32,000 nucleotides of DNA from Candidatus Pelagibacter ubique HTCC1062 (GTDB lineage Bacteria; Pseudomonadota; Alphaproteobacteria; Pelagibacterales; Pelagibacteraceae): assembly GCF_000012345.1 (NCBI RefSeq), contig NC_007205.1, forward strand, positions 1,276,760 to 1,308,759. The letters are read 5' to 3'. Shown here piece after piece: positions 1 to 32,000 of this stretch. The notes under the pieces are model-generated. The model saw only the letters and a list, made by a program, of their open reading frames with translations, did no database searches and was not told where the DNA came from. The translations under genes and the position numbers were made by a program. Every line of letters starts with the position of its first letter. Position 1 is the stretch's first letter.

Positions 1-396
1 CGATACTTTGTTAATGTTAAAAGCTTTTAAAGCCTTAATAGCAGATGTAATTGGGGTGGTAACTTTTGCTTCAGGCTTGGCTAACTTCACATTTTTTTCA
101 ATCACATCATAACCTGCTGCAATTGTTCCTGATGTACATCCATAAGCAACACAATCTATTTTTTGATCTGGTAAAATATCTTTAGTGACATCGGTAATAT
201 CATCTGCCATTTTAGCTAACGTTTCGTTGGTCAAGGGATTGTAACAATGTATTCGATTAACATACAGATCTACATCTCTTCCATAGATCACATTATTAAA
301 ATCCTTTTCAATTCTAAAATCGCTACCAAGCGTTATAAGACCAATTCTTGGGTTCGATTTTGAAATATATTTTGGCTCAACCTTGTTTAATTTCAT
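1..396 (-). CDS. Asp/Glu/hydantoin racemase superfamily protein (maleate isomerase / arylmalonate decarboxylase / EutA-like). Only the N-terminal 132 codons are present; the rest lies off the window.
   Basis: Not in the ORF track because it runs off the left edge. Manual translation of the reverse complement from ATG at 396-394 gives MKLNKVEPKYISKSNPRIGLITLGSDFRIEKDFNNVIYGRDVDLYVNRIHCYNPLTNETLAKMADDITDVTKDILPDQKIDCVAYGCTSGTIAAGYDVIEKNVKLAKPEAKVTTPITSAIKALKAFNINKVS. The frame stays open to position 1. The RIGLITL..D start and the YGCTSGT cysteine block are typical of this fold family (recalled, not searched). Confidence 0.6.
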   Translation of the reverse strand, partial: MKLNKVEPKYISKSNPRIGLITLGSDFRIEKDFNNVIYGRDVDLYVNRIHCYNPLTNETLAKMADDITDVTKDILPDQKIDCVAYGCTSGTIAAGYDVIEKNVKLAKPEAKVTTPITSAIKALKAFNINKVS

Positions 397-428
397 AAAT
401 TACCTGTAATATTTGGATTAAATATATA

Positions 429-457
429 TTGAATAAGGAGTCTAGTTAAAATAAAGT
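429..457 (+). promoter_or_regulatory. Candidate sigma70-type promoter for the 564-5448 operon (TTGAAT-17 nt-TAAAGT)
   Basis: TTGAAT lies at 429-434 and TAAAGT at 452-457 with a 17-nt spacer. This would give a leader of about 100 nt before ATG 564. Such hexamers occur by chance in AT-rich DNA. Confidence 0.25.
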
Positions 458-563
458 TTAACAAAAGCGTACATAACTCGTCGTTACCTAAGGTTTAAAC
501 GGTACTAAAGAATACGAAAGTGGGATCAGTCGTCTTTAAATTTAACTATTTAAGGGGGTTTGA

Positions 564-1730
564 ATGAAATTTGGATATTTTTGTAACACTACTAATTGGA
601 ATCATAAACCATACAATCAACTATTAAAAGAAACCCAAGAGATCACTATTTACTGTGATGAAAATAATTGGGACTCTATTTGGTATACCGAACATCACTT
701 TAATCATGAAGGAATGGAATCTTGTACAAATCCTTTAATGATGGGTGTGGATGCGGCCGCCAGAACAAAACAAATAAGAATAGGTCAAGCTTGTAATGTA
801 ATTACATTTCATAATCCTATCCGTCTAGCTGAAGACATTGCGTTGCTAGATCAATTGTCTGGAGGAAGAGTTGATGTTGGTATTGGAAGAGGAATTTACG
901 GAAGAGAAGCTATCAATATGAATAAAGAAGCTGACTTAAAAGATCAGGCAAAAAATTTTAGGTTGTTTGATGAGTCATTAACCATAATGAAAAAAGCTTG
1001 GACAGAAGAATTTTTTAGTCACCAGGGTGAGTTTTACACTTATCCATCACCAAATTTTACTTGGCAACATGACATGAGTCCACCTAGTGAAAAGTTTTTA
1101 GATACAAAAACAAATGAAATTAAAAAAATTAGCGTTGTACCAAAACCAAAACAAGAGCCACATCCGCCAATATGGCAAGTTGTGGATGGTGCACGTTCAA
1201 TTGAATGGGCGGCACAGAATGGCTTAAATACAATAATGTGGATACCTACAGTTAAAGCATTAAAGAAAAGGTTTGAAATTTATAGAGATGCAAAATCAAA
1301 AACTGAAAATAGAGAAGTGCCGCTTGGAGAAGGTATATCTTTAGTTAGAGATATGTTTGTTGCTGAAACTATGGAAGAAGCTGAAAAAATGGCTGGTGAG
1401 CATATTATCAATTATATGAAATGGGTTTGTCATTGGAGAGGTTTGGGTAATCATATGGATCCAGGAGAAGAACTACCAGAAACAAAACATAAATTAGACT
1501 TACTTAATTATGATTTTTTACATAAAAGAAATTTATTATTTGGAACACCAGAATATGTTGTTAATAAAATAAATGAATTAAAATCAGAATTAAATTTACA
1601 AAATCTTCAAGTTTGGTCTAATTTTCCTGGAATAGATCATGAGGCTTGCATGAGAAGTATAAAACTGTTTAATGATGAGGTTATACCAAAGATTAATTTA
1701 GACAATTCAAGTATCGAAAAGGCAAGTTAA
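564..1730 (+). CDS. Luciferase-like (LLM class) FMN-dependent monooxygenase/oxidoreductase
   Basis: 388-aa ORF. A strong SD (AAGGGGG at 552-558) precedes the ATG. WYTEHHF and FHNPIRLAEDIALLDQLSGGRVDVGIGRG resemble the LuxA/LLM signature blocks (recalled). Confidence 0.88.
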   Translation: MKFGYFCNTTNWNHKPYNQLLKETQEITIYCDENNWDSIWYTEHHFNHEGMESCTNPLMMGVDAAARTKQIRIGQACNVITFHNPIRLAEDIALLDQLSGGRVDVGIGRGIYGREAINMNKEADLKDQAKNFRLFDESLTIMKKAWTEEFFSHQGEFYTYPSPNFTWQHDMSPPSEKFLDTKTNEIKKISVVPKPKQEPHPPIWQVVDGARSIEWAAQNGLNTIMWIPTVKALKKRFEIYRDAKSKTENREVPLGEGISLVRDMFVAETMEEAEKMAGEHIINYMKWVCHWRGLGNHMDPGEELPETKHKLDLLNYDFLHKRNLLFGTPEYVVNKINELKSELNLQNLQVWSNFPGIDHEACMRSIKLFNDEVIPKINLDNSSIEKAS

Positions 1731-2317
1731 TGAAATTAGAGCTTAGAAAGTTTACAAAATTTGTAGATAAAACTTTTATCGAAGGTGGTAAGGAAGCTAA
1801 AGAGCCTGTTTTGATGGTTTCTGTTGCAGCTGTATTTAAAAATCCATGGCATGGAAAAGGCTTTGTTGAAGATTTAAAACCAATTATTTTAGATTTAGCA
1901 CCTAAATTAGGTGATATTTTAGTTCCAGAGTTAATAAAGGAGATTGGATCACCTGAAAAAATTTTGGCGTATGGAAAAGCTGGTACGGTCGGACTTGATG
2001 GTGAAATTGAGCATGCCTCAGCATTTATTCACACTTTAAGATTTGGAAATAAATTTAGAGATGCGGTTGGGGGAACATCTTATTTAAGCTTTACCAATAC
2101 CAGAGGTCCAGCTGGATCCAAAATGTCTATTCCAATGATGCATAAAACAGATTCAGGTCTAAGGCCTTATTATTTAACTCATGAATTTACGATTCATGAT
2201 GCTCCTTTTGATGATGAAATTGTTATAGCAATTGGTGGAGCCTCCACAGGTAGAGCTCATGCTAGAACGGGTGATCGTTATCAAGACATGAAAGAAATGG
2301 GAATAGATCCCAAATAA
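1730..2317 (+). CDS. DUF1185 / 'amino acid synthesis' family protein (PF06684-like), function unknown
   Basis: 195-aa ORF. Its start overlaps the upstream stop (TAATG). Blocks AAVFKNPWHGKGFVEDL, YGKAGTVGLDGEIEHASAFIH, HKTDSG and DEIVIAIGGASTGRAHAR match my recollection of this family. Confidence 0.75.
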   Translation: MKLELRKFTKFVDKTFIEGGKEAKEPVLMVSVAAVFKNPWHGKGFVEDLKPIILDLAPKLGDILVPELIKEIGSPEKILAYGKAGTVGLDGEIEHASAFIHTLRFGNKFRDAVGGTSYLSFTNTRGPAGSKMSIPMMHKTDSGLRPYYLTHEFTIHDAPFDDEIVIAIGGASTGRAHARTGDRYQDMKEMGIDPK

Positions 2318-2321
2318 ATTA

Positions 2322-3104
2322 ATGTTTCAAAATTTTGATCCAAATCAAAATTATTATTCATTTAATGATAAAAATACAGTTCCTGTAGTTTTTATTCATG
2401 GTGTCGGACTTGATCAGCGGATGTGGGAACCTCAAATTGAAGCTTTCAAAGAATATTCATTAATTACATATGATTTATTAGGGCATGGAAAAACTATTCT
2501 CAATAAAGAAGATGTAACATTAAATGATTTTTCAAACCAACTAAAATCGATATTAGAATATTTAAAAGTGGATAAGATTAATCTTGTTGGTTTTTCTTTA
2601 GGTTCTTTAATTGCACTAAATTTTGCCTCTAAATTTCAAGACAAACTAAACAGCCTTGTTGTAATGGGTACAACATATAAAAGAACTTCAGAACAAAGGT
2701 CTTTGGTTATAGAAAGATTTGAACAGGCTAAATTAAACAAACCTATTTCAAAACAAGCCCTAAAAAGATGGTTTACCAATCAATACTTAAATGACCATCC
2801 AGAAACTTATAATCAATTTATAAAAATTTTGACAAAAAATAAAAAAGATCATTTAAATTTTTTAAAAGCTTACAAATTATTTGCTTATCATGAGGACAAT
2901 ACAGATATAATTAAAAATATTAAAACTAGGACTCTTGTGATGACAGGTTCAAATGATTCAGGATCTACTGTCGAGATGTCAAAATCTTTATGTGAAGATT
3001 TAATAAACTCAAGTTTTATTGAGATAAATAATGGAAAACATCTTTGTAGTATAGAGTGTGCAGATGATGTTAATATCAATCTTAAAAATTTTATTAATAG
3101 ATAA
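2322..3104 (+). CDS. Alpha/beta-fold hydrolase (3-oxoadipate enol-lactonase / RutD-like subgroup)
   Basis: 260-aa ORF. It has the oxyanion HG motif (FIHGVG), the nucleophile elbow GFSLGS and a C-terminal GKH(L) histidine. It starts 4 nt after the upstream gene. Confidence 0.85.
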   Translation: MFQNFDPNQNYYSFNDKNTVPVVFIHGVGLDQRMWEPQIEAFKEYSLITYDLLGHGKTILNKEDVTLNDFSNQLKSILEYLKVDKINLVGFSLGSLIALNFASKFQDKLNSLVVMGTTYKRTSEQRSLVIERFEQAKLNKPISKQALKRWFTNQYLNDHPETYNQFIKILTKNKKDHLNFLKAYKLFAYHEDNTDIIKNIKTRTLVMTGSNDSGSTVEMSKSLCEDLINSSFIEINNGKHLCSIECADDVNINLKNFINR

Positions 3105-4586
3105 ATGACAAAAATTCAAAACTTTAAAATGTATATAAATGGACTGTGGGTTAATTCAGAGTCTGGAAAAACAATAGAAACTGTAAACCCAGAAAACAAC
3201 GAAGTTTGGGCAACTGTTCCTGAAGCTAACGAGAAGGATGTAGATAAAGCAGTTAAGGCCGCACAAAATGCTTTTGAAAAATCTTGGTCAAATTTACACC
3301 CAAGAGAAAGAGCTAAATACTTAAGGTCTCTTGCAGATCAATTAAGACAAAATGCTGAACATCTTGGAACTATAGAAACAATTGATACAGGAAAAATTTT
3401 TAGAGAAACAAAAACACAAGCTAACTATATTGCTGAGTATTACGATTATTTTGCAGGACTAGCCGATAAAGTTGAAGGAACAGTTGTGCCAATTGATAAG
3501 CCAGACATGCAAGTAACAACTACTAGAATACCTATTGGTGTTGTTGCTGCGATAATTCCTTGGAACTCCCAAATGTTATTAACTGCAGTAAAATTAGCAC
3601 CCGCATTAGCAATGGGTAATACAGTTGTAATAAAAGCTTCTGAACTAGCGCCTGTAACATTATTAGAATTTGCAAAACTAGTTGAAAAATCAGGTATACC
3701 TAAAGGTGTTGTAAATATAATTACTGGTCTAGGTGAGCCTTGTGGTAAAGCTCTAACTACACATGACCTTGTAGAAAGAATTGCTTTTACAGGTGGTCCT
3801 GAAACCGCAAAACATATTGTTAAAAATTCAGCAGAAAATTTATCGCAAGTAAGCTTAGAACTTGGTGGAAAAAGTCCTGTTGTCGTATTCGATGATGCCG
3901 AGCAAGAGAACGCACTAAATGGAATTACTGCTGGTATCTTTGGTGCAAGTGGTCAAAGCTGTATTGCAGGATCACGACTTTACATCCAATCTAAAATTTA
4001 TGATGACTTCTTAAATAAGCTAATAGCCAAGGCTGAAAAAATAAAATTAGGAGCTCCTATGGATAATGAAACTCAAATGGGACCTTTAAATAGTTATAAA
4101 CAACTAGAAAATATAGAAAAAAATATCAAAGCTACAATTGAGCAAGGTGGAAAAATTAGATGCGGTGGAAAAAGGTCCAATATATCTAGTAAAGCTTATT
4201 ATTTTCCAGCTACAATTATTGAGTGTGAAAATCATAATTTGCCTACAGCAGAGAATGAATTATTTGGTCCAGTTTTATCTGTTATGAAATTTGAAACAGA
4301 AGAGGATGTGATTAAATTAATGAATGATAATAAATATGGCTTATCTTCTGGAGTTTATACCTCAAACTTCGGAAGAGGTTTGAGAGTATCAAAAGCAATT
4401 AGAGCTGGAATTACTTTTGTAAATACTTATAGGTTAATTTCACCCATGGCCCCGTTTGGAGGAATTAAAGATAGTGGATATGGAAAAGAAGCAGGAATTG
4501 AGTCAATTAAAGAATACACAAGAATAAAAACCACATGGTTAAATTCATCGGATAAACCAATGACTGATCCATTTACAATGGGTTAA
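3105..4586 (+). CDS. NAD(P)+-dependent aldehyde dehydrogenase
   Basis: 493-aa ORF abutting the upstream stop (TAAATG). It carries the catalytic Glu block LELGGKSP, the catalytic Cys block GQSCIAGSR and an IPWNSQ block. Confidence 0.93.
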   Translation: MTKIQNFKMYINGLWVNSESGKTIETVNPENNEVWATVPEANEKDVDKAVKAAQNAFEKSWSNLHPRERAKYLRSLADQLRQNAEHLGTIETIDTGKIFRETKTQANYIAEYYDYFAGLADKVEGTVVPIDKPDMQVTTTRIPIGVVAAIIPWNSQMLLTAVKLAPALAMGNTVVIKASELAPVTLLEFAKLVEKSGIPKGVVNIITGLGEPCGKALTTHDLVERIAFTGGPETAKHIVKNSAENLSQVSLELGGKSPVVVFDDAEQENALNGITAGIFGASGQSCIAGSRLYIQSKIYDDFLNKLIAKAEKIKLGAPMDNETQMGPLNSYKQLENIEKNIKATIEQGGKIRCGGKRSNISSKAYYFPATIIECENHNLPTAENELFGPVLSVMKFETEEDVIKLMNDNKYGLSSGVYTSNFGRGLRVSKAIRAGITFVNTYRLISPMAPFGGIKDSGYGKEAGIESIKEYTRIKTTWLNSSDKPMTDPFTMG

Positions 4587-4590
4587 TTTT

Positions 4591-5448
4591 TTGACTGTCA
4601 GACATTATTTTTTAGTTTTATTTATCATGTTTCTTTTTGGTAGTTCTTATCCAATTAATAAACTTGCATTAAACACATCCCTCACCCCTGTATTGGCAGC
4701 CTCATTGAGAATGTTTATACTTTTTGTTTGTCTTGTTCCTTTTTGTAAATTTAAAATCCCAAACAAAAAATACTATCTGCCTTTAGCAGGTTTTTCTTTT
4801 TCAATGGGCTTTGGTGTTTTTATTTTTTTAAATTTATCTCTGCAAAAAGCAACTATGGTTGCTCCTATAATTATTGGAGCTCAACTAGCAATACCCTTTG
4901 CAATTCTGGCAAGCTCTTTATTTTTAGGTGAAAAGGTAACTCCTAAAATGTGGGTATTAATATTTATTTCTTTTTTTGGAATTTTTTTAATTGGTTATGA
5001 TCCAAATTTAAAAAGTGAAATTTTTGCAATTTTTCTTTGTGCAATTTCTGCTTTTTTCTATGGTGTTGCGAATGTGTTTTCTAGATATATTAAAGATATA
5101 GATGTTAAATTAACCAACACAGTTATGGGCTTTACTGGTTTTATACTGCTTTTTCTTTTTTCCATTTTTTTTGAAGGAAACACAGTTTATCAATTACTAA
5201 ATATTGATTTTTATACTTGGCTTTTATTACTCCATAATGGGGTGATGGTTTCTGTAATTGCACACACTTCATTATTTTATTTATATAAATTTTATTCAGT
5301 AAATAAAATTATGCCCTTTTATTCTTTATTTCCAGTATTTGGCCTAATCCTAACGTTCTTTATATTCGGAGAAATCCCAACTCTACTTAGTGCGATTGGT
5401 GGTTTAATTATAATATTTTCTGTATATAGGCTTCAAAAAATTAGATAA
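4591..5448 (+). CDS. EamA/DMT-superfamily membrane transporter
   Basis: 285-aa highly hydrophobic ORF with about 10 predicted TM segments and two EamA-like halves. The start is TTG at 4591, and an in-frame ATG lies at 4627. The first TM segment begins before that ATG, so the TTG is kept. Confidence 0.8.
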   Translation: MTVRHYFLVLFIMFLFGSSYPINKLALNTSLTPVLAASLRMFILFVCLVPFCKFKIPNKKYYLPLAGFSFSMGFGVFIFLNLSLQKATMVAPIIIGAQLAIPFAILASSLFLGEKVTPKMWVLIFISFFGIFLIGYDPNLKSEIFAIFLCAISAFFYGVANVFSRYIKDIDVKLTNTVMGFTGFILLFLFSIFFEGNTVYQLLNIDFYTWLLLLHNGVMVSVIAHTSLFYLYKFYSVNKIMPFYSLFPVFGLILTFFIFGEIPTLLSAIGGLIIIFSVYRLQKIR

Positions 5449-5497
5449 TTCTCCTATTGAAAATTCGTTTAAATAGTCTTTAATTTGATTTTTATAA

Positions 5498-5509
5498 ATT
5501 GTTAACAAT
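5498..5509. promoter_or_regulatory. Perfect 12-bp palindrome ATTGTTAACAAT just upstream of the RBS of the binding-protein gene (candidate operator)
   Basis: Read directly at 5498-5509. It is followed by AAAGAGGAAA (RBS) and ATG 5524. No cognate regulator is present in the window. Confidence 0.3.
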
Positions 5510-5523
5510 CAAAGAGGAAAATA

Positions 5524-6708
5524 ATGAAAAAACTATTTATTGCTGCTTTTATATTCGTTTCTACTTTTACAACGAATACATTCGCAGAAGTTAAAATGGG
5601 AATCATTTTAGGATTTACTGGTCCTATTGAATCTCTAACACCAGCTATGGCTGCATCTGCAGAGCTTGCATTTAAAGAAGCTTCTGACTCAGGTTCACTA
5701 TTAGGTGGAGAAACTATTTCAGTAGTAAGAGCAGATTCAACTTGTGTTGATTCAGCAGCAGCAACAGCAGCAGCAGAAGGTGTTATTGCACAAGGTGTTG
5801 CAGCAATTATGGGTGCTGACTGTTCAGGTGTAACTGGTGCTATTGCATCTAATGTTGCTGTACCAAATGGTGTAGTAATGATTTCACCTTCAGCAACTTC
5901 TCCAGGACTTACAGCTTTAGATGATAAAGGCTTCTTTTTTAGAACAGCCCCATCTGATGCTAGAGGTGGTCAGATTTTAGCTGATATTACTAAAGACAGA
6001 AAAATCAAAAGTGTAGCAATTACTTACACTAACAATGACTATGGAAAAGGTTTGGCTGATGTTTATGAAGCAGCTGTAAAAGCTCATGGTATTAAAGTAA
6101 CAACTGTATCTGCTCACGAAGATGGTAAAGCAGATTACTCATCTGAAGTAGCAACTTTAGCTTCAGCAGGTGGTGATGCCGTAGCAGTAATTGGTTACCT
6201 AGACCAAGGTGGAAAAGGAATTATTCAAGGTTCTTTAGACTCTGGTGCATTTGATAAATTTATTTTATCTGATGGTATGATCGGTGACTCATTAACTGAA
6301 GCTTTTGGAAAAGATTTAAATAAATCTTTTGGTTCAATTCCTGGTTCAATGAATAAAAAAACAGCAGGTACTTTTGCCTCTGTTGCTAAAGCAGCGGGTA
6401 TCGACTCATCTGGACCTTACACTGGTGAATCTTATGATGCAGCAGCTTTAATCGTTCTTGCGATGCAAGCAGGTGGATCAGCAGATAGAGCTTCTATTGC
6501 AAAAAATGTAATGGATGTTGCTAATGCCCCTGGTACTAAGATTTACCCAGGTGAACTTAAAAAAGGTTTAGACTTACTAGCTAAAGGTAAAAAAGTTGAC
6601 TACGAAGGTGCAACTGGTGTTACTTTTACTAACGTAGGTGAAGCTGAAGGTTCTTTCCTAGAAAAAGAAATCAAAGGTGGAAAATTCAAAAATAAAAAAC
6701 AAAGATAA
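5524..6708 (+). CDS. Periplasmic substrate-binding protein, Leu/Ile/Val-binding (type I PBP, HAAT family), secreted
   Basis: 394-aa ORF with signal peptide MKKLFIAAFIFVSTFTTNTFA/EV. The mature part is Ala/Gly-rich with blocks typical of LivJ/K-like receptors (GFTGPI, FFFRTAPSD, YTNNDYGKG). It has its own RBS and terminator. Confidence 0.88.
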   Translation: MKKLFIAAFIFVSTFTTNTFAEVKMGIILGFTGPIESLTPAMAASAELAFKEASDSGSLLGGETISVVRADSTCVDSAAATAAAEGVIAQGVAAIMGADCSGVTGAIASNVAVPNGVVMISPSATSPGLTALDDKGFFFRTAPSDARGGQILADITKDRKIKSVAITYTNNDYGKGLADVYEAAVKAHGIKVTTVSAHEDGKADYSSEVATLASAGGDAVAVIGYLDQGGKGIIQGSLDSGAFDKFILSDGMIGDSLTEAFGKDLNKSFGSIPGSMNKKTAGTFASVAKAAGIDSSGPYTGESYDAAALIVLAMQAGGSADRASIAKNVMDVANAPGTKIYPGELKKGLDLLAKGKKVDYEGATGVTFTNVGEAEGSFLEKEIKGGKFKNKKQR

Positions 6709-6728
6709 TTAAAATCTTAATTTTAAAA

Positions 6729-6762
6729 CCCTCAGCAGTGAAAATTGCTGGGGGTTTTTTTT
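6729..6762 (+). terminator. Rho-independent terminator, possibly bidirectional between convergent genes
   Basis: Stem CCCTCAGCA (6729-6737) pairs with TGCTGGGGG (6746-6754) over 9 bp including one G-U. The loop is 8 nt and is followed by T8 (6755-6762). Confidence 0.8.
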
Positions 6763-6764
6763 AT

Positions 6765-7526
6765 TTAAAAATTACTAATAATCCTAAAAAAACCAAATAT
6801 CGAAATTAATATAAGAAAATAAAAAACAACTTTTCTATAAGTTTCCTCTTTGCTTTTAACAAAAAATTTATCACCAATATAAACACCTATTGGTAAAATA
6901 ATAATCAGTGGAATAGTTCTATAAATAGTTGTCAGATCTACAATTCCTGCAAAAAAACTAAGAATAAATGCATAAATATCTGTTAAAAAGAATAAGGCTG
7001 CTAATGAACCTCTAATTACTGCTGGTTGAATACTTGTAACTAATAAAAAAAGTGCCACAGGCATTCCACCTAATGTGGTTAATCCATTTAATGTTCCAGA
7101 GACTATTCCAGTAATAAGCTTTCCATAATTATTATTAATTTTTTTATTCTCATATCCTTTCATTAATAAAAATGAAAAAAATATAACTAATGCGCAAACT
7201 GACAGGTGTGTTGTATCTGGAGATAAATACTTCAATAAATAAAGCCCAATAGGTGACCCAATGATTATTCCTATCAATAATTTTAAAACAAAATTCCAGT
7301 CTATTTTGTTCCATATATATGGAACCATAAAAATACTAATAATAACCTCAAGTATTAGAATAATTGGGACTATCTCTATTGCTGGAAGAATAAAAGAAAA
7401 GCCAGAAATACATATTGCAGAAAAGCCAAAGCCATTAAAACCTCTTATAATAGATGCAATAAATACGGTAAATATTACAAAATAGATTTCAATTAAACTC
7501 AGTTGAAGATTAGATAAAAAATCCAC
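6765..7526 (-). CDS. TauE/SafE (TSUP, DUF81) family anion/sulfite-type exporter
   Basis: 253-aa polytopic membrane ORF with internal duplication-like halves and Gly-rich TM segments (RGFNGFGFS, GTLNGLTTLGGMP). The start is GTG, 1 nt after the upstream MFS stop. Confidence 0.72.
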   Translation of the reverse strand: MDFLSNLQLSLIEIYFVIFTVFIASIIRGFNGFGFSAICISGFSFILPAIEIVPIILILEVIISIFMVPYIWNKIDWNFVLKLLIGIIIGSPIGLYLLKYLSPDTTHLSVCALVIFFSFLLMKGYENKKINNNYGKLITGIVSGTLNGLTTLGGMPVALFLLVTSIQPAVIRGSLAALFFLTDIYAFILSFFAGIVDLTTIYRTIPLIIILPIGVYIGDKFFVKSKEETYRKVVFYFLILISIFGFFRIISNF

Positions 7527-7527
7527 T

Positions 7528-8691
7528 CTATTTCCTTTTTTTAAAGTCTGCTCTTAATGTTGATAAAACAATTATTACTAAAAATATTATACAAACTAAA
7601 TTCATTGTTTTCCAACTTGTTAAGGTTAAAAAAACTCCAGCCGATAAGCTTGCTACTGCCTGAATTGAATAAACAATTAAATCATTAAAGCCTTGTGCTT
7701 TAAATTTTTCATCCTCTCTATAAGATAAAACTAGTAAACTTGTTCCAGATATAAATAAAAAGTTCCAACCAAATCCTAAAAATATTAATGCAATTAAATA
7801 ATTAATAAAATTTTGCTCAAATAAACTAGTCAAAATTGTTATAAAAAATAAAACAACACCAGCGTACATAATTTTACTATGTCCAAATTTTTTTATCAAA
7901 TTACCTGTTATCAATGAAGGTAAAAACATAGCTGCGATATGAAGTTGAATTACAAAACCTGTTTTAGTTAAACTTATTTTTTCCATTACATGCATACTTA
8001 TTGGAGTTGCAGTCATTAAAAATGACATCACTGCATAAGCAAATGCCGAAGCCACTAATGCTTGTAGAAATCTTGGTTGAGAAATTAACTCCAAATAACT
8101 ACGTTTGATTTTCTTGTTAACATGATTGGGTTTATGTCCATCCTCATAAAATAATAGAAAAATTGTTGAAGTAAGAGTTAAAGCAGCAAGCGCAATATAA
8201 GATCCGGCATATAAATGTTCGGCTATAAAACCTTTTGTTATATTAGCAACATTTGGTCCTATAAAAGCCGAACCTATTCCTGCTAATAATATTATTGAAA
8301 TAGCTTTTGGTGCCATATCTTTTTTAACAGTCTCAACTGCTGCAAAACGATATTGATGACTAAAGGCTACTCCTGCACCAAGTAAAAAACATGAAAAATT
8401 AAAAAGGATAAAGCTTTCAATAATTATTGCGTACGCCGCTAGAACAGATGATAAGGAGCTCACTACAGAAGCAAACATAAAGCCTGCTCTTCGACCAATT
8501 ATACTCATAACCTTTGCTGCAAAGATTGCAAAAATTGCAATACCAACAATTGATAAAGCCATCGGTAAAGTTGCTAAAGATTTTACTGGACTAAACTGAG
8601 AGCCAATTATTCCACTTAAGAAAACTGTTACGGGTGCTGCTGTAAAAGCAAAAATTTGACTTAAAATTAGCAGCCATAAATTTTTATTCAT
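7528..8691 (-). CDS. MFS transporter (12-TM)
   Basis: 387-aa hydrophobic ORF. An MFS-like loop (GRRAGFMFA) follows TM2. ATG start. Confidence 0.8.
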   Translation of the reverse strand: MNKNLWLLILSQIFAFTAAPVTVFLSGIIGSQFSPVKSLATLPMALSIVGIAIFAIFAAKVMSIIGRRAGFMFASVVSSLSSVLAAYAIIIESFILFNFSCFLLGAGVAFSHQYRFAAVETVKKDMAPKAISIILLAGIGSAFIGPNVANITKGFIAEHLYAGSYIALAALTLTSTIFLLFYEDGHKPNHVNKKIKRSYLELISQPRFLQALVASAFAYAVMSFLMTATPISMHVMEKISLTKTGFVIQLHIAAMFLPSLITGNLIKKFGHSKIMYAGVVLFFITILTSLFEQNFINYLIALIFLGFGWNFLFISGTSLLVLSYREDEKFKAQGFNDLIVYSIQAVASLSAGVFLTLTSWKTMNLVCIIFLVIIVLSTLRADFKKRK

Positions 8692-8767
8692 TAAAAAATG
8701 TATTTATCACTAAGATAAAGAGCAAAACCTAGAGCCATCCCTAATAAAATATATTTCATAATAAAGT

Positions 8768-10138
8768 TTATTTTATTTCGATTTTTTCAGGAAGTATACC
8801 TTTAGGTCTATACCTCATGATCAACAGAAGACCCATCCCCATCATTAAATATCTAAAGTAAGGAACGCTTTCAATTAAATGAATTTTTAATGAATGTGTA
8901 TCTGCTAAACCTGCTGTAAATAAATTAATCAAGAATAATGCAATTGGCGCTGCCTCAATCCATAGAAACCAGACTGCAAAACCTCCTAAAATTGCTCCAA
9001 AATTATTCCCACTTCCTCCAACAATAACCATAACCCAGATTAAAAAAGTATATCTCATAGGTTGGTAACTACCTGGAGTAAATAAACCATCTTGAGTGAC
9101 TAACATAGCGCCAGCAATTCCAACTATAGCTGAGCCTAAAATAAAGATTAATAAATGTTGCTTGACGACATTTTTTCCCATTGCATTAGCAGCTTCTTCA
9201 TTGTCTCTTATCGCACGCATCATTCTTCCCCATGGAGAGTAAAGAGCTTTTTGAGTTACTATTAACAAGGCTATAACAACAATTAAAAATAAACCTGAAT
9301 AACAAAGTTTTACAAAAACTGATGATCCCTCAATTACTAATTGGTTAAGAGCTGATTGTTTATCAGTAATACTGGAGATTAAATCTAATTTCCCAGAATT
9401 AAATTTTGCAACTAAATTTATAAACCATTCTTTAGTTTGGAGTTCAATTTCATAAGGCACTGGTCGATCCAGTCCAATTACATTTTTAACACCTCTTGTT
9501 AACCAATCTTCATGCTTGATTATGGCTATAACTATTTCTGATATTAGTAGTGTGGCAATAGCTAAATAGTCTGCACGTAAACCTAAAGCAACTTTACCAA
9601 CTATAAATGCTAGACCTGCTGCAAAAAATGCACCTACGATCCAAGAAAACATAATTGGCAATCCTAATCCACCAAGAAATCCTGTTGTTGCTGGGTTAAC
9701 ATTTTCAATAGCTTCAATACTTGTCTCTGATGTAACTCTTATAATTATAATTCCAGCAATAATAATTGTAGCAATACCATAAGTTCTAATTTTAGATTTT
9801 TCAAAATTTTTTAATACAAAACGTATTGCAAGGACCATTGCAACAATTAACCATAAAGACATTAGAATACTAAAACCTCCCGCAACCCATGCTTCTTGTA
9901 CAGGTTCAACAGAAATTAAAACTGCAGCTAATCCACCTAATGCCGCATATCCCATTAGACCAAAATTGATTAACCCTGCATACCCCCATTGAATATTTGC
10001 CCCCATAGTCATTACAGCAGAAATTAAACACATGTTAAAAATTGATAGAGCTACATTCCAAGATTGAAATATTCCAACTAAAATAATAAGCCCCAACATG
10101 ATTGCGTAAGCTATAATTACATTTAAGTGCTTTCTCAC
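8768..10138 (-). CDS. livM: Branched-chain/hydrophobic amino acid ABC permease, LivM-type (module 2)
   Basis: 456-aa ORF with the conserved RAIRDNEEAANAMG block. The GTG start overlaps the livH stop (GTGA). It has about 60 more hydrophilic residues before this block than the paralog at 16907-17959. Confidence 0.85.
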   Translation of the reverse strand: MRKHLNVIIAYAIMLGLIILVGIFQSWNVALSIFNMCLISAVMTMGANIQWGYAGLINFGLMGYAALGGLAAVLISVEPVQEAWVAGGFSILMSLWLIVAMVLAIRFVLKNFEKSKIRTYGIATIIIAGIIIIRVTSETSIEAIENVNPATTGFLGGLGLPIMFSWIVGAFFAAGLAFIVGKVALGLRADYLAIATLLISEIVIAIIKHEDWLTRGVKNVIGLDRPVPYEIELQTKEWFINLVAKFNSGKLDLISSITDKQSALNQLVIEGSSVFVKLCYSGLFLIVVIALLIVTQKALYSPWGRMMRAIRDNEEAANAMGKNVVKQHLLIFILGSAIVGIAGAMLVTQDGLFTPGSYQPMRYTFLIWVMVIVGGSGNNFGAILGGFAVWFLWIEAAPIALFLINLFTAGLADTHSLKIHLIESVPYFRYLMMGMGLLLIMRYRPKGILPEKIEIK

Positions 10139-11145
10139 AGTACCTTCCCTTTGAATATTCCATTAGGTCTATAAAGTAAGACAATCACCAGTATAGAAAA
10201 TGAGACAGCAAATTTATAATCTGTTGATAATAACTGAACTAACGTTTCTGGCTCCATGCTTGCTGGCAAAACATACATAAAGAATTTTTTATAAGCATAA
10301 GTTAGGAATATTTCTGAAAATGCTATGACATATCCTCCTAAAAATGCTCCAAAGGGGTTTCCAATACCTCCAACAATTGCTGCAGCAAAAATTGGCAACA
10401 TGTTATTAAAGTAGGTAAATGGCTTAAAACTTTTGTCCAATCCATATAAAGCTCCACCAATTGTCGCTAAAATTCCTGCAATAATCCAAGTAATCATAAC
10501 TACTCTTTTAGGATCAATTCCAGACAATAAAGCTAAATCCTCATTATCAGAATAAGCACGCATGCTTTTTCCTGTCTTAGTTTTGTTTAAAAACCAAAAT
10601 AAAATAGAAACCAATACAATTGTTACAAATATAGTTAATACCTGACTAGATTTAATTGCTAAACCTTCATTAAGTCCTGTCATTTCTTTAAACTCACTTG
10701 CTTTGATAATAAATTTTTCCCCATCAAAAAACCTCTGATCTGATGGACCGATTATTATTCTAACAACAGCTTGAGTTACAAACATTACACCAATACTAAC
10801 CATTGCAAGTTGAACAGGAGGACTTTTGCTCACTCTATAATATCTAAAAACAAATTTATCAATTAAGAGCATATATCCAATTGTTAAAACAATTGCAAAA
10901 GGGATGGCAAGTAACGCTGTTGGTAAAACACCTAAAGAAATTCCAAGTGATTGAAAATACCAAGTAAATAATATGGTGACCATCGTACCAAAAGCCATCA
11001 TGTCCCCAGTTGCAAAATTAGCAAACCTTAAAATTCCATAAATTAAAGTTACAAATATTGCACCTAGTGCTAGTTGAGAGCCATACGTAAGAGCTGGCAT
11101 AAAAATATAATTTAATAATAATATAATTGCGTTTAAGAATTCCAT
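10135..11145 (-). CDS. livH: Branched-chain/hydrophobic amino acid ABC permease, LivH-type (module 2)
   Basis: The ORF track starts at a GTG (11154). I prefer the in-frame ATG at 11145, which is preceded by AGGTGG plus a 5-nt spacer. Blocks MRAYSDNEDLALLSGI and GGIGNPFGAFLGG are LivH-like. Confidence 0.85.
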   Translation of the reverse strand: MEFLNAIILLLNYIFMPALTYGSQLALGAIFVTLIYGILRFANFATGDMMAFGTMVTILFTWYFQSLGISLGVLPTALLAIPFAIVLTIGYMLLIDKFVFRYYRVSKSPPVQLAMVSIGVMFVTQAVVRIIIGPSDQRFFDGEKFIIKASEFKEMTGLNEGLAIKSSQVLTIFVTIVLVSILFWFLNKTKTGKSMRAYSDNEDLALLSGIDPKRVVMITWIIAGILATIGGALYGLDKSFKPFTYFNNMLPIFAAAIVGGIGNPFGAFLGGYVIAFSEIFLTYAYKKFFMYVLPASMEPETLVQLLSTDYKFAVSFSILVIVLLYRPNGIFKGKVL

Positions 11146-11146
11146 A

Positions 11147-11854
11147 CTATCCACCTAAAAAAGAGCTTCTTACTCTTGGGTCGTTTAATAATTCTTTTCC
11201 TGTTCCTGAATACTTATTTTCACCTGTAACTAGTACATATCCACGATCAGAAATATTAAGCGCTTGTTTAGCATTTTGCTCAACCATTAAAATTGCAACA
11301 TTAGTTCTTTTTACTTTGATGATATGATCAAATAATTCATCCATTACTATTGGAGAAACACCAGCAGTGGGTTCATCTAACATTAATACAGATGGTTTTA
11401 TCATTAATGCTCTTCCAAGAGCCACTTGTTGTCTTTGACCTCCAGATAATTCACCAACTAATTGGTTTCTTTTTTCTCTAAGTATTGGAAATAGTTCATA
11501 AATTTCTTCTATAATATTTTGATAATTGTCATCTCTTAAATAAGCTCCCATCTCTAAATTTTCTTCAACACTCATTCCAGAAAATACATTTTTTGTCTGT
11601 GGTACAAATGAAATACCTTCTCTCACCCTATCTTGTGGTGAAAGTTTTGAAATATCTTTGCCATCAATTATAACTGAACCAGATTTTAAATTTAAAAGAC
11701 CAAGCATTGCTTTCATGGCTGTTGATTTACCAGCACCATTAGGTCCAAGAATTGAAACTATTTCGCCTCTGTTTACATTAACTGAACAAGAGTTGATGAT
11801 ATCAGGTCCATTACCATAACCACCTGTCATTTTTAAACCTTCAAAAAAAGCCAT
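11147..11854 (-). CDS. livF: ABC transporter ATP-binding protein, LivF-type (module 2)
   Basis: Walker A is GPNGAGKST, the signature is LSGGQRQ and Walker B is LMLDEP. The start overlaps the livG stop by 1 nt. Confidence 0.9.
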   Translation of the reverse strand: MAFFEGLKMTGGYGNGPDIINSCSVNVNRGEIVSILGPNGAGKSTAMKAMLGLLNLKSGSVIIDGKDISKLSPQDRVREGISFVPQTKNVFSGMSVEENLEMGAYLRDDNYQNIIEEIYELFPILREKRNQLVGELSGGQRQQVALGRALMIKPSVLMLDEPTAGVSPIVMDELFDHIIKVKRTNVAILMVEQNAKQALNISDRGYVLVTGENKYSGTGKELLNDPRVRSSFLGG

Positions 11855-12648
11855 TAGTTCTCATCCTTTATCTTTGATCCTCTGCCTAAATAGCTTTCTA
11901 TAACTTTTTCATCTTTCTTAGCTTCTTCAGCGGTCCCTTCAAATAAAACTGAACCTTCTGCCATAACAATAACAGGGTTACATAATCTACTTATAAACTC
12001 CATATCATGTTCGATCATACAGAATGTATAACCTTCTTCCTTATTTAACTTAAGAATAGCAGTTCCTAAATCTTTAAGCAGTGTTCTATTAACACCAGCA
12101 CCTACTTCATCAAGTAATACTAATTTTGCATCAACCATCATGGTTCTTCCAAGTTCTAATAATTTTTTTTGGCCTCCAGATAAATTCCCAGCTAATTCAT
12201 TTGATAAATGAGTCAGATTTAAAAAATCAACTACGTCTTGGGCTTTTTGTTTAACTTTAAGTTCTTCCGTTCTAACTAAACTTGGTTTTAATAAAGCAGT
12301 CATTAAATTTTCACCTGACTGATTTGCAGGAACCATCATTAAATTTTCAAGCACAGAAAGATTAGTAAACTCATGTGCTATTTGAAAAGTTCTTAAAATT
12401 CCTTTAGAAAATAATTCATATGAAGGAACGTCAGTAACATCCTCATTATTAAACAATACTTTTCCTTGTGAGGATTTTAAATTTCCAGCTATTAGATTGA
12501 ACAAGGTGGTCTTGCCTGAGCCGTTAGGTCCTATAATTCCTGTAATAGAGCCTTTCTTAATCTTTAATGAACAATCTGACACTGCAGCCAAACCTCCAAA
12601 ATATTTAGATAGATTTTCAATTTGTAAGATGTTCTGTTCTTGATCCAT
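11854..12648 (-). CDS. livG: ABC transporter ATP-binding protein, LivG-type (module 2)
   Basis: Walker A is GPNGSGKTT, the signature is LSGGQKK and Walker B is LVLLDEV (Val where Pro is usual). The C-terminal VIESYLG tail is typical of LivG. Confidence 0.9.
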   Translation of the reverse strand: MDQEQNILQIENLSKYFGGLAAVSDCSLKIKKGSITGIIGPNGSGKTTLFNLIAGNLKSSQGKVLFNNEDVTDVPSYELFSKGILRTFQIAHEFTNLSVLENLMMVPANQSGENLMTALLKPSLVRTEELKVKQKAQDVVDFLNLTHLSNELAGNLSGGQKKLLELGRTMMVDAKLVLLDEVGAGVNRTLLKDLGTAILKLNKEEGYTFCMIEHDMEFISRLCNPVIVMAEGSVLFEGTAEEAKKDEKVIESYLGRGSKIKDEN

Positions 12649-12653
12649 GAAAT

Positions 12654-13421
12654 TTATTTATTTAATCTTCTATGTATACTGTTGAGTGTCTTTTCTAAAG
12701 ATTTATAAAAACCTGCTCTGCTTAATTCTTTAACTCCTTGTTCATTCAATCCTTTAGGTGTTTGAGACTCTTTTACTAAAAATTTTAAATCTTTTTTAGA
12801 GTTTACAACTGCATCTTCTGATAATGCTAAAAATAAAGATGTTATATATTTTTGTGCATTATTTCGTTTAACTCCTCTTTTCACTAACCAGTCTGTCATT
12901 ACTCTTAGTAATTCATAAAAGGGTGCCATCATTCCAGAGGTTGACCAAAAATTGATTGAAGATTTTTCATTTTTAATTTCAACGGTTGTGCCAATTTTAT
13001 TAAAAAAATCTTTAACTTTTTTATTGGGTGGACAAATGGGTACTGGTCCTTTTTTTAAAGATATAGGAGGTAATGGTATCGCTCTTATAATTTTTGCTTT
13101 AACTTTGATTGCTTTTTTAAGTTGAGCTAAAGTAATTGTTGATATGAAACTAATTACAGTTTGATTTGATCTAAACTTTAAATTTTTAATAATTTTTTCA
13201 CCCACTGCTGGAGTTACTGATAAAAATATCCAATCACAAGAATTAATAATTTCCTGGTTATCTTTACTAACAGTTATCTTTTTAAACTTTTTTTTTAAAA
13301 TACTAGATGTAGATTTATTTCTCTCAGAGATGATTATTTTGTTATACGAAATACTGGAACTGCAAATACCAGTGATAACGGCAGACGTAATTTTACCTGT
13401 TCCTATAAAGCCTAATTTCAT
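12654..13421 (-). CDS. Pyrroline-5-carboxylate reductase family NAD(P)H oxidoreductase (divergent, ProC-like)
   Basis: 255-aa ORF. It has an N-terminal Rossmann motif GFIGTGKI. The C-terminal ESQTPKGLNEQG occupies the place of the P5CR (S/T)PGGTT block. Overall it is a divergent member. Confidence 0.65.
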   Translation of the reverse strand: MKLGFIGTGKITSAVITGICSSSISYNKIIISERNKSTSSILKKKFKKITVSKDNQEIINSCDWIFLSVTPAVGEKIIKNLKFRSNQTVISFISTITLAQLKKAIKVKAKIIRAIPLPPISLKKGPVPICPPNKKVKDFFNKIGTTVEIKNEKSSINFWSTSGMMAPFYELLRVMTDWLVKRGVKRNNAQKYITSLFLALSEDAVVNSKKDLKFLVKESQTPKGLNEQGVKELSRAGFYKSLEKTLNSIHRRLNK

Positions 13422-13453
13422 AAATATAGTTACTTTATAGTGATATTAGTGAA

Positions 13454-14365
13454 TTAATTAATAAAAAAAGAACCTCTAATTCTCAATAGTTCTCTGCTTA
13501 AATCTTTATTTTCTTTGAAAGGTTTTCTTCCGTGTAACCAAAAATAATTATTAGCCACAATGGTTGATCCAGGTACTAATTTAGTGATTACTTTGTTCTT
13601 ACTCTCCTCTAAAGCATCTGATAATTTTTGTAAGAAAATTCCTTGATCCATATTTTTTGGTTCAGGGAATTGATCAATATAAGAAATATTTGGCTTACCG
13701 TTATCATCTGTTGTGAAAACTGGATGTTCAACTTTATATTCTATATTTTTACTTTTAGGAGACCCCCATACAAAATTTTGTTTTCCAATGGGGTCATTGA
13801 ATAAATCCTCACAATGTTCCCAGTCATCAAGATGCAACATTGCTGTTTCTCCTCCTTGGACATTTTGTTCTTCAATTTTAGTCATCAAAAGCCAATCTGT
13901 GATCTCTTTAACATATGTCCCATCCGTATGAAGATCCATATTTGTGTAAGCTTTTCTTAAGTACGAGTCACTTTTATCTTCATGCTTTACAAAAAATCTT
14001 GCATAATATTTTCCAGCCATGGCATCATAATTTGGATTACCAATTAAATAGGCAATTGCTGTTGATAGCTTTACTAAAAAGATATCATTAATTTTTGCAC
14101 TTACTTTTTTTGGTCCAATTATAAAACAACCTGTTTCTCTATCTCTTACTATTGAATTAAGTAATTTGCTTAATTTATTAGAAGTTAAATCATCTAAACT
14201 TTTAGCAATAGTAAATCTGGTAAATGGTTTGTACTCTAAGGCAGTGATATCAAATTTATTGAATGGAAATATTAATTTATCTAAAATTTCATCTTCAATT
14301 CTAATGTCAATTATTCTTTTTGAATTTTGATGTTCTGTTATTGTTATTCCAGAGATATTTTCCAT
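13454..14365 (-). CDS. csiD: CsiD/GlaH-family Fe(II)/2-oxoglutarate-dependent hydroxylase (glutarate 2-hydroxylase-like)
   Basis: 303-aa ORF. Long blocks agree with my recollection of E. coli CsiD: ALEYKPFTRFTIAK, YDAMAGKYYARFFVKHEDKSDSYLR, DLHTDGTYVKEITDW, EQNVQGGETAMLHLDDWEH, YIDQF, FWLHGR and RELLRIRGSFF. The HxD...H iron triad is present. Confidence 0.85.
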   Translation of the reverse strand: MENISGITITEHQNSKRIIDIRIEDEILDKLIFPFNKFDITALEYKPFTRFTIAKSLDDLTSNKLSKLLNSIVRDRETGCFIIGPKKVSAKINDIFLVKLSTAIAYLIGNPNYDAMAGKYYARFFVKHEDKSDSYLRKAYTNMDLHTDGTYVKEITDWLLMTKIEEQNVQGGETAMLHLDDWEHCEDLFNDPIGKQNFVWGSPKSKNIEYKVEHPVFTTDDNGKPNISYIDQFPEPKNMDQGIFLQKLSDALEESKNKVITKLVPGSTIVANNYFWLHGRKPFKENKDLSRELLRIRGSFFIN

Positions 14366-14688
14366 TAGAAATAATTACTTAGTACCGCCATCATGATAGC
14401 AGAAATAACAGTAGGATAAACAAAATTTCTTTTAGATATAAAAAATATAAATAAACAAAATAAAACAACAGTTACTCTACTTAAGTAACTAGCATCAGAC
14501 AAAACACCTACTGGAAATATAATTGTTCTTGCTATTAATGCGGCTAGTGTTGAGTAGGCAAGACAATTAAACCATTTAAATAATTTTGAAGTTTCTTTTA
14601 TTCCTTGTGAAGAAATTGCACCTAAAAACCTTGAAGAGAAAGTTGCAAGGGACGTGACTAAGATTGCAAGAAATACACTAGTTGACAT
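14365..14688 (-). CDS. azlD: AzlD-family branched-chain amino acid exporter small subunit
   Basis: 107-aa ORF with 3-4 TM segments, immediately downstream of and overlapping azlC by 11 nt. Its stop overlaps the csiD-like start. Confidence 0.8.
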   Translation of the reverse strand: MSTSVFLAILVTSLATFSSRFLGAISSQGIKETSKLFKWFNCLAYSTLAALIARTIIFPVGVLSDASYLSRVTVVLFCLFIFFISKRNFVYPTVISAIMMAVLSNYF

Positions 14689-15382
14689 TTAGCTCTCCTA
14701 TAAAATAAGCAATTGTTCCACCAACAAGTCCTCCCAATAAAATTGACCACTCTGGAGATAGAAAATAAAAAATTGGTCCTAATACCAAGCCTAAAATTAC
14801 TGCAGCTGTAATTTGAATAGTTTTCATTGCCCCAACCATCATGCATAAAAAATAAATTGGGTTTAAAATTGCTAAGCCCATCATCATATTTTTATCCAAA
14901 TAATCAGATGCGTAAAATCCTATAAAAGTTCCTATTACCGCTGTAGTCCAAGTAGCACAACCAATTCCAATCCAAAAATCAATTCTATGTTTTTTTTCAA
15001 TACTTTTATAGTTACTCTTCATAATCAGCCATGCAGATACTGCTATAAAATGACATGAAAAGTAATATTTCCATTTTGGTTGGCTTTTGTGCATCATTAA
15101 TGGAAACAAAGAAACAGCCATTGGATAAAGACGAGCATTAACAAACCAAACAGCTAAAAAAATATTTAATAATGAAGCTCCAACTAATAACGACTCTGCC
15201 ATAACTAATGATCCAGGCAAAGCATAAGTAAGCATAGTTGAAAAAATACTTTCTTGAATATTAAATCCTAAATTTTTAAGAAGTGCCCCAATTGCTATAA
15301 AACAACATCCAAGTGCAAGGGCTGGGCTATCTGGAGCTAAAATAGATTTGAAACCTTTAAAGAAAAATTCTTTATTAATCAT
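14678..15382 (-). CDS. azlC: AzlC-family branched-chain amino acid exporter large subunit
   Basis: 234-aa polytopic membrane ORF. The size and the pairing with an AzlD-like ORF are characteristic. Confidence 0.8.
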   Translation of the reverse strand: MINKEFFFKGFKSILAPDSPALALGCCFIAIGALLKNLGFNIQESIFSTMLTYALPGSLVMAESLLVGASLLNIFLAVWFVNARLYPMAVSLFPLMMHKSQPKWKYYFSCHFIAVSAWLIMKSNYKSIEKKHRIDFWIGIGCATWTTAVIGTFIGFYASDYLDKNMMMGLAILNPIYFLCMMVGAMKTIQITAAVILGLVLGPIFYFLSPEWSILLGGLVGGTIAYFIGELNVN

Positions 15383-16167
15383 TAACCACCAAGGAATAAT
15401 CTACCAACGTCAGGATTTTTTAATAAATCGTCCCCTTTGCCAGCAATAGCAGTTTGTCCTGATACTAAAACATAACCTATATCAGCAAACTCTAATCCTT
15501 TTTTAGCATTTTGTTCCACTAGGATAATAGTTTTCTTTTCTGTTTGTTGAAGGTCTCTTAATATTTCAAAAACCATATCTATATATCTCGGTTCTAAACC
15601 AATTGAAGGTTCATCAACAAGTAATACAGAAGGTTTCATAACTAGTGCTCTAGAAATTTCTAATAATCTTCTTTCCCCACCAGATAAAACTTTTGCAGGT
15701 TGGTTTCTTCTGTTTCTTAATCTTTCATATTTTTCAAAAATTCTTTCAGCTTCTTGATAAGATTCGTCTGTGTTTTCTTTAGTATAACCACCCATTAGTA
15801 AATTTTCTTCAACCGTCATATCTGGAAAGACTGAATTATCTTGTAAGATATATGCTATTCCACACGACTTAAGTTTTTCTGCTGGGGTTAGATGCGTAAT
15901 TTCTTTACCATCAATTTCTATTTGCCCTGAAAAGATATTTGTAAATCCATAAATAGAGTGAAGAATTGTAGATTTTCCAGCACCATTTGGACCAATTAAA
16001 CATAGAGATTGAGCTTTACTTACACACAAATCAAAATCATGTAGAATTTCCATCTTACCATAACCAGCAGATAAATTTTTAATCGTTACATGGTTATTGT
16101 CTGGAGATAGTTTTTTTAATTCTTCAGGTCCTGGTGCTTTTCCTAATACATCATATTGATTTGACAT
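15382..16167 (-). CDS. livF: ABC transporter ATP-binding protein, LivF-type (module 1)
   Basis: Walker A is GPNGAGKST, the signature is LSGGERR and Walker B is LLVDEP. It has an N-terminal extension of about 27 aa relative to the module 2 paralog. Confidence 0.9.
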   Translation of the reverse strand: MSNQYDVLGKAPGPEELKKLSPDNNHVTIKNLSAGYGKMEILHDFDLCVSKAQSLCLIGPNGAGKSTILHSIYGFTNIFSGQIEIDGKEITHLTPAEKLKSCGIAYILQDNSVFPDMTVEENLLMGGYTKENTDESYQEAERIFEKYERLRNRRNQPAKVLSGGERRLLEISRALVMKPSVLLVDEPSIGLEPRYIDMVFEILRDLQQTEKKTIILVEQNAKKGLEFADIGYVLVSGQTAIAGKGDDLLKNPDVGRLFLGG

Positions 16168-16907
16168 TATTGTGCTCCCAAGTAAGCGTCTAGCACACGC
16201 TTATCATTTTTAATTTCATCTGGAGTTCCGTTTGCCAACATTTGACCATGTGCTAAACAAAAAACTCTTTGTGCTAAATTCATAATTACTTTCATATTAT
16301 GCTCTATAACTAACAGGGTAATCCCATAATCTTTATTAACACTAATTAAACGATCAATAATTCCATTAATTAATGTTGGATTAATTCCAGCTGTTGGCTC
16401 ATCTAACAAGAGCATTTTGGGCTCATTCATTAATGCCATTGCTAGTTCTAATAATTTTTGCTGACCAAAAGAAAGATCTCCTGCTCTAAGTTTTCTTTTT
16501 TGATGAAGTCCTACAAACTTTAATAATGTTTCTGCTTTATCAGTTAAACCTGAAGGTATTTTTTGGAAAACTGTTAAAATTCCATCATTTTCAGGTTTGT
16601 GGCTGATTAGCATATTTTGAATACAGTTTAATTTTCCATAAATTCGGGTTTGTTGAAAAGTTCTAAGTAATCCAAGTTTAGCAATAACAGGTACTGGTAA
16701 CTCAGAGACTTCTCTGTTGTTAAATTTAATTGAACCCCCATCAATTGGATAAGTTCCAACTATTGAGTTAAATAAAGTAGTTTTTCCAGAACCATTTGGC
16801 CCAATTAATCCAACTATTGAACCTTGTTCAACTGACATAGAGATATCTACGTTGGCTTTAACACCGCCAAAAGATTTACTTACATTTGATATATCTAATA
16901 TAGCCAT
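16167..16907 (-). CDS. livG: ABC transporter ATP-binding protein, LivG-type (module 1)
   Basis: Walker A is GPNGSGKTT, the signature is LSFGQQK and Walker B is LLLDEP. It has a C-terminal VLDAYLG tail. Confidence 0.9.
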   Translation of the reverse strand: MAILDISNVSKSFGGVKANVDISMSVEQGSIVGLIGPNGSGKTTLFNSIVGTYPIDGGSIKFNNREVSELPVPVIAKLGLLRTFQQTRIYGKLNCIQNMLISHKPENDGILTVFQKIPSGLTDKAETLLKFVGLHQKRKLRAGDLSFGQQKLLELAMALMNEPKMLLLDEPTAGINPTLINGIIDRLISVNKDYGITLLVIEHNMKVIMNLAQRVFCLAHGQMLANGTPDEIKNDKRVLDAYLGAQ

Positions 16908-17959
16908 TATTTTAATTCTACCTGTGCTTTTCGGTCAGCTTCATCAATTACTTCTCCAAATCTTTCAGGATATTTCTCTCTTAACCATCCCATTAAACCT
17001 TCAGGAAAATAAACAACGATTACAATAATTAAAACTCCAAGAGCTACATACTGCCATCCTAAAAAGTAAGTCCAAAATCCTTCTTTAAATAAATGAAATA
17101 AAACAGCACCAACTAGTGGTCCCCATAAAGTTCCTTTACCACCAAGAATTGCCATTAACACCATAAACACTCCAAATGTAGGTCCAGCAAATGCAATTTC
17201 ATTAGGTTCAATGTAACCATTAATATGACCCATTAGTCCTCCTGCAATTCCAACAAAGAACGCTGATACCATCCAACCTATAATTTTATACCTCATAGTG
17301 TGAATGCCCATTGCTTCAGCTTTATCTTCGTTATCTCTTATTGCATTTAAAATTAATCCAAATCTTGTACTGTAGGCCCACTTTAAAGTAATAAAAGTTA
17401 TAACTGCTAAACCAAAACTTAAATAGTACATAAACTGTGATGATGATGCGTTAGATCCTAAATCTTTTGGCCAAACAGGAACCGTCATACCTTGTCCTGC
17501 TCCAATAATTTCAATTCCACCTGCAATTTCGCCAGCAGCAATTCCTAAAGCTAAAGTACAAATTGCAAAGTAATGCCCTCTTAAACCTAAAATTCCATAA
17601 CCAATTACTCCTGCAATTATTGTTGGAATAATTCCTGCTAACAATATTCCAACTCCAAACCCTTGAAAAAATTGTGGAACCGTATGAACAAAAGTTTTTT
17701 CTCCACCAGCATCCGTCCACTCAGCTAATGAAAAAAACATTGCTATTTGTGTACTTGAAGCAACATACATTCCAACTCCAAAAAATAAAATATTTCCAAA
17801 TGTATTGTAGCCCATTTGTCCACCTTGAACGTCCCAAGTCATCGCAAGAACGATTAAAATATAAAGAAACGACATCTGAAGTTTGTAAGCAGGAAATATA
17901 AATGCACCAGCTAAGCCAAAAATTATTAGACCCATGTATAAAAGAGTATTTTTATTCAT
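16907..17959 (-). CDS. livM: Branched-chain/hydrophobic amino acid ABC permease, LivM-type (module 1)
   Basis: 350-aa membrane ORF with an NAIRDNEDKAEAMG block. It shares 1-nt stop/start overlaps with both neighbours. Confidence 0.88.
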   Translation of the reverse strand: MNKNTLLYMGLIIFGLAGAFIFPAYKLQMSFLYILIVLAMTWDVQGGQMGYNTFGNILFFGVGMYVASSTQIAMFFSLAEWTDAGGEKTFVHTVPQFFQGFGVGILLAGIIPTIIAGVIGYGILGLRGHYFAICTLALGIAAGEIAGGIEIIGAGQGMTVPVWPKDLGSNASSSQFMYYLSFGLAVITFITLKWAYSTRFGLILNAIRDNEDKAEAMGIHTMRYKIIGWMVSAFFVGIAGGLMGHINGYIEPNEIAFAGPTFGVFMVLMAILGGKGTLWGPLVGAVLFHLFKEGFWTYFLGWQYVALGVLIIVIVVYFPEGLMGWLREKYPERFGEVIDEADRKAQVELK

Positions 17960-18852
17960 TATTTTAGATATTCTCTTTTTCTTGATAATTTAAATCTTCT
18001 GTAAACAAGAATTAATACGAGTAGCGAGAATACAGCTGCTATTCTAAATTCTGTTCCAAGTAGATAATCTGCCCATTCTTCAAATATACCAAGACCCATA
18101 CCAGATATTGCAACAGCTGGTAAATTTCCAAGTCCAGCAATGATTACAATCATGAATGATCTTACCGTGTAAGGTAATCCTGTGTATGGATGAAGTGTAA
18201 ATGTGATCGCAACACAAGCTCCTGCTATTCCACATAATGCTGCATTTATTCCAAATGTTGCAGCATAAACTTTTTCTGTATCTACACCTAAAATTTTAGC
18301 AGCTCTTGCATTTTGTGCGGTTGCTCTAATTGCTCTACCTAATTTTGATTTTCTCATATAGATCACCAAAATAAATGCAGATATGACACAAACAGCTCCT
18401 GAAAATAACTTAGCATTAGGAATTGTAACCATATCGTTAAATAACATTGTTGTTCCAAAATCTGATTGAGCAACAACTACGTCTGCGCCAAATGCAAAAT
18501 TCATTAACTGTTGTGCTAAAATACTAATTCCAAAAGTTGCAAGAATTGATGTAAATAAATCTTTATCTACCACTTTATTAATAACCAGCTTGTACATTCC
18601 CCATCCAACACAATACATTACAATTGGAGATACAATTATACCAAAGGCTGGATGAATACCTGAGAGATACATAAAGTAAGCAATGTAACCACCCATAATT
18701 ACTAATTCTCCTTGAGCAATGTTTATTATATTCATTACTCCCCACTGCAGAGCCATTCCATAAGCAATTAATGCAAATAAAATACCTAGAAGTATTCCAT
18801 CCATTGAGGCTTGGACCATTAGTATTGGTGCTTGAAAAATTAGAAAATCCAT
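17959..18852 (-). CDS. livH: Branched-chain/hydrophobic amino acid ABC permease, LivH-type (module 1)
   Basis: 297-aa membrane ORF with blocks RAIRATAQNARAAKILGV and IIAGLGNL. Confidence 0.88.
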   Translation of the reverse strand: MDFLIFQAPILMVQASMDGILLGILFALIAYGMALQWGVMNIINIAQGELVIMGGYIAYFMYLSGIHPAFGIIVSPIVMYCVGWGMYKLVINKVVDKDLFTSILATFGISILAQQLMNFAFGADVVVAQSDFGTTMLFNDMVTIPNAKLFSGAVCVISAFILVIYMRKSKLGRAIRATAQNARAAKILGVDTEKVYAATFGINAALCGIAGACVAITFTLHPYTGLPYTVRSFMIVIIAGLGNLPAVAISGMGLGIFEEWADYLLGTEFRIAAVFSLLVLILVYRRFKLSRKREYLK

Positions 18853-18871
18853 AAATTATTTAAATGTTTAT

Positions 18872-18901
18872 AAAAAAATGCCCCCTATTTCTAGGGAGCA
18901 T
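18872..18901 (-). terminator. Intra-operon hairpin plus U-tract (partial terminator/attenuator) between the binding-protein gene and the permease genes
   Basis: The minus-strand RNA reads AUGCUCCCU-AGAAAU-AGGGGGCAU followed by U7. The stem is 9 bp with one G-U. Confidence 0.7.
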
Positions 18902-18916
18902 TTTACATATTAGGTA

Positions 18917-20158
18917 TTATCTTTTTGACCAAGATGGAATTGGGTGTACCAACTCAGCTGATGCCCATTTTGTAGGAGCAACAACTTTGTTTTCACACTT
19001 ACTACCATCATCGTTACATGATACTTGGAAAAGTACCATTGGTTTTGATACGTTCTGCCCACCTTCTGCAAATTTTATGTTCCCATAAAAAGTTTGCATA
19101 TCAGTTGCAGCTAAAGCGTCTCTAACTTTTTTAGTGTCAAATGATTGCGCTCTTTCGAATGCATCTTTAAATACTAATAAAGCAGCTGACGACTCTGCAG
19201 CTTGGTATGGCGGTGCATAACCAAATGCTTTTGTAAAATCTGCATCATAGGTAGTTCCATCTTTAAAGAAATCATCTTTGTAAGATAATGATTTATGCCA
19301 TTGAGAAGCACAAAGTGCATACTCAGAAGCTTTACCATGCATCTTAGATAATTTAGCGGCATCACAGTGAGTCATTGCTAACATAGGAACATCAACTTTC
19401 ATTTCTGAAATTTGCCTAACAGCTGTTAAAGCTCCTTTTGTGTGACCTGAAACCACAAGAACATCTGGTTTTACAGCTTTTACTTTAGATAAAGTAGCAG
19501 CCATATCATTAAGTTCTTTCGGTAACTTGTCATCAATTATGATTTTAGAACCTGTTCTTTTAGCAGCATCAAGAATACCTAATCTCACATCTTGAGAGAA
19601 AGCATCTTGTTCAAATGCCATTGCAATCTTAACTGGTTTTCCACCGTTTTTTTCAACTGCAAGATCAATTGCTACATCAAGATATAAGTTCGCAGGAGCT
19701 AGTACTGCAAATAAATATTTATAACCCTTAGTGAATAACGATCTAGACGCACCGTTTGCTTCAACCATAGGAATTCCATATTTTTCAGTTACAGGAGCCA
19801 TAGCTTTAGTCAAACCTGAGCTATAAGGCCCAAGCATGTATTGAACACCATCTTGTTGAATTAATCTTTCTGCAAGTTGTGCTGCCCTTCCAGAGTTTGA
19901 CTCGTCATCGTAATAAATGATTTCAAACTTGTAAGTTTTTCCACCAACCTTAATACCACCCATGTCATTTATTCTGTCAACTGCTAAGTTATAGCCGTTT
20001 TGAGTATGAACACCATTTGATGAGTATTTTCCAGTCAATGAAATAGCTGCACCTAAAATAATTTTATCCCCAACAACCTTCGCGAAAGATATTGTTGAAG
20101 CTGAAATTAAAAGAGCAATTGCAGAAACTAAAGTAATAATTATATTTCTGATTTTCAT
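18917..20158 (-). CDS. Periplasmic substrate-binding protein, Leu/Ile/Val-binding (type I PBP) family, secreted (module 1)
   Basis: 413-aa ORF with signal peptide MKIRNIIITLVSAIALLISASTISFA/KV. It is the first gene of the long minus-strand unit, with RBS AGAGGGAAAT upstream. Confidence 0.88.
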   Translation of the reverse strand: MKIRNIIITLVSAIALLISASTISFAKVVGDKIILGAAISLTGKYSSNGVHTQNGYNLAVDRINDMGGIKVGGKTYKFEIIYYDDESNSGRAAQLAERLIQQDGVQYMLGPYSSGLTKAMAPVTEKYGIPMVEANGASRSLFTKGYKYLFAVLAPANLYLDVAIDLAVEKNGGKPVKIAMAFEQDAFSQDVRLGILDAAKRTGSKIIIDDKLPKELNDMAATLSKVKAVKPDVLVVSGHTKGALTAVRQISEMKVDVPMLAMTHCDAAKLSKMHGKASEYALCASQWHKSLSYKDDFFKDGTTYDADFTKAFGYAPPYQAAESSAALLVFKDAFERAQSFDTKKVRDALAATDMQTFYGNIKFAEGGQNVSKPMVLFQVSCNDDGSKCENKVVAPTKWASAELVHPIPSWSKR

Positions 20159-20211
20159 TTTTATTTCCCTCTATTAGTTTTTTAAATTTAAATAAATATT
20201 TAACCCTTAAA

Positions 20212-20221
20212 TGTAATTACA
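20212..20221. promoter_or_regulatory. 10-bp palindrome TGTAATTACA in the promoter region of the 13-gene unit (candidate operator)
   Basis: Read directly. It lies 54-63 nt upstream of ATG 20158 and is flanked by two copies of CCTTAA. Confidence 0.2.
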
Positions 20222-20248
20222 CGCAAGTCCTTAAGACAAAAGTGTGAC

Positions 20249-20863
20249 CTAATAGTTTTGAATAAATGCTATGATTAAAGCGATTAATATCAATACACAC
20301 GCTGAAATTGTATTAATAACTTTTGGGTTTGCTTTTATCCAAACAATTAATTTTCTAGCAAGAACAGCATAAGCAATTAAAGATAAAAAATCTAAAACTG
20401 CATATGTTGTAATTAAAATTATAAATTGGACAATATAATTTGAATTAAAATCTATAAACTGTGGGAATATTAAAGGAAAAAACATCCAAGCTTTTGGACT
20501 TGTTCCTGCAACTAAAAAACCATCTTTAAAAAAAGAAAAAAAGCTTTTTGACGAAATATTATTTGAATTTATATCTTTTGGTCTTGAATTATAAATATCA
20601 TAAGCAAGATAAAGTAAGTAAGCTATACCAATCCACTTAAAAGTATTTAGAAAGTTTGGATTATCGACAAAAAAAGATCCTAAAACAAAAATTACTAATG
20701 TTGCTTGAATAATATTTGCTGTAACATCTCCAAGAGCTGTCCAGATACATTTTTGAACTCCATAATTCATGGAATATGAAATGATTACAATTCTAGGTGT
20801 ACCAGGAGTGATAAATAAAAATAAAATAATCTGTAAAAAAAGAAAATAATTTAAGGGAAGCAT
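20249..20863 (-). CDS. LysE/RhtB-family amino acid exporter
   Basis: The track ORF begins at a TTG (20884). The in-frame ATG at 20863 places the family's (S/T)PG motif (ITPGTP) at residues 18-23, as in RhtB/LysE proteins. About 6 TM segments. Confidence 0.8.
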   Translation of the reverse strand: MLPLNYFLFLQIILFLFITPGTPRIVIISYSMNYGVQKCIWTALGDVTANIIQATLVIFVLGSFFVDNPNFLNTFKWIGIAYLLYLAYDIYNSRPKDINSNNISSKSFFSFFKDGFLVAGTSPKAWMFFPLIFPQFIDFNSNYIVQFIILITTYAVLDFLSLIAYAVLARKLIVWIKANPKVINTISACVLILIALIIAFIQNY

Positions 20864-20937
20864 TTTGTTGTTTGGATAGTCCAAAAAAACCGGGAGCTAA
20901 AGATGGCTAAGATGGACTATCTAAGTTTGAAGATACC
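20864..20937 (-). promoter_or_regulatory. Candidate structured 5' leader of the LysE-family gene, with mutually exclusive hairpins
   Basis: In the minus-strand RNA, GAUAGUCC (plus-strand coordinates 20914-20921) can pair perfectly with GGACUAUC (20875-20882), which lies 11-18 nt upstream of the ATG. Alternatively, the overlapping AGAUAGUCC (20914-20922) can pair with the upstream GGUAUCU (20931-20937). The 31-nt loop holds a tandem CCAUCUU(U)AG repeat and a U7 run. Confidence 0.3.
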
Positions 20938-20996
20938 ATGACCTTAAATAAAATGCATTAATCAATTTTTTTAAATATAATGAAAATAAAGGATTT

Positions 20997-21293
20997 ATGA
21001 AAAAAAAAGGTCACACCCCTATAACTAGAGTTAAAAATCCAGAACCCCATATATCAGATCCTGACTGGATCATCTGGGCTGCTTGGGCTGACCGGATTAC
21101 CTTTGAAGAAATAGAGCAAAAAACTGGAAAGACAGAAGGTGAAGTAATCAAGATTATGAGGCATTCTATAAAGCCTGTTTCTTTTAGATTGTGGAGAAAA
21201 AGAGTTAATCAAAAAAGTATTAAACATAGAAAAAAATTTGAATACTCTAGAAAAGAAATTACTAGTAAAATTAAAAAGAATGATTATTTATAA
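20997..21293 (+). CDS. DUF2805 / TIGR03643-family small protein (possible sigma-70 region 4-like HTH)
   Basis: 98-aa ORF. IWAAWADRITFEEIEQKTGKTEGEVIKIMRHSIKPVSFRLWRKRV matches my recollection of the DUF2805 core. Confidence 0.75.
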   Translation: MKKKGHTPITRVKNPEPHISDPDWIIWAAWADRITFEEIEQKTGKTEGEVIKIMRHSIKPVSFRLWRKRVNQKSIKHRKKFEYSRKEITSKIKKNDYL

Positions 21294-21296
21294 GAT

Positions 21297-21551
21297 ATGA
21301 AAAATGTAACTATTTATACAGGTCCACTTTGTAATTTTTGTGATGCAGCAAAAAGATTATTAGCTAGAAACAACGTTGAATATAAAGAAATTAATATTGC
21401 AACAGTAGATGGAGCAATGGATGAAATGATTACTAAAGCTAATGGAAAAAGAACTATTCCACAAATCTTTTTTGATGATAATCATATTGGTGGTTACGAT
21501 GATGTTAGAGCTCTTGAAAAAGAAAATAAATTACTAGAACTTTTAAAATAA
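21297..21551 (+). CDS. grxC: Glutaredoxin (Grx3-like) with a non-canonical CNFC active site
   Basis: 84-aa ORF. It has the redox motif TGPLCNFC, TIPQIFF (canonical TVPQIFI) and GGYDD (canonical GGCDD). It starts 3 nt after DUF2805. Confidence 0.88.
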   Translation: MKNVTIYTGPLCNFCDAAKRLLARNNVEYKEINIATVDGAMDEMITKANGKRTIPQIFFDDNHIGGYDDVRALEKENKLLELLK

Positions 21552-21552
21552 A

Positions 21553-21927
21553 CTAGTTTTTAGGTTTAAAAGTCAGACAAACACCATTATTACAATATCT
21601 TTTACCAGTTGGTTTAGGTCCATCTTCAAAGATATGACCGTGATGTCCGCCACATTTTTTGCAATGATATTCTACCCGCTCATAACCTAATAGAGTATCT
21701 GTTTTAGTTTCAAATGCATCCGGTAACGATTGATAAAATGAAGGCCAACCTGAACCACTTTCATATTTGGCATTTGAGTCAAATAATTTTTCACCACAAT
21801 TAGCACAATGATAGCTTCCTTCTCTCTTCTCGTGATTTAATTCACTTGTACCAGGCGCTTCTGTACCATCTTCAAATAGAACTAATTTTTGTTCAGCTGT
21901 AAGGTCTTTGTTAATTTTTTTTGTCAT
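21553..21927 (-). CDS. msrB: Peptide-methionine (R)-S-oxide reductase MsrB, zinc-containing type
   Basis: 124-aa ORF with two CxxC pairs (CANC, CKKC), GWPSF, HGHIFEDGP and the catalytic RYCNN. Confidence 0.93.
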   Translation of the reverse strand: MTKKINKDLTAEQKLVLFEDGTEAPGTSELNHEKREGSYHCANCGEKLFDSNAKYESGSGWPSFYQSLPDAFETKTDTLLGYERVEYHCKKCGGHHGHIFEDGPKPTGKRYCNNGVCLTFKPKN

Positions 21928-21930
21928 GGT

Positions 21931-22881
21931 TTATTCTAATACTCTTAAGGGTTTACCTGCAACACATGCCTCTAATCCTTCAATCATCTGTGTATAAAAT
22001 ATACTATAATTTTCTGCTGTTACATAGCCAACATGTGGCATCAACAATGCATTTGGTAAAAATCTTAATTTATTTCCTTCTGGTAGAGGTTCTTTTTCAT
22101 AAACATCAAGTCCTGCTCCAGCAATAACATTGGTTGATAATGCTATAATTAAATCATCTTCATTAATAATTGATCCTCTAGATGTATTAATTAAAAAAGC
22201 AGTTTTTTTCATTGAGTCTAATTCTTTTAGTTTTATTAACTCTTTATATCTTTCTCCACCTTGCACATGGATCGATAAAAAATCAGAATTTTGAAATAGA
22301 TCTTCTTTACTGCATGGAAGGACACCAAGTTCTTTACAGGTGTCTAAGTTTAAATTTTCGCTCCAAGCCATAACTTCCATGCCAAAAGCTTTAGCAATTT
22401 TAGCAACTTGTGAACCAACTCTTCCAAGTCCAACTAATCCCAAAATCTTTCCTTTAAGCTCAAATCCAATAGTGGTTTGCCAGTAACCTTGGTACATGTT
22501 GTCAATTTCTTCTTTAAAATTTCTAGCTAACCCTAAGATTAAACCCCAGGTTAATTCTGTTGTGCCTGCAAAATCAATGTCAGTACCACACACAGTAATT
22601 TTTCTCTTTTTAGCAGCTGCTAAGTCTATTGCTTTATTTCTTGAACCACTGGTAATGATATATTTAAGGTCATTTAAATTATCGATTAAATTTTTAGTAA
22701 TAGGAGTTCGCTCTCTCATTATCAATAATGCTTCAAAGTCTGATAATTGCTCTATGGCATCTGCTTCATCTTCAAAGGGTTTACTGAATATTTTAAATTC
22801 ATATTTGCCAGATAATTTTTTTAAATCAACAAATTCGTGAGACACGTTTTGGTAATCATCTAAGATAGCAACTTTAAGCAT
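21931..22881 (-). CDS. D-isomer-specific 2-hydroxyacid dehydrogenase family, NAD-binding
   Basis: 316-aa ORF. It has the Rossmann motif GLVGLGRVGSQVA, INTSRG, GAGLDVYEKEP and the catalytic-His block MPHVGY. Confidence 0.88.
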   Translation of the reverse strand: MLKVAILDDYQNVSHEFVDLKKLSGKYEFKIFSKPFEDEADAIEQLSDFEALLIMRERTPITKNLIDNLNDLKYIITSGSRNKAIDLAAAKKRKITVCGTDIDFAGTTELTWGLILGLARNFKEEIDNMYQGYWQTTIGFELKGKILGLVGLGRVGSQVAKIAKAFGMEVMAWSENLNLDTCKELGVLPCSKEDLFQNSDFLSIHVQGGERYKELIKLKELDSMKKTAFLINTSRGSIINEDDLIIALSTNVIAGAGLDVYEKEPLPEGNKLRFLPNALLMPHVGYVTAENYSIFYTQMIEGLEACVAGKPLRVLE

Positions 22882-23773
22882 TTTTAATCTTTCTGTTTGA
22901 TAAAAGAATTCCTGTTAAAATAAATATTGCGCCCAACATATGATAAAACATAAATTTTTCATTAAAAATAATCATTGCCATAATTGCACTTAAAATAGGC
23001 ATCATATGTAAAAAAACACCTGCTCTGTTAGCACCAATTAAAGCAACTCCCTTTATCCAAAAAATAAAAGAAGCAAGACCTGGAAATAGAACTACATAAA
23101 ATAAAATCATGTAAAAGTTTTGATTTAAAACAATTCTAAAGCCCATTTGATACTCTATAAAGTAAATTGGTATTAAAAAAATAAAGCCAAATGAAATTAC
23201 TACTTCTAGTAAACCTAGTTGAGATAGTTCGTGTTTTTTTTTCTTTAAAAGAGCTGAATAAGTAGCCCAAGAAAGCATTCCAAAAACCATCGTGATGTCA
23301 CCCTTGTTGAAGTCTAAATTCATTAATATTCCAAGATTTGCTTTGGTTATAATTAAAACAACTCCAATAAAAGAACATGTAACGCCCATTATTTGAAAAG
23401 TATTAGTTTTTTCAATTTTTAAAATTGAAGAAATGAAAATGATCATCACTGGTATTGTTGATATCATCAACACTCCACTGATTACTTGCGTAAAGTTTAA
23501 AGAATAATAGACAATTGAATTAAAGATAGTGACGCTCGTTATTCCAAGAATTGTGTAATATTTATAATTTTCTAAAATATAACTTCTTTTGTTAAATAGT
23601 TCTTGAATTGTAAATGGAGCTAAGATCAACCAAGCAAAAAGCCATCTATAAAAATTTAATGAAAATGGAGGTACTTGATATTGACTAGCAAATTTTCCAA
23701 CTAAAAAATTTCCTGACCAAAATAAAGCTGCTAAAAATAAAAAAATATAAGCAACATTATTTTTATTTATCAC
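22874..23773 (-). CDS. EamA/DMT-superfamily membrane transporter
   Basis: 299-aa, 10-TM ORF. The GTG start abuts the upstream stop, and the gene overlaps the downstream gene by 8 nt. Confidence 0.8.
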   Translation of the reverse strand: MINKNNVAYIFLFLAALFWSGNFLVGKFASQYQVPPFSLNFYRWLFAWLILAPFTIQELFNKRSYILENYKYYTILGITSVTIFNSIVYYSLNFTQVISGVLMISTIPVMIIFISSILKIEKTNTFQIMGVTCSFIGVVLIITKANLGILMNLDFNKGDITMVFGMLSWATYSALLKKKKHELSQLGLLEVVISFGFIFLIPIYFIEYQMGFRIVLNQNFYMILFYVVLFPGLASFIFWIKGVALIGANRAGVFLHMMPILSAIMAMIIFNEKFMFYHMLGAIFILTGILLSNRKIKNA

Positions 23774-25015
23774 TTAGCTAAACCTAAGAGAGCTATATGG
23801 CTTTAAGTCTAAGTTTGTATTTTCTTCAGCAATCATTCCAGAGATTATTTTCCCTGAAATAGGTCCTAATGTCCATCCTAAATGATGATGACCAAAGCAA
23901 TAAAAAACATTTTTATATTTTTTTGAAGGTCCTATTACAGGCAAGTAGTCAGGTAATGTAGGTCTAAAACCAAGCCACTCATCTTCATGTTCGGGTAAAT
24001 CACCCATCATGTATTTTGCATTATTAATTAAATTTTTAACTCTTGATTTTGATAATGGGTTGTCTAATCCACCAAATTCAACCGTACCTACAACTCTAAG
24101 TCCCTGTTCCATGGGTGTAATACCAAATCCTCTATTTTGGAAAATTACGGGTCTACTTAAAAGATGATCACAATCTTTAAAATGAACATGGTACCCTCTT
24201 TCAGTATCAAGAGGTATTTTTTCATCTAAATTATCTGTTAGCTTTTTTGAAAATGAACCACAAGCAATTACAATTTTATCAAATAAAAAGCTTTGCGTTT
24301 CAGCTTTTATAACAGGCTTTTCATCATTAAAATTTATGTCTTTGATATTCATTTTTAAAAACTTGCCACCCTTTTTCAAAAAAAGATCATAAAGTTTTAA
24401 AAGAATTTTCTTTGGATTTCTAGCGTGTCTGCCATATTGATAATAAACACCTCCATGATAGATTGGTCTTATATTTGGTTCTAAATCATGAATTTCTTTT
24501 GGGGTTACTATTTGTTGATCAACCCCTAGTTCATTTCTAACTTTAATCTCTAACTCTCTACTTTTTAAGCTTTGATCGTTCCAAATATATAAAATACCTT
24601 TTTTTTCAACCAATCCACCAAGTTCTATTTCATCAAATAATTCATCATAAGCAGGTAATGCTAAATCTAAAATTTGATGCATATTTTTAGCTGTATGCAG
24701 CATTCTTTTTGTGGTGCAGTTTCTAATAAACTGTAAAAACCAAGGAATCATTTTTGGAACATAGTTCCATTTAAGAGCAAGTGGGCCTGTAGTGCTTAAA
24801 AGCATTGCAGGGACATCAGTTAAAACATCGGGTCTATTTATAGGAACGGATGCATATGGAGAAAAGTGACCAGCGTTACCGTAGGATGCAACAGGACTTC
24901 CTGGCTCGTCTCTGTCAAAAATTGTTACACTAAATCCTTTTTTTTGTAAAAATAACGCATTGGAAATACCTTGTATACCAGCACCTACAATTCCGATTTT
25001 TAAATTTTTTTCCAT
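23774..25015 (-). CDS. FAD-dependent oxidoreductase, D-amino acid dehydrogenase (DadA)-like
   Basis: 413-aa ORF. It has the N-terminal dinucleotide fold IGIVGAGIQGIS...FDR. The C-terminal WLGFRPTLPDYLPVIG...GHHHLGWTLGPISG parallels the DadA W.GLRP.TPDG.P..G...GHG.LGWT block (recalled). Confidence 0.8.
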   Translation of the reverse strand: MEKNLKIGIVGAGIQGISNALFLQKKGFSVTIFDRDEPGSPVASYGNAGHFSPYASVPINRPDVLTDVPAMLLSTTGPLALKWNYVPKMIPWFLQFIRNCTTKRMLHTAKNMHQILDLALPAYDELFDEIELGGLVEKKGILYIWNDQSLKSRELEIKVRNELGVDQQIVTPKEIHDLEPNIRPIYHGGVYYQYGRHARNPKKILLKLYDLFLKKGGKFLKMNIKDINFNDEKPVIKAETQSFLFDKIVIACGSFSKKLTDNLDEKIPLDTERGYHVHFKDCDHLLSRPVIFQNRGFGITPMEQGLRVVGTVEFGGLDNPLSKSRVKNLINNAKYMMGDLPEHEDEWLGFRPTLPDYLPVIGPSKKYKNVFYCFGHHHLGWTLGPISGKIISGMIAEENTNLDLKPYSSLRFS

Positions 25016-25046
25016 AACACTTTATACAATTCTTAAATTTAAATAT

Positions 25047-25068
25047 TCGCGCGACAAATTCGACAAAT
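25047..25068. repeat. GC-rich palindrome TCGCGCGA overlapping a tandem CGACAAAT-T-CGACAAAT repeat, upstream of the DadA-like operon
   Basis: Read directly: TCGCGCGA at 25047-25054 and CGACAAAT at 25052-25059 and 25061-25068. The elements lie 32-53 nt upstream of the start at 25015 and just downstream of the mrdB stop. Confidence 0.35.
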
Positions 25069-25083
25069 AAAGGATTTTAATAC

Positions 25084-26205
25084 TTAGGCTATCAGTTGTT
25101 TATGATTAATTTTAGCACTCATAACAATTGCAAACCCAATCATTGTTGCAAGCATTGAAGACCCTCCATATGACATAATTGGCAGTGGAGACCCAACGAT
25201 AGGCAGTAAACCTAAAACCATTGACATATTTACTGTTACATAAAAAAATATTGCAGACCCATAGCCATAGCAAAAAAGTTTAGCAAAATAACTCCTCGAG
25301 ATTGCACCAATTCTTAATACTCTATAAATAATGATTATATAAATTAGTAATAAAACTAGGGAGCCTAAAAAACCATGTTCCTCAGCAAATAAAGTGAAAA
25401 TGAAATCTGTATGTTTTTCCGGTAAAAATTCTAAATAACTTTGAGTGCCTTTTAAAAAACCTTTGCCAGTTAAACCTCCTGATCCAACTGCTATTTTAGA
25501 TTGAATAATTTGGTAACCTGCACCTAGAGGATCCCTATCTGGATTAAGAAAAGTCAAAATTCTAAGCTTTTGATAAGGCTGTAAAAAAGCAATAGCAAAA
25601 GGCATTGAAATTAATAAAGCTATAAAAGAATAAACAAAATATTTAATATTAATTCCTGCAAGCCAAATGACAACTAATCCACTTAAAGCAATTAAAATTG
25701 AAGTTCCCAAATCAGGTTGAGTAATAACAAGCATGATTGGTAAAATTAAAATTACCAAAGCAACAAACATAACTTGAAAACTATTAACTTTATTCAATTG
25801 TATACGGTGATAATATTTAGCAAGGCATACTATTATTGCAATTTTCATTAATTCAGATGGCTGTAAATTAATAAAATATAAATTGATCCATCTTTGTGAT
25901 CCTGAAGCTTTAATGCCATACAAGGAAGCCCAGACTAGAAAAAATAAAACTACAATATAAAAAAAGTAAGCAAAGTAATGCCAAAATTTAATATTAAAAA
26001 ATGACATAAAAATCATCATTGTGAAAAAAATTAAAAATTTTGAAATATGACTTTTGCTATGAAATAAGATTTGCCCCCCATCGGTTGAGTACATGGACAA
26101 AGCACTAATTAACCCAAGCAATAAAATACAAATTAACAAAATGTAATCAAAATTTCTTAATTTTTGAAAAAAAGTGGGTTGTGTATTAAATGAATTGTAT
26201 TGCAT
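25084..26205 (-). CDS. mrdB: SEDS-family peptidoglycan polymerase RodA
   Basis: 373-aa, 10-TM ORF with QPSELMK, PDLGT, PEKHTDFIF and SYGGSS blocks. It abuts the mrdA stop. Confidence 0.93.
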   Translation of the reverse strand: MQYNSFNTQPTFFQKLRNFDYILLICILLLGLISALSMYSTDGGQILFHSKSHISKFLIFFTMMIFMSFFNIKFWHYFAYFFYIVVLFFLVWASLYGIKASGSQRWINLYFINLQPSELMKIAIIVCLAKYYHRIQLNKVNSFQVMFVALVILILPIMLVITQPDLGTSILIALSGLVVIWLAGINIKYFVYSFIALLISMPFAIAFLQPYQKLRILTFLNPDRDPLGAGYQIIQSKIAVGSGGLTGKGFLKGTQSYLEFLPEKHTDFIFTLFAEEHGFLGSLVLLLIYIIIIYRVLRIGAISRSYFAKLFCYGYGSAIFFYVTVNMSMVLGLLPIVGSPLPIMSYGGSSMLATMIGFAIVMSAKINHKQLIA

Positions 26206-28173
26206 TTATATTTTTAAATCATTTTGTTTAGTTTGTTTCTCTCTTAGCTCATGTCTATCTATAATTAATTTAAACAGTTTTTTTGCAATCGGTGCAGCAG
26301 CTGAACTACCTGATCCACCATGCTCTATAACAATACTTAATGCGTATCTTGGATTCTTATATGGACCAAACGCTATATATAAAGCGTGATCCCTCTCATT
26401 ATATGGAATTTCAGAGGTACTTAAATCAAGTTCTCTTGCAGCTTCAGTTATTCTTTTAACCTGTGATGTTCCTGTCTTTCCAGCAAATTGGTATTTGGGA
26501 TCTTCGATACGTGAATTATAAGAAGTCCCTCTGACCTCATTTGTAGATGCAAACATCGCTTCACGAACTAAGTTTATATTTTTAGAATTTTTAAATAAGG
26601 TTTCATGTTCCTTTTTATCTAAAAACCCTAAAAGTTCTTCTGTTGTATCTTTTAATCCACTGTCTTTTTTATTTAATTGTCTTCTATTTTCATTCATTAT
26701 GAATCTAATTTCTTCTGCAGTTTTACTATCCTCTTCTACTATTATTTTTGGATAAATCTTAAATCCTCCATTTGCAAGCTGAGCTGTCATTTGACATAAT
26801 TGTAGAGGTGTTGTTTGAGTATAGCCTTGTCCAATACCTGTGATTAATGTTTCACCTATAACCCAACCTTTTCCTAAATTATTTTTTTTCCATTTGGTGT
26901 CAGGAATTAACCCTTTTTTCTCAATACTAAATGTTTCATTTAAAACTTTTTCACCAAGGCCAAATTTTATAGATGTTTCTTTTAATCGATCTACACCAAG
27001 TTTTCTCGCAATCTCATAAAAATATGTATCACAAGACTGCTTCATTGCGCTCTTTAAATCTACAATGCCATGTCCTCTTTTTTTCCAGCAATGATAAGTT
27101 TGTCCATACATTTCAATTTTTCCTGTACAGTTAACTTTGAAATTTTCATCAATAATTTTATTTTCTAGTGCTGATAAAGCTACCATTGGTTTGAATGTTG
27201 AGCCTGGTGAATACAAACCAGATAAAGTTTTATTAACTAATGGTTTTAATGGATTGTTTCTAATTAACTGCCAGTCATCTTGATTAATTCCAAAAAGAAA
27301 TAAATTAGGGTCAAATGATGGTGATGACTGCATAGCAATTATATCACCCGTATAAATATCCATTATACTTATTGAGCCAGCTACACCTTTTAAAAGCTCA
27401 TTACAAAACTTTTGAATTTCTGTATCTACAGTGAGTTTAATTGTTTTGCCATTTAATCCATCGGTATGATCAAGTTGGCTAATTCTTTTTCCATAGGCAT
27501 TAACTTCATACCTTTGGATACCATTCGTACCAATTAATTCATCTTCAAAAGTTTTTTCTAAACCATTTTTTCCCACTTTGAGACCTGGTACATGTGTACT
27601 TCTTATAATTTCATTATTTAGAATATCTTTTTCACTCGCTTCACTAACATAGCCCAAGACATGTGTATAACTTTCACTAAAGGGATAGTTTCGTGATACA
27701 GATAGAACTGGTTTGGCTCCTACTAAATCGTGCAAGTAATAATTAACTTTTGTAAACTGCTCCCATGTTAAATTTTTAGAAATGATTATAGTTTCCCAAG
27801 GTTTTTGTTTATTTTTTTGGTCTATTATTTTTTTAAAATCATTATTACTAATATTTAAAATTTCTTTTAACCTTACCATCAAATATTTAAAATCTTCTAC
27901 TTCTTCAGGAATAACATGAAGTTGATATACTTTTAAATTACCAGCAATAACATTTTCAAAATAATCTAAAAACTCACCTCTAATTGGAGGTAATTTCCAT
28001 TCACGTAATCTATTTTTGTCAGATAGAGTTAAATATTTTTTATTCTCTGTAATTTGTAATGAAAATAATCGAGTAATTATTCCAGTAAATACAATAATCT
28101 TAGCAGCACTAATAATAAACATTCTTCTATTAATGGTTTGAACTTTTTTTACACCAAAATCTTCACCCAGCAT
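26206..28173 (-). CDS. mrdA: Penicillin-binding protein 2 (elongasome transpeptidase)
   Basis: 655-aa ORF with an N-terminal TM anchor, SxxK (SPGSTFKP), an SxD/N motif (QSCDTYF) and KTG (GKTGTSQ). Confidence 0.93.
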   Translation of the reverse strand: MLGEDFGVKKVQTINRRMFIISAAKIIVFTGIITRLFSLQITENKKYLTLSDKNRLREWKLPPIRGEFLDYFENVIAGNLKVYQLHVIPEEVEDFKYLMVRLKEILNISNNDFKKIIDQKNKQKPWETIIISKNLTWEQFTKVNYYLHDLVGAKPVLSVSRNYPFSESYTHVLGYVSEASEKDILNNEIIRSTHVPGLKVGKNGLEKTFEDELIGTNGIQRYEVNAYGKRISQLDHTDGLNGKTIKLTVDTEIQKFCNELLKGVAGSISIMDIYTGDIIAMQSSPSFDPNLFLFGINQDDWQLIRNNPLKPLVNKTLSGLYSPGSTFKPMVALSALENKIIDENFKVNCTGKIEMYGQTYHCWKKRGHGIVDLKSAMKQSCDTYFYEIARKLGVDRLKETSIKFGLGEKVLNETFSIEKKGLIPDTKWKKNNLGKGWVIGETLITGIGQGYTQTTPLQLCQMTAQLANGGFKIYPKIIVEEDSKTAEEIRFIMNENRRQLNKKDSGLKDTTEELLGFLDKKEHETLFKNSKNINLVREAMFASTNEVRGTSYNSRIEDPKYQFAGKTGTSQVKRITEAARELDLSTSEIPYNERDHALYIAFGPYKNPRYALSIVIEHGGSGSSAAAPIAKKLFKLIIDRHELREKQTKQNDLKI

Positions 28174-28684
28174 TATTATTTCTCACTACATAATTTTCAA
28201 AAAAATTAAATAAATTTGAAAATAAAAAATAAAACAAAAAAGTGAATACCATATTTATTATTTGGTCAAAATAATTTAACTCATAATTAAAAATAAATTT
28301 TAAAGATAAAAACAATAATGAATTTATAATTAAAATTGTTAAAAGAAAAAATATACCATCTTTTAGTAAACTTGGTCTTAAAGTGATATTTCTAAGATAG
28401 GATGCTGCTACACAAAGTATTAGATACATTAAGCTGCTTAATCCAATTGGAGTTCCTATCACAACATCGTTAAACAAACCTGCAATAAAAATATAAGTAT
28501 ATCCTAAACTTTCAGTTTTTTTTAGACTGTAGTAAAAAATTAAAATATATGAAAAATTAAATGAAAAATATTTTAAACCTGAATAATTAAAATCATAATC
28601 ATTTAAAACAGATACAAAAAGTAAAATTACGGGTACTTTTAATAATATTATTCTAATAAAATTTTTATTTCTTAACCCTGTCAT
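28163..28684 (-). CDS. mreD: Rod shape-determining protein MreD
   Basis: 173-aa hydrophobic ORF in the canonical position between mreC and mrdA, overlapping both neighbours. Confidence 0.8.
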   Translation of the reverse strand: MTGLRNKNFIRIILLKVPVILLFVSVLNDYDFNYSGLKYFSFNFSYILIFYYSLKKTESLGYTYIFIAGLFNDVVIGTPIGLSSLMYLILCVAASYLRNITLRPSLLKDGIFFLLTILIINSLLFLSLKFIFNYELNYFDQIINMVFTFLFYFLFSNLFNFFENYVVRNNNAG

Positions 28685-29532
28685 TTGTTCTCACTTTTTT
28701 TAAATGAAACAACTTTTACAAATTTTAATTGAGAAAAATCTGAAAAAAAATCTACTTTTTTTTCATCACTCAAGTTATTAATATTCATTCTTCCTATAGG
28801 TATTCCAGCCTTGAATAAGCTGCCTGCTCCAGAAGTGTAAATAACAGACTCATTTTTGATATCCTCATATTTTTTGCTATACTGAATTACCCCATAATCT
28901 TTACCCGTCCCTGAAAGTATAGAAATTACTGTGTTCGGTTCTACTATGACTGGAATTTTACTATTCAAATCTGAAAGTAATAATACCCTAGATGATGAAT
29001 AGTTAACCTCAACAATTTTTCCAACAAGATATTCACCATCTATTACAACCATTCCAAGGTTTACTTTATGTTTACTGCCTTTGTTAATGATGATTGATCT
29101 TAAGTAAGGACTACTTTTATCACTTAAAACTTTAGCAATTATAGTGTCTGATTTAACCAAATGATCATCAACAATATTTTTTAATCTTTGGTTTTCTGAA
29201 ATTATAAATTCATTTAATAAATCTTTGGCTTTTAAAATCTCTAGTTCAGACTTAATTTTTTCATTTTCCTTATAAAGTTTTTTATGATTTTGGATTGTAA
29301 GATAACTATCTTTTAATAAATTTTCTGGCACAGAAACTATAAAAGACGATCTATAAACTACTTCCTTAATGCCTATTTTTACATAGTTTATAATTTTAAA
29401 ATTAAAACTGCCCAAAATTAAAAAAAATATAGAAAAAAATATTAAACTTAATAATGAGAATCTTTGCTGTGTTCCTTTTTTTAAAAAAGCAGATCTTAAT
29501 GCAATTACAAAATCATCTCTGCTTGTTTCCAT
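28681..29532 (-). CDS. mreC: Rod shape-determining protein MreC
   Basis: 283-aa ORF with an N-terminal TM, a coiled-coil stretch (KLYKENEKIKSELEILKAK) and a beta-rich C-terminal domain (GMVVIDGEYLVGKIVEV). Confidence 0.88.
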   Translation of the reverse strand: METSRDDFVIALRSAFLKKGTQQRFSLLSLIFFSIFFLILGSFNFKIINYVKIGIKEVVYRSSFIVSVPENLLKDSYLTIQNHKKLYKENEKIKSELEILKAKDLLNEFIISENQRLKNIVDDHLVKSDTIIAKVLSDKSSPYLRSIIINKGSKHKVNLGMVVIDGEYLVGKIVEVNYSSSRVLLLSDLNSKIPVIVEPNTVISILSGTGKDYGVIQYSKKYEDIKNESVIYTSGAGSLFKAGIPIGRMNINNLSDEKKVDFFSDFSQLKFVKVVSFKKSENK

Positions 29533-29537
29533 TATTT

Positions 29538-31835
<2,298 letters not shown>

Positions 31836-31840
<5 letters not shown>

Positions 31841-31948
31841 GAAGATGGAACTAGAACAGACATGGATTTTATGTGTAAGATAGTTGAGACAGCAATCAGC
31901 AGTGGAGCCAAAACAATAAATATTCCTGACACTGTTGGTTATACAATT
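31836..31948. repeat. Right arm of the perfect 113-bp inverted repeat: an inverted duplicate of a leuA internal fragment
   Basis: On the plus strand it re-encodes [37 protein letters not shown]. The spacer between the arms is 107 nt. Confidence 0.97.
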
Positions 31949-32000
31949 TATCAGCCTTGACTGAGCTGGTTACGACAAAATCGCTAATTATGGGCTCACT
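31949..32000. other. Unassigned 52-nt tail of visibly higher G+C, unrelated to leuA
   Basis: The sequence is TATCAGCCTTGACTGAGCTGGTTACGACAAAATCGCTAATTATGGGCTCACT. The match to leuA stops abruptly at 31948. The tail is open in one frame on each strand but too short to identify. Confidence 0.3.

What the first reader, a model, noticed from the sequence alone, without database searches (positions are those of the whole stretch)
564..5448. Uncharacterised five-gene operon: LLM monooxygenase, DUF1185, alpha/beta hydrolase, aldehyde dehydrogenase, DMT transporter
The genes are translationally coupled (TAATG at 1728-1732, TAAATG at 3102-3107, and 4-nt gaps elsewhere). I cannot assign this combination to a named pathway. 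The chemistry suggests oxygenative cleavage followed by hydrolysis and oxidation of an aldehyde. One possibility is a type II Baeyer-Villiger/luciferase-like oxygenation giving a lactone or ester, which an enol-lactonase-like hydrolase opens and the ALDH then oxidises. A second is SsuD-like desulfonation giving an aldehyde plus sulfite, with a TauE-type exporter only 1.3 kb downstream. No NAD(P)H:flavin reductase partner, which two-component LLM enzymes normally need, is present in the window. The divergent neighbour at 1-396 is a racemase/isomerase-superfamily gene.
Basis: partly seen in the sequence, partly recalled or inferred. Interest (0 to 1): 0.65.

Follow-up and report, generated by a model that had tools for sequence, protein, structure and literature searches.

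The report
Trigonelline-like ring-opening operon in SAR11
This very common operon of the ocean bacterium SAR11 has the same enzyme set as the known pathway that breaks down the plant and algal osmolyte trigonelline, but its first, ring-opening oxygenase belongs to a different, uncharacterised branch, so SAR11 probably eats trigonelline or a related small nitrogen-ring compound not yet identified.

Summary
The window is from SAR11 (Pelagibacteraceae). The conserved unit has four genes, not five: a luciferase-like monooxygenase (LLM), DUF1185, an alpha/beta hydrolase (ABH) and an aldehyde dehydrogenase (ALDH). This order recurs in 12 SAR11 loci and 10 loci of Bacillales and Actinomycetota. The DMT gene is a variable add-on. 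The binding-protein gene at 5524-6708 probably ends the transcript.

The combination can be placed near a named pathway. It matches the trigonelline (tgn) cluster: TgnB LLM, TgnF DUF1185, TgnD hydrolase and TgnC ALDH. Against a Sinorhizobium meliloti tgn-type cluster, the SAR11 ALDH is 52% identical and DUF1185 55%. The LLM is only 26% identical and the hydrolase 27%. The LLM belongs to a separate 388-aa clade near LuxA and type II Baeyer-Villiger enzymes.

Orthologous clusters in other phyla carry flavin reductases, GntR regulators, and NCS1 or BCCT transporters. This points to an FMNH2-dependent ring opening of a zwitterionic N-heterocycle. SAR11 has no linked reductase. The TauE/desulfonation idea is not supported.

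Verdict: a new variant of a known kind, with the substrate unproven.

The parts
397..563 (.). Divergent intergenic region holding the presumed promoter of the operon, with an AGGGGG ribosome-binding site 8 nt before the LLM ATG.
   Evidence: Sequence read. No Rfam family matches here. The promoter itself is inferred.
564..1730 (+). Luciferase-like monooxygenase (388 aa), presumed FMNH2-dependent oxygenase component of a two-component system. It belongs to an uncharacterised clade near LuxA and type II BVMOs, and is proposed as the ring-opening first enzyme.
   Evidence: PF00296, 151 bits. No NCBIfam model reaches its cut-off. Nearest PDB entries are 7bip, 8cbb, LuxA, PuwE and 3,6-DKCMO. E43-H44-H45 is invariant. 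Identity is 26% to the S. meliloti TgnB-type LLM and 58% to the Alteribacillus orthologue.
1730..2317 (+). [quoted passage not shown]
   Evidence: PF06684, 215 bits. PDB matches 2qtp and 3byq. 55% identity to the DUF1185 of the S. meliloti tgn-type cluster. TgnF is reported to stimulate TgnE (PMC7913881).
2322..3104 (+). Alpha/beta-fold serine hydrolase (260 aa), TgnD/PcaD-like. Proposed to hydrolyse the ring-opened enamide or ester intermediate.
   Evidence: PF00561. PcaD model 123 bits and RutD model 75 bits, both below cut-off. 27% identity to the S. meliloti TgnD-type hydrolase and 38% to the Alteribacillus orthologue. One cluster member carries the JGI name for TgnD. GFSLG and a C-terminal His are visible in the translation.
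3105..4586 (+). NAD(P)-dependent aldehyde dehydrogenase (493 aa), TgnC-like.
   Evidence: PF00171, 540 bits. 52% identity to the S. meliloti TgnC-type ALDH against 34% to the TgnE-type SSADH. Cluster members carry the JGI name for TgnC. The catalytic ELGGKS and GQSC motifs are in the translation.
4591..5448 (+). EamA/DMT membrane transporter (285 aa, TTG start). A variable accessory gene, not part of the conserved core.
   Evidence: PF00892. Homologue present after the ALDH only in L011 and L012 among the SAR11 loci. Absent in L002 and L003.
5524..6708 (+). LIV-type periplasmic substrate-binding protein (394 aa), probably the last gene of the transcript. Candidate uptake component for the pathway's substrate.
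   Evidence: PF13458. Own RBS after a 75-nt gap. Follows the ALDH or DMT gene in L004-L007 and L009-L013.
6725..6758 (+). Strong intrinsic terminator (15-bp stem followed by a T run; an A run precedes the stem, so it may act in both directions) between the convergent SBP and TauE genes.
   Evidence: sequence.
8768..12648 (-). LivM/LivH-type permeases and two ABC ATPases. Probable membrane and ATPase partners of the SBP at 5524-6708.
   Evidence: Pfam. Conserved next to the SBP in L004-L007 and L009-L013. The functional link to the operon is inferred.
1..396 (-). 5' part of an EutA-like (Amdase / Asp-Glu racemase family) gene. It is a divergent neighbour and its link to the operon is uncertain.
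   Evidence: TIGR02990, 103 bits on the fragment. The full-length homologue in L002 scores 190 bits against a cut-off of 318, and is followed by a DoeA/EutD-like M24 hydrolase and a PotD-type ABC transporter.

Best explanation
The core LLM-DUF1185-ABH-ALDH cassette is a catabolic module built like the trigonelline (tgn) pathway, and more distantly like the Rut pyrimidine pathway.

Proposed steps:
1. The LLM takes reduced FMN from an unlinked flavin reductase and uses a flavin-peroxide to open the ring of a small zwitterionic N-heterocycle. The substrate would be trigonelline itself or a related pyridinium or pyrimidine-type betaine. The product is an aldehyde or lactol.
2. The TgnC-like ALDH oxidises this to the acid.
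3. The TgnD-like serine hydrolase cleaves the remaining enamide or ester, releasing a small amine or acid and a semialdehyde or dicarboxylate that enters central metabolism.
4. The TgnF-like DUF1185 protein assists the aldehyde-handling step.

In this genome, uptake is probably by the adjacent LIV-type ABC system, perhaps with the DMT protein.

Shown here: family assignments, cross-phylum synteny, degrees of similarity to a tgn-type cluster, and the accessory genes in orthologous clusters. Inferred: the order of steps, the ring-opening chemistry, the substrate class, and the transporter link.
For: 1. The four genes occur in the same order in 12 SAR11 loci. They also occur together in Alteribacillus, Bacillus salipaludis, Sporosarcina (with the hydrolase gene displaced upstream), an Actinomycetota MAG, Sinomonas, three Streptomyces, Nocardia and Actinomadura, with LLM identity of 49-58%. 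LLM relatives below about 45% identity lack the partner genes.
2. A S. meliloti plasmid cluster reads GntR-DUF1185-ABH-flavin reductase-LLM-ALDH-ABC-SSADH. JGI names members of its LLM and ABH clusters TgnB and TgnD.
3. Against that cluster, the SAR11 ALDH is 52% identical and DUF1185 55%. These values match those against the true orthologues in Alteribacillus (50% and 59%).
4. JGI gives members of the window's own ALDH and ABH clusters the TgnC and TgnD enzyme names.
5. Orthologous clusters carry flavin reductases of two unrelated families: PF01613 in L019-L025 and PF03358 in L018. Riboflavin-kinase genes also occur nearby. This shows a two-component FMNH2 enzyme that is not tied to one partner.
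6. Linked transporters are NCS1 in four lineages and BCCT in three. These families typically carry N-heterocycles and betaines.
7. B. salipaludis adds a TgnE-like SSADH.
8. The LLM keeps the E43-H44-H45 motif, which is also present in the TgnB-type LLM. From my own knowledge, not tested here, LuxA has the same motif. The nearest structures (luciferases, RslO1, PuwE, 3,6-DKCMO) all use nucleophilic peroxyflavin chemistry.
9. TgnA/TgnB open the trigonelline ring directly (PMC8269262). TgnB is an LLM (PMC11354265). TgnF stimulates TgnE (PMC7913881).
Against: - The pathway-defining enzyme is not a TgnB orthologue. Identity is 26%, with a 26-residue insertion. The clade profile scores S. meliloti TgnB no higher than PDB 7bip (182.6 against 181.2 bits).
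- The hydrolase is only 27% identical to the TgnD-type enzyme.
- The operon has no flavin reductase and no SSADH.
- NCS1 and BCCT are broad families, and SAR11 itself uses neither here.
- A third cluster type, in Parasedimentitalea, shares equally similar ALDH and DUF1185 proteins next to carnitine genes. The ALDH-DUF1185 pair is therefore a reusable cassette and does not fix the substrate.
- I could not obtain the Acinetobacter baylyi Tgn sequences or the primary paper. The tgn reference used here is a homologue identified by automated JGI names.
- No expression or biochemical data exist.
Confidence: 0.55

Rival explanations
1. It is simply the trigonelline pathway. The 388-aa LLM is a non-orthologous replacement of TgnB that makes the same ring-opened lactol, which genuine TgnC, TgnD and TgnF orthologues then process. 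SAR11 would use it to harvest picomolar to nanomolar trigonelline. This is a special case of the best explanation.
For: - Three of the four proteins are as similar to the tgn-type cluster as cross-phylum orthologues would be.
- JGI gives TgnC and TgnD names to SAR11 cluster members.
- BCCT transporters, GntR regulators and a TgnE-like SSADH occur in orthologous clusters.
- Trigonelline is present in seawater, and a marine bacterium grows on it (PMC8269262).
Against: - The LLM is no closer to TgnB than to unrelated LuxA-like enzymes.
- Hydrolase identity is 27%.
- Trigonelline is far scarcer in seawater than homarine, which sits oddly with such an abundant SAR11 operon.
- The equally similar ALDH and DUF1185 in a carnitine-linked cluster show that these two proteins do not specify trigonelline.
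Confidence: 0.25
2. Type II Baeyer-Villiger route on a non-nitrogenous cyclic or aliphatic ketone. The LLM inserts oxygen to give a lactone or ester, the hydrolase opens it, and the ALDH oxidises the resulting aldehyde.
For: - The nearest solved structures are BV-type or luciferase LLMs.
- The hydrolase's best curated model is 3-oxoadipate enol-lactonase (123 bits).
- A 34%-identical LLM on a Peribacillus plasmid sits next to a lactonase.
Against: - The enol-lactonase score is far below its cut-off of 256.
- The linked transporters are NCS1 and BCCT rather than carboxylate or terpene-type systems.
- The ALDH and DUF1185 are TgnC- and TgnF-like.
- No alcohol dehydrogenase is present to turn a hydroxy acid into an aldehyde.
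Confidence: 0.12
3. Downstream module of an ectoine-like or other cyclic amidine/amino-acid osmolyte pathway. The divergent EutA-like and DoeA/EutD-like genes open the ring, and the four-gene cassette processes the product (deacylation, oxidative removal of an amine, aldehyde oxidation).
For: - EutA-like and DoeA/EutD-like genes plus an ABC transporter lie directly upstream in the window-type loci (TIGR02993 474 bits, TIGR02990 190 bits).
- An Amdase-family gene and an M24 gene precede the cluster in the Actinomycetota MAG L016.
- BCCT carriers and halophilic hosts fit compatible-solute catabolism.
Against: - Both Eut-like proteins score below their curated cut-offs.
- The L016 proteins are only 30% and 20% identical to the SAR11 ones.
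- Most loci with the cassette, in SAR11 and elsewhere, lack these genes.
- LuxA-like LLMs are not known to deaminate.
Confidence: 0.08
4. SsuD-like desulfonation giving an aldehyde plus sulfite, with export by TauE.
For: - TauE lies 1.3 kb downstream.
- Some SAR11 variants and Sporosarcina carry an Xsc-like ThDP enzyme in or near the cluster (412-450 bits, below the cut-offs of 620-676).
Against: - The SsuD model scores 31 bits against a cut-off of 518, and the SfnG model 52 against 383.
- SsuD and MsuD structures rank far below LuxA-like ones.
- TauE is convergent and behind a terminator.
- TauE is found only in this window among all loci examined.
Confidence: 0.03

Closest known systems
Trigonelline degradation cluster tgnABCDEF of Acinetobacter baylyi ADP1 (Perchat et al. 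2018, PNAS; known to me from the abstract and from citing papers, since the paper is not in the library). It is represented here by a S. meliloti plasmid homologue, L081.
   Same: - The same four protein families sit in one cluster: LLM oxygenase, DUF1185 helper, alpha/beta hydrolase and ALDH.
- ALDH identity is 52% and DUF1185 identity 55% to the tgn-type proteins.
- Orthologous clusters in other phyla also carry a GntR regulator, a flavin reductase and sometimes an SSADH.
- The same logic applies: peroxyflavin ring opening, aldehyde oxidation, hydrolysis.
   Different: - The LLM is from another clade (388 against 346 aa, 26% identity, 26-residue insertion).
- The hydrolase is only 27% identical.
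- This window has no TgnA reductase, no TgnE SSADH and no regulator.
- The transporters differ: LIV-type ABC and DMT here, PotD-type ABC in S. meliloti.
- The substrate is unproven.
Rut pyrimidine utilisation pathway (RutA-G) of E. coli
   Same: An LLM opens an N-heterocycle using FMNH2 from a separate reductase. An alpha/beta hydrolase (RutD) and a protein with a chorismate-mutase-like fold (RutC/RidA) handle reactive intermediates. A semialdehyde is the end product. This comparison rests on established knowledge of the pathway.
   Different: - No RutA-type model appears among the 25 best NCBIfam LLM hits listed, 26 in all.
- RutD scores 75 bits against a cut-off of 238.5.
- There is no RutB amidohydrolase.
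- The semialdehyde would be oxidised by an ALDH rather than reduced by RutE.
LuxA luciferases and type II Baeyer-Villiger LLMs (3,6-diketocamphane monooxygenase, RslO1, PuwE OX domain)
   Same: These are the nearest solved structures by sequence profile and by fold. From my own knowledge, LuxA has the same E43-H44-H45 motif that is invariant in this clade; this was not tested here. All are FMNH2-dependent two-component enzymes.
   Different: - Only 19-25% identity.
- The genomic context is catabolic, with Tgn-like partners.
- There are no lux or camphor genes.
homABCDER homarine operon (Ferrer-Gonzalez et al. 2026, PMC13236597), also present in SAR11
   Same: A SAR11 operon for a pyridinium betaine isomer of trigonelline. 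It includes an ALDH-like gene and, in Cobetia, a betaine-type transporter.
   Different: The hom operon is defined by an adjacent homA (about 700 nt, FAD-binding) and homB (about 1,700 nt). No such genes exist in this operon or anywhere in the window.

Membership tests
tgn trigonelline catabolic cluster | TgnB-type LLM oxygenase (345-346 aa type, named TgnB by JGI) | tested here: not met
   26% identity to the S. meliloti TgnB-type LLM, with a 26-residue insertion. The clade profile scores it at 182.6 bits, the same as the unrelated PDB entry 7bip at 181.2. SAR11 LLM cluster members carry only generic names, whereas the 345-346 aa type is repeatedly named TgnB.
tgn trigonelline catabolic cluster | TgnA flavin reductase encoded in the cluster | tested here: not met
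   No Flavin_Reduct or FMN_red domain in any window ORF of at least 100 aa. phmmer with the S. meliloti reductase finds nothing in the window, but does find one in L019-L025.
tgn trigonelline catabolic cluster | TgnC-type ALDH | tested here: met
   52% identity over the full length to the S. meliloti ALDH adjacent to TgnB, against 34% to the TgnE-type SSADH. Members of the window's own 90% cluster carry the JGI name for TgnC. Enzyme activity was not tested.
tgn trigonelline catabolic cluster | TgnD-type alpha/beta hydrolase | tested here: inconclusive
   27% identity to the S. meliloti TgnD-type protein. One of the 15 members listed from the window's 90% cluster (40 read) carries the JGI name for TgnD; most of the others are named pimeloyl-ACP methyl ester carboxylesterase. 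Actinobacterial orthologues score equally against TgnD and against the SAR11 hydrolase.
tgn trigonelline catabolic cluster | TgnF DUF1185 protein | tested here: met
   PF06684 at 215 bits. 55% identity to the DUF1185 of the S. meliloti cluster.
tgn trigonelline catabolic cluster | TgnE succinate-semialdehyde dehydrogenase in the cluster | tested here: not met
   The operon has only one ALDH, and it is TgnC-like. A TgnE-like ALDH is linked in B. salipaludis L018.
tgn trigonelline catabolic cluster | Turnover of trigonelline to methylamine, formate, CO2 and succinate | not testable with these tools
   Needs enzymology or growth and uptake assays.
Luciferase-like monooxygenase superfamily (PF00296) | Full-length match to the family model and a TIM-barrel fold | tested here: met
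   151 bits over residues 1-340. AlphaFold model with pLDDT 88.8. Foldseek TM-scores of 0.74-0.88 to LLM structures.
SsuD/MsuD alkanesulfonate monooxygenases | Score above the curated cut-off of the SsuD models | tested here: not met
   TIGR03565 scores 31 bits against 518.2, and NF001939 scores 26 against 510.
Rut pathway | RutA-type LLM, RutB amidohydrolase and RutD hydrolase | tested here: not met
   No RutA model among the 25 best NCBIfam hits listed, 26 in all. RutD scores 74.8 bits against 238.5. No isochorismatase-like gene in the window.
hom homarine operon | Adjacent homA (about 700 nt, FAD-binding) and homB (about 1,700 nt) | tested here: not met
   Gene sizes and families in the operon are 1167, 588, 783, 1482 and 858 nt. 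None is FAD-binding or about 1,700 nt. The hom definition comes from PMC13236597.

The most novel reading that the evidence does not exclude
A previously unrecognised clade of LuxA-like flavin monooxygenases, conserved with TgnC/TgnD/TgnF-like partners from SAR11 to Bacillales and Actinomycetota, opens the ring of an abundant marine N-heterocyclic osmolyte other than trigonelline. That would define a new catabolic pathway, and a new dissolved-organic-nitrogen sink, in the ocean's most abundant bacterium. It would run on free FMNH2 without a dedicated reductase.
Probability: 0.3. Interest if true: 0.72.

Novelty: new variant of a known kind. Interest (0 to 1): 0.55.

Why it matters
SAR11 is the most abundant heterotroph in the sea and keeps very few catabolic operons. 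This one is very common in ocean data. The 90%-identity clusters of the LLM and DUF1185 hold 2,852 and 12,417 sequences, and the window's exact proteins occur on 160-350 contigs.

Knowing its substrate would add a defined compound to the short list of molecules SAR11 is known to consume. It would also give a marker gene for that flux in metatranscriptomes.

The work points experiments at a small set of candidates (trigonelline and related pyridinium or pyrimidine-type zwitterions). It also identifies tractable hosts (Streptomyces, Bacillus, Alteribacillus) that carry the same cassette with regulators and reductases.

Finally, the ALDH-DUF1185 pair appears as a reusable cassette in at least three cluster types. 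This bears on the still unknown biochemical role of DUF1185.

Tried and rejected
- **Primary tgn paper.** PMC5948990 is not in the library. I relied on citing papers and my own recollection of the abstract.
- **Distant named relatives.** The two searches with the window's LLM and DUF1185 returned only SAR11 sequences at 85-95% identity and gave no view of more distant, named proteins.
- **Acinetobacter TgnB.** The third homologue search, with S. meliloti TgnB, confirmed the JGI TgnB names but never reached Acinetobacter.
- **Genome scan.** It did not return Acinetobacter baylyi or Ruegeria pomeroyi. Direct comparison with experimentally proven Tgn proteins was therefore impossible.
- **Plasmid search.** It found only relatives at 34% identity or below.
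- **hom operon.** Considered and rejected on gene sizes and families. No supplements are held for that paper.
- **Upstream transporter link.** The SBP upstream in L002 is 32% identical to the S. meliloti tgn-cluster SBP, which is not discriminating.
- **EutA/M24 association.** The L016 proteins are only 30% and 20% identical to the SAR11 ones.
- **Riboswitch.** No Rfam match upstream of the operon.
- **Promoter scan.** Results are at chance level (31 found against 29.5 expected).
- **Literature.** Searches for SAR11 plus luciferase-like monooxygenase, and for DUF1185 or 'amino acid synthesis family', found nothing on this cluster.

Full report
**What is in the sequence.** The window has about 31% G+C. 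Its proteins match Pelagibacteraceae (SAR11) at 85-96% identity. On the plus strand lie:
- an LLM at 564-1730;
- a DUF1185/AA_synth protein at 1730-2317;
- an alpha/beta hydrolase at 2322-3104;
- an ALDH at 3105-4586;
- an EamA/DMT transporter at 4591-5448 with a TTG start;
- after a 75-nt gap with its own ribosome-binding site, a LIV-type substrate-binding protein at 5524-6708.

A 15-bp-stem terminator at 6725-6758 follows the binding-protein gene, and the convergent TauE gene lies beyond it. No NCBIfam equivalog model reaches its cut-off for any of the five proteins. No flavin reductase domain occurs in any ORF of at least 100 aa in the window. Tight gene junctions are common throughout this streamlined window, so on their own they say little.

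**Conservation.** A profile of diverse LLM relatives was used to fetch 80 loci from species-representative genomes. I searched the ORFs of these loci with the window's proteins.
- LLM-DUF1185-ABH-ALDH occurs in the same order in all 12 SAR11 loci that are long enough.
- All four genes also occur together in 10 of 11 non-SAR11 loci whose LLM is 49-58% identical. These are Alteribacillus, Bacillus salipaludis, Sporosarcina (where the hydrolase gene sits upstream of the LLM instead), an Actinomycetota MAG, Sinomonas, three Streptomyces, Nocardia and Actinomadura. The actinobacteria carry two tandem DUF1185 genes.
- A Stellaceae MAG keeps only the LLM and the hydrolase.
- LLM relatives below about 45% identity have none of the partner genes.

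The DMT gene follows the ALDH only in the window, L011 and L012. In the closest relatives (L002 and L003, 94% LLM identity) the ALDH is followed by panB, guaA and guaB on the other strand. The conserved unit is therefore four genes. TauE is found next to the cassette only in this window.

**Link to a named pathway.** A paper on coumarin degradation states that the DUF1185 protein TgnF stimulates TgnE in the trigonelline pathway of Acinetobacter baylyi (PMC7913881). Other papers state that TgnA/TgnB open the trigonelline ring and that TgnB (Q6F9F6) is an LLM. From my own knowledge of the Perchat et al. 2018 abstract, the steps are:
1. TgnAB cleave the ring to a hydroxybutyrolactone.
2. TgnC oxidises it.
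3. TgnD hydrolyses it to methylamine, formate, CO2 and succinate semialdehyde.
4. TgnE, helped by TgnF, oxidises the succinate semialdehyde.

A tblastn search of plasmids led to a S. meliloti locus reading GntR-DUF1185-ABH-flavin reductase-LLM-ALDH-ABC transporter-SSADH. JGI gives members of its LLM and hydrolase clusters the TgnB and TgnD enzyme names.

**How similar.** Identities of the SAR11 proteins to the S. meliloti tgn-type cluster and to the Alteribacillus orthologues:

| Protein | vs S. meliloti tgn-type | vs Alteribacillus |
|---|---|---|
| ALDH | 52% (34% to the TgnE-type SSADH) | 50% |
| DUF1185 | 55% | 59% |
| Hydrolase | 27% | 38% |
| LLM | 26% | 58% |

Two of the four proteins are thus as Tgn-like as they are like their true orthologues. 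The hydrolase is ambiguous, and the oxygenase is clearly a different lineage. It is 388 aa against 346 aa, with a 26-residue insertion. The clade profile scores TgnB at 182.6 bits, the same as the unrelated PDB entry 7bip at 181.2.

JGI already gives members of the window's own ALDH and hydrolase clusters the TgnC and TgnD names, but gives the LLM only a generic name. A third cluster type, on a Parasedimentitalea plasmid next to carnitine genes, also has ALDH and DUF1185 proteins that are 55% and 53% identical. The ALDH-DUF1185 pair therefore behaves as a reusable cassette and does not fix the substrate.

**What kind of LLM.** By sequence, by profile and by predicted fold (pLDDT 88.8), the nearest solved structures are:
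- the Enhygromyxa luciferase;
- RslO1;
- LuxA;
- Atu2307;
- the PuwE OX domain;
- 3,6-diketocamphane monooxygenase.

SsuD, MsuD and SfnG rank far lower. E43-H44-H45 is invariant across the clade and also in the TgnB type. From my own knowledge, not tested here, LuxA has the same motif. This favours nucleophilic peroxyflavin (Baeyer-Villiger-like) chemistry. It fits an attack on an electrophilic ring carbon as well as on a ketone.

**Accessory genes in orthologous clusters.**
- Flavin reductases of two unrelated families are linked: PF01613 in Sporosarcina and the six actinobacterial genomes, and PF03358 in B. salipaludis. Riboflavin-kinase or RibB-like genes occur in Bacilli. The enzyme is therefore a two-component FMNH2 oxygenase that accepts reduced flavin from different partners. 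This makes an unlinked reductase in SAR11 plausible.
- GntR/FCD regulators flank the non-SAR11 clusters of Bacillales and Actinobacteria, except in Sporosarcina and the Actinomycetota MAG.
- Transporters are NCS1 in four lineages and BCCT in three. Together these suggest a zwitterionic N-heterocycle.
- B. salipaludis adds a TgnE-like SSADH.
- Within SAR11, many genomes place a 2OG-Fe(II) oxygenase upstream. Some insert an Xsc-like ThDP enzyme between the LLM and DUF1185. Sporosarcina also has a homologue of this ThDP enzyme. Their roles are unexplained.

**Alternatives.**
- The hom homarine operon of SAR11 is defined by adjacent homA (about 700 nt) and homB (about 1,700 nt). These are absent here.
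- The SsuD/TauE idea fails on model scores, on gene arrangement and on conservation.
- A pure ketone Baeyer-Villiger route cannot be excluded. It does not explain the transporters or the Tgn-like partners.
- An ectoine-related role is suggested by the EutA-like and DoeA/EutD-like neighbours in the window-type loci. However, that association is not conserved.

**Verdict.** The best reading is a tgn/Rut-type, FMNH2-dependent ring-opening pathway for trigonelline or a related N-heterocyclic zwitterion. It uses a new LLM clade and has no dedicated reductase in SAR11. It is a new variant of a known kind. The interest is moderate to high because of the organism's abundance, but the substrate remains unproven.

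Noticed in passing
L006 11167-12870 (also L007-L012, L014); L019 973-2703: In a subset of SAR11 genomes, a 567-aa ThDP enzyme is inserted between the LLM and DUF1185 genes. It is closest to sulfoacetaldehyde acetyltransferase Xsc (412 bits, cut-off 620). A homologue (688 bits) lies in the Sporosarcina cluster next to a 3-hydroxyisobutyrate-dehydrogenase-like gene. Its role is unexplained.
   Followed up: partly
L004-L007, L009-L012 and L014, upstream of the LLM, directly adjacent in most (e.g. L006 8927-9895): A 322-aa 2OG-Fe(II) oxygenase (PF03171 plus PF14226, no NCBIfam match) precedes the LLM in most SAR11 variants. L004 and L006 also carry one or two EamA transporter genes just upstream of it. 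None of these is present in this window.
   Followed up: partly
L017 7295-8293; L083 10232-11615; L018 17920-18339: RibB-like (DHBP synthase) and riboflavin-kinase-like genes recur beside LLMs of this clade in Bacilli. They are fused in Alteribacillus. This may be an unrecognised FMN-supply or reductase partner for two-component LLMs.
   Followed up: no
L020-L025, between the LLM and ABH genes: Actinobacterial versions of the cassette carry two tandem DUF1185 genes instead of one.
   Followed up: no
window 1-396 (-); L002 3397-9860 (-): Divergent from the operon in window-type loci lies a cluster of an EutA-like gene, a DoeA/EutD-like M24 hydrolase (474 bits, cut-off 613) and a PotD-type ABC transporter. 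It looks like an ectoine-like osmolyte module whose scores fall below the equivalog cut-offs.
   Followed up: partly
L082 3410-10035 (Parasedimentitalea marina plasmid pW43B): This is a third cluster type combining an LLM (27% identity), ALDH (55%), ABH (32%) and DUF1185 (53%) with RidA and a CoA transferase. It sits next to carnitine-type genes (BKACE, GlxA-family regulator). It shows that the ALDH-DUF1185 pair is reused in other pathways.
   Followed up: partly
window 20857-20939 (-): The rhtB sRNA/leader motif (RF01814, 90 bits) lies just upstream of the LysE/RhtB-family gene and overlaps its predicted TTG start (20249-20884). The true start codon is probably further downstream.
   Followed up: no
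window 12654-20158 (-): The window also holds a CsiD-like glutarate hydroxylase, a P5C-reductase-like gene (PRK06476, 349 bits), AzlCD and a second complete LIV-type ABC system. Together they form a dense island of amino-acid and osmolyte uptake and catabolism genes.
   Followed up: no
L004 3559-5447 (-): A gamma-butyrobetaine-dioxygenase-like gene (316 bits, cut-off 415; also TmpA-like) and a class II aldolase lie a few kb upstream of the cassette in one SAR11 genome. These are further betaine-type catabolic genes in the neighbourhood.
   Followed up: no

Follow-up and report, generated by a model that had tools for sequence, protein, structure and literature searches.

Two importers around a swappable central cassette

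The 13-gene minus-strand block analysed here encodes two separate nutrient importers around a swappable central cassette, in which a glutarate hydroxylase is optional (Table 1). We consider it probable that the block is a tightly packed composite "super-operon" of three layers (module 1, the central cassette and module 2) rather than a single-substrate pathway. The window, a 32,000-nucleotide stretch of DNA, is the final 32 kb of Candidatus Pelagibacter ubique HTCC1062; its proteins match HTCC1062 proteins exactly (SBP1, for example, AAZ22164.1), and the block is SAR11_1349-1361, a region that has been studied previously. The intergenic coordinates of Meyer et al. 2009 differ from those of the window by one constant offset, and the distance from 5524 to 20158 (20158-5524+1 = 14,635 bp) is the span of the region in Extended Data Fig 9b of Clifton et al. 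2024, who published the same locus as SAR11_1346-SAR11_1361 (Nature 634:721, PMC11485210). [quoted passage not shown] An ORF list combined with Pfam and NCBIfam searches reproduced the 13 minus-strand ORFs of a preliminary description of this DNA, with their coordinates, families and order, including the different gene orders of the two modules (H-M-G-F versus G-F-H-M).

Table 1. Features of the locus, with positions counted from the first nucleotide of the window
Feature	Locus tag	Position	Strand	Evidence
SBP2	SAR11_1346	5524-6708	+	Pfam Peripla_BP_6; exact HTCC1062 protein
Bidirectional intrinsic terminator between TauE and SBP2, 15-bp stem		6725-6758	.	Terminator scan
TauE/SafE-family exporter, variable insert	SAR11_1347	6765-7526	-	Pfam TauE
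MFS transporter, variable insert 3' of module 2	SAR11_1348	7528-8691	-	Pfam MFS_1
22-codon ORF directly after livM2, hydrophobic peptide MKYILLGMALGFALYLSDKYIF		8691-8759	-	Conserved, unannotated
livM-type permease, module 2, 456 aa	SAR11_1349	8768-10138	-	BPD_transp_2, 94 bits
livH-type permease, module 2	SAR11_1350	10135-11145	-	BPD_transp_2, 122 bits
livF-type ATPase, module 2	SAR11_1351	11147-11854	-	ABC_tran, 118 bits
livG-type ATPase, module 2	SAR11_1352	11854-12648	-	ABC_tran + BCA_ABC_TP_C
P5CR-like NAD(P) oxidoreductase, PRK06476 family, last gene of cassette	SAR11_1353 (annotated proC)	12654-13421	-	Pfam F420_oxidored + P5CR_dimer
GlaH/CsiD glutarate 2-hydroxylase, in variable slot	SAR11_1354	13454-14365	-	Pfam CsiD, 488 bits
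AzlD	SAR11_1355	14365-14688	-	Pfam AzlD, 52 bits
AzlC, first gene of cassette	SAR11_1356	14678-15382	-	Pfam AzlC, 79 bits
livF-type ATPase, module 1, 261-aa form	SAR11_1357	15382-16167	-	ABC_tran
livG-type ATPase, module 1	SAR11_1358	16167-16907	-	ABC_tran + BCA_ABC_TP_C tail
livM-type permease, module 1	SAR11_1359	16907-17959	-	Pfam BPD_transp_2, 95 bits
livH-type permease, module 1	SAR11_1360	17959-18852	-	Pfam BPD_transp_2, 117 bits
Intrinsic terminator/attenuator hairpin and T-run after SBP1		18869-18904	-	Terminator scan
SBP1	SAR11_1361 (livJ2)	18917-20158	-	Pfam Peripla_BP_6, 172 bits
LysE/RhtB-family exporter	SAR11_1362	20249-20884	-	Pfam LysE, 79 bits
rhtB RNA element (Rfam RF01814), leader of LysE/RhtB		20857-20939	-	cmscan, 90 bits

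A conserved frame with a variable slot

We compared the locus across 80 Pelagibacter species and one Pelagibacteraceae lineage that lacks glaH. The 13-gene order was kept in all of the 80 Pelagibacter species loci whose contig extends far enough, so that the conserved synteny by which the preliminary description had proposed to check its reading does exist. The conserved frame consists of SBP1-HMGF, azlCD-(slot)-P5CR-like, GFHM, an unannotated 22-aa ORF and SBP2 on the reverse strand relative to the block. The slot contains glaH (HTCC1062 and most Pelagibacter species), glaH together with a small OMP-like gene (as in L110), or the OMP-like gene alone. P0242 recovered 30 SAR11-type loci, and 27 of them, as well as the SAG contig L120, have the last arrangement, LysE-SBP1-HMGF-azlCD-(OMP-like)-P5CR-like-GFHM-<SBP2 without glaH; the glaH-lacking lineage may still have the gene at another genomic site. 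A dienelactone-hydrolase-family gene takes the place of azlCD in another SAG, L026, which has extra inserts as well.

Between L120 and HTCC1062 the flanking genes are 75-86% identical, and identity is 67% for azlC, 59% for azlD and 57% for the P5CR-like protein. The azlC-azlD-(variable slot)-P5CR-like cassette is probably inherited as a unit of its own; its excess divergence could also result from changed selection instead of separate inheritance. AzlCD is a LIV-E-family two-component transporter that belongs to the frame and has no tie to GlaH, and the B. subtilis AzlC equivalog model gives SAR11_1356 a score of just 26.6 bits (cutoff 332).

The CsiD-like enzyme SAR11_1354 is a genuine glutarate 2-hydroxylase. 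It passes the NCBIfam GlaH equivalog (478 bits, cutoff 333), matches CsiD in the PDB with E = 6e-86 and has all six Fe/ligand (catalytic) residues invariant, and NMR has demonstrated conversion of glutarate and 2OG to 2-hydroxyglutarate and succinate (Clifton et al. 2024, PMC11485210). With in vitro activity taken from the literature, GlaH would convert imported glutarate, 2-oxoglutarate and O2 to L-2-hydroxyglutarate, succinate and CO2.

Two old paralogous modules with probably different ligands

Clifton et al. 2024 (PMC11485210) measured binding of C4/C5 dicarboxylates to SBP1 with a Kd of <10 nM, detected binding of glutarate to SBP1 by DSF, and found that SBP2 binds branched-chain amino acids broadly. 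Module 1, composed of SBP1 and LivH-M-G-F-type subunits, would be a high-affinity ABC importer of C4/C5 dicarboxylates. Module 2, composed of LivG-F-H-M and the conserved 22-aa membrane mini-protein, would import amino acids as an independent LIV-type system, with SBP2, whose gene is divergent, as its binding protein; we infer both pairings of SBP and module from adjacency. The preliminary description had stated that only the first module has a binding protein, which is correct for the interior of the co-directional block but incomplete with regard to SBP2, a second Peripla_BP_6 protein encoded two genes past livM2. The two intervening genes are variable, with the MFS gene present in just 53 of 80 loci and the TauE gene in just 10 of 80, and where both are missing, as in many relatives, SBP2 stands directly tail-to-tail with livM2 (plus the mini-ORF). 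The mini-ORF peptide, otherwise known just as an anonymous IMG gene call, is conserved in 52 of 52 loci with the MFS gene and in 13 of 17 without it, always 8-10 nt after livM2.

The best NCBIfam match of SAR11_1360 is UrtB/LivH, under equivalog cutoffs, and SAR11_1349 contains a ~100-aa insertion, such that residues 31-392 align with profile positions 3-242. The LivF profile alignment of SAR11_1357 begins at residue 26; the 261-aa form is conserved over its full length in relatives and is also the form in RefSeq.

Alternatively, the SBPs might be interchangeable between the translocators, or module 2 might also work with SBP1, giving one broad system for uptake of organic acids and amino acids. 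One translocator is shared by several SBPs in other ABC systems, both SBPs here are of the Peripla_BP_6 type, both translocators are HAAT-type, and a single SBP is encoded inside the co-directional block. The permeases are only ~23-31% identical, however, and the SBPs 27% over a partial alignment, which argues for distinct docking surfaces, and each SBP adjoins one module in all genomes examined. We regard shared docking as most improbable.

The preliminary description had suggested a dedicated uptake-and-conversion module for an amino-acid or dicarboxylate-like substrate, with lysine/pipecolate/glutarate catabolism as a guess. Spelled out, all 13 genes would serve one substrate family (lysine, pipecolate, 5-aminovalerate, glutarate), with both translocators importing it, GlaH and the P5CR-like enzyme converting it, and AzlCD exporting a product. 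Such a module would fit the co-directional, tightly packed genes, the order kept in 80 Pelagibacter species and the behaviour of azlC through the P5CR-like gene as one inherited cassette, and the GlaH and P5CR families both recur in lysine/pipecolate catabolism (for GlaH in lysine catabolism, see Knorr et al. 2018). The measured SBP ligands are different, however (dicarboxylates versus branched-chain amino acids), the two translocators diverged long ago as paralogues (just 23-41% identity), glaH is dispensable while the rest of the frame stays intact, the P5CR-like gene is kept without glaH, and junctions between unrelated genes in the window are equally tight. Profile searches found no davAB, davDT, gabDT, amaAB or dpkA-type genes in the block, and the remaining lysine pathway is missing (Clifton et al. 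2024, PMC11485210). The published ligand data on the two SBPs largely refute a single module, which we consider very improbable. The proposed lysine/pipecolate link is likewise unsupported, as genes for lysine, 5-aminovalerate and pipecolate pathways are absent; the accompanying guess of a dicarboxylate-like substrate, with glutarate among the candidates, agrees with the SBP1 ligands and GlaH activity of Clifton et al. 2024.

The P5CR-like gene is probably proC

SAR11_1353 is probably the cell's pyrroline-5-carboxylate reductase (ProC) and not an enzyme that re-oxidises L-2-hydroxyglutarate (L-2HG), because the gene and its motifs persist where glaH is absent: the conserved motifs are identical in glaH+ and glaH- versions, and the position is unchanged without glaH. 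The protein passes the PRK06476-type P5CR equivalog model NF005063 (349 bits, cutoff 254), fails TIGR00112 (102 bits, cutoff 197) and is listed as a core SAR11 gene product. It belongs to a compact SAR11 subfamily whose representatives are at 71% and 59% identity, after which values drop to <=40%.

Clifton et al. 2024 called SAR11_1353 an "FAD-dependent oxidoreductase" that perhaps oxidises L-2HG to 2-oxoglutarate, which together with GlaH would convert glutarate to succinate net and make the protein a non-orthologous replacement of LhgO. By position it is a legitimate candidate, lying 32 nt after glaH, since the gene directly 3' of glaH in the other bacteria examined is always L-2HG-oxidising (lhgO in Vibrio, an FMN alpha-hydroxy-acid oxidase in Paraburkholderia and Cupriavidus). 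The window contains no LhgO-like gene, and the substrate loop of SAR11_1353 reads TPKGLN, with a basic residue, versus SPGGTT in canonical ProC; its TIGR00112 score is also under the canonical proC cutoff. The sequence is nevertheless that of the NAD(P)-type P5CR family, with an NAD(P) Rossmann domain and a P5CR dimerisation domain, and not that of a flavoprotein. NAD(P)+-linked oxidation of 2-hydroxy acids is thermodynamically unfavourable, and the altered loop also occurs in rhizobial PRK06476 members without a nearby glaH, of which the S. meliloti pSymB copy is reportedly functionally redundant with proC. The enzymes known to oxidise L-2HG are flavoproteins that pass electrons to quinone or O2 (Knorr et al. 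2018). Another gene separates glaH from the P5CR-like gene in L026 and L110, and the P5CR-like gene is retained in the glaH-lacking lineage. Contrary to the suggestion of Clifton et al. 2024, these comparative data indicate that SAR11_1353 is independent of glaH, and we consider a role in L-2HG oxidation unlikely.

Separately, a DAO-family protein encoded at 23774-25015 was considered as LhgO and rejected as not LhgO-like.

Gene packing and transcription

The junctions listed in the preliminary description follow from the coordinates: single shared nucleotides at 17959, 16907, 16167, 15382, 14365 and 11854, overlaps of 11 nt (14678-14688) and 4 nt (10135-10138), and gaps of 64 nt (containing a hairpin), 32 nt and 5 nt. 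The 1-nt gap at 11146 also holds, given a livH2 start at the ATG at 11145 (TAG 11149-11147, t 11146, ATG 11145-11143), where livH2 of relatives begins too (336 aa), whereas the longest ORF starts at GTG 11154. Stop/start overlaps are no proof of a functional unit, because they are equally common elsewhere in the window: junctions of <=5 nt account for 10 of 12 in the block and 13 of 15 same-strand junctions outside it, including pairs of functionally unrelated genes. Streamlining of the SAR11 genome accounts for the shared direction and the overlaps, which do not prove a single function.

The hairpin after SBP1 (MFE -19.2 kcal/mol, followed by the T-run) lies within the 64-nt gap, and a hairpin with a T5+ run occurs there in 66 of 66 Pelagibacter loci, with stem sequence varying and pairing kept. 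It would probably yield excess SBP transcript with partial read-through, and we infer both co-transcription of the block and attenuation after SBP1. The terminator scan placed a strong bidirectional terminator only after TauE. Upstream of SBP1, on the same strand and 90 nt away, SAR11_1362 keeps its position in 59 loci. Its leader holds the rhtB RNA element (gathering score 55, E = 3e-17), which Meyer et al. 2009 described between SAR11_1362 rhtB and SAR11_1363 and which may delimit the run of co-directional genes on its 5' side or regulate it.

Comparison with known systems

Both modules resemble HAAT importers (LivJ/K-HMGF, UrtABCDE; TC 3.A.1.4) in having two BPD_transp_2 permeases, a LivG-type ATPase with a BCA_ABC_TP_C tail and a LivF-type ATPase, and both SBPs are of the Peripla_BP_6 type found in that family. 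Unlike the reference members, no subunit of either module attains the LivHMGF or Urt equivalog cutoffs, and SBP1 takes dicarboxylates instead of amino acids (Clifton et al. 2024). Module 2 further differs from HAAT importers by its conserved 22-aa ORF and 456-aa LivM, and its genes are arranged differently from those of module 1.

AzlCD, YgaZH and BrnFE are two-component branched-chain amino-acid exporters (LIV-E family). The SAR11 locus has the same AzlC (PF03591) and AzlD (PF05437) pair, with overlapping genes, but here the pair sits immediately behind an ABC ATPase gene. SAR11_1353 is 35% identical to rhizobial PRK06476-type P5CRs (such as the S. meliloti pSymB copy) and shares their T-x-x-G-L-N-E-Q loop; the rhizobial copies are isolated genes beside LysR regulators, whereas the SAR11 copy lies between azlCD/slot and livG2.

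With the csiD(glaH)-lhgO-gabDTP branch of E. coli and Pseudomonas (Knorr et al. 2018) the locus has the GlaH enzyme in common, at 41.5% identity to E. coli csiD (Clifton et al. 2024, PMC11485210) and with the Fe, 2OG and glutarate ligands all conserved, and both are linked to carbon starvation (Knorr et al. 2018; Clifton et al. 2024). Unlike that branch, the SAR11 locus is without lhgO, gabD/T/P and a CsiR or LysR regulator. Glutarate in E. coli and Pseudomonas is made from lysine, whereas in SAR11 it would be taken from outside by an ABC importer, and glaH occupies a variable slot between transporter modules.

A conserved block whose core biology has been published

The preliminary description listed 13 minus-strand ORFs, all of which were reproduced by our ORF list, and Pfam and NCBIfam searches confirmed their order as SBP-HMGF-AzlC-AzlD-CsiD/GlaH-P5CR-like-GFHM, with SBP1 and the first four transporter genes forming module 1 and the last four forming module 2. 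The junction values also proved correct; the 1-nt gap at 11146 requires livH2 to start with the ATG at 11145, which is seen in the sequence and is the start used in relatives. A hairpin is indeed present in the 64-nt gap (-19 kcal/mol, followed by a T-run). The encoded proteins match those of HTCC1062 exactly (e.g., AAZ22156.1 = UniProt Q4FKY2 and AAZ22157.1 = Q4FKY1). Intergenic positions given by Meyer et al. 2009 fall on the window at a constant offset of 1,276,759, which places the window at the final 32 kb of the genome. We assessed synteny by scanning a genome collection, one genome per species, with a diverse GlaH alignment; the best 80 loci, all from Pelagibacter, inform synteny within that genus only. 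Among them, the 13-gene order was found in every locus with a long enough contig, and GlaH was 79-95% identical to that of the window. The flanks vary: the MFS gene is present in 53 of these loci and TauE in just 10, and where both are missing the gene for the second binding protein, SBP2, lies tail-to-tail with livM2.

Tight packing does not set the block apart. Junctions of 5 nt or less make up 10 of 12 inside the block versus 13 of 15 for same-strand neighbours in the rest of the window, some of which are unrelated genes (those for a DAO-family oxidoreductase, an EamA transporter, a 2-hydroxyacid dehydrogenase and MsrB). The packing is therefore nothing special for this window, and stop/start overlaps in streamlined genomes should not be taken to imply common function.

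Clifton et al. 2024 (Nature; PMC11485210) examined exactly SAR11_1346-1361, a segment of 14,635 bp. In that study, SAR11_1361 (SBP1) had a Kd below 10 nM for C4 and C5 dicarboxylates, co-purified with succinate and also bound glutarate; SAR11_1354 (GlaH) was identified as a glutarate 2-hydroxylase by 1H-NMR; and a close homologue of SAR11_1346 (SBP2) showed broad branched-chain amino-acid binding. Earlier proteomic and transcriptomic work had recorded a response of SAR11_1361 to nitrogen and sulfur limitation. The suggestion of a dicarboxylate-like substrate, with glutarate as a guess, was thus right and had already been tested experimentally, but the idea of a single dedicated pathway and the link to lysine and pipecolate were not supported, the remaining lysine pathway being absent (Clifton et al. 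2024, PMC11485210).

The block is real and conserved, and its main message, high-affinity C4/C5 dicarboxylate uptake together with a glutarate hydroxylase, has been available since 2024. Our additions are useful refinements and do not describe a new kind of system: a variable slot, a central cassette that is inherited separately and contains this slot, observations that speak against the published candidate for oxidation of L-2-hydroxyglutarate (L-2HG), a conserved unannotated 22-aa ORF 3' of livM2, and a conserved terminator after SBP1. SAR11 bacteria are the surface ocean's most abundant heterotrophs, and what they import and oxidise shapes marine carbon cycling.

Table. Coordinates of features in the window (HTCC1062) and in loci of relatives.
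Feature	Locus tag or locus	Position	Strand	Remark
rhtB RNA element	window	20857-20939	-	Rfam RF01814, 90 bits
LysE/RhtB	SAR11_1362			neighbour of block
Block, 13 genes	SAR11_1349 to SAR11_1361	8768-20158	-	
Published segment	SAR11_1346-1361	5524-20158		14,635 bp
livF1 5' end	window	16054-16166		113 nt
azlC to P5CR-like	window	12654-15382		central cassette
P5CR-like	SAR11_1353	12654-13421		
LivM2	window	8768-10138	-	456 aa
22-codon ORF	window	8691-8759	-	MKYILLGMALGFALYLSDKYIF
MFS	SAR11_1348			neighbour of block
TauE	SAR11_1347			neighbour of block
Bidirectional terminator	window	6725-6758		AAAACCCTCAGCAG...CTGCTGGGGGTTTT
SBP2	SAR11_1346	5524-6708	+	divergent from block
Plus-strand cluster	window	564-5448	+	
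Aldehyde dehydrogenase	window	3105-4586	+	
DAO-family protein	window	23774-25015		
azlC to P5CR-like	L120	8055-10771		diverged cassette
OMP-like protein	L088	247-885		in or beside glaH slot
OMP-like protein	L093	2210-2881		in or beside glaH slot
OMP-like protein with pentapeptide companion	L099	3966-4472, 4633-5277		in or beside glaH slot
OMP-like protein	L110	2302-2976		in or beside glaH slot
OMP-like protein	L120	9278-9922		in or beside glaH slot
Variant genes	L026	2453-3280, 5856-7001, 7931-8971		remodelled block
Repeated segment	L002	1-10912		livM to glaH twice

Two old importer modules flank the centre

Each module has the make-up of a HAAT transporter, with two BPD_transp_2 permeases, a LivG-type ATPase carrying a BCA_ABC_TP_C tail and a LivF-type ATPase. 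A Peripla_BP_6 protein, SBP1, adjoins module 1; a second one, SBP2, is encoded on the other strand with two genes between it and module 2, and is directly adjacent to it in loci that have neither MFS nor TauE. Scores stayed below the equivalog cutoffs for LivHMGF and UrtBCDE (LivG 211 vs 362, UrtB 155 vs 250, LivH 102 vs 379 and LivF 186 vs 441). Identity between the modules is 23% for H, 31% for M (partial alignment), 40% for G and 41% for F, and the two binding proteins are 27% identical over a partial alignment; the modules are old paralogues rather than products of a recent duplication. Each binding protein adjoins one module in all genomes examined. In the simplest reading, based on a pairing that we infer, SBP1 and module 1 would form a dicarboxylate importer, and SBP2 and module 2 a LIV-type amino-acid importer.

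LivM2 is unusually long, and its length is conserved in relatives. Within the 269-position BPD_transp_2 profile, its residues 31-392 span just positions 3-242, pointing to an insertion of ~100 aa. A 113-nt "intergenic region" between SAR11_1357 and SAR11_1358 (there livF2 and livG2), put forward by Meyer 2009 as a candidate structured-RNA region, is in fact the 5' end of livF1. Alignment to the LivF profile begins at residue 26, and both relatives and RefSeq have the full 261-aa form; the start codon of livF1 was first placed too far downstream.

AzlC (PF03591, 79.2 bits) and AzlD (PF05437, 51.6 bits) both score above their cutoffs, which makes the pair a clear Pfam member of the AzlCD (LIV-E) family, and their genes overlap by 11 nt; AzlC reached only 26.6 bits against the B. 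subtilis AzlC equivalog TIGR00346, whose cutoff is 332. The pair always directly follows livF1 and is retained where glaH is absent, and nothing links it specifically to glutarate.

glaH occupies a variable slot in a cassette that appears separately inherited

SAR11-type P5CR-like proteins form a compact group: in an exhaustive search of representatives, two stood at 71% and 59% identity and the next were at most 40%. Contigs fetched for the 59% representative comprised 30 SAR11-type metagenomic loci and one unrelated weak match (L118, 21% identity), and two further contigs from single-cell genomes were added by look-up. Of the 30 loci, 27 have an intact frame of LysE, SBP1, H-M-G-F, azlCD, P5CR-like, G-F-H-M and a reverse-strand SBP2, as does L120, and in all of these glaH is absent from the locus. 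The slot between azlD and the P5CR-like gene is occupied instead by a gene for a ~215-aa protein with a signal peptide, a C-terminal KSF or KAF and a weak match to outer-membrane beta-barrels (OMP_b-brl, E = 8e-4). A secreted pentapeptide-repeat protein accompanies it in L099, and in L110 the OMP-like gene occurs together with glaH. The OMP-like protein may form a small channel in the outer membrane that works with the importer.

L120 represents a Pelagibacteraceae lineage that lacks glaH here. Its flanking genes are 75-86% identical to those of HTCC1062, which is typical for other Pelagibacter species when set against medians, versus 67% for azlC, 59% for azlD and 57% for the P5CR-like gene. 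The segment from azlC to the P5CR-like gene therefore behaves as a deeply diverged cassette with an inheritance of its own. The borders of divergence are sharp, lying at livF1/azlC and at P5CR-like/livG2. These comparisons suggest that the central cassette was replaced by recombination in L120, and glaH appears to be optional cargo within it. Glutarate use would be an optional, swappable trait inside a conserved transporter frame, which matters for reading metagenomes.

Two other loci depart from the common arrangement. L026, from the single-cell genome AG-404-C04, has a remodelled block, with a dienelactone-hydrolase-family gene in place of azlCD, a PhyH-family 2-oxoglutarate (2OG) dioxygenase inserted between livH1 and livM1, and a 346-aa ORF with no Pfam match between glaH and the P5CR-like gene. 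In L002, a JGI metagenome contig, the livM-livG-livF-azlC-azlD-glaH segment occurs twice in tandem, with several fragmented gene calls downstream; the repeat may reflect either a true duplication or an error of long-read assembly.

Transcription signals and a small ORF beside livM2

All 66 loci compared (66 of 66) have the hairpin after SBP1 with five or more T in a row behind it, and its pairing is kept even though the stem sequence varies, which indicates a genuine intrinsic terminator or attenuator. In ABC operons, elements of this kind are a common cause of surplus SBP mRNA. A strong terminator nearby is found only 3' of TauE, where the TauE and SBP2 genes converge: a bidirectional hairpin with a 15-bp stem, flanked by A and T runs. 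Farther upstream on the strand of the block, the LysE/RhtB leader contains the known rhtB RNA element. Because of these two features, the co-directional string may run from LysE to TauE. A sigma-70 promoter scan was uninformative in this AT-rich DNA, giving fewer sites than shuffled controls (55 vs 79).

In metagenomes, the rhtB element also precedes proC, livM and livK (Meyer et al. 2009). Its lower stem, an inverted repeat, might serve as a protein-binding site. Loci that seemed to lack LysE, and in which the element might have preceded SBP1 directly, proved to be truncated at the locus edge.

An unannotated 22-codon ORF lies in the 76-nt gap between livM2 and the MFS gene, its stop codon overlapping the MFS ATG. 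The peptide, MKYIILGAAxAWAxYxADKYxF, is encoded in 52 of 52 loci with MFS and in 13 of 17 without it, always 8-10 nt 3' of livM2, and otherwise appears just as an anonymous IMG gene call. Its product is probably a small single-helix membrane protein attached to module 2.

Next to SBP2, a tightly packed plus-strand cluster encodes a luciferase-like monooxygenase, an AA_synth protein (PF06684), an alpha/beta hydrolase, an aldehyde dehydrogenase and an EamA transporter. The aldehyde dehydrogenase, hydrolase and AA_synth genes are also conserved beside SBP2 in L119. The cluster might encode a pathway that breaks down a compound taken up nearby.

GlaH and the re-oxidation of L-2-hydroxyglutarate

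GlaH matches Pfam CsiD over its full length (PF08943, 487.9 bits, profile positions 1-294 of 294), passes the NCBIfam equivalog NF002814 (477.6 bits, cutoff 333) and aligns to solved E. coli CsiD structures with E = 6e-86. The Fe(II) ligands His160, Asp162 and His292, the 2OG-binding Arg309 and the glutarate-binding Arg311 and Gly163 (E. coli numbering; Knorr et al. 2018) correspond, at a constant offset of 14, to H146, D148, H278, R295, R297 and G149 of the SAR11 protein, and all six are invariant columns in alignment A1. The window's GlaH is identical to the SAR11_1354 protein assayed by Clifton et al. 2024 (PMC11485210), which converts glutarate, 2OG and O2 to L-2HG, succinate and CO2. A net carbon yield from GlaH depends on a further step from L-2HG to 2OG; without that step there is none.

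Clifton et al. 2024 (PMC11485210) suggested that SAR11_1353, termed an "FAD-dependent oxidoreductase" and insoluble in their hands, might oxidise L-2HG. Its position argues for such a role, as the place after glaH is held by lhgO, which encodes the L-2HG oxidising flavoenzyme LhgO, in Vibrio and by an FMN alpha-hydroxy-acid oxidase in Paraburkholderia and Cupriavidus (three plasmid loci), and no LhgO or FMN_dh family member that could serve as an alternative was found among the scanned window ORFs of at least 84 aa. A DAO-family protein in the window was considered as a hidden LhgO and rejected: its matches to D-amino-acid dehydrogenases are weak and below cutoff, and its match to real LhgO is a partial one of 26 bits.

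The domains of SAR11_1353 point elsewhere. It contains an NAD(P) Rossmann domain (PF03807, 49.9 bits) and a P5CR dimerisation domain (PF14748, 39.3 bits), both above cutoff; a Pfam scan found no DAO/FAD (flavin) domain in it, and its nearest solved structures are all P5CRs. The "FAD-dependent" label (PMC11485210, Extended Data Fig. 9 legend) finds no support in the sequence, and the Pfam name "F420_oxidored" may be the source of the confusion. The protein passes NF005063, the PRK06476-type model, at 348.6 bits (cutoff 254; positions 1-255 of 258), and fails canonical proC TIGR00112 at 101.8 bits (cutoff 196.75). Its substrate loop reads T-P-K-G-L-N rather than the canonical S-P-G-G-T-T; we rejected this loop as a mark of a new substrate because it is common to the whole PRK06476 family, in glaH-positive and glaH-negative versions alike.

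Several further observations weigh against an L-2HG dehydrogenase. The P5CR-like gene is kept at the same position where glaH is absent from the locus, and its motifs (GFIGTG, IPLPP, GP.PI.PPN, FW..S.MMAP.YE and SQTP[KRN]GLNEQ) are unchanged between glaH-positive and glaH-negative versions. The non-canonical loop also occurs in rhizobial PRK06476 homologues, which are isolated genes beside LysR regulators, an otherwise uninformative context, with no glaH nearby; one such member, on pSymB of S. meliloti (SMb20003), is reportedly redundant with proC. SAR11_1353 is annotated proC and is among the core SAR11 genes. Oxidation of 2-hydroxy acids linked to NAD(P)+ is generally known to be thermodynamically unfavourable. 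The enzymes so far known to oxidise L-2HG are all flavoproteins and couple the reaction to quinone or oxygen (Knorr et al. 2018).

Together, these points make a housekeeping ProC the somewhat favoured identity of SAR11_1353 and an L-2HG dehydrogenase an unlikely one, with the remaining weight falling to some other reductase. A narrower proposal, slightly more doubtful again, is that in glaH-positive Pelagibacter this protein type is an NAD(P)-linked L-2HG dehydrogenase with a P5CR fold that replaces LhgO, perhaps besides acting as ProC. If so, the ultra-high-affinity importer, GlaH and SAR11_1353 would together take glutarate all the way to succinate in the ocean's most abundant bacterium, by a complete route that needs no flavin, and azlCD, the slot and the P5CR-like gene would act as an exchangeable metabolic cartridge set between the two importers.

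The locus differs from the csiD-lhgO-gabDTP type of operon, which also has a linked 5-aminovalerate/GABA transaminase, a semialdehyde dehydrogenase and a glutarate-responsive regulator. The window contains neither an aminotransferase nor a regulator of the GntR or LysR type, and its aldehyde dehydrogenase scores below all equivalog cutoffs and belongs to the separate, divergent cluster. In the csiD-lhgO-gabDTP operon, glaH is followed by a flavoenzyme that oxidises L-2HG, whereas in the window an NAD(P)-binding protein of the P5CR family stands in that place.
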